64,000 bases of DNA from positions 6 to 64,005 of the forward strand of contig CAMEEX010000002.1 of NCBI GenBank assembly GCA_945915235.1. Reading direction: 5' to 3'. A program made the translations under genes and the position numbers. Positions 1-64,000 of this stretch are shown piece after piece; position 1 is the first letter of the stretch; each line of letters starts with the position of its first letter. The notes under the pieces were generated by a model that made no database searches, was not told the origin of the DNA, and saw only the letters and a program-made list of their open reading frames with translations. Source of the DNA: an uncultured Clostridia bacterium (lineage in GTDB: Bacteria; Bacillota; Clostridia; Lachnospirales; Lachnospiraceae).

Positions 1-637
1 ACGCCTGTAGCAACTTTGAAATCATCTCAACATTGACCATTGGCCTTGTTGATTCCTGAAAGATAACGATATCGTTATCTGCATATTGATTTTTGACAAA
101 CTCCAAACCATTTTCCACAGACCGAATCCCACTAGATGCCGCAGGTATTAAACCTCTTAACTTAGTAATTTCATACTGTTTTGCATATGCAGTTATGATA
201 CTTTCCCAACCCTTTAGACAAACAACATAAATATCGTCAATAGATGGATGTTTTTGGTATGCCTCTAAACAATATACAATTACAGGTTTTCCTAAGATAT
301 CAATAAATTGATTAGGTATACTTTTGTGATTCCGAACCGACTTTCCCCCAGCCAGAATAATTGCAACCACTTTATTTTCTTGTGTCCTCGTATTGTAGCA
401 TAAGTTTAAATCAGAACTTTGTAATGTTCCGGCTAATGGATTAATTCCCATCAGATACTCTACGGTTGTATCAAGAATATTTGCAAATTTTAATAACTTT
501 TTTTGTGTAACATCATTTTCACCAGATTCTATTTTAGCAATAGTCGATCTTGTTTTATACCCCATTGCATCAGCCAATTCTTGTTGGGACATATTAAGTT
601 CAAGTCTTTTCTTTTTTATATTTACTCCAACCGACAC
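1..637 (-). CDS. XRE-family HTH domain fused to IspD/TarI-like cytidylyltransferase (3' end lies beyond window edge)
   Basis: Own minus-strand translation. GTG at 635-637 is preceded by GGAGG (645-649). N-terminus VSVGVNIKKKRLELNMSQQELADAMGYKTRSTIAKIESGENDV is an XRE-type HTH. It is followed by VVAIILAGGKSVRNHKSIPNQFIDILGKPVIVYCLE, a cytidylyltransferase glycine-rich motif. The ORF is absent from the track because it runs off the window. Confidence 0.7.
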   Translation of the reverse strand, partial: MSVGVNIKKKRLELNMSQQELADAMGYKTRSTIAKIESGENDVTQKKLLKFANILDTTVEYLMGINPLAGTLQSSDLNLCYNTRTQENKVVAIILAGGKSVRNHKSIPNQFIDILGKPVIVYCLEAYQKHPSIDDIYVVCLKGWESIITAYAKQYEITKLRGLIPAASSGIRSVENGLEFVKNQYADNDIVIFQESTRPMVNVEMISKLLQA

Positions 638-669
638 AATTATACCTCCAAAACAGCACTATTGTGTGT

Positions 670-698
670 ATTATAAATCAACATAAGGTGATTATCAA
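670..698 (-). promoter_or_regulatory. sigma-A-type promoter for the HTH-cytidylyltransferase gene
   Basis: Minus strand reads TTGATA (698-693), 17 nt, TATAAT (675-670), about 30 nt upstream of the GTG start. Confidence 0.5.
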
Positions 699-729
699 GT
701 AGAATTATATTAATATTGTTGATTTGAAA

Positions 730-758
730 TTGACACATGACTTTATACTTGATATTAT
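730..758 (+). promoter_or_regulatory. sigma-A-type promoter for the 856-3421 gene pair
   Basis: TTGACA (730-735), 17 nt, TATTAT (753-758). It is divergent from the promoter at 670-698. Confidence 0.45.
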
Positions 759-855
759 TAAGAGTACTTAATAAAGAATGAGGATAATCATCAAAAATGG
801 TTAGATATATTTTTTTAATTTTAAAACCTTAGTTCTAAATGAAAGGATATCTAAT

Positions 856-1599
856 ATGAATATAGGTGTAATTTTAGCTAGTGGCAATGGTACTCGAGTT
901 AGCTCAAAAATTCCTAAACAATTTATAGAAATAATGGGGAAGCCTATTTTGGCATACACGCTTGAAATTTTTCAAAATAATGAGAATATTGATGCTCTTG
1001 AAATTGTTTGTCAAAAAGATTGGATTAAAACTGTAGAACAAATTTGCGACAAATATAATATTACAAAAAAACGCTGGTTATGCACTGGGGGATCATCCTT
1101 TCAAGAATCTACAATGAATGGCATTTTTCATCTAAAAAACAAAATTTCTGAAAATGATATCGTTGTTATTTCATTTGGCGTATCTCCTATGACACCTCAA
1201 GAAGATATCAACGATTCAATACGCGTATGTAAAAAACACGGAAATGCTATCGCTTCAGCTGATATTGACCTTTGTACATGCATAAAAGATGATGATTATT
1301 CAACTACACAGAATATTATTAGAGAAACAATAAAAGGATTTGCAAATCCATGGACATTCAAATTCGGTGAATTATGTGATGCCTACGAGGAAGCTGTTCA
1401 AAAAGATATTCTTAATGATTTGGAACCGCATACAACTTCACTTTATTTAGCATTAGGCAAAAGATTGTGGTTTTCTCAGTGTACGTCACCGCAATATAAA
1501 ATAACACATAAGGCAGATATTGATCTTTTTGAAGGAAGTTTATTGCTTAAAGAAAAACGTGAAAGGGAGACACATAATGATAACATACAAAGAATTTGA
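856..1599 (+). CDS. IspD/TarI-like sugar-phosphate (ribitol-5-P / MEP type) cytidylyltransferase
   Basis: N-terminus MNIGVILASGNGTRVSSKIPKQFIEIMGKPIL matches the TarI/IspD GxGxR...PKQF signature. RBS AAAGGA lies upstream. Confidence 0.75.
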   Translation: MNIGVILASGNGTRVSSKIPKQFIEIMGKPILAYTLEIFQNNENIDALEIVCQKDWIKTVEQICDKYNITKKRWLCTGGSSFQESTMNGIFHLKNKISENDIVVISFGVSPMTPQEDINDSIRVCKKHGNAIASADIDLCTCIKDDDYSTTQNIIRETIKGFANPWTFKFGELCDAYEEAVQKDILNDLEPHTTSLYLALGKRLWFSQCTSPQYKITHKADIDLFEGSLLLKEKRERETHNDNIQRI

Positions 1600-3421
1600 A
1601 GTAATAAGAACATTACTCAAGGCAGATAAAACACCAACAGATATAGCCACATACGTTTATCTCAATATTCATTATTATGTATTTAAATCGAAAGATGAAG
1701 TTGCCGAACTTACTACCAGTCTTGAAAAAAAGGGGTATTTGAATAACGGTAAAGTGACAGAGACTGCAATAGAAGAATTAAGACCTTTGAAAGTTAATAA
1801 TGCCGTTATTCTTGCTGCGGGTGGTTCTGACATCTCAGCAAAATCTGTTTACAATATGCCCAAAGGTCTTTTTATGAAAAATGGAGAAACACTAATAGAA
1901 CGTCAAATCCGACAGCTTAAGGAAGCCGGAATTGATAATATAACTGTTATAATCGGATATAAACAGGAACTTTTTTTCTTTCTTATTGATAAATGGCGGG
2001 TTAATATTGAAATTAATCCTGATTTAAAGAAAAACAACATTTATTCGTTATATATTGCTAAAAATTCTCTTGGCTCAACCTATATTCTTAATTGTGATAA
2101 TTATTTTGAGGAAAATCCTTTTTCTCAATATGAGTATAACTCCTTTCATGCAACCGTTTATAAAGAAGACGCACATAATGAATTAGTAGTAAAGAAAAAT
2201 CAATCAGGAAGAATACTTAATATATATAGTTGTGTCAAAAGCGGGGAATGTATATATGGTCATGCATATATCAATTTTGAATTAAGTCGTAGGCTTGTAC
2301 AGTATATGGAAAAAGAAATTGATGACTTTCGCGTATCTGCACTTTTTTGGGAAGAATTTATTAATCGTCACATTGACGATCTTGATATGTATGTAAGGGA
2401 ATATCCTAGTAATTTTTTATATGAATTTGATTCTATTCAGGAAATTCAGAATATTGATGGTTTATTTCTTAGCAATGTATCTGGGTGGATTAATGAGAAA
2501 ATATGTTCTGTTCTTAATTGTACAGAAGATGAAATCAGTGATATTAACGTATTACAAAAAGGTCTTTCCAATATTCTTTTTACATTTGTTGTCCGAGACG
2601 AACGTTATATTTTTAGATACCCTGGAGACAGTACACATTTCTTTATATATAGAAAAAATGAATGTGTGGCTAATAGATTAGCCGCACAAGCTCATGTAGA
2701 TGACACATATATATATATAGATGAGCAAGGCGCCAAGATTTCAAAATTTCGTGAGAATTGTATTGACCTTCACGGTAAATATTACACTGATATTGAATTA
2801 ATGAAACAAATTGCCAGAAAGATACGTGCTTTCCATGACATGGGATACGATTTACCTAATTGGAAAGAATATACCTATGACCCCATATGGCAGTGTGAAC
2901 GCCTTTTTAAGGAAGCCTCAAAAATAAAAGGCGATTTATTTAAAATTTTTGAAAAAGAATGGATTATGCTTCGAAAACTTCAGCACTATGCTGATATGGA
3001 CGGGGTCAAGCATACAATGTGCCACAATGATATTAATATCGATAATATATTGATGACTGAAACAACTCTGGATATTATAGACTATGAATTTGCAGGATAC
3101 AATGACCCCGGATATGATTTCGGACGTGTGATTGCCGGAATCGATTACGAGGTCAATGATCCAAAAATTAAACAAATTCTTGAAGCGTATTTTGATCGCC
3201 CTGCTACAGAAAAAGAATACCTTCATTGGATGGCATACTCTGCGATTCATAATTGGTATTATGTTGGCTGGGCTCTTTATAAAGAAAGCATAAATGAAAG
3301 TAGCAGAGATTGGATGATATTCTTCTATAAACAGGCAAAAAAACTTGCCGCCTGGTGTTTACCACAATATGAAGCAATTTATGGTTACATGGAAGATCCC
3401 ACAACTACTCCATTGAACTAA
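1577..3421 (+). CDS. Three-domain protein: winged-helix-like N-terminus + LicC-like nucleotidyltransferase + LicA-like choline/ethanolamine-type kinase
   Basis: ATG at 1577 follows GGGAGA. The first ~70 aa (KEFEVIRTLL...LEKKGYL) look winged-helix-like. VILAAGGSDISAKSVYNMPKGLF...GIDNITVIIGY is an NTP-transferase fold. HNDINIDNILM and IIDYEFAGYNDPGYDFG are APH/choline-kinase catalytic motifs. I trimmed the track start at 1520. Confidence 0.75.
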   Translation: MITYKEFEVIRTLLKADKTPTDIATYVYLNIHYYVFKSKDEVAELTTSLEKKGYLNNGKVTETAIEELRPLKVNNAVILAAGGSDISAKSVYNMPKGLFMKNGETLIERQIRQLKEAGIDNITVIIGYKQELFFFLIDKWRVNIEINPDLKKNNIYSLYIAKNSLGSTYILNCDNYFEENPFSQYEYNSFHATVYKEDAHNELVVKKNQSGRILNIYSCVKSGECIYGHAYINFELSRRLVQYMEKEIDDFRVSALFWEEFINRHIDDLDMYVREYPSNFLYEFDSIQEIQNIDGLFLSNVSGWINEKICSVLNCTEDEISDINVLQKGLSNILFTFVVRDERYIFRYPGDSTHFFIYRKNECVANRLAAQAHVDDTYIYIDEQGAKISKFRENCIDLHGKYYTDIELMKQIARKIRAFHDMGYDLPNWKEYTYDPIWQCERLFKEASKIKGDLFKIFEKEWIMLRKLQHYADMDGVKHTMCHNDINIDNILMTETTLDIIDYEFAGYNDPGYDFGRVIAGIDYEVNDPKIKQILEAYFDRPATEKEYLHWMAYSAIHNWYYVGWALYKESINESSRDWMIFFYKQAKKLAAWCLPQYEAIYGYMEDPTTTPLN

Positions 3422-3442
3422 AATTTGTACAATTCAATATAT

Positions 3443-3532
3443 CCTGAATTACTCACACGTCAGTATTTGAAACAATTATAGTAATAATGTGTTCTTTAAC
3501 TATATTCTCAATATCGCTGTGAGTAATTCAGG
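3443..3532. repeat. Perfect 15-bp inverted repeat (3443-3457 / 3518-3532) with 60-nt spacer in the convergent intergenic region
   Basis: CCTGAATTACTCACA at 3443-3457 and its exact reverse complement TGTGAGTAATTCAGG at 3518-3532. The second arm abuts the stop codon at 3533. Confidence 0.8.
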
Positions 3533-4195
3533 TCATATTATTAATTTCTTAATCTCCCTCAATATATCCCCATAAGGTCTCCCTTTGCCAAACAACACCG
3601 TGGTACCTAAAACAAATCCTCTGACTCCCTTAGGAGCAAATGTCTCAATCTTGTCCATTCCGCATGCGCCGTCCCAGTAAATCTCAAAGCCCATCTCGTC
3701 CTTAATCTTGAGAAGCCTGTCTATCTTCTTTCCGACATAAGGCAGGTACATCTGTCCCGCATTTCCCGGATTAACCGACATCACCAGAACCTTATCCACA
3801 ATCTGAAGCATCTCCATAACTGTCTCAATACTGGTTCCCGGATTAATGGCTATTCCCGGTATCATTCCGGCATCTATTATCTTCTGCAAGGTAGTAGATG
3901 GGTGATACTCTGCCTCAGGGTGAATATACACCGTATCACCTTTTCTTAAGTTCTTAAGAAAAAGCTCTATATGTGTGTTAGGGTGCTCTATCATAAGATG
4001 AACGTCTAGCGGCAGCTTGGTGGCTGAACGTATGTATTTCATATCATTTAATGACATCGCATAGTTAGGAACATAACGTCCGTCCATTATGTCAATATGA
4101 AAGGAATCAATGCCTCCTGCCTCTAAATCCCTTATCTCCTTTTCCAGATTGCCAAAATTGGCGCACATCATCGATGCGGTTAATTCAAAACTCAT
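3533..4195 (-). CDS. Ribulose-phosphate 3-epimerase family protein (Rpe/AlsE-like)
   Basis: MSFELTASMMCANFGNLEKEIRDLEAGGIDSFHIDIMDGRYVPN is the classic Rpe N-terminal pattern. I chose the start at M11 of the track ORF. Confidence 0.8.
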   Translation of the reverse strand: MSFELTASMMCANFGNLEKEIRDLEAGGIDSFHIDIMDGRYVPNYAMSLNDMKYIRSATKLPLDVHLMIEHPNTHIELFLKNLRKGDTVYIHPEAEYHPSTTLQKIIDAGMIPGIAINPGTSIETVMEMLQIVDKVLVMSVNPGNAGQMYLPYVGKKIDRLLKIKDEMGFEIYWDGACGMDKIETFAPKGVRGFVLGTTVLFGKGRPYGDILREIKKLII

Positions 4196-4225
4196 ATGTA
4201 TTCCTCCATGAATAGTATTTCTCAT

Positions 4226-5797
4226 TTATATTTTCAAGGCTTTGACTATCCTCCTGCAACTTTCATTGTCATGAAATTTGTGCATGATACCCGTCAGCCT
4301 GCGTCTTTTTTCTGCCTTATCGTCCTCGCCCCGGTATACTCTGTCTATAAACCCACAAAAATTCTCAAAATTGTATAACTCATCTCCCGGAAGCCACTCC
4401 AATATGTTATCGAACACAAAGCCCCTGCTGTCTCTATATTCTTCAACATCATCAAGTGTAAATGCTATCGGTCTGTCAAGCAGCATATAGTCAACCGCAG
4501 CCGAAGAATAATCACTTATAAGCGCGTCCGCACAGCCAAGAAGCTGGTTGATCTGAATATCGCTGTCAAACAAAGTATCATTATCAATCATAACCATATT
4601 CGACAGTTCAAAATTCATTATCTTTGTCTTGTCCTGAAAAGGGTGCAGTTTTACAAGCAGGACAATATTTCTTTCTTTGAGATATAAATTAAGCTCCTTG
4701 CATCTTTCCAAGGTATTCACAATCGGCAGACCCGTCTGATTCTGATATTCGTATTCATTGAGATTTTCAAGACCTGATTTAGCCATACGAAATGTAGGCA
4801 GCCAGAAAACATACTTATCCGCCGCCGGAAGCTCCAGGCGCGTCATGTAGTCATCTGATTTATCGAACAGCCAGTCCTGCTTGGCATATCCTGTCACAAG
4901 CATCTGATTTTCATTAAGTCCATATATTTCCCGGTGAATATCTGAGTACAAATCACTGATTACCGTAGTGTACTCATATCTTTTTTCACATCTGACAAAA
5001 TTAACCCTTGTCTTAAATCCACAGCCATGCCATAGCTGGACTCTGACCTGGTCCTTCCTGCTGTTCCTTGCAAAGCCGTACGCATCTGTAAAAAATATAT
5101 ACTTTGCAAGACACAATACCCTATAGTATTCGTCCCTCTTGTCCATATCCTCACTGTCAGCCCAATCATACCCGATAAAGGATACATTCCTATAATCTCT
5201 TGTATATCTGTAGTATTTACCGGCAGGCTGTGTGAAATCGTCGGGATTTTTTACAAGCCAGACAAGCTCATATTTATCATTATAATGGTTAGAAAGCATA
5301 TATTCAAATAATGCTCTTGCATTATCGGAAAAGTCCATTCCATTTACATAGGAAGCCGCATGCGGTCCACTGCGGAATAATATAATATTTTCCAGAGAAT
5401 GAATTTCATATTTTTTTCTGTATGACAAATCAATTTCTGTTTCACGGTTCGGAAAAACATAGATTGGAATATTATATTTTTCTTCATCAATATACTGCAA
5501 AAGTGTACTATATACCTCTTTAAAAAAATCATCGGTAATTACGAAAACCGTGTCATCAAGATTAACTTTATTCAGTGTATCAAATCCGCAGACTTCTATC
5601 TCATGCCCGTCAACATCATGCTTTCCGTGATTTCTTGCATTGGCATCCAACACTCCCCGAATGGAATTGTCATAACCATATTTTAAGATATACTGTTCTA
5701 AATACGATGGCGAATACCCTACAAAAAAGATACCTCTTCCCGATATATCTCCATAATTTTTATCCGTCAAAATTACAAGCTCATCTGTTTTCTCCAT
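4226..5797 (-). CDS. TagB/TagF-family CDP-alcohol (glycerol/ribitol) phosphotransferase with degenerate N-terminal Rossmann-like module
   Basis: LWHGCGFKTR, WLPTFR and ISDYSSAAVDYMLLDRPI are Glyphos_transf motifs. The N-terminus GIFFVGYSPSYLEQYILKYGYDNSIRGVLDAN...TVFVIT follows the module pattern. Confidence 0.8.
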   Translation of the reverse strand: MEKTDELVILTDKNYGDISGRGIFFVGYSPSYLEQYILKYGYDNSIRGVLDANARNHGKHDVDGHEIEVCGFDTLNKVNLDDTVFVITDDFFKEVYSTLLQYIDEEKYNIPIYVFPNRETEIDLSYRKKYEIHSLENIILFRSGPHAASYVNGMDFSDNARALFEYMLSNHYNDKYELVWLVKNPDDFTQPAGKYYRYTRDYRNVSFIGYDWADSEDMDKRDEYYRVLCLAKYIFFTDAYGFARNSRKDQVRVQLWHGCGFKTRVNFVRCEKRYEYTTVISDLYSDIHREIYGLNENQMLVTGYAKQDWLFDKSDDYMTRLELPAADKYVFWLPTFRMAKSGLENLNEYEYQNQTGLPIVNTLERCKELNLYLKERNIVLLVKLHPFQDKTKIMNFELSNMVMIDNDTLFDSDIQINQLLGCADALISDYSSAAVDYMLLDRPIAFTLDDVEEYRDSRGFVFDNILEWLPGDELYNFENFCGFIDRVYRGEDDKAEKRRRLTGIMHKFHDNESCRRIVKALKI

Positions 5798-5811
5798 CAG
5801 TCTCTTCCATC

Positions 5812-7011
5812 CTATATCCAGCCATCAGCCTCGGCAAAATCCCAGAAAATCTCCTGCTGTTCAAACCATAGCAGTTTATTTTCCGGCACTCCGCGCCCGG
5901 CTAATTCTCTTTTTATTTCTGCCGACTTTACCTTATTCTTTACGGTTATCAGAATGTAGTCATAATCTATCCCTGCCAAATCCCTAGACGAAGTAAAATC
6001 CGAATCGACACTATATACAATCCTAAAGGAAGTATCCATAACCGCAACAACGCTGCTTCTTCCGTCATTTAAAATCTGTTTTTTATAAATCTCTCCCAGC
6101 TCACCTGCCCCGAACAGAATAAGCTTGGAATTGTGCGGTATCTTTTCCAGATAATACGGCTTAATCCATAATAAATTTTTATTTTCAAAACCAAGCCTTG
6201 AATTAATCCCCTTATACAACAGCTCTGTTATGTATAACTCAGCCTGCATTCTCATCGATGATGTAAAATTCGGATGAGCATACATGGAAATAAAATGCTG
6301 ATATACCGAGTTGACTGCTGTCAGATAATTTGTATTAGGCTTATGAACCATTGAAGAATTGTTCTGCATATAGTGATAGTAGGCTTCCCGTGCGATAAAA
6401 ACAGTTTTACAATCCAACATATATCTTACCACACATAATTTATCTTCCGAATAGGATATGCTGTCCTCAATACAATTCTGTGCCACACTTAATAAATCCT
6501 TTTTAAACAGCTTGCAGCACAGGGAACCTCTTATGCCGACATCCTTTTTTTCAATATTATATATGACCTGCTCTCTAAGCCCGTCCATTCTTTCTTCATC
6601 ATAGAAGCCCTCAGGAACGGTATCATAGTGCTGCGTTATATAATTTCCCTCATATTTATAACCGCTTGATACAAGGTCCGCACCCGTCTCGGTCATATAT
6701 CCGTAAAGCCTCTCATACATATCGTCATCAATCCAGTCATCGCTGTCGACGTATCCTATGTACTCCGAGCCTGCGCCTGCGATACCTGCCTTTCTCGCAG
6801 ACACAAGCCCCCCATTAGGCTTGTCAATTATCTTTATTCTGCAATCCCTGTCCTGATATCTTCTCAGCATATCAAGGCTGTTGTCTGTGGAGCCATCATT
6901 CACGCATATTATCTCTATATCCTCAAGAGTCTGTCTTAAGACACTGTCCAGACATCTCTCCAGATATTCAGAGGTATTATATACCGGTATTATTATCGAA
7001 ACCTTTGTCAT
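5812..7011 (-). CDS. GT2 glycosyltransferase with C-terminal Rossmann-like module
   Basis: VSIIIPVYNTSEYLERCLDSVLRQTLEDIEIICVNDGSTDNS and DSDDW are GT-A motifs. The C-terminus carries KLILFGAGELGEIYKKQIL...YDYILITV. Confidence 0.8.
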   Translation of the reverse strand: MTKVSIIIPVYNTSEYLERCLDSVLRQTLEDIEIICVNDGSTDNSLDMLRRYQDRDCRIKIIDKPNGGLVSARKAGIAGAGSEYIGYVDSDDWIDDDMYERLYGYMTETGADLVSSGYKYEGNYITQHYDTVPEGFYDEERMDGLREQVIYNIEKKDVGIRGSLCCKLFKKDLLSVAQNCIEDSISYSEDKLCVVRYMLDCKTVFIAREAYYHYMQNNSSMVHKPNTNYLTAVNSVYQHFISMYAHPNFTSSMRMQAELYITELLYKGINSRLGFENKNLLWIKPYYLEKIPHNSKLILFGAGELGEIYKKQILNDGRSSVVAVMDTSFRIVYSVDSDFTSSRDLAGIDYDYILITVKNKVKSAEIKRELAGRGVPENKLLWFEQQEIFWDFAEADGWI

Positions 7012-7017
7012 CTTTTT

Positions 7018-8448
7018 TCACCTGTTTTTTATCTTTTCAAGAATAATCGCTGCTATTTTTTCTGATGCATGTCCATCATCATAATTTTTCATTTTCCGCA
7101 TGAACTCATGCAGCCTGTGCCTGTAGGCATCATAATCAAAATCAAGTATCTTCCCACATAACTCGCTGTTGGACATACTCCTTATATATGGCAGTTCCTC
7201 CATAGGAATATAGAAATTCCTGTCATTAATATATTGCTCATAATCTTTCTGATATAAAAATACAGGACGTTCCGTAAACGAAAAATCATACATACAACCT
7301 GAATAGTCGGTTATCAGAACATCTGTTGCCGCCAGCAGCTCCTCGAAATCATCATATTTATCAACCGCTATATACACATTCTCATCAAAAGAATATTCTA
7401 TATTTCTGATATCCGGGTGTTTGCTTACTGCACACACAAACCTTCTGTTAAATCTTTTTTCTAACGCCCTGAGCACTTCATTTATGTCCAGATCATAATT
7501 CTCCGTTCCAAAATCCTTGCGGAACGTAGGAGCATACAGCACCATTCCAACCTCATCAGGTAGATTGTAATACTTGAAAACCTTTTCCCTTATATTGCTT
7601 TTGCTCCAGAATACATCCTGCCTCGGCAGACCAACCTGCGATATCTCGCCGTCATACCAGAAGGATTTTCTATACAGCTCGGTGTAAAATTCACTTCCCG
7701 AGATAAACAAATCCGCCATTTTAGAATCATTTATCGCATTGGCTAGATAGGTTTCAGGCAGCTTTTCTATTATATCCTTCTCAACCCTTTTTATGGGCGC
7801 TGCTCCATGCCATGCCTGAATGTAATACTGTCCCTGCCTTTTACGGGTGTCAAATGTCTTTCTTGAATTATCCACCCATATATGTGCTGTCGCCAGCTCT
7901 TCGTAATACTCTCTCGTTCCAAGCTTTACCTGCCTGATTTCCTTTGGAAGGTTATTGCTCAAATCGGACACAACCCACACCAGATCGCACTCTTTTTTTG
8001 TGTCCGATTCCAATAGTTTTTGTGCAATGTATTTAGGATTACAGCCGTATCCCATGCCCTTCATATTCATAAAAAGAATTTTATTGTTCTGTATCGGCTT
8101 CCTGTACAGCTTGTCATAAAACCCATCTATCAACTGTTCCGGATTTACAAAATACACCCGTGAACACCCAAGCCCGTTCAGCTTATCACCGATTATCTGA
8201 TGAAGCACTCTCTGAACGGCAACTATGTACAGCGCATCAGGATAAATCGCGCTTACCTTATCAACAACCTCAACATCAATACCGAATTTCTCATTGGCAT
8301 TCCCGCCCATTTCCGAAACGACAAAGTTTCTTATTTTATCTGAAAAACCATTTTCCTCCAAATAAAAATAGAGAATATTTGAAATTGTCCCTGCGCCATA
8401 TATAACTATATTTTCTGTTTCCTGACAAAGCATGTCCAGACTTTCCAT
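7018..8448 (-). CDS. TagB/TagF-family CDP-alcohol phosphotransferase with N-terminal Rossmann-like module
   Basis: The N-terminus carries NIVIYGAGTISNILYFYLEENGF...ALYIVAV. AWHGAAPIKR, LYAPTFR and ITDYSGCMYDFSFTERPVFLY follow. The start could instead be M6 (8433). Confidence 0.8.
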   Translation of the reverse strand: MESLDMLCQETENIVIYGAGTISNILYFYLEENGFSDKIRNFVVSEMGGNANEKFGIDVEVVDKVSAIYPDALYIVAVQRVLHQIIGDKLNGLGCSRVYFVNPEQLIDGFYDKLYRKPIQNNKILFMNMKGMGYGCNPKYIAQKLLESDTKKECDLVWVVSDLSNNLPKEIRQVKLGTREYYEELATAHIWVDNSRKTFDTRKRQGQYYIQAWHGAAPIKRVEKDIIEKLPETYLANAINDSKMADLFISGSEFYTELYRKSFWYDGEISQVGLPRQDVFWSKSNIREKVFKYYNLPDEVGMVLYAPTFRKDFGTENYDLDINEVLRALEKRFNRRFVCAVSKHPDIRNIEYSFDENVYIAVDKYDDFEELLAATDVLITDYSGCMYDFSFTERPVFLYQKDYEQYINDRNFYIPMEELPYIRSMSNSELCGKILDFDYDAYRHRLHEFMRKMKNYDDGHASEKIAAIILEKIKNR

Positions 8449-8455
8449 AATAATA

Positions 8456-8809
8456 TTAATTGCTCTCCCTTATAATATGAATTTTGTTGATGCCACAAGC
8501 CATCAGCTTCTCCGTCATCTGGCGCACACACATGCTGGCAACAAGATACACTGCATTCGGGTGCAGTCTAACCGCCTCCTCGACACTGTATATGTTCTTA
8601 TCCATAAGTATTCCTCCGACAATCGCTGCATTGCCGTCGCAAAAGCCTTTAACACTATCGGCGCGCCCTTTAAGCGAGAGCACCTCCCAACAATGCTTTC
8701 CCACTTTCCCGGCTCCATATATTATAATATCTTTTTCATCAAATATCTTTTTATCCTGCTCTATTGTTCCAATATAATCCACGTCAATCCCCCATATACT
8801 CTGAAACAC
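8456..8809 (-). CDS. Free-standing copy of the Rossmann-like module (possibly the frameshifted C-terminus of the upstream deacetylase)
   Basis: DIIIYGAGKVGKHCWEVLSLKGRADSVKGFCDGN...AVYLVAS. GTG start. It overlaps the 3' end of 8784-9692 by 26 nt, with a G5 run at the junction. Confidence 0.55.
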   Translation of the reverse strand: MFQSIWGIDVDYIGTIEQDKKIFDEKDIIIYGAGKVGKHCWEVLSLKGRADSVKGFCDGNAAIVGGILMDKNIYSVEEAVRLHPNAVYLVASMCVRQMTEKLMACGINKIHIIRESN

Positions 8810-9692
8810 ATTTTATAAAATCTTCCAACTCACAATCGTCAATGGCTACCCTTGGTATTTCATACAATGAGTCCCCCGTTCTCCAAACCTTTTTTACTGT
8901 CGTTGCCGATTTCTTTATCCCGTTATTCCTGCATATATCTAAAGTATCGCTATTATAATGAACTGCCGAACCAAATGGAAACGAAAACGTCTCCACACTT
9001 TTTCCTATATAATCGTTCAGACATCTGATGGATTTACCTATTTCATATTCCTGCTGTTCCCTCGTCTGGCTTCCAAGCGATATATGATTAACCGTGTGTG
9101 CCCCCAGTGTTATAAGCTCCGAATCAGAAAGTGCTTTCAGCTCCTCAATGCTGACCGGCAAATTCTCTTTTCTGGCAGTATTATCAATATCCGCCCACTT
9201 TCTCAACTGCTCAAACCACTCAAATGCAAGTCTGTAATCCGGCTCCATCTTCAATAACCAATGAAGAGTCTTTATAAGCTCCACTCTCTTTTCATATGTA
9301 TCAGTCTCCCATGTGTATGCATATAATTTATCTTCCAAAGTAAACTTGGCCGGATATTGTTTTTTTACGGTGAGCAGTCTGACAATCTCGTCCCACCAGT
9401 ACTCTTTACCGGAATTGACATACCCTGTACTTATAAAAATCGTTGCGGGAACCTGTGTCTTTTCAAGTATAGGCAAAGCATATATATAGTTATCAGCATA
9501 TCCATCATCGAATGTGACAACAACCGCATCGCGTTCTCCCTGCTCCCAATCGTCCTCAAATCTCAAAATGTCATATTTGCTTTTTATATAGTTCATCTGC
9601 TCTTCAAAATGTTCCGGGCTGACCGCAAGATTAAATATCTCATCCTTTACAGCATTAACTCTATGGTAAAGCAGGCAAAGTACCTTTTTCAT
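8784..9692 (-). CDS. Polysaccharide deacetylase (CE4 / NodB homology domain)
   Basis: VVVTFDDGYADNY and LGAHTVNH are NodB motifs. Confidence 0.8.
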   Translation of the reverse strand: MKKVLCLLYHRVNAVKDEIFNLAVSPEHFEEQMNYIKSKYDILRFEDDWEQGERDAVVVTFDDGYADNYIYALPILEKTQVPATIFISTGYVNSGKEYWWDEIVRLLTVKKQYPAKFTLEDKLYAYTWETDTYEKRVELIKTLHWLLKMEPDYRLAFEWFEQLRKWADIDNTARKENLPVSIEELKALSDSELITLGAHTVNHISLGSQTREQQEYEIGKSIRCLNDYIGKSVETFSFPFGSAVHYNSDTLDICRNNGIKKSATTVKKVWRTGDSLYEIPRVAIDDCELEDFIKCVSEYMGD

Positions 9693-9724
9693 ATTTCCAT
9701 CACAGTAATTAACTCTATATAATA

Positions 9725-10963
9725 TTACTTCCAGAATATAAAGTAATTATCTATCTTCCTTTCCTTAAGAATATTTTCAATTTGAACCCGAGGAGTCTCC
9801 TTGACAACGGTGACTATAATGCCATTATTCTCATCATCAGTATAATCTGATATGTTTATAACCGGAATTTTATCTATGTCCGATATATTTTTGCCCGAGG
9901 AAACGATAAATGCCTTTGGTTCAATTCCGTTTTTTCTCAGCCAGCTTAAGCAAAAACGTCCCGCATCACCTGCTCCATACAAATATATATTCTTCTTAGC
10001 GGATGCTGCTTCCAACATTCCCTGCAAATTCGCCGGCAGCTTCCTGACCTCCGCCAGTGTAGGAAACGGAAAAAACGCATGCAGACTGTGGAAAATTTCC
10101 GTCAGGCTGCTCTGCAAAAACAGATTCTGCTTCCGTGCGTATTCCGAAGACATAACCTCGCCTGTATCATATCCGGCATCCTGTGCAACATACGCGAAAA
10201 TCCGTTCCACTCCATAGCTTAAATAATCAGAATGTGCCAACTGCACATCATCAAAATCCTCGTATGTCCATGCATACCTAAACAGTTTTTCCAGTGCTGC
10301 CGTTCTGAACCACAGCGCTGTTCCAATGGTTATTGGCGGCTTCGTCTCCTGCAAATCACATTTCAATCCAAGCCTATCCGCCAAATTCTTTGTGGTCCTA
10401 AACGAACCATGCCACCCATACCCATACCATGTACAAAAATGCACCCCGATTGGAGCCGGAGGAGCAAGAACCCCCAGTTCCTTATTCTGCTCAAACAGCT
10501 CAATAATCTGTTGAATATACCCCGTGCCTCCGATTAAATTTCCCCATATATTTTCGACCCAGAGTGTCGTATCATCTTTGGTCTCAGCGGAGTGTTCCTT
10601 CTTGTCATGGACGAAGCAGACATACTCATAATCAGGAACTACCTGTCCGGCTGCAATCAGCAAGCCACTTATATCACGCCCCGTATTCGGTTTCATTATT
10701 ATATTTATATTGGTACGCTGTGTGTTTTTTATATAATCCTTTACCTTATCCCTTACGCTATCTAACGGTGTAACAATATACACATCTATTCCCGTATCAA
10801 TACAGCTTATATACTTAAAATAATTTTCCAGTGTGTCAAAATAATACAGATATAAAATTATTGCTGCTTTTCTTTTGGAGTAAGACTCTCTGACAGGCTT
10901 CATCTCATTCGCAAGAATAAAGCACAGCCCTTTTTCCTGTTTTATATCATAAACATTTTTCAT
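9725..10963 (-). CDS. RgpF-like (rhamnan synthesis protein F family) glycosyltransferase with C-terminal Rossmann-like module
   Basis: LYLYYFDTLENYF...IDVYIVT...NTGRDISGLL...FVHDKK resembles the RgpF pattern. The C-terminus carries NIYLYGAGDAGRFCLSWLRKNG. I set the start at ATG 10963 (GAGGT 7 nt upstream) rather than the track GTG at 11017. Confidence 0.65.
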   Translation of the reverse strand: MKNVYDIKQEKGLCFILANEMKPVRESYSKRKAAIILYLYYFDTLENYFKYISCIDTGIDVYIVTPLDSVRDKVKDYIKNTQRTNINIIMKPNTGRDISGLLIAAGQVVPDYEYVCFVHDKKEHSAETKDDTTLWVENIWGNLIGGTGYIQQIIELFEQNKELGVLAPPAPIGVHFCTWYGYGWHGSFRTTKNLADRLGLKCDLQETKPPITIGTALWFRTAALEKLFRYAWTYEDFDDVQLAHSDYLSYGVERIFAYVAQDAGYDTGEVMSSEYARKQNLFLQSSLTEIFHSLHAFFPFPTLAEVRKLPANLQGMLEAASAKKNIYLYGAGDAGRFCLSWLRKNGIEPKAFIVSSGKNISDIDKIPVINISDYTDDENNGIIVTVVKETPRVQIENILKERKIDNYFIFWK

Positions 10964-11010
10964 AATCTGTACCTCTATATCTATCAGCCCAATAAAATCT
11001 TCCGGAAAAC

Positions 11011-12126
11011 CTACCACATATCCTCAAGAATATGCTCCAGCGAATAAATCGGACATTTAACTCTCGTAGACATCTCAGAATAAATCTCGTGGAAATGCGT
11101 TACAGCAGTCACAATCATGGCATCTGCATTATCACCCTCGTATTTATCCGGTTTAATTACCGGTAAATCAGAATATGCATATTTATCAGACTTATCCAAA
11201 ATACAGGTTATCTTCATACCTGAGTGCTTTAACTCAGCTATCAAATGCGTTCCAAGTTCCCCATAGCCATATATCGCCACACTGTTAATACCTTGGCGTC
11301 TCAGATAATCTGCAACTCTTTTCTCCGCCTGAAGGAGTGCCAGCCATTCACTGTATATATACTTTATCGCACCGCCATAATCGTCCGCCTTAGGCACTCT
11401 AAGTGCTCCCTGTTCCGGCTTCAAGCCAAATTCCGCATATATTCTCTCGGTTTCCCTTGAATTAATTTTTACGGAATCCACCCTCTCGCTAAATCCACCA
11501 AGTGAATACATACTGACAGGAAAATCCAGCTTTTTCACCTTTATATTTGATAAAAGACAATCATAATACCATTTGAGCTCAGCCCTGAGCTTATAGGACA
11601 CATCAAACGGGTGAGCCAGCAGACATTCCCTTTTAGCAAAAATAGACTGATGATTCAGGTTCAGGGAATGTGTTTCAAGATACGGTCTCATATCCTCACC
11701 CTCAATATTTTCTATAGAAACAGGAACCTGTATATATTCATCCTTATTCGGAAATATGTACACGCACTTTCCATAGTACCAGTCCATTCCCGGTGCTTTG
11801 TCAATCTCGCAATGTATATCATAAAGGGTGTTTTTGTTCAGCAGAAAATCTCCGCTGTTGATAAAACATATATAATCACCCTTAGCTCTTCTGACAGCCC
11901 TATTCATCGCATCATATATGCCATTATCCTTTTCCGAATAAATGCTTATATCTAATTGGCTGTACTTCTCCTTATATTGCTTAACAATCTGCAAGGTATC
12001 GTCGTCAGAGCCACCGTCCTCAATAATATGCTCATAATCGGAAAATTCCTGATTATAGATTGACTCCAAGGTCTGAGCTATTCTTTTCTGTTCATTATAA
12101 CAAATTGTTATGATTGTAAAAAGCAC
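11011..12126 (-). CDS. GT2 glycosyltransferase with C-terminal Rossmann-like module
   Basis: FTIITICYNEQKRIAQTLESIYNQEFSDYEHIIEDGGSDDDT. The C-terminus carries SVAIYGYGELGTHLIAELKHSG...DAMIVTAV. GTG start with GAGGT upstream. Confidence 0.75.
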   Translation of the reverse strand: MLFTIITICYNEQKRIAQTLESIYNQEFSDYEHIIEDGGSDDDTLQIVKQYKEKYSQLDISIYSEKDNGIYDAMNRAVRRAKGDYICFINSGDFLLNKNTLYDIHCEIDKAPGMDWYYGKCVYIFPNKDEYIQVPVSIENIEGEDMRPYLETHSLNLNHQSIFAKRECLLAHPFDVSYKLRAELKWYYDCLLSNIKVKKLDFPVSMYSLGGFSERVDSVKINSRETERIYAEFGLKPEQGALRVPKADDYGGAIKYIYSEWLALLQAEKRVADYLRRQGINSVAIYGYGELGTHLIAELKHSGMKITCILDKSDKYAYSDLPVIKPDKYEGDNADAMIVTAVTHFHEIYSEMSTRVKCPIYSLEHILEDMW

Positions 12127-12155
12127 TTGTGTTTACCTCGCTTAACTGTATTTAA

Positions 12156-13334
12156 CTACTCATAATAATCTATTGTATCTAAAATCCATATCTTTTTCAG
12201 ACCTATTCCCATACCATTCAAATCCACCATTATCTGATGGGATATTTGCGGATTTTCCACAGCAATAAATAGATAATCATATTTTAATTCCAACAAACAT
12301 TCAACAGGGAGTATATTCTTTGACGGAGCGAATTTAGAATACTGTTTATCCACCCACGCAATAACCGTCATGCCATCAATATCATCTATCTGTCTTTTTA
12401 ATAACTCACCCATTTTTCCGGCAGCATATATAGCTACTTTACAATTGTCTTTACACATAAATTGAGGTATGACATAACGCTTGCTCGTTTTCAGTCCAAG
12501 TGACCTTCCCATAAGAATTCTAAATGTTTCTGAAATATGGCGTGCTATATCTTTATTTACACAACCAAACAACATCTTTTTTTCGGCTATATTCTTATAT
12601 TGATTTTTTAAATCTATCAGACTTTTCAGTTTTTCATCTTCAATTCTGTGAATAAATGAATCCTCTAATTGCACATAATGATAACCCGCGTAGTCTAAAA
12701 CACACATATTATCTATACTCGTTATATATGAAAACACGGTAACTCCGTCTTCACAAATTAACAGCCTATATATAATCTCATCAAAGGTGTTTTTCAGTAT
12801 ATCTTTTTTAAATATTTTGCCACTCATCGAATGTATAATACCCGGTGACATTTTATCAATATCCAATATGATATTTGGCACCATCTCCATTATCTGAGCC
12901 TTTGCATATATTCCTGTCTTAACTCCATTTTTCAGCTTGAAACTTTTGGAAGGATAATCCATGCTCAAATCGGAGACAACAAAATCCAACTTTGAATTGT
13001 TGTTGACAGGTCTCATTAATTCTTCCAAAAAATCCCCATCTATCCAGTCATCAGCATCTATATAACAGATATATTCTGAATCCGCATGCTCCAAGCCATT
13101 TTTTCTGGATGACTGTAACCCTACATTGTCCTGATAGATATATACAAACCTCTTATTCCTTGCTGCATATTCCCTACAGATGTCTGCCGACTTGTCCGTT
13201 GAACCATCATCAAGCATTATAACCTCATAACACTCATACGCCTGTTCTTCTATTGACCTCAGACATCTTTCCAAATATTTTTCTTTATTATAAATTGGAA
13301 TAATAACTGAAATTTTCTTTTCTTTATCTGTCAT
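12156..13334 (-). CDS. GT2 glycosyltransferase with C-terminal Rossmann-like module
   Basis: ISVIIPIYNKEKYLERCLRSIEEQAYECYEVIMLDDGSTDKS and DADDW. The C-terminus carries KVAIYAAGKMGELLKRQI...YDYLFIAV. The start is at ATG 13334 after GAGGAAA. Confidence 0.8.
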   Translation of the reverse strand: MTDKEKKISVIIPIYNKEKYLERCLRSIEEQAYECYEVIMLDDGSTDKSADICREYAARNKRFVYIYQDNVGLQSSRKNGLEHADSEYICYIDADDWIDGDFLEELMRPVNNNSKLDFVVSDLSMDYPSKSFKLKNGVKTGIYAKAQIMEMVPNIILDIDKMSPGIIHSMSGKIFKKDILKNTFDEIIYRLLICEDGVTVFSYITSIDNMCVLDYAGYHYVQLEDSFIHRIEDEKLKSLIDLKNQYKNIAEKKMLFGCVNKDIARHISETFRILMGRSLGLKTSKRYVIPQFMCKDNCKVAIYAAGKMGELLKRQIDDIDGMTVIAWVDKQYSKFAPSKNILPVECLLELKYDYLFIAVENPQISHQIMVDLNGMGIGLKKIWILDTIDYYE

Positions 13335-13372
13335 CTTATTTCCTCTGTTAATGAAATTAACACGGCGCACTA

Positions 13373-14470
13373 TTATTTGGCACTTTGAACAAATACGCCA
13401 TATTTTTTAATCTTATATTGCTGTAAAATCTCAATAAAACTATATATATTTATTGGATGCGCCGCAATAACTATGAGGTAATCCTCCTGTAGCTGTGGCA
13501 ACTTATCAGTTGATACTATCTCAACCCCGTTAAGCCTTTCTCCTACGAGATTCTGATTTCTATCAACATAATATGCAATTCTGTCACCATAGCCCTCATA
13601 AGCCTTTTGTCCAAATCCACCTGCGCCATATACAACTATTTTTTTATCGCCATCAATCTCTAATTCTGACCTAATTTCAGGAAATACATTCACGAACTTT
13701 TCCCTTAGATTTTTATCAACCAGACCTTCCGTCTTAAATTCATAATATATTCTGCAGATTTCCCTTTTATCGCCCGACAGCCTGTCAATTATATTCGAAA
13801 TATTATCCTTTCGCAGCCTCAGCCACTGATTATAAATTTCCTTCTTTCTTTTTCCCGTCAGGCTTTTTCCGTGCTCCCTATATAAATATAACTCCTTATC
13901 AATGTAATCTATTTTTCCATAATTAAATAGAATTCTCAACCAATAATCATAATCCTCAACAAGGAACCTGCCTGCATCATACTCACCAACATCACTCAAA
14001 ACACAGCTTCTATACATAAAACATGCCCCGACACAATCGTCATGCAGCATGGTTTTTGGGTCATATTTAAGATATTTTCTTATAAAATTTCCTTTTTCAT
14101 CAATCACCTGCATCGCTGCACACACCATATATGAGTCCGGATTATTATCAAGAAATTTTACCATCTCAGATAAAGCCTCCGGCAGGTAAATATTATCATC
14201 TGATGTCCAGGTTAACAATTCACCATTAGCATTCCTAAATCCAATATTTAAAGATTCCGGCAGTTTTTTATTCACACAATTTTTTATTGTTCTTATCCTC
14301 TTATCCATCAGAATATATTTATCTATTATTTGCTGTGTGTCATCAGTCGAGCAGTCATTAACTATAATTAACTCCCAATCTGTATATGTCTGTCTTATAA
14401 TACTTTCTATAGATTCGCTTATAAAATCCTGTCCATTATATGTAGGCAAAACAATACTTACCTTCGGCAT
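13373..14470 (-). CDS. GT2 glycosyltransferase with C-terminal Rossmann-like module
   Basis: VSIVLPTYNGQDFISESIESIIRQTYTDWELIIVNDCSTDDT. The last 90 aa are KKIVVYGAGGFGQKAYEGYG...DYLIVIAA... Confidence 0.8.
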   Translation of the reverse strand: MPKVSIVLPTYNGQDFISESIESIIRQTYTDWELIIVNDCSTDDTQQIIDKYILMDKRIRTIKNCVNKKLPESLNIGFRNANGELLTWTSDDNIYLPEALSEMVKFLDNNPDSYMVCAAMQVIDEKGNFIRKYLKYDPKTMLHDDCVGACFMYRSCVLSDVGEYDAGRFLVEDYDYWLRILFNYGKIDYIDKELYLYREHGKSLTGKRKKEIYNQWLRLRKDNISNIIDRLSGDKREICRIYYEFKTEGLVDKNLREKFVNVFPEIRSELEIDGDKKIVVYGAGGFGQKAYEGYGDRIAYYVDRNQNLVGERLNGVEIVSTDKLPQLQEDYLIVIAAHPINIYSFIEILQQYKIKKYGVFVQSAK

Positions 14471-14472
14471 TT

Positions 14473-15597
14473 TTAATTCTCTCCCCGTGTCATAAAGTGA
14501 TTAATTAAAACATTTACTATTTTTTCACATGCATGTCCGTCTCCATACGGATTATTAGCATGACTCATTTTCATATATGCTTCCGGCTCACGCAGCAATT
14601 TATTAGCTTCGTCGTATATTCTCTTTTCAGATGTTCCCACAAGCTTCAATGTTCCTGCCTCAACGCCCTCCGGTCTCTCTGTTGTATCACGCATCACCAA
14701 AACAGGCTTTCCCAGTGCCGGAGCTTCCTCCTGAATTCCTCCACTATCTGTCAAAATCATATAACATCTATTTATAAAATTATGAAAATCAAGAACGTCA
14801 AGCGGCTCTATCATGCGTATTCTATCGCAATCTGACATATATTTAGATGCTATCTCTCTTACCGCAGGATTTTTATGAATAGGATATATTACTTTTACAT
14901 CTTTGTTATCATCAACAATTTTTCTTATGGCAGAAAACATCTCTTCCATTGGTAAACCTATATTTTCCCGTCTATGAGCAGTTACTATTACCAATTTACT
15001 TCCATTAGCCCATGCAAGATTTTCATTATCATATGTATTATCAACAGTAGTTTTTAGCGCATCAATCACCGTGTTACCGGTGACAAAGATTTTTTCTGCA
15101 TTCTTTCCCTCTGCTAAAAGATGGGCCTTGGCATTCTCTGTAGGCGCAAAATACAGTTCAGAAAAAACATCCACTGCCTGTCTATTGAATTCCTCTGGAA
15201 ACGGGGAGTCCATTTTGTAGGTTCTTAAACCCGCTTCAACATGCCCAACCGGAATTCTATTATAAAATGCAGCTAATCCGGCAGCAAATGACGTAGTTGT
15301 ATCACCATGAACAAGTACTATGTCCGGCATTTCCTTGAGAATAACCTCTTCCATTCCCTGCAAAACTGCCGATGTAATCATGCTGAGTGTCTGCTGTTTT
15401 TTCATAATATCCAGGTTATAATCGGGAGTAATATGAAAAGTACTCATGACCTGATTAAGCATTTCTCTGTGCTGCCCGGTAAGACATACCACTGTTTTAA
15501 TTTCTTCATGTTTTTTTAACTCAATTACCAGAGGACACATCTTAATTGCCTCAGGCCGTGTTCCAAATACTACCAATACTTTCACTTTTATCACCAA
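14473..15597 (-). CDS. wecB: UDP-N-acetylglucosamine 2-epimerase, non-hydrolysing type (WecB/MnaA)
   Basis: VFGTRPEAIKMCPLV, VHGDTTTS and TDSGGIQEEAPALGKPVLVMRDTTERPE. The start codon is uncertain (TTG 15597 or GTG 15585). Confidence 0.9.
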   Translation of the reverse strand: MVIKVKVLVVFGTRPEAIKMCPLVIELKKHEEIKTVVCLTGQHREMLNQVMSTFHITPDYNLDIMKKQQTLSMITSAVLQGMEEVILKEMPDIVLVHGDTTTSFAAGLAAFYNRIPVGHVEAGLRTYKMDSPFPEEFNRQAVDVFSELYFAPTENAKAHLLAEGKNAEKIFVTGNTVIDALKTTVDNTYDNENLAWANGSKLVIVTAHRRENIGLPMEEMFSAIRKIVDDNKDVKVIYPIHKNPAVREIASKYMSDCDRIRMIEPLDVLDFHNFINRCYMILTDSGGIQEEAPALGKPVLVMRDTTERPEGVEAGTLKLVGTSEKRIYDEANKLLREPEAYMKMSHANNPYGDGHACEKIVNVLINHFMTRGEN

Positions 15598-15642
15598 CCT
15601 ATTTTTCCTAAATTGTATTTTGATATATGTAATATAAAAATA

Positions 15643-17133
15643 TCAGAGTTTTTCTTCTATGATAGCTCTTAGAGATATTATGTTGTTATATCCGGCATTT
15701 TTTAATGTGTGATATATGTCATCAAAATAAAAGAATGAACATACAATCACTGCATCTATACTTCCATCATATGGAATACACTCCGTTCCATCTATGCCAC
15801 GCAATGACCCACGCCACTGTCTGTCAAATATGTATTCAATGTGAACTTCCGAATTTTCAAGCTCTGCTGATAAATGCTTTGTAAACATGCCAAAACCATA
15901 TAACGCTATTTTCTCTATTTTATTCTCTTTAAAATATTCTGATATCGAGTAGGCTCTGTCTCTCAGCGTCATCCATTTTTCAAGATATTCAAAATACATG
16001 CTATCTTTATCTTGACCAAGCTGAGTCAATCCTTCAGTTACAGCTTGTACAGGGGTGGAACAAAATACATTTTTATAATTTTCTCTTGCACTCTTTACAG
16101 CTTCAAGATATCGGGTTCCATTTACCGTGTCCGGTTCAAGATACATTCCCTCTCCCCATTCGTTCCATGCATTAATAAATGTAAATTCACTTCCGGACAT
16201 GCTGTTCTTCTTCAAAAGTAATGTCAAATACTTCTCGAAAAGCTCCGGTGTTGCTCCCACAAGTACATTTCCCTTATCCCCTCGTCTCGGCGTGTCGTCA
16301 TAATCGACAAGCGCTTCATATGTAACATTTGTGGAATTTACATTATTATTCAATATATTTTCCCATACACTACTATAATCAGTAAATAATGTCGATTTTT
16401 TCCCCTTTAAACTTAACTTCAATGCCGTCGCCGGTGCCGGAACCATCTTTTCATCCAATATGCCATCTACAGTATTTTCAGCAAATGCCCCAATAAAATA
16501 AATTCCACTAAGACCGTGTTCAACCGCAAGTTCCTGCCAATAATCAGTCATTTCCTCAAGTCGTGATATTTTATACGATATATAAAACATAAACACCGGT
16601 TTATCATTAACCCTTATATATCTCTTGTCCTCAAAGAAGGGTAGCAAATATTCAAAATGTTTCTTCCATGCGTCTTTTGAACCGTATTGTTGCTCTAAAA
16701 GAATTGCCTTTTCGCCCTTGCTGCCCTCTTTCTCATATTTACATGCCCATGAATTTTTTCCCTGTAATGCACTCCACGATCTTGCCCATGTTTCATTCGC
16801 CCAACAAAAGCAGAACGGCATATCTATGCCCTTGTTATTCAAAAGTATTTCAGCCGGCTTCTCCAATATCTGTCTTCCGTCTTTAAACCAATAATGATAC
16901 ATACACATTCCGTCTATGCCATATTGCTTCATCAACTCAGCCTGCCACCTTAACGTATTCTCGTCTGTCAAATCATAATAATTATCTCCCAATGGCTCTC
17001 TCGGTTGCCTATGGTCATCTGATAATGGCTTAGCTTGTCTGACCGTAACCCAGTCAGTAAATCCCTCGCCCCACCATTCATCGTTTTCCTTAACTCTATG
17101 AAACTGCGGTAAATACATTGCAAGTATTTTCAT
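15643..17133 (-). CDS. WbsX-like glycosyltransferase/glycosidase-fold protein with C-terminal Rossmann-like module
   Basis: MKILAMYLPQFHRVKENDEWWGEGFTDW is the WbsX family N-terminal signature as I recall it. The C-terminus carries KIALYGFGMFTKHLSAELE...IDAVIVCS. Confidence 0.7.
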   Translation of the reverse strand: MKILAMYLPQFHRVKENDEWWGEGFTDWVTVRQAKPLSDDHRQPREPLGDNYYDLTDENTLRWQAELMKQYGIDGMCMYHYWFKDGRQILEKPAEILLNNKGIDMPFCFCWANETWARSWSALQGKNSWACKYEKEGSKGEKAILLEQQYGSKDAWKKHFEYLLPFFEDKRYIRVNDKPVFMFYISYKISRLEEMTDYWQELAVEHGLSGIYFIGAFAENTVDGILDEKMVPAPATALKLSLKGKKSTLFTDYSSVWENILNNNVNSTNVTYEALVDYDDTPRRGDKGNVLVGATPELFEKYLTLLLKKNSMSGSEFTFINAWNEWGEGMYLEPDTVNGTRYLEAVKSARENYKNVFCSTPVQAVTEGLTQLGQDKDSMYFEYLEKWMTLRDRAYSISEYFKENKIEKIALYGFGMFTKHLSAELENSEVHIEYIFDRQWRGSLRGIDGTECIPYDGSIDAVIVCSFFYFDDIYHTLKNAGYNNIISLRAIIEEKL

Positions 17134-18254
17134 TATTTTTCCTCACTATAATTTTTCGTATGAATACATAATTTAACTCCTCTAACTAATGCCCTGTTTA
17201 AACTTGTTGAAATATAGGTCTGTCTCATCTTCCACGGATACCACATATACCCTTTAGACGTAGTATGACTTACTCCCATAATATCCATCTGATTTTCTAT
17301 AAGCGTCTGGTCAAAATCACTATGATAACAGCAGATAGCCATAGATATATTTTCAGAACGGTCAATAAGCGAAGCTGCTCCCCTTAACGCATCCCATTCA
17401 TTACCTTCTATGTCCATTTTAATAAAATCTACCGGCTGATTTATCAATGAATCCAATTTTGCATACTTTCCCTCATCATATGAAGTTATGTATTTTTCAA
17501 TTATGCAGACTTTATCCATATATTTCTCAAAAGTATGTTTAAGAGCCTGTATCCATCCCGGATCTGTTTCAATAATATATAACTTTTTTACTCTTTCAAT
17601 TATTTCCAAAGAAAAGTTTCCCTCAGCAACCCCTGCATCGATAACAACACTACCCGGTTTAACCACAAAATCTTCCGTTATATATCTATGTGGGGATTCC
17701 TCATCCTGTTCAAGACATACCGAATTATAGTAGTTCTCAACCTGCTCCTTCGTCTTAAATTCAGGAGTAAAATACATTTTCATACCTTTATGTATAACGT
17801 AAAACAGCCCACATTCCTCATCTAAATAAACATTATATTTTTTATCACAATATTTTTTTACAAAATCATAATTAAATACACCTAATTTGTTACAGCTTAG
17901 ATATTTTAAAATTTGCTGTATTTCACTATCCTTTGAGTTAGCATATCGCTTCATTATACTTCTTTTGTAAAAAAAACTTCTATCCTCAACCCTTCCTATG
18001 TACGATTTGTCAAGTGATACAATTTGATCGTATATTTCATTATATGCGTTTGCTAATATAACAATTGCATCTATTTTTTCTCTGTTTTCGAGTATAAAAT
18101 CCGCCGAAAATACTTTTACTCCATAAAAATTTATACCATGTTTACCTGCATCATTGTCAACTATTCCAAGTACATTATAATCACTTATTGTCATGCTCTC
18201 AGTCAGTATCTGTTTAGTTAGTCCTGAAGCCCCCCATAAGACTATATTTTCCAT
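17133..18254 (-). CDS. FkbM-family methyltransferase with N-terminal Rossmann-like module
   Basis: The N-terminus carries NIVLWGASGLTKQILTES...IDAIVILA. VIDAGVAEGNFSLE and IKMDIEGNEWDAL are FkbM-type SAM-MTase motifs. The start is at the second ATG (GGAG 7 nt upstream). There is a 1-nt TAATG overlap with the next gene. Confidence 0.7.
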   Translation of the reverse strand: MENIVLWGASGLTKQILTESMTISDYNVLGIVDNDAGKHGINFYGVKVFSADFILENREKIDAIVILANAYNEIYDQIVSLDKSYIGRVEDRSFFYKRSIMKRYANSKDSEIQQILKYLSCNKLGVFNYDFVKKYCDKKYNVYLDEECGLFYVIHKGMKMYFTPEFKTKEQVENYYNSVCLEQDEESPHRYITEDFVVKPGSVVIDAGVAEGNFSLEIIERVKKLYIIETDPGWIQALKHTFEKYMDKVCIIEKYITSYDEGKYAKLDSLINQPVDFIKMDIEGNEWDALRGAASLIDRSENISMAICCYHSDFDQTLIENQMDIMGVSHTTSKGYMWYPWKMRQTYISTSLNRALVRGVKLCIHTKNYSEEK

Positions 18255-18280
18255 AATCATGCTCCTCTTTTAGCCAAAAT

Positions 18281-19507
18281 CTACTCACATTCGTTAATAT
18301 ATTGGTTGATTACAAATGGTTCTATATCTACAATCTTATTATCCGAAAATCCAGGCAACAACCTCTTAATATTGTCTCTTATTTCATCAGCATATATTTC
18401 TGAGGCAATCACAATTACATCAAATTTAAAGAATCGCATTTTATCCGGCGAAATAATAATTGTATTATCAAAAGACTGAAACTGCTTTTCTCTATTTGAA
18501 TCAACAAAAGAAACAATTTCATATTGTTCCTTATCAATTCTCGGAAGCATTTTTCTGCACAGTCCCCCCGTTCCATAAACCAGTAATCTCTTCTTACCTG
18601 TAGATGGCTTAACCTCTCTTAACCTTTCTGATTTTAATTTTAATGCCATGATTTCTGAAAACCGTAACATTATACCCTGCAAATTATCATATACCAGATT
18701 ATCATACTTGGTAGTAATATCAAAACTTAGCTTATCTTCTTTCGTTTCATTTCCTTCATAATATGCATATGACATTGACTTCTGCTCTAAATCAACATTA
18801 TCATTCATAATATCATACATTTTCTTCCAATGTGATCCCGTCTGGATTCCATTGTCAGGATATGACAACATATTAATGCTATTCAATATAATCTGTTTTG
18901 TATATTGATTTTTTCCGCGTATAGGGAAATGTGCAAATCTTAAGTTCTCTGCTTTTCCTTCTTTGCTGCCACCTAGAACTTTAGCGCTATGATTTCCCTC
19001 TGCAATTATAAGTTTCTTTTCAAGTACCATCTTACCAGGTACGATTACCTTCGTAAATTTTTCCTGAGTATCATCGCGGTAAACAGGATAATCTTCGACC
19101 CTGAACATTCTATCCGGAGCATTTTTATAAATATACGTTCTCCATAAAAGATAATAAATCGTATCATCAGATAATTTTTCAATCTCTTCTCTTACACCAG
19201 CTCCGGCAATGTTGATAAGCATTTCATCAGCATCCATTAACACCAGAAAATCTATATTATTAGATTTCACAAAATTATATGTATACTTGTTAGCAAATTT
19301 ATAGGCATCAAATTCACTTGCTGCCTCATCTATCAACATTATTGGCAATCCCTCATCAATCAAGCTGTTTATTATCTCATATGTGCCATCAATGCTTCCG
19401 TTATCTATAACCAATATACTGTCAAAAAACTGTGCATGATATCTGAGGAAATATTCTATTATGTCTGCTTCATTTTTAACCTTGGTAATTAAACCTAGTT
19501 TTTTCAT
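18281..19507 (-). CDS. GT2-like glycosyltransferase (Glyco_tranf_2_4-like) with C-terminal Rossmann-like module
   Basis: ITKVKNEADIIEYFLRYHAQFFDSILVIDNGSIDGT and MDADE. The C-terminus carries RLLVYGTGGLCRKMLPRID...FDVIVIAS. Confidence 0.6.
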   Translation of the reverse strand: MKKLGLITKVKNEADIIEYFLRYHAQFFDSILVIDNGSIDGTYEIINSLIDEGLPIMLIDEAASEFDAYKFANKYTYNFVKSNNIDFLVLMDADEMLINIAGAGVREEIEKLSDDTIYYLLWRTYIYKNAPDRMFRVEDYPVYRDDTQEKFTKVIVPGKMVLEKKLIIAEGNHSAKVLGGSKEGKAENLRFAHFPIRGKNQYTKQIILNSINMLSYPDNGIQTGSHWKKMYDIMNDNVDLEQKSMSYAYYEGNETKEDKLSFDITTKYDNLVYDNLQGIMLRFSEIMALKLKSERLREVKPSTGKKRLLVYGTGGLCRKMLPRIDKEQYEIVSFVDSNREKQFQSFDNTIIISPDKMRFFKFDVIVIASEIYADEIRDNIKRLLPGFSDNKIVDIEPFVINQYINECE

Positions 19508-19520
19508 ATTATCACCGTTC

Positions 19521-20894
19521 TTACATATTAATAGCCAACTTTATGTAATCTCCCATTTCATATATTTCACAATTGTTCCCAAGTGAAGCCAACAATTCTT
19601 CTTTTATGTCAGCACTCACCTTATTATCTGCTATAGCAATCATTATTTGATAATCTTCATTGATACTTATTAAATTCTTTAAACTGATTACCGGTATATT
19701 TTCAACTGTATATTCATACGATACATTTGTCTGGCAAAACATATCAACTTTTATACCCATATTCAGCATATAATGTAACAATCTTCGTCCAAAATCCCCT
19801 GCCCCATAGATTATCTTACTTTTTTTACTCTTAATAATCGCCTCTCTTATATCATCAAAATAATCTATAGTATATTTTACATATTTTTTGTATGATTGCT
19901 CAAAGCACTCATCATATAGGTTCTCCTGAATGCAGCGGCACTCTTCACACCATTCAGATAACTCTTTTTTTGTCATCCTTCGTATATTCTTACAATTCAA
20001 CAAAGAATCGCATAACATTATATCCATTTTTTGAACTTGATAGTTAAATTTTTTATGCGTCTCAATATTAAATTCCATCATATATTTCAAGTAATTGGTA
20101 TAAAATTTTATTCTAATATCCTCACTGCATTTTATTGAAGAATTCCATGAGCCTTCGTGCATATAATTTCTTACTGACCAACACTTATCTATGTAATATA
20201 CATCACCATTAAAAGCGCACCAAAATCTCAGAGGATCATCCCCCACCGGACTTGTCATAAAAAAATGTGGTATATTACACCAGTATTCATGTCTAAAAAG
20301 AAATGACGCTGTGGCAGGCCGCCCATGAGCACATGAAAAAATCTCATCGGCATCTACAACTCCACTGTCCATATTAATGATTTGCGGAATTACTTCACCG
20401 GCAGTCTCATCAAAGCGTATGGCATTGTGAAAGCAAAGGCTTACATTCGGCATCCGCTCCATCAGTTCATACTGAACTTGCAATTTATCCTGATATAGCC
20501 AATAATCATCGCCTTCACAAAGTGCAATATACTTTCCTCTCAATTCATACTGCTTAAAGTATGCCATTACTTCCTTTCTTTTACTATGTGAATATGTATT
20601 TGTTTTAGCTATTATTGCACGGATTAATCCAGGATATTTTGTCGCATATTCTCTGACAATATCGGACGTTCCATCATTTGATGCATCATCAAACACAACT
20701 ATTTCATACCCTACATTTAACTTTTGTTTTACAAATCCCTCCAATGTCTTTCTTATATATTTCACATGATTGTATGTTGCACATGAAATAGTTATCTCAA
20801 CCTTTTTACTTTTCAATTCATCCGAATAGAATTCCTCATAATCTGTCAACTGCTCTATTTGGGTGTAGAGTTCATTTGAATTAATTTTTTCCAT
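19521..20894 (-). CDS. GT2 glycosyltransferase with C-terminal Rossmann-like module
   Basis: ITISCATYNHVKYIRKTLEGFVKQKLNVGYEIVVFDDASNDGT and CEGDDYW. The C-terminus carries KIIYGAGDFGRRLLHYMLNMG...YQIMIAIA. Confidence 0.75.
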   Translation of the reverse strand: MEKINSNELYTQIEQLTDYEEFYSDELKSKKVEITISCATYNHVKYIRKTLEGFVKQKLNVGYEIVVFDDASNDGTSDIVREYATKYPGLIRAIIAKTNTYSHSKRKEVMAYFKQYELRGKYIALCEGDDYWLYQDKLQVQYELMERMPNVSLCFHNAIRFDETAGEVIPQIINMDSGVVDADEIFSCAHGRPATASFLFRHEYWCNIPHFFMTSPVGDDPLRFWCAFNGDVYYIDKCWSVRNYMHEGSWNSSIKCSEDIRIKFYTNYLKYMMEFNIETHKKFNYQVQKMDIMLCDSLLNCKNIRRMTKKELSEWCEECRCIQENLYDECFEQSYKKYVKYTIDYFDDIREAIIKSKKSKIIYGAGDFGRRLLHYMLNMGIKVDMFCQTNVSYEYTVENIPVISLKNLISINEDYQIMIAIADNKVSADIKEELLASLGNNCEIYEMGDYIKLAINM

Positions 20895-20920
20895 GTTAAT
20901 TTATATCCTTCCCTAACAAC

Positions 20921-23014
20921 CTAAAGTGCAACAACATTCACATAAGGCAAATTCCTGTCTTGCAATATATTCACTATTTCATCATAATATTTACCCGATA
21001 CCGCTGGTATAATTTCAATTCCTTCACAGCGTCCCACTATCTGTTCCAATGTGTATACTGGAAAATTGTTATACTGATCTATACAGTTTTTATTTGTAAC
21101 CACAAAGCCATGTATTGTAGTATTTCTTGATTGCAATAATCTGAATATCTTATCCGCCCACACTCCTGTTCCATATAGATAAATATCTTTTCCAGTACAG
21201 TAATCACACAACTTTTCAAGGTTATTCTCAAGAATTATATCCTCACTACGTCTAACAAAGCGCTTTATAGCATTACTATCAGGGATTGCATCTTTTAATT
21301 TTATTATTTTATTTGCATCCGCAATCTCATCTACAGGTTCTGTATTCTTAGAAGTTTTGATAATATTCAAAACTTCCCCAATTGCATACAATGCCATTAA
21401 CTTATCCTCCGAATGAAATACTATACCATTCTCACACTTTTTGACAGCTTTATTGAACATGGCATCTGCTACACTTTTTCCAAAAGCATCGGAATATATA
21501 CCCTCTTTATAATAATTTTCCACAATATTTTTGATGTCTTCGAACATTCCATTCTGCTCAATGTCATCAATGTTCAACTTATTTTGAATAAAATTTCTAT
21601 AAGGTATAGCCGCAACTGTACTCTCCGCTTTTAGCATCGGATATTTATTGCATAGGTAATCCACATACTTTAATGTATCCTCTTCGAACTTATGCCCTCT
21701 ATCAAATCTATAGTTCAATAATTCAGGGCAGCACCTTTTAATTATCAATGCATATATAACCTCTCGTTTATGTTCCTCTCCTACATCCAGCCCCCTCAAT
21801 GTATAATCCATAAACGGAGATAACATAAACATATTGCTCATCATCCAACGTGTCACCTGTTTACCAAAAAACTTTTCATCCAAGGTTTCCATCATGACAT
21901 ATTCACTATTACTATAAGCATTTATAATATCGTTCCCCGTATATTCTGTAGCTATCCTATGTGAATCTATAGTGTCTAGCAAGGCATCATATAAAATTCC
22001 TGCATTCTCTAAGCCGTCCGCAAATGAAGCCATACGTTCAAAATCCCAATATCCTCTTACGGTCTCACCAAAATGTCCACCTATTCTTATTACTGTGTCA
22101 TCATATATAAGTTCAGGACCCAATACCTGATTCATATCATCAAGCATACAATATTTATATACATCCCTCCAACATTCTCCTTTAACCTTCTGGTTATCAA
22201 AATAATAAGAATCAGAGCAAACTTTAAAATTAAAGTCCCTTGCAATGTCTTCTACAATTTCATAATCCTCATTAAAATATTCTTTTGCTACTTTATCAAC
22301 CGGTTTCGATGTAAAAACTATAATTTTGTCACTATTCAATTTAATGCCACTATAGTTGACCAGCGCAAAAACCGTTCTGCTGTCAAATCCACCTGACAGT
22401 TCTACCCTCATGCGCCACCCGCCAAGCTCTAATCCCTTATATAATTTTGCCCATTTATTAATCCATGTGTCAATAATCCGCATACCTTCTTCAGAATCTA
22501 TATTAACGCGTCTTTTTAACCTATAATCATTATCAATTCTGAATTTTTTATCTTTAATATCAATATATACCGTCGACCATATTGGCACTGATTTTATCTC
22601 ATTTACTAATGTTTTAAATACAGACTGCGACATCATATCTGTAAGAAATAATGACTCTGCATCTCCGATATTAAGCGTAATCTTTTTCTGAACCCCTACA
22701 GTCTCCAATAATTTGAAAAAGGAATTACTCACAGCCCAATAATTATCATCCGAATAATAATATAACCGCATAACTCCCATACTGTCTCTTTGTATATATA
22801 ACTCACCTTGTTTTTTTCTTATAATGATGTATGCACCAACAGCATCATTTAAATCCTCATCACTAATGCTTTCAACCTGCTTATACTCCGAAATATAAGT
22901 ATTTTGGCAGAACATATAACCATAAATATCAGACTCAAACGTGTCCACCGTATCTGAAGTCACAACAAAAAAATTCTTATCAAGCCATTTACTCAAATCA
23001 TTAATATTTTTCAT
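20921..23014 (-). CDS. Asparagine-synthetase-like PP-loop (adenylating) enzyme lacking the N-terminal Cys nucleophile, with C-terminal Rossmann-like module
   Basis: VELSGGFDSRTVFAL is an SGGxDS PP-loop, preceded by an Ntn-like region (ELYIQRDSMGVMRLYYY). The N-terminus is MKNIN..., not MCG. The C-terminus carries DIYLYGTGVWADKIFRLLQSRN. The start is at ATG 23014 after GAAGGG. Confidence 0.7.
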   Translation of the reverse strand: MKNINDLSKWLDKNFFVVTSDTVDTFESDIYGYMFCQNTYISEYKQVESISDEDLNDAVGAYIIIRKKQGELYIQRDSMGVMRLYYYSDDNYWAVSNSFFKLLETVGVQKKITLNIGDAESLFLTDMMSQSVFKTLVNEIKSVPIWSTVYIDIKDKKFRIDNDYRLKRRVNIDSEEGMRIIDTWINKWAKLYKGLELGGWRMRVELSGGFDSRTVFALVNYSGIKLNSDKIIVFTSKPVDKVAKEYFNEDYEIVEDIARDFNFKVCSDSYYFDNQKVKGECWRDVYKYCMLDDMNQVLGPELIYDDTVIRIGGHFGETVRGYWDFERMASFADGLENAGILYDALLDTIDSHRIATEYTGNDIINAYSNSEYVMMETLDEKFFGKQVTRWMMSNMFMLSPFMDYTLRGLDVGEEHKREVIYALIIKRCCPELLNYRFDRGHKFEEDTLKYVDYLCNKYPMLKAESTVAAIPYRNFIQNKLNIDDIEQNGMFEDIKNIVENYYKEGIYSDAFGKSVADAMFNKAVKKCENGIVFHSEDKLMALYAIGEVLNIIKTSKNTEPVDEIADANKIIKLKDAIPDSNAIKRFVRRSEDIILENNLEKLCDYCTGKDIYLYGTGVWADKIFRLLQSRNTTIHGFVVTNKNCIDQYNNFPVYTLEQIVGRCEGIEIIPAVSGKYYDEIVNILQDRNLPYVNVVAL

Positions 23015-23049
23015 AATAAACACCCTTCTGCAGTATTACTACAATAAAC

Positions 23050-24141
23050 TTACCTTATAGAGTCGATAAAATCTTCTAATCTCAGTTTATCGTCTTCTGA
23101 CAATATATCCTCTTGCTTTAATCTTTCACGTTTTACTTCCTCATCAGATATTGCCAACGCATAATGCTTTGTCGCAAATGTATTTACATCAACGGTAACC
23201 AGTCCATTTGATGAAAAAGGCAACAAATATAATTTTCCATCTTTATATACCATATTAGAAAACGGAATATCTTTTACGCCTCTTATGCTGTCAATATTTT
23301 TAAATGTATCCGGCAATTCAATTTTTCTCATCTCGGCAGCCGAAGTATCCTGTACATATATGGAGCCATCCGAATTCACATAAAAAATGTTATTATTTTT
23401 TTTAAGTGCAAATGAACATGAGTTTATTCTTCCATTTTCACTGTCCAGAACCAAGCTTGCAGTACCATCGTCATTTATCCCAAATACACTTTTTCTGTCA
23501 GTTCCACAAGCAAACACCTTTTCCACATCCCCCGTTATCTTGGATAATAGCTTTCCACCGCAATGAATAAGTTTAATAACCTCACCTGCAATATAATCTG
23601 CATATATCACCATATCCGTTCCCGAAACAGCAAACCAGACCCTACCGTTATCACATATATAACTATATATTTTATTCTCACTATTAAACTCTATTGGAAT
23701 ATCTATAATATCTGAAAACGCCAAACCTTGGTCATATGTTCCAGTCTCTGTGTCATATACCATAATATGCTGATTAATATTATACGGAAGCATATAAATC
23801 CTACCTTCAACTGCTTCAGCGCTACAATACAGAAGTTCTCCTATCTTACCAATATTATAATTTAATCCAAGTCTGGTAAAATGCCCTGTAAATCTATCGA
23901 TCTTTATTAACTGAGCTGTATTTCTCAATATACAATAAATAAAATCCCCAACCAAAAGCGAAGTCATTATAAGTCCTACTCTATATATCTCATTATATCT
24001 CCCCAATGGCATTAATCTTGAAATAGTATTATACTTTTCCGTGTCTAAATCCCACTCTGCCATCAACCATGAATCCATATCACTCATAATCAACTTGTTA
24101 TCCAGAAACAGCACATTGTACGTTGACAAATATTTATCCAT
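23050..24141 (-). CDS. Hypothetical protein, repeat-containing (possibly beta-propeller-like), acidic helical C-terminus
   Basis: The ORF fills the gap in the operon. It has recurring hydrophobic-strand/turn segments (IYMLPYNINQHIMVYDTETGTY, VWFAVSGTDMVIYADY, IFYVNSDGSIYVQD, KLYLLPFSSNGLVTVD). I recognise no catalytic motif. Confidence 0.4.
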   Translation of the reverse strand: MDKYLSTYNVLFLDNKLIMSDMDSWLMAEWDLDTEKYNTISRLMPLGRYNEIYRVGLIMTSLLVGDFIYCILRNTAQLIKIDRFTGHFTRLGLNYNIGKIGELLYCSAEAVEGRIYMLPYNINQHIMVYDTETGTYDQGLAFSDIIDIPIEFNSENKIYSYICDNGRVWFAVSGTDMVIYADYIAGEVIKLIHCGGKLLSKITGDVEKVFACGTDRKSVFGINDDGTASLVLDSENGRINSCSFALKKNNNIFYVNSDGSIYVQDTSAAEMRKIELPDTFKNIDSIRGVKDIPFSNMVYKDGKLYLLPFSSNGLVTVDVNTFATKHYALAISDEEVKRERLKQEDILSEDDKLRLEDFIDSIR

Positions 24142-24171
24142 TAAATTATACCTATCCTATCTGCTTAACGC

Positions 24172-25581
24172 TTAAGCCTTACATTTTCTATAATCATCTA
24201 TCAACTTGTACACATCTATAATATTCCCTTTAAAACCTTGCCCTCGTAAATCGGCTTTTATATGTTCATACTGATTATAAACTGTGACAAGCACTGTACC
24301 ATTTTTGTCCAAATATTCACTTTCAATATTATAAAGGTCAATATTTCTGTATTTATTAAGTCTATCATTCCTGTCAATCAGCCCCGTAATTGTCATCCTC
24401 TTCTCGGACTCGTTTAAAAGTATTAATGTCTTAGCAATTGCAGAAAAACCATACAGATACAAATTGTCGCTTGTTTTACAAACATTTTCCGCTATATATT
24501 CGTATAGTTTATTACTGTTCATAAGCTGATTAATAATGCTCATTATTACTTCCTGTTTCGACTTTTCCAATGGTCCCATACCTATATTACTTGCTAAGTC
24601 AGCTGACCATAACAATACCTTAGGATCTTTAAAAATTGGTGATTTCATTACCTCTACATATTGTTCATAATACGGATGATATGGATTTCTAACATCCATA
24701 AACCACTGTATATTTTTATCATATATTCCGCCTGGAACAATCGGACGTATTCTTACCTTATCAGCCCCGAACTCTTCTATACATCGTCTTGCAAATTCAG
24801 GCATCTCCCTGAAATTTTCTTCCTGCAATACTGTCGCAAGCTCAAGGTAATTAATAACGCCTTCTTCTCTGAGCTTTTTTACATACCTCAAATTATTTTC
24901 TATATTAGATATCGGCAGTCTCGTTCCGGATAAATGCTGATAGACCATCTCATTAAAACTCATAACCGTAATACTGACATGCAAATTGTACTTTCCAAGA
25001 TTTGCTATTTTACCCCAATTTTTTTCATTAAAAAGAGAACCATTTGTTTCTAATGCCACTGTCACCTGCTCTGGTGGCGCGATAGGTTTCCATTCTGCAA
25101 GAAGTTTCATAGTCCTCGGACTGGCAAAGAGTTCCCCCCTTCCATTTGCTGAAATGTTTTTTACGTATGGCATTAGTTCTCTTAATCGAGACTCAAGTTT
25201 TTCATACTGTTCTGTATAATCGTTTTCCTTAGTATCTTTCATGTGCTGATAGCTTGTACAACATGTACAGCTATAATTACAATTTCCCTCATATCCCAGC
25301 AGCAACATATCAGGATAATCAGGAAGTGTTTCAATATCAATATATATATCATCTAAATTTCCATTTGAGAGAAATGGACAATTATCTGCATCACAATATG
25401 CAAAGCTACCATCCTGAAATGTTTTCAAAATATCTGCAGCTTTCTCTCCATTTATTAGGGTACTATAATCTGCATCAATAATATTCCCAATCAAATTTTT
25501 TTTCATCCAGCCACAAACTCGTGCGTCACCCTCAGCATTTATAATCTGAAGCCAATTTACAGCTCTTCTACAAACTTTCAT
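24172..25581 (-). CDS. Radical SAM enzyme with N-terminal Cys-rich (SPASM/twitch-like half motif) region and C-terminal Rossmann-like module
   Basis: CNYSCTCC is a CX3CX2C motif. The N-terminus carries CRRAVNWLQIINAEGDARVCGW and YCDADNCPF. The C-terminus carries NLYLYGFSAIAKTLILLNESEK...TVLVTV. The start is at ATG 25581 after GGAGG. Confidence 0.7.
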   Translation of the reverse strand: MKVCRRAVNWLQIINAEGDARVCGWMKKNLIGNIIDADYSTLINGEKAADILKTFQDGSFAYCDADNCPFLSNGNLDDIYIDIETLPDYPDMLLLGYEGNCNYSCTCCTSYQHMKDTKENDYTEQYEKLESRLRELMPYVKNISANGRGELFASPRTMKLLAEWKPIAPPEQVTVALETNGSLFNEKNWGKIANLGKYNLHVSITVMSFNEMVYQHLSGTRLPISNIENNLRYVKKLREEGVINYLELATVLQEENFREMPEFARRCIEEFGADKVRIRPIVPGGIYDKNIQWFMDVRNPYHPYYEQYVEVMKSPIFKDPKVLLWSADLASNIGMGPLEKSKQEVIMSIINQLMNSNKLYEYIAENVCKTSDNLYLYGFSAIAKTLILLNESEKRMTITGLIDRNDRLNKYRNIDLYNIESEYLDKNGTVLVTVYNQYEHIKADLRGQGFKGNIIDVYKLIDDYRKCKA

Positions 25582-25615
25582 ATATGCCTCCAAAAATTTC
25601 CCAATTTATGTAATA

Positions 25616-26521
25616 TTATAACTCTGATATATAATTTTGATAGGACGTGTCAGGATCAAACACAGCTCCCATGTGTACTGTCTTTCTCATCTCTATAGGA
25701 GGCATGGACATATAATCTCCATACGCAACTGTAAGTATGTTATCATACCCTATCGGCATTGGAACATCATAATTTTCGAATTTTCCCATAACTACTTTGT
25801 CAAATGCATTTGTATCATACGTCTGTCTTTCATATCCGTATGCATTATATACCATCAACGCAGTCTTATTTTCATCTATATAATTATATTTTGATGCTAT
25901 CTTCTGTATTTTGTTATAAACTTCTACGCTGGACATTCCCTGCCACTTTTGTACCCTCTCAATGTCCTGTCTACTAAGATTAGGATTATCCTTTCTCATA
26001 TATGTAGAATTTTGAATCGCGAGCTGTATAATAGCATTGTAATCTTTCTCCTGTGTATCTTGGTTTACCTTATCTACCGGAAAAATATCCAAACATATTC
26101 CTTGATTCATTTTACTATACTTAAATTTTTCTATAAGCGATGTTGTGTTTGAGTTTCTCAACCTTGCGAATGAAAAACCACTATATTCATCGGTTAAAGG
26201 TATCTGCAAAAAATACGGATTCTCAAATTCGTATGCTAAACTCACAAATCTATCATAATCATCCCTGAGCATAGCAACATCAATGTCATCATCCCACGGT
26301 ATAAAACCTTTATGCCTTACAGCCCCAAGCAAGGAACCTCCAAATATATAATATTTTAAACCATGTTTTTTACATACACGTTCAAACTCAAGGTATAAAT
26401 CCAACTCAACTGCCCAGATTTTTTTCATTCGTTCATTAACATAGTAATCGCATCTATACTCCGGCTTTAAAAATTCTTCGCTAATTCTTCCACTCTTCAA
26501 TATTCTCTCTACTTCAGTCAT
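25616..26521 (-). CDS. licD: LicD-family phospho-alcohol (phosphocholine / ribitol-phosphate type) transferase
   Basis: YYIFGGSLLGAVRHKGFIPWDDDIDVAMLRDDYDRF is the LicD nucleotidyltransferase-fold signature. Confidence 0.85.
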   Translation of the reverse strand: MTEVERILKSGRISEEFLKPEYRCDYYVNERMKKIWAVELDLYLEFERVCKKHGLKYYIFGGSLLGAVRHKGFIPWDDDIDVAMLRDDYDRFVSLAYEFENPYFLQIPLTDEYSGFSFARLRNSNTTSLIEKFKYSKMNQGICLDIFPVDKVNQDTQEKDYNAIIQLAIQNSTYMRKDNPNLSRQDIERVQKWQGMSSVEVYNKIQKIASKYNYIDENKTALMVYNAYGYERQTYDTNAFDKVVMGKFENYDVPMPIGYDNILTVAYGDYMSMPPIEMRKTVHMGAVFDPDTSYQNYISEL

Positions 26522-27725
26522 GCTCGTTTTCTACCTCAACCTTATAATATTGGCTCATATTATTTGTAATATCTATCATTTCCTGCATTGAATCTGCTTT
26601 AAAAATTATAGTTCCCAATGAGTGGGAAGTATTTTGATATTCATGCACATAATCTCCCGCTTCCGCAGTACAATAAACATTTAATAAATTTTTTTCCTTA
26701 AATCTTCTCTCAAAGTTGATATCTTTAAACCGTCCACTCTCAGTACTATAAATCATATAGTTGCTATAATATCCATTGCTTTCTGCCATTGTCAATTCAC
26801 TGCAGTCTTCTCCCATATAACCCATTATTGTATACTTAACTAAATCAACTCCCGTTGCATACTTTATTAACTGCGGTATATAACTTCCTCCGTTGCGTGG
26901 TCCCAATTCAAGAATAAAAACATTATCATTCTGATCAATTATAACCTCTATGTTATAAGCACATGTTTTCATTCCCAATGCTGTTATCAGTTTTTGCAGT
27001 TCATTATCGATTTTATCTTTCATTTCTTTACTTAATAATGACGGCCAAAATTCACCCAAAGCAACATACTCTCTTGTTCCATTTGAACTATATAGCTCGT
27101 TTCCGTAACTTGTAAATACTAATTTGCCATCTACGGAAAACCCATCACCTGATACCTGATATCCCTTTTTTACAATAAACTCTTCGACAATAAACCTTTT
27201 TTTTCTTGAATAACTAAGCGCTTCTTTAACAGCCTCTTTTAGCCCGGATTTATCATACACCTTAACAACTCCCTTACTTCCTGAGGAGTCCACCGGTTTT
27301 ACCATTACCGGCATTTTATATCTGTCCATATCTGCATATGCTTCTTCATATGAATCATATCCACAAGCGGTTGGCACATTAAAACCATTATTTTTTAGAA
27401 AAGCACGGAACAAATCCTTCTGTGTAAGAATATTAACTGATTTATAGGGATTGCCGATAAGCCCCATTTTTTCTGCTACATATGCTGCTGTTGGCGCAGC
27501 CGGATCAGATGCATATGCTACAATCCCATCTATTTCTTTCTCTTTTGCCAGTTGGAGTACCCCTTCAATATCTGTTGTGCTTACATTATAATATTCATCC
27601 GCCAACTTATGCCCAGGATTTTCCGGCAAATAGTCGCATGTTATAACATGGTATCCCAAATCTTTCGCACATTGTATTGCCGGAATCTGTTGTCTTGCTC
27701 CACCTAACATTAATATCTTTTTCAT
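26514..27725 (-). CDS. ATP-grasp domain ligase
   Basis: A pre-ATP-grasp Rossmann region (KKILMLGGARQQIPAIQCAKDLGY) is followed by MPVMVKPVDSSGSKGV and VFILELGPRNGG. The start is at ATG 27725. Confidence 0.8.
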   Translation of the reverse strand: MKKILMLGGARQQIPAIQCAKDLGYHVITCDYLPENPGHKLADEYYNVSTTDIEGVLQLAKEKEIDGIVAYASDPAAPTAAYVAEKMGLIGNPYKSVNILTQKDLFRAFLKNNGFNVPTACGYDSYEEAYADMDRYKMPVMVKPVDSSGSKGVVKVYDKSGLKEAVKEALSYSRKKRFIVEEFIVKKGYQVSGDGFSVDGKLVFTSYGNELYSSNGTREYVALGEFWPSLLSKEMKDKIDNELQKLITALGMKTCAYNIEVIIDQNDNVFILELGPRNGGSYIPQLIKYATGVDLVKYTIMGYMGEDCSELTMAESNGYYSNYMIYSTESGRFKDINFERRFKEKNLLNVYCTAEAGDYVHEYQNTSHSLGTIIFKADSMQEMIDITNNMSQYYKVEVENEHD

Positions 27726-27744
27726 TATGTACAACCTTCTATGT

Positions 27745-28908
27745 CTAAATATTTTTAATAAAATTCTCTATTCTAATAATTGCTTTCTTCAAATTATCCA
27801 TATCTAATGTAAAGGCAATTCTAATATAGTATTTGTATATGTTTCCATATGTAATCCCGGGAACCACCGCAACATGTTCCATCTCAAGTAATTTGTTGGC
27901 AAATTCCATACAGTCCAATCCTGTCTCACTTATATTCACAAACAAATAAAATGTTCCGTCCGGTTTATGACAGCTTAACTTAGGAATATTATTTATTGCG
28001 GCAACCATATAATTTCTGCGTTCTTCATATACATCACAAATTCTTGTGTCATCCAGATGAAATTTATATGCAGCTATTGCAGCATACTGTGATGGCAATG
28101 GAGCACATGCACATATATTTTCCTGCATCTTAATCATATTTTTTATGAAATCTTCCGGTCCTATTGAATATCCAAGTCTATAACCTGTCATTGCAAATCT
28201 TTTTGAAATACTATCTATCAATACAGTTCTATCCTGCATTCCATCTCTTGTAATAATACTGTCATGCTTTTTCCCGTCAAAAAGTATAGTTTTATATACC
28301 TCATCCGAAAAAATCACTAGATTATATTTATTGGCGATATCCGCAATGTCATCAAGCAATTTGCTGCCCAATTCCATTCCGGATGGATTTGCCGGAGAAT
28401 TCAACACCATTGCAACTGTTCTATCTGTAATCTTTTCCAAAATCTGTTCTGTTGTAGGTTGAAAGTCGTTATCCTCAAATGTATTGATAACTACCGGTAC
28501 TCCCTCACACATTTTGATCATTTGAACATAGTTTACATAATGTGGTGATATGATAATCACCTCGTCTTTAGGATCAAGCAATGTAAGAAATGCCAGATAC
28601 AACGACTCCATTCCACCTACCGTAACCACCACATCTGTATTCGGATTTGCTTTCAAACCATATTCCTTGTAAAAGCAATCACATATAGCCTTACGCAATT
28701 CCATCAATCCTGCATTAGCCGAATATCTGGTTTTGCCACTCTGTATAGCATCACAAGCAGCCTCTTTTATGCCTGTATCTGTCTGAACATCCGGATCACC
28801 TAATGTAAAATCTATAACATCATCATACGCCTGTGCCATATTGAACAATTTTCTGGTCAATGACGCCTCTAATGAATTAGCCTTCTTTGATACTTTCATT
28901 TTCCACAC
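27745..28908 (-). CDS. Class I/II (AspC-like) PLP-dependent aminotransferase
   Basis: NSPANPSG, FSDEVY and SISKRFAMTGYRLGY (PLP lysine motif). The start may be M4 (28899). Confidence 0.85.
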   Translation of the reverse strand: MWKMKVSKKANSLEASLTRKLFNMAQAYDDVIDFTLGDPDVQTDTGIKEAACDAIQSGKTRYSANAGLMELRKAICDCFYKEYGLKANPNTDVVVTVGGMESLYLAFLTLLDPKDEVIIISPHYVNYVQMIKMCEGVPVVINTFEDNDFQPTTEQILEKITDRTVAMVLNSPANPSGMELGSKLLDDIADIANKYNLVIFSDEVYKTILFDGKKHDSIITRDGMQDRTVLIDSISKRFAMTGYRLGYSIGPEDFIKNMIKMQENICACAPLPSQYAAIAAYKFHLDDTRICDVYEERRNYMVAAINNIPKLSCHKPDGTFYLFVNISETGLDCMEFANKLLEMEHVAVVPGITYGNIYKYYIRIAFTLDMDNLKKAIIRIENFIKNI

Positions 28909-29434
28909 CTTTACTCATTTCTTCATCATACTCACATCTAAGGATTGAGTAAATTAGCAAATCTACAAATTTTCCATCTTTATAGTTTGCCTTTCGCTTT
29001 CTTCCTTCATATACAAATCCACATTTTTCGTATAAATGTATTGCCCTTTTGTTATCAGCCAAAACACATAATTCTACCCTTTGTAAATTCAAATTGTTAA
29101 ACGCGTGCCAAAGCATCCTATTTACAGCATAAGTTCCAGCTCCTTTATTTTGATTTTCTGAATCTCCAACCATAATTTGAAATTCTGCAGATTGATTTTG
29201 AAAATTAATAGATGTAAGACTTACAATTCCTAATATCTCGTCACAGGAATCATTAACAATTGCACATCTTACATTTTCCATTCGATTTGCCATATAATTA
29301 TTAAACCAATTCACGTCCACTTCATAATTAATAAATCTAAAAGGTGCCCCTAAATAACTTATTAGTTTTTCGTCATTCCTCCAGTTATTTATTTTATTTA
29401 AATCTCTTCTCTCTATTTCTCTCAGTCTATACAT
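28877..29434 (-). CDS. GNAT-family N-acetyltransferase
   Basis: The N-terminus is RLREIERRDLNKINNWRND. QNKGAGTYAV and HLYEKCGF are acetyl-CoA-binding motif A-like segments. Confidence 0.75.
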   Translation of the reverse strand: MYRLREIERRDLNKINNWRNDEKLISYLGAPFRFINYEVDVNWFNNYMANRMENVRCAIVNDSCDEILGIVSLTSINFQNQSAEFQIMVGDSENQNKGAGTYAVNRMLWHAFNNLNLQRVELCVLADNKRAIHLYEKCGFVYEGRKRKANYKDGKFVDLLIYSILRCEYDEEMSKGVENESIKEG

Positions 29435-30372
29435 TTTCTTACCATATCCTCCATATATTCCATATCTGAAATTTCATACCTTTGGTCAATTGGAAGCGGT
29501 AATATATTTTTAGCAAACTCGTACTCCAATGTTCCTTCTTTACATTCCTCCAGCACATTTGGCCATAATGTCGGAACATAAATCTTGTTCAGCTGTAATT
29601 TTTTTCTCACTTCACAGCCATTCTTTATTAACAACGGATACATAAAAGCACCATATGGAACAATCAGGTCTAATTCATTTATATCTGAAAACGCTTTATA
29701 CAACTTCTCAAAATTATGTTGTCTTTTACTTCCTACACAATTATAATTAATGCCTCTCAATAGGTTTTCTGTTAATTTCGACATCGTTTTTATTGGCTGT
29801 ATCTCTATTAATGCATTGTTTTCAACATATTTGTCATAAAATTCACTTGCAGTACACTCGAAACGTCCAAGTAAAAAAGTCATTCTTGAATAAGATTCAT
29901 CTTGTTCAAGCTGTCTATCTATTTTTTTATTAGTATATAAAAAAGCACCATCCGCAACACCAAAATATTTACGACAGCTATATAATGTATCAACATTAGC
30001 AATTGGCATCTGAAAATAACTCTGCGTGTTATCCACAATAACATTTGTATATTTCTTTTTTAATTCATATAATATTGTGTTATCAAGTTGACCGTAAAAA
30101 TTAACTATATATATCCATTCATTCTCATTTATTTTTTCGCATATTGGCATAAAATGTTCATCAATATGATATTTTTCCACTTTTACATTATATTGAATAA
30201 ATACACTATCACATGAACTGCACATAAAAAACGGCATTAAAATATGCTTAATTTTTTTTGTTTCTATAATATAGGCCAATGCGTTTTTAGCACAATTCAA
30301 AGTCACTGCACCTTCATGAAGCATCGGTAAATTATAGTGTTCCAACTCTATATAACCACCAATTTCTTTCAT
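29422..30372 (-). CDS. Divergent DegT/DnrJ/EryC1/StrS-like fold-type-I PLP enzyme (tentative)
   Basis: The IGGYIELE N-terminus and YSCRKYFGVADGAFLY can be aligned to SFHATKVFNTIEGGAV of the neighbouring DegT enzyme, with the lysine retained. The assignment is weak. Confidence 0.45.
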   Translation of the reverse strand: MKEIGGYIELEHYNLPMLHEGAVTLNCAKNALAYIIETKKIKHILMPFFMCSSCDSVFIQYNVKVEKYHIDEHFMPICEKINENEWIYIVNFYGQLDNTILYELKKKYTNVIVDNTQSYFQMPIANVDTLYSCRKYFGVADGAFLYTNKKIDRQLEQDESYSRMTFLLGRFECTASEFYDKYVENNALIEIQPIKTMSKLTENLLRGINYNCVGSKRQHNFEKLYKAFSDINELDLIVPYGAFMYPLLIKNGCEVRKKLQLNKIYVPTLWPNVLEECKEGTLEYEFAKNILPLPIDQRYEISDMEYMEDMVRKCID

Positions 30373-31478
30373 TTCTTTTCCCCCATCACCCCAACTATTC
30401 TCTCCATCTTCTCCACCTCAAGTCCCTCATAAAACGGTATTGTCAGGACTCTGTCCGAGAGATTTCTGGCATTGTCAAGCTTGTCAAATCTGTATTTATT
30501 TCTGAAGCATGCCTGGTCTGCCGTAATCGGGTGGAAATACTTTCTTGCGTATATATTGTGCTCCCTTAACATATCATACAGTTCGTTTCTGCTCATTCCA
30601 TACTCATCATTTACCAAGATAGGGAAGTATGCGTAATTGCGGGTTGCTCCCTGACGCTGCTCAAGGAAGCCGATGCCCGGAATCTTGGAGAGCTGTTCCC
30701 TGTAGTACTCATAGCGTTCCTTTCTGTTTGCAAGCGCCTCATCAATATGCTTCAGATTGCACAATCCCATGATTGCACAGAACTCATTCATCTTAGCGTT
30801 AGCGCCGACGTCCGTCACCAGCTCCTCACCGTGAATTCCAAAGTTCTTGAGATTATAGAGCTTGTCATATATCTTGTGGTCAGAGAATGAAACCGCACCG
30901 CCCTCTATTGTATTGAACACCTTGGTTGCATGAAAGCTGAACACGGACGCATCTCCGTAGCAGCCTATTCCCTTCCCTTTGTATTCGACACCGAATGCAT
31001 GGGCTGCATCATATATCACCTTGAGATTGTACTTGTCGGCTATTCTCTGGATTTTCTCCACGTTGCATACATTTCCATAAACATGCACAGGTAGGATAGC
31101 CACTGTCTTTTCTGTGACAAGCTCCTCTATCTTACTCTCGTCAATCGTTCCGTCCTCCCAGTTCACATCGCAGAACACCGGTTTGAGGTGATTTCTGACA
31201 ATAGCGTGAGTCGTCGATATAAATGTGAACGGGGTCGTTATAACCTCACTTCCCTCAGGAAAGCCGAATGCCTGAATTGCAAGCTCAAGCGCCATATGAC
31301 CATTCACCATAAGCGACAGTCCCGGCACTCCAAGATAGTCTGTCAGCTTTGCCTCTAACTGCTTATGGTATGTTCCCATATTCGTGAGCCAGTGTGTGTC
31401 CCAAAGCGGCTTAATAGCCTCTATATATTCCTCGTATGATGGCATAGAGGATTGTGTAACTAGTATTCTGTCATCCAT
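30369..31478 (-). CDS. DegT/DnrJ/EryC1/StrS-family sugar aminotransferase
   Basis: VFSFHATKVFNTIEGGAV (PLP lysine) and TTPFTFISTTHA. The start is at ATG 31478 after AAAGGAAC. It overlaps the next gene by 4 nt (ATGA). Confidence 0.9.
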   Translation of the reverse strand: MDDRILVTQSSMPSYEEYIEAIKPLWDTHWLTNMGTYHKQLEAKLTDYLGVPGLSLMVNGHMALELAIQAFGFPEGSEVITTPFTFISTTHAIVRNHLKPVFCDVNWEDGTIDESKIEELVTEKTVAILPVHVYGNVCNVEKIQRIADKYNLKVIYDAAHAFGVEYKGKGIGCYGDASVFSFHATKVFNTIEGGAVSFSDHKIYDKLYNLKNFGIHGEELVTDVGANAKMNEFCAIMGLCNLKHIDEALANRKERYEYYREQLSKIPGIGFLEQRQGATRNYAYFPILVNDEYGMSRNELYDMLREHNIYARKYFHPITADQACFRNKYRFDKLDNARNLSDRVLTIPFYEGLEVEKMERIVGVMGEKK

Positions 31479-31523
31479 TATGTGTTCCTTTCCGGACCCC
31501 AACCTGAATGCATGATTTTCGCG

Positions 31524-31550
31524 ATTATATCATACAATAGGGAATTTCAA
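31524..31550 (-). promoter_or_regulatory. Candidate sigma-A promoter with extended -10 for the 24-gene glycan operon
   Basis: Minus strand reads TTGAAA (31550-31545), 15 nt, TGATATAAT (31532-31524). The spacer is short and the extended -10 is intact. It lies between the terminator and the first gene. Confidence 0.4.
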
Positions 31551-31567
31551 CGAAATCTCTTATCATA

Positions 31568-31596
31568 TTAAAAAGGCTGCCATTCCCATGGCAGCC
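31568..31596 (-). terminator. Rho-independent terminator downstream of the LicD-paralog pair
   Basis: Minus strand reads GGCTGCC-ATGGGAAT-GGCAGCC followed by TTTTT. The stem lies at 31575-31596. Confidence 0.75.
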
Positions 31597-31703
31597 TCTG
31601 TAAACTATCAATTCCCTATAATGCCTCCATGCATTTTACAACCCGCTATCCATGCGGATTCGTTGTTTCGTCCTGTTTTGTACACATTTCGATTAATTCT
31701 TAT
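31568..31703 (-). ncRNA. Candidate ~135-nt structured RNA (independent sRNA, attenuator leader or 3' UTR) with three GGA-loop hairpins
   Basis: No ORF is present. Hairpins are AUCCGC-AUGGAUA-GCGGGU (about 31641-31659), AAUGC-AUGGAG-GCAUU (about 31620-31635) and the terminator GGCUGCC-AUGGGAAU-GGCAGCC. It is bounded by a sigma-28-like promoter and a U-tract. Confidence 0.3.
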
Positions 31704-31710
31704 ATTTATT

Positions 31711-31737
31711 TTATCGGCATTTTCGGTATTTTCTTAA
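31711..31737 (-). promoter_or_regulatory. sigma-28 (SigD/FliA)-like promoter inside the LicD-to-DegT intergenic region
   Basis: Minus strand reads TTAA (31737-31734), 15 nt, GCCGATAA (31718-31711). The -10 is an exact match to the SigD -10 consensus as I know it. The -35 is weaker (consensus TAAA). Confidence 0.4.
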
Positions 31738-31779
31738 CCTTATTATAATTTTTGTACAATTTAAAGGGGGCCTTTTTAA

Positions 31780-34113
31780 TTACCCCACCTCCACATTCTC
31801 CAGCATAACCGGTTTGCCCGCGCGCACGAACTTCTGAATAATGCTGTCCACGTCACCATAGTACGCATGTCCTATCAGTGCGAGCTCATCGGGCTGTATT
31901 TTTCCGGTTCCGTCATATATTCCCCAGCCCTTTTTCAGATACTCGTCCACCACCGACACATACTCCTGCCACAGCTCGGGATATCTGCTCTCCAATACAG
32001 GTCCCACTATCGGATTGTCGATCCACAGGAAGGTTATTGACTCCGCTTCTCTCTCAAATGTCGCGAGTATGCTTCTCAGCTTTTCTATGTATCTGTCCCT
32101 GTTCTGAAGGATAAAGCTTATGTTATTCTTGTATACGACAACCTTCTTCTCCCTGCCGTCACCGTCGTACATGAGTTTCTTCCACTGCTCCGGCAAGGTT
32201 GAGATTACCTGCTTTCGCAGCGCCTGTTCTGTCTCCTGCCTGTATGCCGGCAATCTGGTCTGAATTTTCTTCTCCCATAGCTCTGCCGTATCGTCCCCGG
32301 CAAATTCAGCGAGCAGCTTCACATAGGTCTGTCTGAAGCTCTCCGACTTCACAATCACCCTGTCCGCCTGCATAACGCCCTTGCTGCACATGTAATTGCG
32401 TGCATTGAGCAGTGATTTCTCGTCATCGTCCCTGATATCATCGATATCAAACGGAGGAACGAATACCAGACAATCCGTATATTTTCTGAGATTATCCGAA
32501 TGAAACGGCGGATATATTCCTATAACAAAATCGTGCTGGTCATAAGGGCACTGTATATAAATCTCATCGGGGTGCCTTGAGGCAATGTCATACTGTCTGT
32601 AGTCGGTAAGCTGTACCGCCTCAGGAAAGCCTTCGCTCTCGTAGCAATCCTCAAGGATTTCTCCTCTTGCTGTTTTTATAAAGTACGGCTCGGGCATTAC
32701 GATCACATCGCAGTCCTCATCGTTGCTGTACTCTCTCCACAGGTCATCGAAACCTCTCCACAGTGATGCTTTATATGGTATGAATACTATCTCCCGTCTT
32801 TTTTGCAGTTTTTCAACACCGGCTTTTAATTTTGTGAGTGCGTCATCGACCATTCCGCACATAACCAGCCTGCTCTCCACGCTGCCCGCCTCACCCGAGC
32901 TTATCAGCTCGTACATGCTGTAGACGGTTTCACAGTATTCCTCGAATGTTTTTATAAGGCTGTCCGTATTGGAAAAATTGTTCTCAACCGCATTTCCCGC
33001 ACCTATGGCGACATTCTGGCAGCTCTCAAGAAGCTGCAACACCGTCTCAATATCGTTTGTCTGCACCAGCCTGATTATATTCGTGTGTATCTTGGCAAGC
33101 ACCTCAACCGCTTCAAGCACCTGTCTTTTCACATTTTCACGGATATTGACATCGCTCCTGACACACGGTTTTAAGTCCTCCTCAGAAAAATAATATTTGT
33201 AAGGGAGGCCATTGGTGTAGAGCTTCTCCGCCTCCGCCTCCGCTTTATCAAAATACGGGTAGTCGTGGACTCCGCCCGAATGTATAAGAACCATGTAATT
33301 TCCATAGTCCTCCCTCAGTATCTCATCATACATGGCGGGCGCATTGATGGTCATGTTCTCAAACGGAAGCTCTATAATATCCTTATAATACTCAAGCTTA
33401 TACTTATGAGTTCCCTTTTCTATCCAGTAAGTCATAAGTGCAACCTCTGTGGCGCCATCTTCGGGAGTATACAGCGCATACATCTTCTCCGCAAATTCAC
33501 ACATCTGATGGACAAGCGGCTTGTCCCTGTCGAAGTGGACATGGCAGAGTCTCTCGACGGTTTCCACCGCCTCAAGCGTGCTGGCAAATTCACATTGGTC
33601 CGTTCCGATGCTGTTTATTATTGAGGTTGCGAGCTTTATCATCTCCTTGCGAAATTCCTCGTCCTGCTCATTCGGCGCAATGTAGTCGAGCACAAATATA
33701 TCCACACCTGCCGGATACGGGAACTGATGAAATTTAGCTATATGTGTTTTTGTAAAATTTACCTTCGAGTCATTATTGACTCTGGTAATCATGTCATCAA
33801 AATCCAATGCCTCATGGACATTCAGAACATAATAGTCCTCCGGGAGCTCACTCTTAGCTATGCTGTTGAACTTATCATAGTCCTCTCTGAGCATGCCGAT
33901 ATCCAGGTCGTCGTCCCACGGCACGAACCCGCCATGGCGCACTGCTCCCAAAAGTGTTCCATAGTCTGCAAACCATCGGATATTATGTTTTTTGCACACT
34001 CTTGCGACCTCATTGAGCACCTCAAGCTCTGCCGCCCATGCCCTCTTAACTATACCTGGCACAAAAAAACCGTCTCTGACCTCATCATCAAAATAATTGT
34101 CCGGGAATTGCAT
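31780..34113 (-). CDS. Large LicD-domain protein (N-terminal LicD fold + ~500-aa uncharacterised C-terminal region), paralog A
   Basis: WFADYGTLLGAVRHGGFVPWDDDLDIGMLREDYDKF is LicD. I recognise no catalytic motif in the C-terminal region (VFIPYKASLW..., IYIQCPYDQHD, LVFVPPFDIDD). Confidence 0.75.
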   Translation of the reverse strand: MQFPDNYFDDEVRDGFFVPGIVKRAWAAELEVLNEVARVCKKHNIRWFADYGTLLGAVRHGGFVPWDDDLDIGMLREDYDKFNSIAKSELPEDYYVLNVHEALDFDDMITRVNNDSKVNFTKTHIAKFHQFPYPAGVDIFVLDYIAPNEQDEEFRKEMIKLATSIINSIGTDQCEFASTLEAVETVERLCHVHFDRDKPLVHQMCEFAEKMYALYTPEDGATEVALMTYWIEKGTHKYKLEYYKDIIELPFENMTINAPAMYDEILREDYGNYMVLIHSGGVHDYPYFDKAEAEAEKLYTNGLPYKYYFSEEDLKPCVRSDVNIRENVKRQVLEAVEVLAKIHTNIIRLVQTNDIETVLQLLESCQNVAIGAGNAVENNFSNTDSLIKTFEEYCETVYSMYELISSGEAGSVESRLVMCGMVDDALTKLKAGVEKLQKRREIVFIPYKASLWRGFDDLWREYSNDEDCDVIVMPEPYFIKTARGEILEDCYESEGFPEAVQLTDYRQYDIASRHPDEIYIQCPYDQHDFVIGIYPPFHSDNLRKYTDCLVFVPPFDIDDIRDDDEKSLLNARNYMCSKGVMQADRVIVKSESFRQTYVKLLAEFAGDDTAELWEKKIQTRLPAYRQETEQALRKQVISTLPEQWKKLMYDGDGREKKVVVYKNNISFILQNRDRYIEKLRSILATFEREAESITFLWIDNPIVGPVLESRYPELWQEYVSVVDEYLKKGWGIYDGTGKIQPDELALIGHAYYGDVDSIIQKFVRAGKPVMLENVEVG

Positions 34114-34134
34114 TTTTCTAACCTCACATGTTCT

Positions 34135-36456
34135 TTATATTTCAACGCTCTCAATCATAACAGGCACGCCGTTTTTCTGGCATATCCTCGACAAATAACA
34201 GCCATCTCCATAGTACGCATCGGCAAGCTCCGCTACAGCATGTCCATCTGACATGTCATGTATTCCGATATCGCTGGCACAGGCTGCCAGTTCTTCTATC
34301 TCTCCGGCAAGCTTCGGATTTGTCCGTCTCACGGACTCCATCGTACATTCAGGGAAATTCCAAACCACTGCAATATCCTGAGAGTTATCCTTAAACACCT
34401 CTAAAGCCCGCCTGACCTTCGCTGCGGCAGCCGCGCCATTCTCAAGGAAAAAGCCGACCTCGTTATGGTATAATATTATTTTTTTCCTGCTGCCGTCGGG
34501 CTTATAGATTATCCTTCTGACCTCGTCAGGCATATCGGCAAGCTTCTGCTCATTATGCACGGCAGCCTGTCCGTCAGCCACAGTCGTCTGGTTCCCCGTT
34601 CCGACAAGCTTCTGCTCCCATATACTTCTGCTGTCCTCACCTGCCCATTCGGTCAGCTTATCACAGTACACTTTTTTCAGCGCCTCCGATTGTACCATAA
34701 CCCGATGTGCTCTCACTACCCCCGGCACAGGGGCATAATGCTTCATATTATGATACTCGCGCTCGTCGCTGTCCGTGAACTCATCAACGGCAAACGGCGT
34801 AACATATATCATGGTCTCGCAGCTCTCCAGAAGCTTTCCCGTATAATATGCCGGGTGTATGCTTATCCCCTCATTCCACTCGTCATACGGATTTTGTATA
34901 TATACAACATCTGGTCTGTGTAGTGCAATATCATATTCATTGTACTTCACCACCCTGACGTTTTCCGGCGTATCTTGAAGCAGCTCTAAAAACGCCTCAT
35001 ATTCGCAGTGCTCATCGTACAATGCGCCATCGTATCTTTTATGGAAATAAGGTACCGGTATGACATATATTTTACAGTCACTCTGTACTGCTTTCAGGTA
35101 TTCAGCCCTTATATACTGCCACTGTGCAGTCCTTGACACGACAAAAACCGTTTCCTTCCTGTCAATTATGTCCTTCCGAACACATTCAGCTATCTCCACG
35201 GCGCATTTTCTAAGCTTCTCCGCCGCATCGCCCTTCTGAACCTGCTCGTACAGAAGCTCACAATAATTTTCCAAAATTCCGACTGTCTCAAGTCCTTCTC
35301 CATACTGCTGCTCTATGAGCGTACCGAAATCAACCGCAAGCTGCTGTGCCTCATACGGATCCTTAATATCATAAAGCTCCTCACATACCGCATGGGCGAT
35401 ATCCTCGAAGCTGTCAGCAGCTTTCGCCTTCCGGCATTCACCCAAGGCATATTCTTTCTCCGTCTCGTTGTACTCATACTTAGGAAGCGTTATGTCCATC
35501 AGTGCATCAAGCTGCGCCTGCTGGCTCTCGTAAAACGGATAGCCGTGACCGCTGCAATCCTTATGTATCTCCAGATAATTCCCATACCGCTTTCTAAGCA
35601 TCGCGTCATACCCTATCGGAACCGGTATTGTGGTATTTTCAAACGGTATTCTCACACAGTCCTCATAGTATTCCTTCTTATACCTGTGATTTTTCCTTCT
35701 GAGTCCGAAAGGATACAACTGCGTAAGCTCATCGCTCTCCTTATCACTGAACTTTGCAAATAGTCTTTCCGCCTGAATGTACATATATTGATGCAGCTCA
35801 GATATGTACTTTTTTACCTCATCATCGGCGCTGTCCCCGGCAAGCCAGTTCTCTATATATCTCCTGTTGTACATTCCATGTATGCAGCCCGTCTGTGTAA
35901 GTTTGTTAAGCCCGTCAAAGGCGTCCTTCACACTAATATTCTTTTCCGCTATATGGTCCGCGAGCGTAATCGTATAGTCAGCGAGAACATCCCTCGTCTT
36001 TTCAGCCTCCGCGTCTCTTGCAACATAGTCCATAAGAAATATGTCAACGCCCGCAATGTACGGAAATTCATGATATTTTCTCAGATGGGCTTCATCATAG
36101 CTCATGTGTCCGGTGTTCATCACCCTTGCAAGGAACAGCCAGAAATCATCTCTTGTATGCAGGTTATTAATCTTGTATCCCTGCGGCAGCTCACTCTCGG
36201 CGACCTTGAGAAACTTCTCATAATCGGCGCGTTTCATGCCGATATCCAGATCATCGTCCCACGGTATAAAACCGTTATGTCTCACCGCCCCGAGCAGTGT
36301 TCCCCACTCTGCAAAATACTGTATATTGTGCCTGCGGCATATCCTGTCAATCTGCTCAAGGACTTCCAGCTCCGCCGCCCATGCACGCTTTATCATGGAA
36401 GGTACAAAAAATCCCTCCCTAATCTCATCTTCAAAATATTCTTCCGGAAACTGCAT
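34135..36456 (-). CDS. Large LicD-domain protein, paralog B (same architecture as 31780-34113)
   Basis: MQFPEEYFEDEIREGFFVPSMIKRAWAAELEVL...YFAEWGTLLGAVRHNGFIPWDDDLDIGMKRADYEKF. It is collinear with paralog A along the whole length (VVYIQNPYDEWNE, MIYVTPFAVDEF). Confidence 0.75.
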   Translation of the reverse strand: MQFPEEYFEDEIREGFFVPSMIKRAWAAELEVLEQIDRICRRHNIQYFAEWGTLLGAVRHNGFIPWDDDLDIGMKRADYEKFLKVAESELPQGYKINNLHTRDDFWLFLARVMNTGHMSYDEAHLRKYHEFPYIAGVDIFLMDYVARDAEAEKTRDVLADYTITLADHIAEKNISVKDAFDGLNKLTQTGCIHGMYNRRYIENWLAGDSADDEVKKYISELHQYMYIQAERLFAKFSDKESDELTQLYPFGLRRKNHRYKKEYYEDCVRIPFENTTIPVPIGYDAMLRKRYGNYLEIHKDCSGHGYPFYESQQAQLDALMDITLPKYEYNETEKEYALGECRKAKAADSFEDIAHAVCEELYDIKDPYEAQQLAVDFGTLIEQQYGEGLETVGILENYCELLYEQVQKGDAAEKLRKCAVEIAECVRKDIIDRKETVFVVSRTAQWQYIRAEYLKAVQSDCKIYVIPVPYFHKRYDGALYDEHCEYEAFLELLQDTPENVRVVKYNEYDIALHRPDVVYIQNPYDEWNEGISIHPAYYTGKLLESCETMIYVTPFAVDEFTDSDEREYHNMKHYAPVPGVVRAHRVMVQSEALKKVYCDKLTEWAGEDSRSIWEQKLVGTGNQTTVADGQAAVHNEQKLADMPDEVRRIIYKPDGSRKKIILYHNEVGFFLENGAAAAAKVRRALEVFKDNSQDIAVVWNFPECTMESVRRTNPKLAGEIEELAACASDIGIHDMSDGHAVAELADAYYGDGCYLSRICQKNGVPVMIESVEI

Positions 36457-36486
36457 CTGCTTTCTCCCTATTGTGATTATTAATGT

Positions 36487-36513
36487 ATATCGGTTAATTC
36501 TCTGTTATTATTA
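36487..36513 (-). promoter_or_regulatory. sigma-28 (SigD)-like promoter upstream of the LicD-paralog pair
   Basis: Minus strand reads TAAT (36513-36510), 15 nt, ACCGATAT (36494-36487). This is the same -10 octamer as the fliC promoter, about 30 nt upstream of ATG 36456. Confidence 0.4.
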
Positions 36514-36540
36514 ATATTACTGCAATCTGCCGTATCGCGT

Positions 36541-36569
36541 TTGACCTTTTTCATTGCAGGCGTTATAAT
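36541..36569 (+). promoter_or_regulatory. sigma-A promoter for the GT4-GT2 gene
   Basis: TTGACC (36541-36546), 17 nt, TATAAT (36564-36569). AGGAGG lies 6 nt before ATG 36601. Confidence 0.55.
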
Positions 36570-36600
36570 TTTTTGTATCAGTCCCTTTTAGGAGGTAAAA

Positions 36601-38091
36601 ATGGACAACAAAAAAGATATTTTGATTGATTTTCTTATCCCGATTGCCGGCGAAGGCGGAGCCGAGCGCGTTATGAACGTGGTGCTCGAATATCTCAACA
36701 ATAACGGCTTCCATGCCCGTGTTGTTCAGCTTATATCTGACGGAAGCCGTCACTTTAACAGCAGCATTGATGTTTACCCCATTCTTATAAATCAAAGAGT
36801 CAATGACCTGAGCGAGCTCTCGGGTCTGTATACCGCATTTCTGTCACAGTACGGTGTCCCGGACATTGTTGTCGCCACTTCCTGGCCTTATCTGATACTG
36901 ACGGCGCGCAAGGCTCTCGAGCCATTTAACACTCCATGCAAAGTCTACTCCTGGCTGCACAACGCTTTAAGCGAATATTCACGTTACGGTGCCGGGGGAA
37001 TTGAATGTATGAGACTTGCCGACCACCACCTGTGCATCAGCAGACACGCCGCCGACATTCTTATCAAGGATAACCCCGATGTCAGCACCTCCATCACATT
37101 CAATCCTGTCGATATGAGCCACTATATTCCTCAGAAACAGTACCATTCTGACAGCAGAACGCTGCTCTATGTAGGACGTTTATCGCCGGAGAAACGTGTC
37201 GATATCATTCTACGAGGTCTTGCCTCCGTCAATATGCGGCAGCCCGGGCTGCCATGGAAGCTTCGTATAGTGGGCGACGGTGACGAGCGCCGTTCAATCA
37301 TAGAACTGATTGACGAACTGCGGCTCGGCGACTATGTCACCTTAACCGGCTGGCAGAGCAATCCTTGGCAATACTGCGATGATATCACAGCTCTTGTCGT
37401 TGCATCGGAATGTGAAGGCGGCCCCCTTGTCGCGGTTGAAGCTCTTGCCAACGGCATTCCCGTCATATCGACCCCCGTTGACGGAGTTATCAAGCTGATT
37501 ACGCCCGGAATAAACGGCTGGCTGTTCCCTCACAATGACCACGAAGCACTCGCTGATATCTTATGCGCCATCTCGGACAGAACTCTCCCTGCCATCAAGC
37601 CCTGTGCCTGCACAGAGAGCGTATCCTGTTACGAGCGCGACACGGCTCTTGCGAATTTCAAGAGGGCTCTTTATGACGGACTCGACAAAATATCAATCAT
37701 AGTCTACTGCTTCAATGCGGAAAAACAGCTTCGAAAATGTCTCGACAGCCTGCTGTCGCAGACGCTTACTCGGGCAGCCATGGAGTTTATCTGCGTGGAC
37801 AATCATTCCACTGATAACTCGCTTGACATACTGAGCGAGTACGAGCAAAAATACTCTGATATTTTTATGCTTATTCCGCTTTCCGAGAGCATACCGCCTG
37901 AACATGCCAAGGGTATCGCATTGGATTACTCAACCGGAAACTATATTACATATATGGACACCGAGGATTGTATTCCACCCACTCTGCTTGAAAATCTCTA
38001 TACCCACATAAAAATATACGGCGGCGACATAGAAGGCAGAATATACCAAAGGAGCTCTCTCCTTAACAGGGCTGACTACACAGCGGAATAA
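36601..38091 (+). CDS. Bifunctional-looking glycosyltransferase: GT4 (GT-B) domain + short C-terminal GT2 (GT-A) half-domain
   Basis: YVGRLSPEKRVD and ASECEGGPLVAVEALANGIPVISTPVDG are the GT4 EX7E region. ISIIVYCFNAEKQLRKCLDSLLSQTL...FICVDNHSTDNS...YMDTED is the GT2 N-terminal half. The protein ends ~135 aa after the GT2 domain starts. Confidence 0.8.
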   Translation: MDNKKDILIDFLIPIAGEGGAERVMNVVLEYLNNNGFHARVVQLISDGSRHFNSSIDVYPILINQRVNDLSELSGLYTAFLSQYGVPDIVVATSWPYLILTARKALEPFNTPCKVYSWLHNALSEYSRYGAGGIECMRLADHHLCISRHAADILIKDNPDVSTSITFNPVDMSHYIPQKQYHSDSRTLLYVGRLSPEKRVDIILRGLASVNMRQPGLPWKLRIVGDGDERRSIIELIDELRLGDYVTLTGWQSNPWQYCDDITALVVASECEGGPLVAVEALANGIPVISTPVDGVIKLITPGINGWLFPHNDHEALADILCAISDRTLPAIKPCACTESVSCYERDTALANFKRALYDGLDKISIIVYCFNAEKQLRKCLDSLLSQTLTRAAMEFICVDNHSTDNSLDILSEYEQKYSDIFMLIPLSESIPPEHAKGIALDYSTGNYITYMDTEDCIPPTLLENLYTHIKIYGGDIEGRIYQRSSLLNRADYTAE

Positions 38092-38097
38092 ATATAT

Positions 38098-39273
38098 TTA
38101 CATACAGTCTGACAAAATCTCCTTCAATCTGACCTTATATGTATGATGCTTTTCAATCTCAGCGAGTGCGGCTGAGGCAATACGGCTGCGCTCCTGATCA
38201 TGCTCGAGATAATAGGCTGACAGCTCGAGTGCCTCTTCTATCGATGTATACTGTACAAAATGTTTTCCCGGCTCGAAATGTCTCAGCATATCCTGCTGGT
38301 AATTGGTGAGCAGAAATCCGCCTGAACCCATTATATCCATTGCTCTGAGCGGAATTCCCGTCCTTATGCTTCTCAATGATATATTAAGGTTAATTTTATA
38401 TGTATTGAATACAACCGGCATCTCGTTGAGGTAATCTATACTGCCCAGGTTTCGCGCCCCGGGAATTGAATAATCGGACTCAGTGAAGTAATCAATCTTA
38501 AATCCGCACCCGGCCATCGCACCTATAAGCCCTTTCCTGTCGATAAAGGCTATTCTCGGGCATATATAATAGTCCGCGTAGACCCTCGGCTTGCTTATAT
38601 AACTATTCTTCTCTATCTTGTACGGCATCACTTTGTCTATCTTTTCTAAGACTTCCCCTTCAAGACATTCCTCCAGAAAATTGCAGCCATACACCCGTCG
38701 CTGCGCCTCGACAAGAGCATCAAGGAACCCGGCAAGCTCCATATCCCTGCTCGTCTCAAACAGTCTCTCATAAAATCTGTTTCTGTTATTGTACATTGAA
38801 CCCACAAATTCGATATCGCCTCTGTCACCACATATTTTATTGCTTCTGTTCTTTGCTATGGTCCCGGCAATTCTCTCCGTATTGACTGCCAGAGGTATAT
38901 AATGTATCGTACTTACACCCTTCTTGGACAATTCATCAGCCATATAGCTGTCAAAGGTTCCGACGTAATTCACATTATTATTAACGGAGGCATCATATAC
39001 CTTCAGGAAAGGGCTGTCATAAATCCACGAAAAATACCGACAGCCTGTTCTCATACACGCCTGTGATATAAACGGATAATAATTAAAGGACACAACCAGC
39101 TCCGCCCTCGTCTCCCTTATCACAGCGTACAGGCTGTCGCTAAATTCCTGATATTCACCGCCAAACGCTTTCTCCGGTATCTCAATTACCTTCACCTCAT
39201 GTCCGAGCTGAAGAAGCGTCTCAAACATATCTATCGCCCCAAAACAGTTCCAGTTCGCATATACAATTCGCAT
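38098..39273 (-). CDS. CgeB-like glycosyltransferase (DUF3880-type N-terminus + Glyco_trans_1_2-like C-terminus)
   Basis: MRIVYANWNCFGAIDMFETLLQLGHEV. The C-terminus is GIPLRAMDIMGSGGFLLTNYQQDMLRHFEPGKHFVQYTSIEEALELSAYYLEHDQERSRIA. I set the start at ATG 39273 (AAAGGAAAT upstream). The track's longer form overlaps the divergent gene. Confidence 0.7.
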   Translation of the reverse strand: MRIVYANWNCFGAIDMFETLLQLGHEVKVIEIPEKAFGGEYQEFSDSLYAVIRETRAELVVSFNYYPFISQACMRTGCRYFSWIYDSPFLKVYDASVNNNVNYVGTFDSYMADELSKKGVSTIHYIPLAVNTERIAGTIAKNRSNKICGDRGDIEFVGSMYNNRNRFYERLFETSRDMELAGFLDALVEAQRRVYGCNFLEECLEGEVLEKIDKVMPYKIEKNSYISKPRVYADYYICPRIAFIDRKGLIGAMAGCGFKIDYFTESDYSIPGARNLGSIDYLNEMPVVFNTYKINLNISLRSIRTGIPLRAMDIMGSGGFLLTNYQQDMLRHFEPGKHFVQYTSIEEALELSAYYLEHDQERSRIASAALAEIEKHHTYKVRLKEILSDCM

Positions 39274-39343
39274 TATATTTGATTTCCTTTTGTGATGTGA
39301 TATTATCATTATAGCATACTCGTTCCAAGGAGGACACATTTTA

Positions 39344-40510
39344 ATGAAAGTACTTTTTATACCAACCGCCAACTCAGTATCAGACCTCATGCTCGGTCTG
39401 ACCGAAATGGGATATGATGTGTCATATATTCCCAATTTTGCAGCCAACCCTGTAGCTCCCCTTGACACGGACAGAGCCGTCATCATCTCCGCGCTTGAAA
39501 CCGTCCGCCCAAGCTATGTATTCTCGTATCTTTTTATCCCTATGGTCGCTGAGATTACTCATTCCTACGGTATTCCTTACATATCATGGACTTACGACTC
39601 GCCGCTCACAAGCCTGTTCACTCCGCAGTTAGAATATGACAATAATTATGTATTTATATTCGATAGGGCACAGTATCTTCGTCTCAAGACCTCGACCAAT
39701 GCCAATGTATACCATCTCCCGCTGGGCGCATACATGACCCGCGTCGGCGCAATCGACATATCGGACGATGACGTCGCAAAATTCTCATCAGACATATCAT
39801 TTGTGGGGACGCTTTACGGAGACAACCCATACAATAAATATTCAGCATATCTTGATGAGACTGCCGGAACGGAGCTCAACAATTATCTTCTCGCAAATGC
39901 CCATAACTGGCTTCACACCAAGCCGTGGCCTTCCCTGTCAGAGCAGTCCACACATGCCATGCAACAGCTATTTGGAAATATGATTACAAACAACTCCTCT
40001 CTCAATGACAGCACTTATATAGCTCTATTATTTCTATCCAAAAAGCTTGCGGAGATAGACCGCATAACCTTGCTGAACGCGCTTGCCATGCAGCATCATG
40101 TAGACCTCTACACGGGAGACGGTGCTCACCCCGCGCTAAGCAATGTACATCAGCATGGACGTGTCAGCTACGAGAGTGATATGAGCAAGGTGTTCTACTG
40201 CTCCAAAATCAACCTCAATGTGACTCTTCCGTCCATAGAGACAGGAGTTCCACAGCGCGTGTTCGATATTATGGCATCAGGCGGTTTTTGTATAAGTAAC
40301 TATCAGGAGGAGATGGACGAGCTATTCACCGTCGGAAAGGATATAGAATGTTACAGAAGCGTTGATGAACTGCTTGATAAAGTAAATTATTATCTCACGC
40401 ATGACAACGAAAGGCTCAGAATTGCCATAAACGGATATAAATGCGTTGCTGAAAATCATACCTTAAATCATAGAATAAGTGAAATGTTCAATATAGTAAA
40501 AGGAAATTAG
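39344..40510 (+). CDS. CgeB-like glycosyltransferase, paralog of 38098-39273
   Basis: MKVLFIPTANSVSDLMLGLTEMGYDV. The C-terminus is GVPQRVFDIMASGGFCISNYQEEMDELFTVGKDIECYRSVDELLDKVNYYLTHDNERLRIA. AAGGAGG lies upstream. Confidence 0.7.
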   Translation: MKVLFIPTANSVSDLMLGLTEMGYDVSYIPNFAANPVAPLDTDRAVIISALETVRPSYVFSYLFIPMVAEITHSYGIPYISWTYDSPLTSLFTPQLEYDNNYVFIFDRAQYLRLKTSTNANVYHLPLGAYMTRVGAIDISDDDVAKFSSDISFVGTLYGDNPYNKYSAYLDETAGTELNNYLLANAHNWLHTKPWPSLSEQSTHAMQQLFGNMITNNSSLNDSTYIALLFLSKKLAEIDRITLLNALAMQHHVDLYTGDGAHPALSNVHQHGRVSYESDMSKVFYCSKINLNVTLPSIETGVPQRVFDIMASGGFCISNYQEEMDELFTVGKDIECYRSVDELLDKVNYYLTHDNERLRIAINGYKCVAENHTLNHRISEMFNIVKGN

Positions 40511-40553
40511 AGATATATTGTAATCTAAATCAGAATATAATAAAGCACAAAAT

Positions 40554-40579
40554 AAAGACCGGTGAAATCACCGGTCTTT
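40554..40579. terminator. Bidirectional rho-independent terminator between the CgeB-like gene and fliC
   Basis: GACCGGTG-AAAT-CACCGGTC stem-loop. The minus strand continues TTTATTTTGTG and the plus strand continues TTTACT. Confidence 0.75.
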
Positions 40580-40604
40580 ACTATGATAGCCTTCTTACTT
40601 GAGA

Positions 40605-41423
40605 TTAGCCAAGGATTGAAAGAACACCCTGTGTTGACTGATTAGCCTGTGCAAGCATAGACTGTCCAGCCTGAGCAAGAATGTTGTTCTTGCTGTAGCT
40701 AACCATCTCATCAGCCATATCAGTATCACGGATACGTGACTCAGCTGAAGATGTGTTCTCAGATGTTGTGTCAAGGTTAGCGATTGTGTGCTCAAGTCTG
40801 TTCTGGATAGCACCGAGCTTAGATCTCTGTGTAGATACACTCTCGATAGCCTTCTGAATAGCGCTCATTGTAACACCAGCTGTTGCGTTAGAGCTTACCT
40901 TAAGATTATCAGCTGATAAGCCGATAGCTGATGCAGACATGTTACTAATAGAGATAGACATTGTCTGCCCCTTAAGAGCACCGATCTGAAGAGACTTGTT
41001 CTTGAATGATCCAGTTAACAGGTTCTGAGTATTGAACTGTGTTGTAGACTGAATTCTGTCAAGCTCTTTCTTAAGCTCATCGATCTCATCCTTGATAGAG
41101 TTTCTATCAACTGTTGTGTTAGTATCGTTAGCAGCCTGCGTAGCGAGCTCGTTCATTCTCTGAAGAATGGAGTGTGCCTCGTTAAGAGCACCTTCTGCTG
41201 TCTGGATAAGAGATACGCCGTCAGCTGCGTTGTCAGATGCCTTATCAAGACCTCTGATCTGATATCTCATCTTCTCGGAAATTGAAAGACCAGCTGCGTC
41301 ATCGCCTGCTCTGTTAATTCTGTAACCTGAAGATAACTTCTCTGCTGACTTAGCCTGTGCGCTAGTTGTGATGCCTAACTGTCTGTTAGAGTTCATCGCT
41401 GTAAGATTGTGCTGTACTACCAT
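40605..41423 (-). CDS. fliC: Flagellin (short, 272 aa)
   Basis: The N-terminus is MVVQHNLTAMNSNRQLGITTSAQAKSAEKLSSGYRINRAGDDAAGLSISEKMR. The C-terminus is LAQAGQSMLAQANQSTQGVLSILG. The central segment is Ser/Thr-rich. Confidence 0.95.
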   Translation of the reverse strand: MVVQHNLTAMNSNRQLGITTSAQAKSAEKLSSGYRINRAGDDAAGLSISEKMRYQIRGLDKASDNAADGVSLIQTAEGALNEAHSILQRMNELATQAANDTNTTVDRNSIKDEIDELKKELDRIQSTTQFNTQNLLTGSFKNKSLQIGALKGQTMSISISNMSASAIGLSADNLKVSSNATAGVTMSAIQKAIESVSTQRSKLGAIQNRLEHTIANLDTTSENTSSAESRIRDTDMADEMVSYSKNNILAQAGQSMLAQANQSTQGVLSILG

Positions 41424-41430
41424 GATATAT

Positions 41431-41464
41431 TCCTCCTTGAATATCTATCGGCATCCATGCCGAT
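41431..41464 (-). promoter_or_regulatory. Putative CsrA-binding sites in the fliC leader (GGA-loop hairpin plus SD-overlapping site)
   Basis: Minus strand reads AUCGGCA-UGGA-UGCCGAU (41464-41447), 8 nt, AAGGAGGA (41438-41431), then ATG. This arrangement parallels the two-site CsrA operator of B. subtilis hag. Confidence 0.45.
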
Positions 41465-41524
41465 GTGAATTGTTGTAGAGGCTCTGCCTCCAAGTTGGTA
41501 AGTATTTCTTACCTTCTGTATATT

Positions 41525-41551
41525 ATATCGGTTCAAAGTCCTATAACTTTA
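41525..41551 (-). promoter_or_regulatory. sigma-28 (SigD/FliA) promoter of fliC
   Basis: Minus strand reads TAAA (41551-41548), 15 nt, ACCGATAT (41532-41525). The consensus is TAAA-N15-GCCGATAA. Confidence 0.7.
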
Positions 41552-41580
41552 TACCCGAATAATATCTTTTTTTAAATTTT

Positions 41581-42060
41581 TTATTTTTTCTTATCCATGA
41601 ATACAGGTTCACTCGTAACCTTGTTCATGGTCTTGTAATAGTTAGCGGCATACTGCTGGTTCTTCTTCACGCTGCTGATTTCCTTGCGGCGCGATGCAAA
41701 CTTGCCCTCTATTCTGTCCTTATTGCGCTTCTCCTCCGCCATGAGATGGCTGCTCTTCTCCATTATCTGAGTTATCTTGCCCTGAAGCCTCTTTATCTCA
41801 GAAGCATATCTGTCCTTATTTCCGTCAAGCTCTGCCTTCACATTGTTGTAGACAAGCTGAAAGCCTTCATCCATCGCATTGAGCCGGTCTATAAGCTCCG
41901 CCTTCTGCTCAACAATATGTCCGAACGCCGCCTCGTCGAATGTCACGGCACTTAGCACCTTTTCCTGCTCTACGTTAAGTCTCTCAACCGAGTCAAGAAT
42001 GTCAATCTTCTTGTCAAGACTGCTCTCCAATATTGTCAAATAGCTCTCTGTCATGCTCAT
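41581..42060 (-). CDS. Putative flagellar export chaperone (FliT position; FlgN-like coiled coil)
   Basis: It sits between fliS and fliC, as fliT does in Bacillus. The protein is helical and charged (ILESSLDKKIDILDSVERLNVEQEKVL...). The start is at ATG 42060 after GAGGAA. I see no diagnostic motif. Confidence 0.4.
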   Translation of the reverse strand: MSMTESYLTILESSLDKKIDILDSVERLNVEQEKVLSAVTFDEAAFGHIVEQKAELIDRLNAMDEGFQLVYNNVKAELDGNKDRYASEIKRLQGKITQIMEKSSHLMAEEKRNKDRIEGKFASRRKEISSVKKNQQYAANYYKTMNKVTSEPVFMDKKK

Positions 42061-42101
42061 GGTGTTCCTCATTTCCATATCCTGCACTTGCAGATACTGT
42101 T

Positions 42102-42488
42102 TTACTTAGAATGGTTGGTCCTTGATAGACGCATAACTTCCTTCCATGTATCTCTCATGGTTCTGAGATGTCCAAGTACTTCTTCCATTATCGCCTTATC
42201 CTTCTTGATATTCGCCTCAAGAAGTCTTCTCTTAAGATACCTATATACCTCATCAAAGTCCTTCGCAACCGGATACTTGTGATCCAATGTTACCTGGAAC
42301 TCCTCTATAATTCTCTCTACCTTACGGATGCTGTTGTGTGCCTTCTCTATTTCGCCCTTCTCTATTGCAACAATCGCAATGTTGGCATACTTGATAGCTC
42401 CCTCATAAAGCATAAGCGTAAGCTCAGCCGGTGACGCTGTGAGTATCTTGTTCCTCTCGTACTGCTGATAGCCTGCAGGTGTGTTCAT
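42102..42488 (-). CDS. fliS: Flagellin-specific chaperone FliS
   Basis: YERNKILTASPAELTLMLYEGAIKY...AHNSIRKVERIIEEFQVTLD...YRYLKRRLLEANIKKD. Confidence 0.9.
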   Translation of the reverse strand: MNTPAGYQQYERNKILTASPAELTLMLYEGAIKYANIAIVAIEKGEIEKAHNSIRKVERIIEEFQVTLDHKYPVAKDFDEVYRYLKRRLLEANIKKDKAIMEEVLGHLRTMRDTWKEVMRLSRTNHSK

Positions 42489-42605
42489 GCCGCCTACCTC
42501 CTCTTACTTGCAAAGCACAGCCCACTATTATCGTAATAATGAGCTGTGCATATTTATGGTACTATTTTATCAAATTATTATCACATTGTAAAGGTATAAA
42601 CTTTA

Positions 42606-44768
42606 TCATGAACCCAGAAGGCTGGAAAGCGAGGATGTTGATGACTGAAGCTTCGACAGTGCTGACTCCATGGATGAGAACTTCTTGTAATAGAACTCCT
42701 CATAGTAATCAAGCTTCTCCTGCCATTTATCAACCTTATCCTTGTAATCGCTGTACTCGCTGGACATCTGCTTGTCATTGTAAATAGTGTAAATACTGCT
42801 TACGCTTGATGAAGCCATTCTCTTTGTAAGATCGCTGTACATTGAATTGGAAAGTTTCTGGAAGAATTCACTCACCACCTCCGGATCCTCATTGATTGCA
42901 GCCATAAGCTTATCTGCATTTCCGGAAGTCGTAGCATCATCAGCATCTCCATCTATATGCAGGCATCCTCTTTCATTCGCATCTGATGTAAAATATCCAC
43001 CTGTGCTTATACCAAATGTAGCGAGTGAATATGTCTTTCCGTTAATCTCAAAGCTGGCATTCATTATACTCTTCATTGCCGAAGATGCATTTCCAAGTGT
43101 GCTGTCTCTTCTGAGAAGTGAATCCTTAATCTTTGTCTCCCACTTCTCTATCTGGGAATCAGTCATCTCCTCCTTCTCATCATCGGTAAGAGGCTCATAA
43201 TCACCCGCCGAGTCAGCATTGTAGGCTGTATCCATATCCTTGATAAGCTCATTGTACTTACTGATAAAGCCCTTAATCTTGTCATACATAGCCTGAGTAT
43301 CGTTGGAGGTCGTGATGCTTACCTTCTCGTCAGCTCCGGTTACCTGCATTGCAGTAATTGAGAGTCCGTTGATAGAGAATGTACCAGTGCTGCTGGTGAA
43401 TGTGGCACCGTTGAGAACTATCTCTGCGTCCTGACCGCTTATTCTCGCAGCATCTGAATTATATGTACCTGCTGCCGCAGAATTAACGACATTCTTGGCA
43501 TTCAGATATGCTTCCTTATTATTTTTAAGGAACTCAACCGTCTCGTCGTACTCAGCCTCCTCATCTTTGACTACAGTCGACGATTCAGCGTAAGCCTTCT
43601 TGTTAGCCTCGTCACTTACAAACTTATTAGCCGCATCGAAATCGTCAAGAGCTGCCTTCGCATTAAGAATCGCCTGCTTCTCCTCCATCTGCTTGGCAAT
43701 CTTTTCGTCCGTTGTTCCGTTGTTCTTCTTTATGAACGCCTTCATCTCAGCGTAATCGGCATCTGTGTAGTTGACATCGACAGTCTTCTCGTTTCCATCT
43801 TCATCGGTAACCGTCTCTTGCCCTTTCACAAGCTTCTTTCCTAAATCGTCAAGGCTGTCCTTGTACTTATCGACTATCGCCTGCTGGTCATCATAGTTTT
43901 TTACAACAGCCTGATGGTTCTCATACTGTGCTGCATATGATGCCTTCTCGTTATAGTTGGCTATTGTCTTCTTATATGTTGCGAGTTCATCATCTGTATA
44001 CGTTTTATTGTCTCTAAAGACAGCGACAATAGCTTTTGCAATCTGCTTCTGCTCATCATCCTTGGCAGCAATCGTTCCATTTGCAATGCCTATATACTTC
44101 TTCATCTCAGCCGTATCGTTGTTGTCAATATCCTTCACGGCAAACAGTCCGAGTGACTGCAATGCTCCGAGTCCATCGGCATTGTTCGCAGTGAGCGTGA
44201 ACTCCCCGTCCGCACCGGACGTCTTGGAATTGACGAAAAATCTCTGGTTAGTCTCATCGAAGTTTGCGTTGACACCTGCGCTCTTGAGCTTGCTGATAAA
44301 TTGATTGACCGTCATTCCATCTGTTATCTCTATCTCTGTATCATTTACAGCTATCTTGCTTCCTGTCTCTATGCCCATGGCATCAAGTGCCGTGTTTCCG
44401 GTAACCTTCGAGCCGTCTTTCTGTGCTACCTTTCCTCCCGTCATGTATGCTGAGGATGCAAGCTGATTTACCTTCATCTTCTGTGTTCCGTTTACAGCAG
44501 ATGATGAAGCCGTAACCTTAGCTACATTGCTGTTGGATACGGAGCTTGTCTTGAGGCTGTACGACGTCGACATTCTCATTGATGAGAGGCTTGATGTGTA
44601 GAAGCCATATATCTTGCTGTTCATGGTCTTCCATGAGTCCATCTTCCACTCCTGCTTGGTCTGTGCCTTCTCATACTTTTCCTTCTTCTTGGAATATGCA
44701 GATACAAGCTCCTGTACAATGGAGTCTGTATCAAGTCCGGATATAAGTCCGCTGACTCTGATTGCCAT
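42606..44768 (-). CDS. fliD: Flagellar filament cap protein FliD (HAP2)
   Basis: The N-terminus is MAIRVSGLISGLDTDSIVQELVSAYSKKKEKYE. The C-terminus is FSSMESALSKLQSSTSSLSSLLG. Confidence 0.9.
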   Translation of the reverse strand: MAIRVSGLISGLDTDSIVQELVSAYSKKKEKYEKAQTKQEWKMDSWKTMNSKIYGFYTSSLSSMRMSTSYSLKTSSVSNSNVAKVTASSSAVNGTQKMKVNQLASSAYMTGGKVAQKDGSKVTGNTALDAMGIETGSKIAVNDTEIEITDGMTVNQFISKLKSAGVNANFDETNQRFFVNSKTSGADGEFTLTANNADGLGALQSLGLFAVKDIDNNDTAEMKKYIGIANGTIAAKDDEQKQIAKAIVAVFRDNKTYTDDELATYKKTIANYNEKASYAAQYENHQAVVKNYDDQQAIVDKYKDSLDDLGKKLVKGQETVTDEDGNEKTVDVNYTDADYAEMKAFIKKNNGTTDEKIAKQMEEKQAILNAKAALDDFDAANKFVSDEANKKAYAESSTVVKDEEAEYDETVEFLKNNKEAYLNAKNVVNSAAAGTYNSDAARISGQDAEIVLNGATFTSSTGTFSINGLSITAMQVTGADEKVSITTSNDTQAMYDKIKGFISKYNELIKDMDTAYNADSAGDYEPLTDDEKEEMTDSQIEKWETKIKDSLLRRDSTLGNASSAMKSIMNASFEINGKTYSLATFGISTGGYFTSDANERGCLHIDGDADDATTSGNADKLMAAINEDPEVVSEFFQKLSNSMYSDLTKRMASSSVSSIYTIYNDKQMSSEYSDYKDKVDKWQEKLDYYEEFYYKKFSSMESALSKLQSSTSSLSSLLGS

Positions 44769-44832
44769 AATTTACTCCTTTCCACCATGTTGTGATGGTT
44801 CCGTTTACAATAAAAACGCTCTTTCCATGATG

Positions 44833-45288
44833 TTAGCGTTTCTCGTCTACAAGAATTCCCGCGAGCTCCCATGCCTTAGCGATAAGGTCGAGAGTCTTCT
44901 CAGGAGGTATCTCCTTAATTGTCTCCTTGGTATCCTTGTCAACTATCTTTATTGTCACCCTGTTGGTCTCATCGTGATAACCGAACTCGGCAACCGTGTT
45001 GTTATTGAGCTTGCTGTTAATCTCTGATATACGCTGCTTGAGAGCCTTCTCATTGAGCTGGATATCCTGCTCAATATTCTTGCTGTTTTCCGCAGCCGTG
45101 TTATCCATGTTCTGCTGCTGACCGCTCTTGTTAGCGTTCGTTGTCTGTGCGCTGACAGACTCCTGCTTATTCTGCTGTACACTGACCTCCTTGGTCTCGG
45201 TAACAGTAGTGTTCTGCTTCGCAATATTGTTTGAAGCACTCATTGCAGCATTAGCCGCTGCCACGCTTTTAATTCCTTCAATCGCCAT
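44833..45288 (-). CDS. flaG: FlaG family flagellar protein
   Basis: The C-terminus AEFGYHDETNRVTIKIVDKDTKETIKEIPPEKTLDLIAKAWELAGILVDEKR is the FlaG signature. The start is at ATG 45288 after GGAGG. Confidence 0.8.
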   Translation of the reverse strand: MAIEGIKSVAAANAAMSASNNIAKQNTTVTETKEVSVQQNKQESVSAQTTNANKSGQQQNMDNTAAENSKNIEQDIQLNEKALKQRISEINSKLNNNTVAEFGYHDETNRVTIKIVDKDTKETIKEIPPEKTLDLIAKAWELAGILVDEKR

Positions 45289-45381
45289 TTTAAGACACCT
45301 CCGTGTGTTCATTTATTAAATATTGACGTTGTTTCTTATTGTATGTGTGTATCCTTTATACCTCTTCATACTCTCCAATCT

Positions 45382-45409
45382 ATTTCGGCAAATCGATATA
45401 AAAAGTTTA
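45382..45409 (-). promoter_or_regulatory. sigma-28-like promoter upstream of flaG-fliD-fliS
   Basis: Minus strand reads TAAA (45409-45406), 16 nt, GCCGAAAT (45389-45382). Confidence 0.5.
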
Positions 45410-45420
45410 GCTCTATATTG

Positions 45421-45639
45421 CTATCCCAGAAGGTTCTTGAGTGCCTCTGCTCCGTCTGACTCACTCGCTGCCCTATTGGCATCCTTAATCTGCACATATA
45501 CTTCCTTGCGGTACACCGGAACAGCCTTTGGAGCAGTGATGCCAATCTTGACCTGATCGCCTTTTATTTCGAGTACAGTTATCTCTATGTCGTTGTTGAT
45601 TACAATGGTTTCATTCTTCTTTCTCGATAAAGCAAGCAT
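45421..45639 (-). CDS. csrA: Carbon storage regulator CsrA (flagellar type)
   Basis: MLALSRKKNETIVINNDIEITVLEIKGDQVKIGITAPKAVPVYRKEVY. It overlaps fliW by 1 nt (TAATG). Confidence 0.95.
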   Translation of the reverse strand: MLALSRKKNETIVINNDIEITVLEIKGDQVKIGITAPKAVPVYRKEVYVQIKDANRAASESDGAEALKNLLG

Positions 45640-46094
45640 TACTTCTCCTCCTTCATCTTCTGAATGTAATCGTACACATTGTAGCGGACCTCGTACTCGT
45701 CATTGTTTACAATGAGCTGACATGCCTTTTTCGTATTCATGTTGATAACCACCGGTGCCTTCAGGTTAGCCGTCATCTTTGTAAGGTCTGACGGAACCGT
45801 GACAACCGAAAGAAGAAAATAGTCAGCCTCCGACTCAACCTCGCCCAGAGGAGCAAGCTGCTCATCATCCACAACCGGGTTGTACTGCGCTATTATATTC
45901 ATTGGGTCAATAACGGTGAAGGCAAGCTTCGGCTCGTCAAGACACTGAAGCCACATAATCTTCCCCTTCTTCTCAGAATTATATATCAAAGTGTAGTGTG
46001 TATACTCTTCAAAGCCCATCAACCCCTGAGTAAATGTGATTATCCTGTCCTGTGCTACCTCAATCTCCCCAAATAATCTTGTATTGACTTTCAT
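45639..46094 (-). CDS. fliW: Flagellar assembly factor FliW (CsrA antagonist)
   Basis: MKVNTRLFGEIEVAQDRIITFTQGLMGFEEYTHYTLI...ANLKAPVVIN. Confidence 0.95.
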   Translation of the reverse strand: MKVNTRLFGEIEVAQDRIITFTQGLMGFEEYTHYTLIYNSEKKGKIMWLQCLDEPKLAFTVIDPMNIIAQYNPVVDDEQLAPLGEVESEADYFLLSVVTVPSDLTKMTANLKAPVVINMNTKKACQLIVNNDEYEVRYNVYDYIQKMKEEK

Positions 46095-46157
46095 TTAATC
46101 TCTCCTTGTCTTAACATTATGCCTTAGTAACCCCGTAAGACTGTCGAAGCATACGTT

Positions 46158-47645
46158 TTACAGGTAATCGAGTAACGACTGTCTCACCGTCTTAGACGCT
46201 GTTGCGATAGCCGCATCGTATACAGTCTCTGCCGCTGCAAAGTCAATAGCTATATCCTCAAGCTCAACATCCTCATTCTTAGACTTGAGATCCTTGAAGG
46301 TGGTCTGTTGCTGCGTGAGTCTGGTCTTGGTGAGCGTGAGTCTTACCTCACGGCTTCCGACATCCGCAAGCTCCGTGTTGACTGTCGACTGATAGCCTTT
46401 CATCTGAGTAATTCCCTTTGCAAAAAGTGTTTCCATATTGCTCTTTGCATAGTCGAGTTCCTTCGTTGCAGCCTCTATCATCGAGTCAAGCTCATCCGTC
46501 TGACCTGCATACATATCAGACTCCTTCATATTTTTGAGCTTTGATATCTTTTCCTCTATGTCAGCAACTGTCGAAAGGCTGTTTACGAGATCATCTATAT
46601 CTCTTCCTATATTATAGCTGAGTACATCCGTCGCACGGGAATTAACCTTGAGTGTCTGGCTGAAATTGATGGTATACTCAATATCCTGACTGTCGTCACC
46701 GTCCCTGCTTGATAGTGAATACTTCTGTCCGTTGGTCAGATCTTCACAGTCAAAGTAATGCTCAGGTCTTAAATCACCCTTTGCAAATGAGTCCTTGCGG
46801 TAGGATACATCTATGCTTGAACTGCTGAGTGCCTGCTGTGACGCCTCCGAGAATACGATTTCACCCTTATCGTATACATAGTAAGCCGTGTCATCCGCAA
46901 GTCCGCCAGCGCTGATGATGTCCTGAAGTTCCTCCGTGCTGACTGCTTTCACCGTACCTGTATATGCCTGACCGTCAACGGTAATCTCCGGGAGTGATGT
47001 GGCATCTGCCGCATCATAGGCACAGTCATCGTATGCAAGTCTTATTCTGTACACCTCCTGTGTCTCAGGTGTGTCCGCTGCCGCTATGGCTGCCACATTA
47101 TCTATGTCCACACTATTTTTAATGTATTTTGTCGTGGTAAAGTCAGAGCCCGTGAAGCTCTGGTTAATTCTGTAGGACACGCCGTTAATCTCTCCGTCGT
47201 TCTGGAAGGTGAGTGCTCTGTCCGTTCTGTAGCCTGTAAATATATATCTGCCTGAGCTGTCTGCATTTCCCTCAGCGTACATCGCATCCTTGAGCTGCTG
47301 TATACTCTGTATTATCGCACTTCTGTTGGTTGTCTCGTAAGAGTCCGTTGAGCCCTGTGTGCAGTATTTCAATATGTCGGTGTAAAGGCTGTCCATGTTC
47401 TTTAGTGAAGTCTCCGTCAGCGTTATCCACGCATCGGCATCGGGAACATTCTTCTTGAGATACTGCTCAACCTCCGTAAGACTGGTTCTAAGAGAAAGCG
47501 CTCTTATAGCTATAATAGGATCGTCCGACGGCTTGGATATCTTCTTCTGTGATGACATCTGCTGCTCGGTTGTATATAAATTATTCTTGGACTTATTGAC
47601 ATTACGCATTGTCGTATTAGTCATCATTGTGTTAGTTATACGCAT
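46158..47645 (-). CDS. flgL: Flagellar hook-filament junction protein FlgL (HAP3)
   Basis: MRITNTMMTNTTMRNVNKSKNNLYTTEQQMSSQKKISKPSDDPIIAIRALSLR. The C-terminus is flagellin-like. Confidence 0.85.
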   Translation of the reverse strand: MRITNTMMTNTTMRNVNKSKNNLYTTEQQMSSQKKISKPSDDPIIAIRALSLRTSLTEVEQYLKKNVPDADAWITLTETSLKNMDSLYTDILKYCTQGSTDSYETTNRSAIIQSIQQLKDAMYAEGNADSSGRYIFTGYRTDRALTFQNDGEINGVSYRINQSFTGSDFTTTKYIKNSVDIDNVAAIAAADTPETQEVYRIRLAYDDCAYDAADATSLPEITVDGQAYTGTVKAVSTEELQDIISAGGLADDTAYYVYDKGEIVFSEASQQALSSSSIDVSYRKDSFAKGDLRPEHYFDCEDLTNGQKYSLSSRDGDDSQDIEYTINFSQTLKVNSRATDVLSYNIGRDIDDLVNSLSTVADIEEKISKLKNMKESDMYAGQTDELDSMIEAATKELDYAKSNMETLFAKGITQMKGYQSTVNTELADVGSREVRLTLTKTRLTQQQTTFKDLKSKNEDVELEDIAIDFAAAETVYDAAIATASKTVRQSLLDYL

Positions 47646-47663
47646 ATTCTGCCTCCGTTTCTA

Positions 47664-49208
47664 TTAGAGTCCTGTCTCTTCTATAAGTTTACTATAAATC
47701 TGGTTCATTACCGAGATGACCTTCGATGAGAGGTCGTATGCGTGCTGGAACTTCACCAGGTCAACGCCCTCCTCATCCTCATCAACACCTGATATGGAGG
47801 TTCTCTGAGTCTCAACAGCACTCCTTACATTGCTGTAGTTCGTGCTGAAGCTTATCGCCCTCTTGGTATCCACCGCAATCTCGGATACTGACGATGAGAG
47901 AAAATCCCAGAAAGTGCCGCTCTTGATGGTCGTCTTGTCCTTGAGTGCATATAGGTCATCCGCCATATCGGAATTCTCACCGCCGCGTGACACATCGTAA
48001 GAAAAAGGAAGATTTGACAGATCACTTATCATGTCTGCATTCACACTGATATTACCCGCTGTCACATAGGAGTCGCTGTCATACTTAGATACAAGCAGCT
48101 TCTGCGTGTTAGCCGTTCCGTCAGCAAGCTCGCCCTTGAGAATAATGTCGTTGAACTCCTTGGCAAGCGTTGTCACAAAGCGGTTAAACTGTGACTGATA
48201 ATATGGTATTCCCTTATATGACGGATTTCTGTAAGCGTCCGAAACCACCTCAAGATACTGCTTGCCGTCCGCATCCGTCTGCACCTTCTCATAGGAATCG
48301 TTACAGCCGTCTCTCATATCAAAGAGTGCCTTAAGGCTTCCTCTCCCCGACTCCTCATACGGATTATATGGATTTCCATTGTCCCACTTTATATCATAAA
48401 GACCTTCCGCATCACTGGCATTTCTCTTGTTCGAGGTCTCTCTTGCCACACACTCGAGGGTACTGTAAGTATATCCCGTAACGAGATTTTGACCATTAAA
48501 TGTAACCGTGTAATCAGAAACACCGTTTCCTATGTCGCGCTCATCTACCTTCACATCTGCATAGTATGAAAGCTGGTCGACAATGAGATTTCTCGTATCC
48601 CTGAGGTCATTTGCCGTGCCTCCCGATGCCTCTATCGTATTAATCTGTTTGTTGAGCGATGCAATCTGCTCCGCCATGGTATTTATTGTAGACACAGATG
48701 ACTTAATCTCCTCATTAATATCATTCTGTGTATTCTGCATATTGGAGGACAGAGTGTTAAAATACTCGCATATACTGGACAGGTAACTTAACATCTGACC
48801 ACGCTTTACGTCACTGCTTGGGTCTGACTTTAGTGCATCAATCGTCTTAAAGAGGTTATTATACTCTGTTATAAAGCCCTCCGTGTTAAACTCGTCAAGG
48901 TATGTCTGCACAAGCTCCGAGTACGACTGAAGTGTCTCGTACTGACCACACTGTGAATTGTTATTTCTATATCTCTCATCGTAGTATTCGCTTCTTGCCT
49001 GCTCGATATCAATAAGTGAAACACCCGTACCTACTGCACCGTAAGGCTTGTACACTCTTATGGCATAGCTTGCCTGCTGCACCGTAGACTGGCGTGTGTA
49101 TCCTTTCGTATTGATATTTGAAATATTATGCGCCGTGGTGTTGATTGCCGCATTGCTGGCAAACAGTCCCGAAGCTCCTATTGTCATTCCAAAAAAAGTA
49201 TTAGGCAT
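47664..49208 (-). CDS. flgK: Flagellar hook-associated protein FlgK (HAP1), paralog 1
   Basis: The N-terminus is FFGMTIGASGLFASNAAINTTAHNISNINTKGYTRQ. The C-terminus is GVDLVKFQHAYDLSSKVISVMNQIYSKLI. Confidence 0.8.
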   Translation of the reverse strand: MPNTFFGMTIGASGLFASNAAINTTAHNISNINTKGYTRQSTVQQASYAIRVYKPYGAVGTGVSLIDIEQARSEYYDERYRNNNSQCGQYETLQSYSELVQTYLDEFNTEGFITEYNNLFKTIDALKSDPSSDVKRGQMLSYLSSICEYFNTLSSNMQNTQNDINEEIKSSVSTINTMAEQIASLNKQINTIEASGGTANDLRDTRNLIVDQLSYYADVKVDERDIGNGVSDYTVTFNGQNLVTGYTYSTLECVARETSNKRNASDAEGLYDIKWDNGNPYNPYEESGRGSLKALFDMRDGCNDSYEKVQTDADGKQYLEVVSDAYRNPSYKGIPYYQSQFNRFVTTLAKEFNDIILKGELADGTANTQKLLVSKYDSDSYVTAGNISVNADMISDLSNLPFSYDVSRGGENSDMADDLYALKDKTTIKSGTFWDFLSSSVSEIAVDTKRAISFSTNYSNVRSAVETQRTSISGVDEDEEGVDLVKFQHAYDLSSKVISVMNQIYSKLIEETGL

Positions 49209-49231
49209 CTTACTGCCTCCTTCCGTCCTGC

Positions 49232-51001
49232 TTAAATCATCTGAATAACCGTATCCATCATCGTCGTAATCACGTTGATATATCTCGAAGCCGCATTGTA
49301 CGCCTGCTGGTAACGTATCATGTTGGTCAGCTCCTCATCTGAGGAAACACCCATTACCTGCTGTCTGCCGTCATCAATGCCGTCGCTTAAGCCCTGCTGA
49401 TTATCCGTCATGCTCTCGTACACTCTGCCTTCACTTCCGACATCGTCCACAAGTGCCTCATAAAACTGTTCAAATGTAAGGCTCTCACTGCCGTCCCTGT
49501 AGAACATGCTCTTCTGTGAGAAGAGTGCCGTCAGCTCCTTAGCCCTGTCGTAATCGACCTTGCCATCAGCCTGCGCCAAAGGTATGTATGAGAAATCCGA
49601 GAGCACGGTCGGGTTAATCTCCAGGTTACTTATACTGTACTTCGAGTCAAGACCGAGTTCACTCACTGTGTTGTACAGATAGTAGGTCTCGCCGTCCGTT
49701 CCCGTAACCTTCTTATATCTGTCGGTGTATTTTCTTGAAAACAGTTCCGTTCCCGGTGTCCTGTCATTGTCCTGGCCGTAATCGGTCTTATCCATATCAA
49801 GTATCTTTCCGGTGTAGGTCACTGTATTGCCGTCATCGTCAATATATGTCACCGTAGCGTCCTTCATAGGGCTCAGCACATCGTTAATCTGCTCTACTAT
49901 GCTGTTGACCATCTTGTCGAAGTTGGCAATGCTTCTTGCCATAACCGAATAGTCCTTACAGCTTATGAAGCTCTGATAATCTCTATACGCTGTATAGGCT
50001 GCAACAGCCGCGTTATATTCTTCATCGCTTCCATAATCCGCCCTGTCAGGTTTCTCTGTCACAACCTGATCCGGCTCGGTCATATTCGCATAGGTAGGTG
50101 ATATCGTTCCTCTTGCTGCTAACAATCCCTTGAGTGAACCTATGTCCGTGTTCTTCGCCGTCGACATGGTGAGTTCCATGTTGTACAGAGAATGATCCTG
50201 CATTTCCTTCCATACAGGAATGTAGAAATCCGTTCCTTCTATTTTATTCAGTCCAAGATGTGACACGCTTAGATTATCGCAGAAGAAATTGCCCTCCACC
50301 ATAACTGTCACCACATTGTTCGCATCCTCGCTATAATCTATCTTAACATAACCTGAGAGTTCATCAAGAAGGTTATCCCTCTCATCTCTCAGTGTCATCG
50401 CGGTCTCCACTCCACTCTCAATCATGGATATCTGACCGTTGAGATACTGTATTCTGTCACCGATCTCATTGATTCTCTCTGTTATCTTGGCAATCTCGGT
50501 ATTAAGGCTGTCCTGGTAGCTCACAAGTCCCTTGTACACCGACTGTGAACGGTCCAAGAAACTTATCGCGCTCTGCACAAGTGCCGCTCTCGCCGTATTA
50601 TCATCAGGTGTCTTGGCAAGCTCATTAATCGCTGAAAGGAGATCTGATACGGAATTCTGATACGATATTCCATTGAGCTCACCTAACTGTGTCTGTATCT
50701 CATCGGTTGCGTTGGTCAGCTTATCATAGAAGCCGTAGCGTCCGTTCTCTCTTCTGTATGCCTCATCTAAGAGAATATCTCTCACATGTGCAACTTGCTG
50801 TATGGTGACGCCATTTCCTCTCTGAAGAGTGTTCGTCGCAAATCTGGTTAAAACGTTATACTGTGTATCTCCAAAGACAACCTGCTGTCTTACATATCCT
50901 TTTGTATTGACATTCGCCATGTTATTGGCTGTCGTGTTAAGAGCGTTGGAGCTGTTCACCAAGCCCGACAGGCCTATATACAAAGCAGACATATTTGCCA
51001 T
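49232..51001 (-). CDS. flgK: Flagellar hook-associated protein FlgK (HAP1), paralog 2
   Basis: The N-terminus is MANMSALYIGLSGLVNSSNALNTTANNMANVNTKGYVRQ. The C-terminus is EELTNMIRYQQAYNAASRYINVITTMMDTVI. The start is 51001 (GAGGT upstream) or 51043. Confidence 0.8.
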   Translation of the reverse strand: MANMSALYIGLSGLVNSSNALNTTANNMANVNTKGYVRQQVVFGDTQYNVLTRFATNTLQRGNGVTIQQVAHVRDILLDEAYRRENGRYGFYDKLTNATDEIQTQLGELNGISYQNSVSDLLSAINELAKTPDDNTARAALVQSAISFLDRSQSVYKGLVSYQDSLNTEIAKITERINEIGDRIQYLNGQISMIESGVETAMTLRDERDNLLDELSGYVKIDYSEDANNVVTVMVEGNFFCDNLSVSHLGLNKIEGTDFYIPVWKEMQDHSLYNMELTMSTAKNTDIGSLKGLLAARGTISPTYANMTEPDQVVTEKPDRADYGSDEEYNAAVAAYTAYRDYQSFISCKDYSVMARSIANFDKMVNSIVEQINDVLSPMKDATVTYIDDDGNTVTYTGKILDMDKTDYGQDNDRTPGTELFSRKYTDRYKKVTGTDGETYYLYNTVSELGLDSKYSISNLEINPTVLSDFSYIPLAQADGKVDYDRAKELTALFSQKSMFYRDGSESLTFEQFYEALVDDVGSEGRVYESMTDNQQGLSDGIDDGRQQVMGVSSDEELTNMIRYQQAYNAASRYINVITTMMDTVIQMI

Positions 51002-51066
51002 ATTATACCTCATTTCCGAGCGATTTATCGCGGGGAGGCGCATTTTTCACACTACTCCTCCGATAA

Positions 51067-51582
51067 TTACTGCTTCTTATCAAATTTCGTCTCAGGCAAT
51101 GCATAATTGTTGCTTATGTATGCATCTTTTCCATAATTATTCGTCTCGGGTCCTCTTCTCATGCTCTGCACAAGATTCATCTCAAACTGAAGCATCTCCA
51201 TCGACTGGTCGAGGAGTGCTCTATTGCGGTCATTCACGTCAACCATTCTCTTCATAGTCAAAGAAAGCCTGTCATGAATTGAAATAAGCGCATCCCTCTC
51301 CTTCTCCTGTGAGCTAAGAAGCTCAATCAGTCTGGTGAGAGTCAAAGTCTTAACATCCTTGTTAAGAACATCCGCGATATCGTTCGATACCTCGGTTCTC
51401 TTCTTCTCGAGCGCTATGATTCTTTCCATCACAAGCTGTTCCTTCTCTACCATCCTTGAAAGCTCGTTCACATCGTTCCGGATAATAATACCCGTTTTCT
51501 CGAGTCCGAGCTCTAAAAGACCCTCATATTCCGTATTCTCTTTTTCCAAAGTATCTATTAGTACATCAATCAGACTGGCCAC
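51067..51582 (-). CDS. flgN: FlgN family flagellar chaperone
   Basis: LIDVLIDTLEKENTEYEGLLELGLEKTGIIIRNDVNELSRMVEKEQ. It sits between flgM and flgK. GTG start. Confidence 0.75.
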   Translation of the reverse strand: MASLIDVLIDTLEKENTEYEGLLELGLEKTGIIIRNDVNELSRMVEKEQLVMERIIALEKKRTEVSNDIADVLNKDVKTLTLTRLIELLSSQEKERDALISIHDRLSLTMKRMVDVNDRNRALLDQSMEMLQFEMNLVQSMRRGPETNNYGKDAYISNNYALPETKFDKKQ

Positions 51583-51600
51583 TTATCCGGTCACACCCTC

Positions 51601-51882
51601 CTAAAACTCTATCGTCTTATATTTCTCCAACAGCTTAGCTACGAGCTTATTCGCTGATACATCATACTTACCTGCCTCATACTGCTCTTTGACAGCTGCG
51701 ATTCTGTCCTCCCTGACATCATCTGCCTGTGCAACTGCAGCTTTAGCCACCTGATAATCTCTTCCCTGCTGCGAAATCTCAAGCTTATCTTCTGTTGCGG
51801 AGGTCTTGGCAGTTCTCTTCGTCTGTGACTTTCCCGCTGCCGCATATACCATGCTAACCTGATTATAGGCATCTATACGCAT
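51601..51882 (-). CDS. flgM: Anti-sigma-28 factor FlgM
   Basis: MRIDAYNQV...DKLEISQQGRDYQVAKAAVAQADDVREDRIAAVKEQYEAGKYDVSANKLVAKLL. ATG 51882 follows GGGTGG. Confidence 0.85.
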   Translation of the reverse strand: MRIDAYNQVSMVYAAAGKSQTKRTAKTSATEDKLEISQQGRDYQVAKAAVAQADDVREDRIAAVKEQYEAGKYDVSANKLVAKLLEKYKTIEF

Positions 51883-51927
51883 ATTAACCACCCTTTCTAA
51901 CTGAAAAAAATCTATGTTCTGTAATAT

Positions 51928-51954
51928 GTATCGGTATACAGAAAAAAAAACTTA
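51928..51954 (-). promoter_or_regulatory. sigma-28-like promoter upstream of flgM
   Basis: Minus strand reads TAAG (51954-51951), 15 nt, ACCGATAC (51935-51928). Confidence 0.45.
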
Positions 51955-51989
51955 GAGGAAAATGAAAAAATTTCAAAATCCTCTAAGTT
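51942..51989 (-). terminator. Rho-independent terminator after the yvyF-like gene
   Basis: Minus strand reads AACTTAGAGGA, a 19-nt loop, TCCTCTAAGTT, then a T-run. Confidence 0.7.
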
Positions 51990-52059
51990 CAATCATTCAA
52001 ATATTCACAGGCAGCAATCCTCACATTCTGCCTTATATGCCCGGTCACACTGCATAAAT

Positions 52060-52464
52060 CTATAGGAATCTCATCTTGTTTTCCTTAGCTTCCTTCTTGA
52101 GCACCGGCTCAATCTTCTTAGGCTGCTCATAGAGCTCAGAAAAATTAGATGCCATGCTCGACTTACAGTTCTCGCAGAATCTTCCCGAGCGTATCATCTT
52201 ACCGCACTTCTCGCAGGCGATACCAACAGGTGAGTCGTCGGCAAACGCAAGTCTCTCTTCGCGAATCCACTTCTCAATCTGCTTGACACTGACATCCGCA
52301 GCTTCCGCAACCTCATGTATGCTGGCAGAAGTGTTCTCCCTTATGTACTTCTTGGCAACCTGAAACTTCTCCTCAAGCTCTTCCTGACATGCAGGACACA
52401 AATAGCTTCCTCCCTGAATATAGCTGAATAACCTTCCACATCCTCTGCAATTTCTGACTTCCAT
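52060..52464 (-). CDS. YvyF-like flagellar operon zinc-ribbon protein
   Basis: MEVRNCRGCGRLFSYIQGGSYLCPACQEELEEKF...IHEVAEAADVSVKQIEKWIREERL...CEKCGKMIRSGRFCENC. It occupies the same position as B. subtilis yvyF, upstream of flgM. ATG 52464 follows GGAGG. Confidence 0.8.
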   Translation of the reverse strand: MEVRNCRGCGRLFSYIQGGSYLCPACQEELEEKFQVAKKYIRENTSASIHEVAEAADVSVKQIEKWIREERLAFADDSPVGIACEKCGKMIRSGRFCENCKSSMASNFSELYEQPKKIEPVLKKEAKENKMRFL

Positions 52465-52508
52465 CCAAATACACCTCCATCTTGCGATACCATTGATTAA
52501 CGCATATA

Positions 52509-53267
52509 TCAAAAACCTCTTCCCACACATACCGAAGCAAAATATATATCCACCTTATTCCGTCCGTTAAGCGCCTTCGCACATGCATCAAGCGTTGCCC
52601 CGGTAGTATATATATCATCTACCAATAATATCCTCTTATATTTTACTATATCCGGTGTTACATGAAAAGCATTTTTTATATTTTTTGCTCTTTCTTTGTC
52701 CCCAAGTGCTTTTTGCGGCAAAGTATTCTTCGCTCTCTGTATAAGCTGTTCGTCAACCGGAATATCAAGCAGCGCGCCCAGCCTATGTGCTATAAGTGCA
52801 GCCTGATTGTAGCCCCTTTTTCTGTAACGCTTCTTATGAAGCGGGACAGGCACAAGCACATCAGGCTTCCAGCCTGCCATAATCTTTCCCCTGAGTCCGT
52901 ACAGCATATCCGCATAAAAGTACGCATACTCCCGCTGCCCCTCATACTTAAATCTGTACATCGACTGTTTGATTTCCTTCGTGTACGAGAAGGCGGCAAC
53001 GCCTCTTATGAATTCATGCCGCTTATTACCACAGTCAGAGCAGACCTCCTGCGTGTCGTCGTCGAGCTGCTTGCCGCACACCATGCAGAAGGGCGAAACG
53101 ATATAACGTAAGCCCTGCATACATTCCGTACACGCGTCGCCCCGTTCCTCCACCACAGCCTCGCATATCGGACATCTGTAGGGGTAGAGCAGCTTAGCTG
53201 CACTCCTTAATCCTCTGTGCAAGAGTTGAATAGCGCTTCTGCTCGTTGGTATTGTCAACCATGTCAT
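52509..53267 (-). CDS. comFC: ComF-family phosphoribosyltransferase-like competence protein (ComFC)
   Basis: It has an N-terminal CxxC zinc finger (CPICEAV...CTEC) and the PRTase motif ILLVDDIYTTGATL. The start codon is uncertain, and the ORF overlaps the recD2 3' end. Confidence 0.8.
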   Translation of the reverse strand: MTWLTIPTSRSAIQLLHRGLRSAAKLLYPYRCPICEAVVEERGDACTECMQGLRYIVSPFCMVCGKQLDDDTQEVCSDCGNKRHEFIRGVAAFSYTKEIKQSMYRFKYEGQREYAYFYADMLYGLRGKIMAGWKPDVLVPVPLHKKRYRKRGYNQAALIAHRLGALLDIPVDEQLIQRAKNTLPQKALGDKERAKNIKNAFHVTPDIVKYKRILLVDDIYTTGATLDACAKALNGRNKVDIYFASVCVGRGF

Positions 53268-55443
53268 AGAACACCTCTTCCGTTCCGACGATACAAACAC
53301 ATTTTCTGGCCCTTGTCACAGCCGTATAGAGTATATTGCGGTTCATAAGCATACGCGGTCCCGACAGAAGCGGTATCACCACCGCCGGGTACTCGCTTCC
53401 CTGCGCCTTGTGCACCGTCACTGCGTAGGCGAGCTCGAGCTCATCAAGCTGCTTGAAGGGGTACTCTACATATCTGTCGTCCTCAAACCGAACCGTAACC
53501 TTCTCCGTGTAAAAATTGATATTGTCTATGACACCCATATCGCCATTGAACACCCCCATGCCATGGTCGGTAGGTATGCCGTTCTTTCCGCGGGTCTCCC
53601 ACTCAAGCTGGTAATTATTCTTAATCTGCATCACCTTGTCACCCTCGCGGAACAATGCGCCCGCACTCTCCTTCTCCTGCTTGGAGGAGTCCTTGGGATT
53701 GAGATACTCCTGCAAAACAGAATTGAGCTTCTCAACGCCAAGCAGCCCTTTTCTCGTCGGCGTGAGCACCTGTATGTCAAATATCCTGGCATCTACATAC
53801 TTAGGAAGTTTCTGTGACACGAGCGTTATCATAGCCCCTATCACATTGTTGGCATCTTCCCTCTTTATAAATATGAAATCCTTGCTCGTCGGCCCTATCT
53901 TAAAGCGCTCACCGTCGTTAATCTTATGGGCGTTCACTATGATATCGCTCTCTTTTGCCTGTCTGAAAATCTTGGTGAGCTTCACAACCGTGAATTTCTC
54001 CGAGTCTATGATATCCCTCAGAACATTTCCCGGTCCTACAGAAGGAAGCTGGTTCACATCACCCACGAGAATGAGTCTCGTGCCTGCTGTGACCGCCTTC
54101 AGAAGGCTGTTCATAAGGAAAATATCCACCATCGACATCTCATCAATTATTATGACATCGGCATCTATAGGATTTTCCTCATTTCTCATAAAGCTTGCGG
54201 TCGTCCTGCCCTCATCGGGTGCTCCCGATAGTTCCAACATTCTGTGTATAGTCTGTGCCTCGCAGCCCGTGGCTTCAGTCATTCGCTTCGCCGCGCGCCC
54301 GGTAGGAGCCGCAAGCCGTATCTCCTTGCCCTCCCCCTCAAAATACCTGATGATGGTATTTATCGTGGTAGTCTTACCTGTTCCCGGTCCTCCGGTAATT
54401 ACAAGAAGTCCCGATGACACTGCCTGCATTACCGCATTTCTCTGCATATCGTCAAGTTCAATTTTCTCAGCCTTCTCTATGCGGTGTATCCTGTCAAGCA
54501 CACCCTTCTCATCGACCTTTGCCCTTACATCAAGCGCCTTGAGCGCGTATGCGACAGCCATCTCCATATAATAATAGGATGCACCATATACTATGCGCTG
54601 TGGTGTATCCTGTTGTGTATTCTCATCACTATTTTCTTTTAATTCCTTGACAACGACCTTCTTGTCGATGGACAGCTCGACAAGTTGCCTGTCTATGTCG
54701 TCAATCCGTGCATCAAGAAGGACTGCGAGCTGTTCGACGAGCTCCTCATAGGGCAGATATATATGCCCGTTGCCCGTCGCCTGAAGAAGAGTGTACATAA
54801 TTCCGCTCTTAATTCTGAAATCCGAATCGGCAGCTATGCCTGCCTTTCTCGCTATCTCGTCCGCAATCTTGAAGCCTACACCAGTGATGTCATCGGCAAG
54901 TCTGTAAGGATTTTCCCTAAGTATCGTGTATACCGACGCACCGTACTGATTGTAAATCTTCACAGCGAGTGCCATCGAAATACCGTAATCCTGAAGAAAC
55001 ATCATCGCGTTTCTCATATCCCTCTTGGCGGTGACGTTATCCGATATCTCAGCCGCCATTCTCTGACTTATTCCCTTTATCTCGGCAAGCCGCTCCGGCT
55101 CCTCCTCAATAATTCGAAGTGTGTCCGCCTTAAACCTTCGGACTATTCTCGACGCAAGTGCCGCTCCTATTCCCTTCACAGCTCCCGATGCGAGATATCG
55201 CTCCACCGACTTCTCATCCTCGGGCGGAATGTCCTCACAGGTCTCTATCCTTAGCTGCTGTCCGTAGACTGCATGCTCCGAATATTCACCCGTAACCTCG
55301 ACAAACTCGCCCTCCGTGATATAGGGAACCGTTCCCACACAGGTGAGGTCATCGTCCTCATCAAGATTGAGCTCAAACACGGTGTATCCGTTGTCCTCGT
55401 TGCGGTATACAATTTTGTTGACGTATCCCTTAAAACGCTCCAT
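53194..55443 (-). CDS. recD2: RecD2-type SF1B ATP-dependent DNA helicase
   Basis: The N-terminus is FKGYVNKIVYRNEDNGYTVFEL. Walker A is ITGGPGTGKTT and Walker B is IIIDEMSMVD. VGDVNQLPSVGPG and YAVTVHKAQGSEY are also present. Confidence 0.9.
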   Translation of the reverse strand: MERFKGYVNKIVYRNEDNGYTVFELNLDEDDDLTCVGTVPYITEGEFVEVTGEYSEHAVYGQQLRIETCEDIPPEDEKSVERYLASGAVKGIGAALASRIVRRFKADTLRIIEEEPERLAEIKGISQRMAAEISDNVTAKRDMRNAMMFLQDYGISMALAVKIYNQYGASVYTILRENPYRLADDITGVGFKIADEIARKAGIAADSDFRIKSGIMYTLLQATGNGHIYLPYEELVEQLAVLLDARIDDIDRQLVELSIDKKVVVKELKENSDENTQQDTPQRIVYGASYYYMEMAVAYALKALDVRAKVDEKGVLDRIHRIEKAEKIELDDMQRNAVMQAVSSGLLVITGGPGTGKTTTINTIIRYFEGEGKEIRLAAPTGRAAKRMTEATGCEAQTIHRMLELSGAPDEGRTTASFMRNEENPIDADVIIIDEMSMVDIFLMNSLLKAVTAGTRLILVGDVNQLPSVGPGNVLRDIIDSEKFTVVKLTKIFRQAKESDIIVNAHKINDGERFKIGPTSKDFIFIKREDANNVIGAMITLVSQKLPKYVDARIFDIQVLTPTRKGLLGVEKLNSVLQEYLNPKDSSKQEKESAGALFREGDKVMQIKNNYQLEWETRGKNGIPTDHGMGVFNGDMGVIDNINFYTEKVTVRFEDDRYVEYPFKQLDELELAYAVTVHKAQGSEYPAVVIPLLSGPRMLMNRNILYTAVTRARKCVCIVGTEEVFYDMVDNTNEQKRYSTLAQRIKECS

Positions 55444-55531
55444 ATATCTTCTCTTTTACAAGTTGTGCCTTAACCGTTACCGAAAGCATTTGACAAGCAT
55501 CTGCCCTTCTGCTCCCGCCTCGGAAAATCAC

Positions 55532-55888
55532 TTAATCATTGCTGTAATTTCTCTTCATCTGCTCATAGAGCATCTGTGCTATGCCGAGTCCCTCTCCGCC
55601 GTTGGACTCACTGGAAAGGCTGGCATATTCCTGAATAAGTGTGTCCTTAAACATGGATACATATGAAGTTGAGGAGCTGCTGTCATCGCTCTCCGGCACC
55701 ATCTTCTCCATGGTCTTAAACACCTGCTCGGTAAAGTATGCCTCGAACTCCTTGCACACCTCCATCATCTCATCGTCTGTAGCCGATGAATAGTCGGAGC
55801 TTAACTTGTCCTTCATCTTATCTGCGGACACGTTACTCTTCGTATATGTATCATAATATGAGCTCACGCCCGATAACAAATCATTCAT
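55532..55888 (-). CDS. Rod-binding FlgJ-like protein (no muramidase domain)
   Basis: CKEFEAYFTEQVFKTMEKM and GGEGLGIAQMLYEQMKR match the FlgJ N-terminal rod-binding pattern. Confidence 0.7.
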   Translation of the reverse strand: MNDLLSGVSSYYDTYTKSNVSADKMKDKLSSDYSSATDDEMMEVCKEFEAYFTEQVFKTMEKMVPESDDSSSSTSYVSMFKDTLIQEYASLSSESNGGEGLGIAQMLYEQMKRNYSND

Positions 55889-55939
55889 AGTGACCTCCCT
55901 TTCTTTCAGCGTAAACGCTAAAACCGGTGTCCGTGCTTA

Positions 55940-56761
55940 TTAACGCTTAAGCTGATTAGCCTGACTGAGCATATCATCAGCCGCCTGAATAGCCTTCGAG
56001 TTCATCTCGTATGCTCTCTGTGCGGAGATGAGGTTTACCATCTCGTCGACCACCTGTACGTTCGAGCCTTCGGTGTAACCCTGAAGCAGCTTACTCGACT
56101 TCATTCTCGGGTTAGTGCCCTCCTCAATCGCAGCTCCTGATGCATCTGTAGCCAGGAAATAGGTTCCCGAGTGATTTTCAAGTCCTGCCGTATTCGGGAA
56201 CTGGTAGAGTCCAATTTTAAAGTTAAGGTCAACTGTCTCATTAGTTGAAGGATCCTGATAGAAGAATCTTCCGTCATCTGCTATGGCGAACTTACTCGTC
56301 TCATAGTCCGATGAGAATATAATAGGAGTTCCGGTACTGTCAAGCACAGGATAACCCTCGCTTGTACAGAGCATTGATGTGTTATCAGATGCCCTTGCAA
56401 TATTGAAGTTACCATTACGGGTATAATATGTCTCACCGTCTAAGCCTCTTGCAGCAAAAAATGCACTTCCGTCGATGGCAAATGCAAAAGTATTAGATGT
56501 CGCAATATAGCTGCCCGGTGTAAACTGCTTAGTAATAGCGCTGGTTCTTACTCCAAGTCCTACCTGTGCCCCTACCGGCTTATTGTCGCCATTGGCTGAT
56601 GTTGTCTCAGCCTGAATGGTCTGATAGAGAAGAGTCTTAAATTCCGCTGTGGTTGTCTTATATCCAATCGTATTTACGTTAGAAAGGTTATTCGCAATAT
56701 TATCTACATTCGTCTGCTGTGCAATCATTCCCGATGCCGCAGTCCATAAAGCTCGTACCAT
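55940..56761 (-). CDS. flgG: Flagellar basal-body rod protein FlgG
   Basis: MVRALWTAASGMIAQQTNVDNIANNLSNVNTIGYK. The C-terminus is EGSNVQVVDEMVNLISAQRAYEMNSKAIQAADDML. Confidence 0.85.
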   Translation of the reverse strand: MVRALWTAASGMIAQQTNVDNIANNLSNVNTIGYKTTTAEFKTLLYQTIQAETTSANGDNKPVGAQVGLGVRTSAITKQFTPGSYIATSNTFAFAIDGSAFFAARGLDGETYYTRNGNFNIARASDNTSMLCTSEGYPVLDSTGTPIIFSSDYETSKFAIADDGRFFYQDPSTNETVDLNFKIGLYQFPNTAGLENHSGTYFLATDASGAAIEEGTNPRMKSSKLLQGYTEGSNVQVVDEMVNLISAQRAYEMNSKAIQAADDMLSQANQLKR

Positions 56762-56808
56762 AATCTGTTTCCTCCATTATAAGATTAATATTCTAAAGCA
56801 CCTCTATT

Positions 56809-57576
56809 TTAAATCTTTCCCAGATTAACTGATTTCTCAAGTGAGGAATCTATAGTCTGGATAGCCTTCTGGTTGCTCTCATAAGCTCTTGATATCGTTA
56901 TCATCTCAACCATCTCGGAGATGACATTGATATTGGACATCTCAAGATAGCCCTCTCTCACCTTATAATTTCCGTCTTTCTCAACCGCACCGTCCACTGC
57001 AGTGTAGAGATTTTCACCAAATTTTCTGAGATAGTTGTAATCCTCAAAATCGGTAATCTGTATCTTGTCAACAAGCTGTTCGTCAGCATACACATTTCCG
57101 AGCTCATCTATTGAAACTTCCGTGCCTGTCGGTATCTGAATACGTCCGCCCTGTCCGAGAAGATAATCTCCGTCCTCCGTCACAAGCATGCCCTCATTGT
57201 TGATGGAAAAGGAACCGTCCCTCGTATACCTTGTCGATGTCACTCCCGACTTCGAGGTGTACTCGATATTGAAAAATCCCGTGCCCTCAAGTGCAAGGTC
57301 AAGCGTATTACCCGTAACCTTAAATGAACCCTGTGTGTAGTCAGTGTAGGTCTCACCTATCTTCACTCCGAGTGACTCCTTGCCTATTCTGCGGTTGATG
57401 TAACCCTCAGAGTCGTCCTTAATCTTCTGTGTATACATGCTGTCAAACGCCTGTGAGGTAGAACCCTCTTTCTTGTAGCCAACCGTCGATGCATTTGCAA
57501 GGTTGTTAGTAATCACATCCAGTCTTGCCTGCTGGTTCATCATTCCCGTATACGCTGTGTAAAGACCTCTTACCAT
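56809..57576 (-). CDS. flgF: Flagellar basal-body rod protein (FlgF/FlhO-like)
   Basis: MVRGLYTAYTGMMNQQARLDVITNNLANASTVGYK. The C-terminus is EMSNINVISEMVEMITISRAYESNQKAIQ. Confidence 0.8.
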   Translation of the reverse strand: MVRGLYTAYTGMMNQQARLDVITNNLANASTVGYKKEGSTSQAFDSMYTQKIKDDSEGYINRRIGKESLGVKIGETYTDYTQGSFKVTGNTLDLALEGTGFFNIEYTSKSGVTSTRYTRDGSFSINNEGMLVTEDGDYLLGQGGRIQIPTGTEVSIDELGNVYADEQLVDKIQITDFEDYNYLRKFGENLYTAVDGAVEKDGNYKVREGYLEMSNINVISEMVEMITISRAYESNQKAIQTIDSSLEKSVNLGKI

Positions 57577-57620
57577 AAGTTCCTCCTAAATATATTTCCA
57601 TCCTGCGTCCGAATACCTGA

Positions 57621-58610
57621 CTAGTCGCGTACCCCGCCTAAGAACTCGATAAACTTACCTGTTCCGATAGCAACTGCCGTCATAGGGTCCTCAGCCGTCA
57701 TTGTGTTAATTCCCGTCTTGGACTCGATAAGCTCCTCAAGTCCCTGAAGAAGACTTCCGCCTCCCGTGAGAACAATTCCTCTGTCTGCAATATCCGCTGC
57801 GAGCTCAGGCGGTGTCTTTTCGAGAACGCTGTGCACTGCCTCAACAATCTGCGCCGTAGCGTCCTTGAGTGCCTCCTCGGTCTCCTCGGAAGTGACTGTC
57901 ACCGTCTTAGGCAGACCTGTGAGAAGATTTCTTCCTCTTACGTCCATGGTCACAACCTCCGGTCTCGGGAACGCGCTTCCTATCTTAATCTTGATATCCT
58001 CGGCTGTTCTCTCACCGATGAGGAGATTATGCTTCTTACGCATATAGCGCACGATGGCATCGTCAAAATCATCTCCTGCAATCTTGATTGACGTGCTGAC
58101 AACCGTACCTCCAAGTGAGATAACTGCTATATCGGTCGTACCGCCGCCTATATCAACTATCATGTTTCCACATGGTCTTGAAATATCAATTCCTGCTCCG
58201 ATGGCTGCCGCGATAGGTTCCTCAATGATGGCAACCTCTCTCGCACCTGCCGAATAGGTAGCGTCCTCAACAGCCTTCTTCTCGACCTCGGTAACACCAC
58301 TAGGAACGCAGACACTTATTCTCGGCTTCTTTAACATCTTCTTGCCGAGCGCCTTCTGTATGAAGTACTTGAGCATCTTCTCAGTCACCGTGTAATCCGA
58401 GATAACACCCTGTCTTAAAGGTCTGACCGCCACGATATTGCCCGGCGTTCTTCCGAGCATCAGTCTGGCTTCCTCTCCTATAGCCTTGATCTTATTCGTA
58501 TCCCTGTCAAAGGCAACTACCGAAGGCTCCTTGAGTACAACGCCCTTACCCCTGATGTAAACAAGTATGCTGGCAGTTCCTAAATCGATTCCAATATCTG
58601 TGGTTATCAT
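57621..58610 (-). CDS. mreB: MreB/Mbl family actin-like rod-shape protein
   Basis: IGIDLGTASILVY...EPSVVAF...DIGGGTTDIAVISLGG...IVLTGGGSLLQGL. ATG 58610 follows GGAGG. The position upstream of the rod genes resembles mbl-flhO-flhP in B. subtilis. Confidence 0.9.
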   Translation of the reverse strand: MITTDIGIDLGTASILVYIRGKGVVLKEPSVVAFDRDTNKIKAIGEEARLMLGRTPGNIVAVRPLRQGVISDYTVTEKMLKYFIQKALGKKMLKKPRISVCVPSGVTEVEKKAVEDATYSAGAREVAIIEEPIAAAIGAGIDISRPCGNMIVDIGGGTTDIAVISLGGTVVSTSIKIAGDDFDDAIVRYMRKKHNLLIGERTAEDIKIKIGSAFPRPEVVTMDVRGRNLLTGLPKTVTVTSEETEEALKDATAQIVEAVHSVLEKTPPELAADIADRGIVLTGGGSLLQGLEELIESKTGINTMTAEDPMTAVAIGTGKFIEFLGGVRD

Positions 58611-58899
58611 AAAATCCTCCATCCATAAATAAAATATCTAAGTTAAGCTTTAAGTTAATAATCAGTCTTAAAAGTCCATATATCAACATTATAAACAAAA
58701 ACTTTTCAATTTAAAAGAGGTATTTGAAAAAAAGAAAAAAAATAATGCTTTTTATATGGTATAATGCTATTATGTAGTGGAAATTAAATTTTTAACGATT
58801 TATAACTGTTCAGAGCCCGGCAAATATCATAACAAGCCGCTCAGAAATGGAGATAGTACTATTTGAGTCACTGTAAAAGCAGTGACATGGAGGATTATT

Positions 58900-60321
58900 A
58901 TGTCAAAAAATACCACTAAAAAGGGTATGCGTATCATAATCGTAGGCTGCGGCAAGGTGGGTATCACCTTGACCGAACAGCTTGCCAAGGAAGGTCACGA
59001 CATAACTTTAATAGATAAAAACGCGCAGAAGCTTCAATCCACGGCGAGCATGTACGATGTCATGGGCGTTGTCGGCAACGGCGCAAGCTACAGCGTGCAG
59101 GAGGAGGCAGGAATAGCCTCCGCCAACCTTATCATAGCCGTAACAGACTCGGACGAGCTGAATCTGCTGTGCTGCACCATTGCCAAGCGTGTCGGCAACT
59201 GTGCCGCCATCGCGAGAGTCCGCACTCCCGATTACAGTCAGGAGGCAGGCTATCTTCGCGAGAGGCTCGGACTTGCCATGATCATCAACCCAGAGCTTGA
59301 GACAGCCAAGGAGGCTGCGAGAATTCTGTACATGCCTACCGCCCTCGAGGTCAACTCCTTCGCACACGGTCAGGCGGAACTCGTCAAATTCAAAATTCCA
59401 AAATGCAACCGTCTCGACGGCATGACCATCGCGGCTCTCGGCAAGGAGATGAATGTACCTTACGTCATCTGCGTTATCGAGCGCGGAGGCTACGTCCACA
59501 TACCTACCGGACGCTTTGTGATGCATGCCGACGACACCATATCCTTCGTCGCCTCACGAAAATCCACCAAGATTTTTCTCGAGCACATCGGTTTTAAGAC
59601 CAATCAGGTCAAGGATACAATGATCATCGGCGGCGGAAGTGCCGCATACTATCTCGCCGACCAGCTTATCCGCTCGGGTATCTCGGTAAAGATCATCGAG
59701 AACAGCCGTGAGCGCTGCGAGGAGCTGAGCATACTCCTGCCAAAGGCGGTCATCATAAACGGCGACGGAACCGACGAGGAGCTTTTAAAGGAGGAGGGCA
59801 TCACGGAGGTTGAGTCGTTCGTGCCGCTCACAGGCATCGACGAGGAGAACATCATGCTGACGCTCCACGCCAAGCAGGTCTCAAACGCCAAGGTAATCAC
59901 CAAGATTAACCGTATCACCTTCAAGAACGTGATAAACAGCCTAGACCTTGGAAGTGTTATCTACCCAAAGTACATTACCTCCGAGGCAATTATCGCCTAC
60001 GTCCGCGCCAAGAACGACTCGTTAGAGTCGACGGACTCAAACGCTGCAGGCAATGCTGCTTCCGACAGCACCATTGAGACTCTCTACCATATGTTCGACC
60101 ACCGCGTTGAAGCTATTGAGTTCCGTGTCACCAAAAGCTCCGCCGTGACGGGCAAACCGCTCGCCGAGCTAAAACTCAAGGACGAGATACTCTTATCCTT
60201 CATCAACCGCAACGGAACGATAATCATTCCAAGTGGTCAGGACTGTATTCTTGAGGGCGATACTGTAATGATTGTCACAACGCATACCGGCTTTACCGAT
60301 ATACAGGATATTTTGCGCTAA
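58900..60321 (+). CDS. trkA: Trk potassium uptake system NAD-binding subunit TrkA (two RCK modules)
   Basis: MRIIIVGCGKVGITLTEQLAKEGHDITLIDKN and a second IIGGGSAAYYLADQLIRSGISVKIIE. ATG 58900 follows GGAGG. Confidence 0.9.
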   Translation: MSKNTTKKGMRIIIVGCGKVGITLTEQLAKEGHDITLIDKNAQKLQSTASMYDVMGVVGNGASYSVQEEAGIASANLIIAVTDSDELNLLCCTIAKRVGNCAAIARVRTPDYSQEAGYLRERLGLAMIINPELETAKEAARILYMPTALEVNSFAHGQAELVKFKIPKCNRLDGMTIAALGKEMNVPYVICVIERGGYVHIPTGRFVMHADDTISFVASRKSTKIFLEHIGFKTNQVKDTMIIGGGSAAYYLADQLIRSGISVKIIENSRERCEELSILLPKAVIINGDGTDEELLKEEGITEVESFVPLTGIDEENIMLTLHAKQVSNAKVITKINRITFKNVINSLDLGSVIYPKYITSEAIIAYVRAKNDSLESTDSNAAGNAASDSTIETLYHMFDHRVEAIEFRVTKSSAVTGKPLAELKLKDEILLSFINRNGTIIIPSGQDCILEGDTVMIVTTHTGFTDIQDILR

Positions 60322-60335
60322 CCCGGAGGCATACT

Positions 60336-61823
60336 ATGAACAAATCAATTATCAGATATATTTTAGGACATGTGCTCCTGCTGACGTCCTGTCTCATGCT
60401 TCTGCCCGCGCTGGTCGGACTCATATATCTTGAGCGCGAAGGAATTGCATATATCATCATGGCAGCAATCTGTCTTATATGTGGCTTTCTGTTTACAAGA
60501 AACAAGCCCGAGAACACAACCCTCTATTTAAAAGAGGGTTGTATAAGTACCTCTCTGGCGTGGATTGTGCTCAGTATTGTAGGCTGTATTCCGTTCTGCA
60601 TAACAGGGGAAATTCCGTCCTTCACGGACGCGCTGTTCGAGACAATATCAGGCTTCACAACGACGGGAGCGAGCATTCTCTCCGACATTGAAGCGCTCTC
60701 GCACTGTTCACTTTTATGGAGAAGCTTCACCCACTGGATCGGCGGCATGGGCGTACTCGTCTTTCTGCTCGCCATCGTACCGCTCAGCGGCGGCTCGAAC
60801 ATCAACCTCATGCGTGCGGAGAGCCCGGGACCTTCCGTCGGCAAGCTCGTCCCTAAGATGAAATACACAGCAAGAATACTCTATATCATATATTTCGGCC
60901 TCACCCTCATACAGTTCATACTTCTTCTTATAGGAAGAATGCCTGTATTTGATGCGGTATGTACGGCATTCGGCACCGCCGGAACCGGAGGCTTCGGCAT
61001 AAAAAACGACAGCATAGCCGGTTATTCCCCGTACATTCAATGGGTGACAACCATATTCATGCTCCTGTTCGGAGTAAACTTTAACGCCTACTATTTTATC
61101 CTGTTCGGAAATGCAAAAAAGGCTTTAAAGATGGAGGAGGTTCGCTGGTACTTCATCGTTGTCATCGTCTCCGCATTGATAATCGCGATCGAGCTGTGCA
61201 AAGCCAGTGTCCCATTCAGCACCGCAGTGCGTGACTCGTCCTTCCAGGTCGCATCAATAATAACGACCACGGGCTTTTCCACAACTGACTTCAACCTCTG
61301 GTCGGGCACGAGCAAGACCATTATCGTCATGCTCATGTTCGTCGGCGCATGTGCCGGCAGCACCGGAGGCGGCATGAAGGTATCCCGTTTCGTGACACTT
61401 TTCAAAACCGTTTTCAAGGAGCTCGACTCCTACATCCACCCAAAGCGCATCCAGAAGCTTGCTCTCGACGGAAAGCCGATTGACCACGACGTCGTCCGCT
61501 CAATCAACGTGTACTTTATAACCTTTACCGTCATATTCGTGGCTTCCCTGTTCCTCGTCTCGCTCGAGGGCAAGGACTTAGTGACCAATTTCACCGCCGT
61601 CGCCGCGACCATCAACAATATCGGTCCCGGCCTCGAACTCGCCGGCCCGACCCAAAACTTCGGCCATTTCAGCATGCTCACCAAATATGTGCTGATGTTC
61701 GACATGCTTGCCGGACGACTTGAGCTATTTCCTCTGCTCATTCTCTTCCACCCTGCTGTGTGGAAGGACCTCCACACAACGCACAGGAACTGGAAGATGA
61801 GAAGGAAGGAGAATGAGGAGTAG
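60336..61823 (+). CDS. trkH: TrkH-family potassium transporter membrane subunit
   Basis: The protein is multi-pass and hydrophobic, with SGFTTTGAS, TAGTGGFG, TTTGFST and CAGSTGGGMKV selectivity-filter-like repeats. Confidence 0.9.
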   Translation: MNKSIIRYILGHVLLLTSCLMLLPALVGLIYLEREGIAYIIMAAICLICGFLFTRNKPENTTLYLKEGCISTSLAWIVLSIVGCIPFCITGEIPSFTDALFETISGFTTTGASILSDIEALSHCSLLWRSFTHWIGGMGVLVFLLAIVPLSGGSNINLMRAESPGPSVGKLVPKMKYTARILYIIYFGLTLIQFILLLIGRMPVFDAVCTAFGTAGTGGFGIKNDSIAGYSPYIQWVTTIFMLLFGVNFNAYYFILFGNAKKALKMEEVRWYFIVVIVSALIIAIELCKASVPFSTAVRDSSFQVASIITTTGFSTTDFNLWSGTSKTIIVMLMFVGACAGSTGGGMKVSRFVTLFKTVFKELDSYIHPKRIQKLALDGKPIDHDVVRSINVYFITFTVIFVASLFLVSLEGKDLVTNFTAVAATINNIGPGLELAGPTQNFGHFSMLTKYVLMFDMLAGRLELFPLLILFHPAVWKDLHTTHRNWKMRRKENEE

Positions 61824-61836
61824 CGGTAAATAAATT

Positions 61837-61943
61837 AAGGACTGCCTACACGGAAAACGCCAGCCTGCGTAATGCTTGATAATGCTTGATTTAAAGCGTT
61901 GTGCAGGGCTTGGCGATTTTCCATAGGGCAGTCCTTATTTTTT
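61837..61943. terminator. Long imperfect hairpin with T-tract (bidirectional terminator candidate) carrying a tandem decamer at its apex
   Basis: AAGGACTGCC (61837-61846) pairs with GGCAGTCCTT (61927-61936), followed by ATTTTTT. Inner arms (GGAAAA/TTTTCC, CGCC/GGCG, AGCC/GGCT) also pair. AATGCTTGAT occurs twice in tandem at 61871-61890. Confidence 0.55.
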
Positions 61944-61958
61944 GATTTTCTATGCTGT

Positions 61959-62222
61959 CTATGTGTGTGCGTTATGTATGTGGAGATACTTCTCGCGCGT
62001 GGCAAGTCCACCGCGGATATGTCTCTCGCTCTTGTTTAGCTCGAGTATCTCGCGCGCCTGCCTTGCAAGCTCGGAATTGATTGCGGGAAGACGCTCGGCG
62101 ACGTCCTTGTGTACGGTGCTCTTGCTTATCCCGTACTGCTTGGCAGCCTGACGCACGGTGCAGTTATTCTCGATAATGTAGGAAGCAATCTCCATCGCCC
62201 TTTCCTCGATATAACTCTTCAA
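61959..62222 (-). CDS. spoIIID: Stage III sporulation protein D (SpoIIID) DNA-binding regulator
   Basis: KSYIEERAMEIASYIIENNCTVRQAAKQYGISKSTVHKDVAERLPAINSELARQAREILELNKSERHIRGGLATREKY aligns along its whole length with B. subtilis SpoIIID as I recall it. TTG start after AAGGGG. Confidence 0.9.
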   Translation of the reverse strand: MKSYIEERAMEIASYIIENNCTVRQAAKQYGISKSTVHKDVAERLPAINSELARQAREILELNKSERHIRGGLATREKYLHIHNAHT

Positions 62223-62249
62223 AAAATACCCCTTAAGAACCTTTTTTAC

Positions 62250-62277
62250 AATGTATGCGGGTATATAAGAATTATTC
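62250..62277 (-). promoter_or_regulatory. SigE-type (mother-cell) promoter of spoIIID
   Basis: Minus strand reads GAATAAT (62277-62271), 13 nt, CATACATT (62257-62250). The SigE consensus as I recall it is kmATAww-N13/14-CATACAhT. Confidence 0.55.
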
Positions 62278-62306
62278 TATTGTCTTTTCATTGGTGTATT
62301 TTTAAT

Positions 62307-63887
62307 TTATGATTTTACATATTCTTCAATTATACATGTATGATGTTTCTTGTCTTTCCCATTATGGTCATAATTAACTCCTACAAGTAAGATTTTATAA
62401 CCATAATCTGTCAATGCGCCATGATATCGGTTCTCTTTTATCTGCTGTATAGCAGTATCAGCTGACTGATTATATTTCAGCTCTACAATCATTGCCGGTC
62501 TATGTCCGGCATTACTCCTCGGAATAAAGGCAAAATCAGCAAAGCCTTTTCCCGCAGGCATTTCGCGAATGATGTTATAATATGCCGGCGCTGTAAAATA
62601 TGCCATGGTGAGGACACAGCTCAATGAATTTTCGTCATTGTATTTAAGGACAGAAGTGTAGGTATCATGGGCAAGTTGAATAAGTTCTGCTACTCTGCTG
62701 CTGTCACCATCTATAGTTGCCATGAGCAGTTCATCGCATTTTCCGACCGACTTTGCAATCTCGCCCCAACTGCCGGTACAAAGCGCCGCCTGATATGCCT
62801 TCTTAACTTCGTAATTAGGTATATAGGCACTGCCTTCTTCTCTGTCATATCCAAGATATCCCAAATGAATTAATGCAGTAATCGCATCGTCTTTGGAGGA
62901 AACAGTAGAGAAGTCATTTTGAAAAGTATCTGTATTTATATATACCTTTCCGCCTGCCAGCATCTTCATTATATCGTCCTTGAGTCCTGCATAATTCATT
63001 GTAATAAATGTATTGATTGATGCAAAAGATGATGTGTTTTTCCAATATGAATCAAAATCATGGTTGTCCATAGCCATGGATACAGAATTAGGATTATACA
63101 TGTGTATACCATCTATCAGATAGCCATTGTACCATGCTTTTACACTTTCAAAATCCATGTTGTACTGTTCACATAAATTCTTTACTTCATCTTCGGTAAA
63201 GCCATAATACTCTGTGATAGGCTTTGACCTAAGCATCGTGTATTCTCTAAAATTGTTAAGCGCCGACTCATCTTTTATCTTCTTGATTGGCAGAATACCG
63301 GTGATATAAGCCAAGGCTAGGAATGATTTCGACTCTTCCGACTTAAATAGTGAATGAAGAAACTGAAGATATCTGTGAATAAGCTCCTCATCGCGGCTAT
63401 TCCTTATCACGCAATCCCATTCATCAATAATGATTACAAACGCCGTATTCGTTTTTCGATATATTTCATATATAAGAAGATATAGTTCTTTTTTATAATT
63501 TAAGGAACTGCTGTATACTTCTCTGAAATCATCACAAAGACGTTCATGAATTGACTCTATCAAGTCGTCTTTATGAAAATCCCAGACAGAAGAGATATCC
63601 AGATGTATAACATTGTATTTATTCATATGCTTTTTATAATCAGCATTAGACGCAATCTTTGTGTTTTCAAAAAGGCTGGTGGAATCACAGCCAAGGCTAT
63701 AATAAGCATCAATCATTCCGGCAGCATGTGATTTGCCAAAACGCCTGGCATGGCTTACGGCAATACACTTTTCCTCTGTAGACAGTCTTCTGTTAAGAAA
63801 TCCCAGCAGCTTGGTCTTATCTATATAAATAAGACTATTTTTTGCCTGCGTAAAGCTCTTGTTGTCAGGATTAAAATATATACCCAT
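62307..63887 (-). CDS. Predicted AAA-ATPase-like N-terminal domain + PD-(D/E)xK nuclease-like C-terminal domain protein
   Basis: The N-terminus is GIYFNPDNKSFTQAKNSLIYIDKTKLL...SHARRFGKSHAAGMI, followed by VIIIDEWD. The C-terminus is GKGFADFAFIPR...MIVELKYNQSADTAIQQIKENRY. This matches the AAA-ATPase_like/PDDEXK_9 architecture common in gut Firmicutes and Bacteroidetes. Confidence 0.7.
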   Translation of the reverse strand: MGIYFNPDNKSFTQAKNSLIYIDKTKLLGFLNRRLSTEEKCIAVSHARRFGKSHAAGMIDAYYSLGCDSTSLFENTKIASNADYKKHMNKYNVIHLDISSVWDFHKDDLIESIHERLCDDFREVYSSSLNYKKELYLLIYEIYRKTNTAFVIIIDEWDCVIRNSRDEELIHRYLQFLHSLFKSEESKSFLALAYITGILPIKKIKDESALNNFREYTMLRSKPITEYYGFTEDEVKNLCEQYNMDFESVKAWYNGYLIDGIHMYNPNSVSMAMDNHDFDSYWKNTSSFASINTFITMNYAGLKDDIMKMLAGGKVYINTDTFQNDFSTVSSKDDAITALIHLGYLGYDREEGSAYIPNYEVKKAYQAALCTGSWGEIAKSVGKCDELLMATIDGDSSRVAELIQLAHDTYTSVLKYNDENSLSCVLTMAYFTAPAYYNIIREMPAGKGFADFAFIPRSNAGHRPAMIVELKYNQSADTAIQQIKENRYHGALTDYGYKILLVGVNYDHNGKDKKHHTCIIEEYVKS

Positions 63888-64000
63888 TGTTATCCCACCT
63901 CCCCAATTCCATTTAGTAACAGTATAGATTTTTTCTTATATTATGTCAAACATCACAAGTACTGGGTTTGTGTCAAGTAAACGTTGGCAATTATTCATTT

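Follow-up and report, generated by a model that had tools for sequence, protein, structure and literature searches.

LicD-type proteins and TagF-like enzymes have unrelated folds and carry out the same chemistry, and teichoic acids are the classical substrates of both families. LicD, fukutin and FKRP transfer phospho-X from a CDP-activated alcohol to a sugar hydroxyl, with release of CMP. In TagF, H584 contacts the pyrophosphate of CDP-glycerol and H444 is the base (PMC11666461). Two phosphotransferases, C. difficile FtaD (CD0244) and P. aeruginosa PA1091, modify flagellin after its glycosylation, and the TagF-like FtaD uses a CDP donor to attach phospho-N-methylthreonine to the O-GlcNAc of FliC (bioRxiv 10.64898/2026.02.12.704994). 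By described function, these two enzymes can be likened to a pair of large LicD proteins reported here, for which we propose the same job, transfer from a CDP donor to a flagellin O-glycan by the product of a gene beside fliC. We propose FtaD as the closest functional analogue of the pair, with the difference that the TagF-like FtaD is itself catalytic and stands alone, whereas in our proteins LicD is the presumed catalyst and a TagF-like part is apparently inactive.

The two genes lie in tandem near the middle of the window, by which we mean the whole 64,000-nt stretch of DNA, from a gut Lachnospiraceae bacterium, that was analyzed. The genes and the parts of their products are as follows.

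34135-36456, minus strand: upstream paralog P0002, 773 aa, with LicD domain, linker and helical region, and degenerate TagF-like GT-B module
35581-36339, minus strand: LicD domain of P0002, residues 40-292, DDDLD at 67-71 (PF04991, E 1.8e-35, 123.5 bits)
34138-35448, minus strand: helical bundle and GT-B module of P0002, about residues 337-773 (module HMM 2-447, E 1e-163)
31780-34113, minus strand: downstream paralog P0001, 777 aa, with LicD domain, helical bundle and GT-B module (AF2 model, pLDDT 92.4, pTM 0.88)
33301-33996, minus strand: LicD domain of P0001, residues 40-271, DDDLD at 67-71 (PF04991, E 5.6e-37, 128.4 bits)
32806-33144, minus strand: four-helix bundle of P0001, residues 324-436 (DSSP of the AF2 model)
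32254-32799, minus strand: first Rossmann-like lobe of the P0001 GT-B fold, residues 439-620 (AF2 model and alignments)
31783-32253, minus strand: second lobe of the P0001 GT-B fold, residues 621-777, putative homolog of the TagF nucleotide-binding lobe (hhalign)

An earlier note on this DNA had described two adjacent, collinear genes of 777 and 773 aa of which only the N-terminal part is LicD, and all of this was borne out: the open reading frames occupy exactly these positions, the two proteins align end to end by BLASTP (32% identity over the full length, E 1e-143), and the Pfam LicD match is confined to residues ~40-290. The genes are separated by a spacer of 21 nt, and each start codon is preceded by a Shine-Dalgarno-like motif (GGGAG before the P0002 ATG at 36456, GAGG before the P0001 ATG at 34113). 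Neither protein contains transmembrane segments, and membrane-association helices are not evident in either. Orthologs of both paralogs occur elsewhere, one per lineage and in the same tandem order in four genomes; at locus L094, for example, the upstream member of the pair is the P0002 ortholog (tree, SH-aLRT 100). The two lineages are old, and their gene order has been kept in other genomes.

Both LicD matches are far above the curated Pfam cut-off for PF04991 (22.6 bits). The N-terminal ~300 aa share with the LicD/fukutin/FKRP family the profile, the DxD-type acidic cluster and an FKRP-like fold: PWDDDLD occupies residues 65-71 in both proteins, with its Asp codons checked in the DNA; the P0001 model matches the FKRP catalytic domain 6kak_A by Foldseek (E 3.4e-5, prob 1.00, ~255-270 aligned columns); and the LicD part of P0001 matches FKRP in a sequence search of the PDB (E 3e-6). 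Judged by these matches, the LicD domain of both proteins is of the nucleotidyltransferase fold with an intact DDDLD metal site. Ordinary bacterial LicD proteins are single-domain proteins of ~300 aa, such as the one that the earlier note had correctly placed at 25616-26521 (301 aa, LicD match E 2.5e-45), whereas the window proteins add a 450-aa extension made of a helical bundle and a GT-B module. FKRP carries an N-terminal stem domain, and the window proteins instead have this C-terminal extension, which a literature search did not find in any described LicD protein.

Besides LicD, no Pfam or NCBIfam model scored above threshold on P0001 or P0002, leaving residues ~300-777 without a match, and the GT-B glycosyltransferase models in these databases gave only a faint glgA hit (E 0.0015). 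The earlier note had regarded this region as of unknown function. In the AF2 model of P0001, the C-terminal ~450 aa instead form a four-helix bundle (helices 324-351, 355-379, 384-406 and 412-436) followed by a two-lobed GT-B fold. Bundle residues Q366, G373, E377, E391, Y393 and C394 (P0001 numbering) are conserved across the module family. Foldseek matched the module to UDP-GlcNAc 2-epimerases, trehalose-P synthases and TagF (TM-scores 0.35-0.49; E 1.9e-4 for TagF 3l7j), and when PDB chains were searched with the C-terminal profile, the only matches were designed helical bundles over the first ~110 residues, with the GT-B part unmatched. A reading of the module as KpsC/sialyltransferase-like, based on an 'HP motif', was dropped because no such structures were among the Foldseek matches.

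In TagF, TarL and TarF (PF04464; PDB 3L7I-M, 8VA1, 8QOY), as in the window proteins, helices precede a GT-B fold of two lobes. A remote relationship is suggested by hhalign when 44 module sequences are compared with 7 TagF sequences: the second lobe (module 582-772) aligned with residues 244-399 of a TagF encoded in the window (prob 84.8%, E 6.5e-6), and hhalign also gave E 7.8e-6, with probabilities of 84-85%. A match of a 10-sequence module profile to a single TagF sequence covered 38 columns and was meaningless. In the informative alignment the motifs of the second lobe pair one by one between TagF/TarL/TarF and the non-fused relatives of the module, that is GxPxxD, KKxxxY(A/N)(P/T)(T/S), (K/R)xHP and DxxxxDxSS, with GSPKxD opposite G(Y)PRxD, KKxxxYNTS opposite KKxxxYAPT, WRPHP opposite K/RxHP and DAYYGDxSS opposite DxLITDYSS. 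PF04464 itself matched 9 of the 44 family members at E<=0.1, the best being P0028 (23.5 bits against a cut-off of 22.1), and gave no match at E<=1 in P0001 or P0002, both of which fall below the 22.1-bit cut-off. When hhalign was forced across the first lobe as well (-mact 0.02, -glob), the added columns had zero confidence, and we therefore name no residue as a replacement for TagF H444. Sequence comparison makes the second lobe a putative remote homolog of the TagF-family CDP-alcohol phosphotransferases, with no detectable sequence similarity in the first. In this way the C-terminal region maps partly to a known domain family, through homology that is remote, an outcome that the earlier note had named as counting against its idea.

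Compared with TagF/TarL/TarF, the window proteins have neither the WHG motif with its catalytic base nor the H584-equivalent His and its neighboring motifs. The family residues H195 and Y228 are Q521 and P554 in both proteins, and the H/Y/H positions read Q521/P554/N700 in P0001 and Q521/P554/P702 in P0002 (P0002 codons checked). The equivalence of H195 or Y228 to WHG is uncertain, as Y228 was placed at the WHG position from spacing and a zero-confidence alignment extension, only the second lobe aligning confidently. The first lobe of P0001 retains PYKASxW, IQxPYD and VxSE around the replaced His and Tyr; in its second lobe N700 stands at the TagF H584 position and GSPK, YNTS and GDxSS are degenerate. 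At the H584-aligned position (372 of the family), His is present in 147 of 149 non-fused modules, while the 31 fused modules carry Asp (12), Asn (8), His (6) or other residues (five), with Asp in one clade and Asn in another. The HMM alignment used to score these losses came for the most part from non-fused sequences, and the scoring was checked by eye for the two window proteins. The earlier note had recognized no TagF motif in the region, which is literally true of both window proteins because the motifs have degenerated, relative to homologs, within a TagF-like domain. Its suggestion of a second catalytic domain is weakened, since neither protein has kept the residues that line up with the TagF catalytic site. 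The fused modules do retain DAYYGD and KPVM, along with several Asp and Lys residues that are invariant, so nucleotide binding or another catalytic mechanism is possible.

Outside the window the module belongs to a family of 3683 clusters, mostly from Lachnospiraceae and usually without LicD, whose members are named 'hypothetical protein' or 'LicD' in databases; NCBIfam searches of fused and non-fused members yielded no family, only a sub-threshold LicD-type match. Non-fused members, such as the hypothetical proteins of Roseburia and other Lachnospiraceae, have the same helical bundle and GT-B module as the window proteins at 30-35% identity. They retain H/Y/H and all TagF-like motifs, which the window proteins and most LicD-fused members do not, and in place of LicD they usually have a C-terminal extension of ~380 aa that is weakly beta-propeller-like. 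Flagellin lies within 10 kb of non-fused modules at 5 of 80 loci, and their immediate neighbors are varied (TnpB, SIS, Rpe, GT2, DegT, FlhB) and point to no single pathway. Orthologs of the window type, at 44-60% identity, retain the module, and among P0001 orthologs the GT-B N lobe is 55-61% identical and the LicD domain 53-70%.

The LicD-fused genes have a flagellar setting. In the window, two features bear on it.

36487-36513, minus strand: putative sigma-28 (SigD/FliA)-type promoter, TAAT-N15-ACCGATAT, ending ~30 nt before the P0002 ATG (pattern match)
40605-41423, minus strand: flagellin, 272 aa, presumed ultimate acceptor (Flagellin_N and Flagellin_C domains)

The strict pattern TAAW-N15-RCCGATAT occurs twice in the 64 kb, with 0.08 matches expected by chance, and the other match is the fliC promoter at 41525-41551. 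At most other loci the fused genes have no strict match upstream; a relaxed pattern was met only in L094 and G003/L106, where it precedes the first fusion gene by 40-50 nt, and a MAFFT alignment of three upstream regions was uninformative. From this putative motif we propose that the pair forms a flagellar-regulated bicistronic unit. The central segment of the flagellin (residues 130-200) is 27% Ser/Thr. Elsewhere, LicD-fused genes adjoin genes for flagellin, FliD, FliS, FlgN or a DUF3880 glycosyltransferase (L094, L096, L011, L032, L057, G006 and G008), so that flagellar adjacency extends to at least seven other genomes or contigs in addition to the window.

On balance we favor, with some reservation, a reading in which P0001 and P0002 are cytoplasmic flagellin-glycan phosphotransferases, with a catalytic LicD domain and a pseudo-TagF module that holds the acceptor. 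Most likely, both add phosphate-linked groups to flagellin sugars. As soluble cytoplasmic enzymes they would act on the flagellin O-glycan after glycosylation; the N-terminal LicD domain would use a CDP-activated alcohol to place phospho-X on a sugar hydroxyl, yielding CMP. The four-helix bundle and GT-B module would descend from a TagF-like CDP-alcohol phosphotransferase and, having lost the TagF-site residues in the window lineage, would position glycosylated flagellin or its glycan for LicD. The module is read as an acceptor-positioning pseudo-enzyme because those residues are lost while constraint persists, especially in the first, acceptor-side lobe. The earlier note had considered a domain that recognizes the acceptor, perhaps flagellin; that part of its proposal is favored by the flagellar synteny, by the sigma-28-type motif and by the loss of catalytic residues, and the region is not the orphan it had seemed. 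Its other suggestion, a duplication that provides for two sites or two donor specificities, is consistent with the age and kept order of the paralog lineages. The two paralogs would most likely differ in donor or in the acceptor position that they serve.

Candidate sources of a donor lie at the far edge of the island.

1520-3421, plus strand: choline-kinase and nucleotidyltransferase fusion (LicA/LicC-like), candidate source of a CDP donor (PF01633, E 2e-17; PF12804)
2-637 and 856-1599: IspD-like genes
3533-4225: Rpe

Phosphocholine, by way of the LicA/LicC-like gene 28 kb from the pair, is the most obvious donor candidate in the window; the second candidate is a polyol-phosphate, for which the IspD-like genes and Rpe would provide the route. 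At homologous loci the activating enzymes differ, L095 for example having a PEP mutase-cytidylyltransferase.

The main competitor to a pseudo-enzyme is a bifunctional protein, in which the GT-B module is still an active phosphotransferase or glycosyltransferase with other catalytic residues and two successive glycan units are added. The module is well conserved among orthologs; DAYYGD, KPVM, D525, the D584-equivalent positions and several Lys are kept in fused forms; and the non-random residue at position 372 may reflect an altered mechanism. The full H/Y/H set is retained in some fused members (P0018, P0091, P0125 and L011), so bifunctional fusions probably exist, and multi-enzyme TagF-like capsule polymerases are known (PMC5974469). 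In both window proteins, however, H195, Y228, GSPK, YNTS, R370, H372 and the SS pair are all altered together, and the faint glgA hit aside, no GT-B glycosyltransferase model matches; for this pair we consider bifunctionality unlikely, while giving it real weight. Simple decay of the C-terminal region into a functionless remnant, or a gene similarity that is an artifact of recent duplication, would account for the missing catalytic motifs, but we give either hardly any credence: both frames are open over 770+ codons, the module is retained in the diverged orthologs described above, and the paralogs are just 32% identical, each with its own ortholog elsewhere.

The substrate could also be a teichoic-acid-like or other wall polysaccharide, with the flagellar neighborhood incidental. 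Such a target would suit the classical role of LicD and TagF enzymes and the content of the 3.5-31 kb region, which holds two true TagF genes, RgpF, WbsX, many GT2 genes and a UDP-GlcNAc 2-epimerase, and most non-fused module genes lie away from flagellar genes. The LicD-fused subfamily specifically, however, has flagellin, FliD and FliS as neighbors in no fewer than seven other genomes or contigs, and the sigma-28-type motif also argues against a wall polymer, as does the absence of any transmembrane segment, flippase, ABC exporter or polyprenyl-phosphate (lipid-carrier) transferase domain among the island genes scanned. We regard a wall target as improbable.

Returning to flagellin as the acceptor, a more far-reaching account, which we offer tentatively and doubt in its full extent, is that LicD took over catalysis in cis from a TagF-like phosphotransferase, that the TagF-like half became a pseudo-enzyme recognizing glycosylated flagellin, that two-site intermediates persist in other Lachnospiraceae, and that the flagella of gut commensals bear phosphodiester decorations, phosphocholine-type or other. 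It would then be a clear case in nature of one phosphotransferase fold supplanting another within a polypeptide, with the displaced domain kept for binding. The analysis gives a large unannotated protein family of thousands of clusters a name and a testable role, and it ties LicD-type chemistry to flagellin, a link for which our literature search found no precedent. In the human gut microbiota, the flagellins of Lachnospiraceae are among the major antigens and TLR5 ligands, and to our knowledge their glycans are almost uncharacterized. If the proposal is true, the flagella of abundant gut commensals would carry phosphodiester decorations, a class of modification not yet described there, and the view that host receptors or antibodies have of such flagellins could change. 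Phosphocholine is a known host-interaction epitope on other bacteria, and if the donor is CDP-choline, commensal flagella would bear it as well.

The two LicD genes lie 21 nt apart on the minus strand, with a Shine-Dalgarno-like motif 5' of each ORF. Their products, P0002 (upstream) and P0001 (downstream), are collinear over their full length by BLASTP (32% identity, E 1e-143), including the shared MQFP start and PVM(L/I)E end.

34135-36456, minus strand, P0002 ORF, 773 aa
31780-34113, minus strand, P0001 ORF, 777 aa
25616-26521, single-domain LicD, 301 aa

In Pfam, LicD was the sole domain recognised, at residues 40-271 of P0001 (128 bits) and 40-292 of P0002 (124 bits), where the cut-off is 22.6 bits, and neither Pfam nor NCBIfam gave a family name to the remaining ~480 residues. 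The earlier note had described two adjacent, collinear paralogs in which only the N-terminus is LicD, and this description is correct; the gene that it took as an ordinary LicD of ~300 aa is likewise a normal single-domain member. P0001 and P0002 hold the only copies of the C-terminal module in this genome. In the tree, P0002 clusters with the upstream member of the pair at L094, a locus in another genome, and P0001 with the downstream member (SH-aLRT 100 each), and the order P0002-like then P0001-like recurs in genomes G006 and G003; the duplication is therefore old and has been maintained. The 277-nt P0001-DegT gap contains, at 31568-31737, hairpins with GGA and a stem that leads into a T-run.

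AlphaFold2, run after 44 homologs had been gathered and aligned, produced a full-length model of high confidence (pLDDT 92.4, pTM 0.88) with the LicD domain up to residue ~300, a four-helix bundle and two alpha/beta lobes.

Residues 324-351, 355-379, 384-406 and 412-436, helices of the bundle
Residues about 439-620 and 621-777, alpha/beta lobes

In a Foldseek search of the PDB, the N-terminal part aligned with the catalytic domain of FKRP (E 3e-5) and the C-terminal part with GT-B enzymes. A separate model of residues 300-777 (pLDDT 81.8) matched UDP-GlcNAc 2-epimerases (E 5e-5, TM 0.47), trehalose-phosphate synthases and the teichoic acid polymerase TagF (3l7j, E 1.9e-4), so this region is not an orphan. 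The modelled C-terminal fold is GT-B, though divergent. The extension reported in the earlier note was confirmed, and its kind is not unknown: AlphaFold2, Foldseek and hhalign point to a helical bundle and a probably TagF-derived GT-B module. The bundle (P0001 324-436, window 32806-33144) also carries a near-invariant polar/Cys signature, C..Q......G...E then E.YCE, common to fused and non-fused homologs (those with and without LicD in front), with the first Cys absent from P0002; this signature suggests a ligand or metal site.

Pfam PF04464 (Glyphos_transf) was touched by 9 of the 44 family members at E<=0.1, and one, the homolog P0028, passed the cut-off. When the module profile was compared by hhalign with seven bona fide TagF proteins from the genome of the window and its relatives, the second lobe aligned at a probability of 85% (E 6.5e-6), and a repeat with non-fused members only gave E 7.8e-6. 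Neither the helical bundle nor the first lobe had detectable sequence relatives beyond the module family.

Module motifs and the TagF motifs paired with them by hhalign
GSPKxD, with G(Y)PRxD
KKxxxYNTS, with KKxxxYAPT
LLWRPHP, with xxx(K/R)xHP
SDAYYGDxSS, with xDxLITDYSS
GKPVM, with xRPxxF

For the TagF of S. epidermidis, the base is proposed to be H444 of the WHG motif, and H584 makes contact with the pyrophosphate of CDP-glycerol (PMC11666461). Aligned to 3L7I, the window TagF at 7018-8448 has WHG at H444 and KHP at H584. The hhalign alignment pairs H584 with the WRPHP His, which is kept in 147/149 non-fused modules, whereas the 31 fused modules have D (12), N (8), H (6), Q (2) or other residues. 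The window proteins have N700 (P0001, WIDNP) and P702 (P0002, WNFPE), an alignment that is clear by eye because the anchoring Trp is conserved. GSPK, YNTS and the SS pair are similarly kept in non-fused and degenerate in fused modules. In the first lobe, the His of IHNPYD and the Tyr of IPYF, each at least 90% conserved in non-fused modules, are Q521 and P554 in both window proteins. Judging by spacing, we infer that IPYF may hold the TagF WHG position; a Tyr there is known in other GT-B phosphotransferases as the QYA variant (PMC11666461). On a quick ML tree, rooted at the midpoint only, fused members keeping all three residues (H195, Y228 and H372 of the module; P0018, P0091, P0125 and L011) adjoin non-fused sequences, and degenerate fused members (Q-P/A-D/N) lie on more derived branches.

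The main rival reading, that the GT-B module is a still-active second transferase, we consider unlikely. Non-fused modules have 86 columns conserved to at least 90%; in fused ones, 47 of these are still at least 80% conserved, and positions paired with TagF signature motifs are among the columns lost. P0001 orthologs share 55-61% identity in the first lobe, 40-54% in the second and 53-70% in LicD, and the module is not decaying.

A profile search of 1.84 billion representatives returned 3683 clusters at E<=1e-3 and 2083 at E<=1e-30, and species-representative genomes, when scanned, yielded at least 582 module loci, nearly all in Lachnospiraceae; within the genus, 4 of 11 relatives searched have the module. 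The commonest architecture among 195 sequences (132) is an N-terminal module and a variable, poorly conserved ~380-aa extension with weak likeness to six-bladed beta-propellers (Brat NHL, E 0.003; WD40, ~0.1). In 31 sequences the module follows an extension longer than 250 aa (LicD in the Pfam-scanned ones), 17 consist of the module alone, and 15 are other or partial. NCBIfam has no model for the family, and members looked up were unnamed or "hypothetical protein", with fusions named "LicD". Immediate neighbours of non-fused modules at 30 loci (L003-L047) include TnpB/Cas12f-like (PF07282) transposon genes (10/60), SIS-domain genes (5/60) and ribulose-phosphate 3-epimerase (4/60).

The window's late flagellar cluster holds two FlgK, FlgL, FliW, FlaG, FliD, FliS, FlgN and flagellin.

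40605-41423, flagellin, 272 aa

Past it come two DUF3880/CgeB-like glycosyltransferases and a GT4-GT2 fusion, then the LicD pair, and beyond that a long series of minus-strand genes, for sugar tailoring and for transferases, that reaches ~3.5 kb. Across the 64 kb, the strict sigma-28 pattern TAAW-N15-RCCGATAT matches twice (0.08 expected), once at the promoter of fliC and once ~30 nt ahead of P0002. With a relaxed pattern, matches were found 40-50 nt ahead of the first fusion gene at L094 and G003 and not upstream of fusion genes in the other loci searched. LicD-fused homologs directly adjoin flagellin, FliD, FliS, FlgN or DUF3880 genes (L094, L096, L011, L032, L057, G006, G008); in contrast, flagellin lies no more than 10 kb away at only 5 of the 80 module loci taken overall. 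No flippase, ABC exporter or polyprenyl-phosphate transferase domains were found among the island genes scanned and no hydrophobic segments in P0001 or P0002, which fits a cytoplasmic protein acceptor.

In the flagellar cluster the two FlgK paralogs are in tandem (47664-51043) and there are two FlgN-family chaperone genes (41581-42087 and 51067-51582); ComF-like double-zinc-ribbon phosphoribosyltransferase and RecD2-type helicase genes (52509-55443) separate the flagellar rod genes from the FlgN/FlgK block. G+C is 32-36% across the sugar-tailoring genes (~12000-30000), 47% in the fusion pair and 43-48% in flagellar genes (compared region 32000-38000). The fusion pair and the variable part of the island were probably acquired in separate events.

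Candidate genes for donor supply lie at the left edge, adjoined by two genuine TagF genes.

2-637, minus strand, HTH-IspD fusion, IspD-like cytidylyltransferase
856-1599, plus strand, IspD-like cytidylyltransferase
1520-3421, plus strand, choline-kinase/nucleotidyltransferase fusion, LicA/LicC-like
3533-4225, minus strand, ribulose-phosphate 3-epimerase (Rpe)
4226-5797 and 7018-8448, TagF

Beside the fusion pair of another locus (L095:4362-8155) are a PEP mutase-cytidylyltransferase fusion, a TPP-dependent decarboxylase and an aminotransferase, the predicted gene set for 2-aminoethylphosphonate activation (phosphonate pathway), which hints that some module-family members may transfer phosphonates. 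Other fusion loci have a cytidylyltransferase (L096) or Rpe and IspD (L094, L057). Given the different activating enzymes at homologous loci, the family probably uses varied CDP/CMP-activated donors.

By sequence, the window proteins classify as LicD family members. They are probable relatives of the TagF family and not members, since they fall short of the Pfam threshold and neither catalytic signature is present in them. The nearest functional precedent is the TagF-like FtaD of C. difficile, which transfers phospho-N-methylthreonine from a CDP donor to the O-GlcNAc of FliC (bioRxiv 10.64898/2026.02.12.704994); we found no paper tying LicD to flagellin glycosylation. Taken together, the extension is a helical bundle and a probably TagF-derived GT-B module that has lost its catalytic motifs, and its most likely role, which we favour by a modest degree, would be to handle the acceptor for LicD-catalysed phospho-modification of the flagellin glycan.
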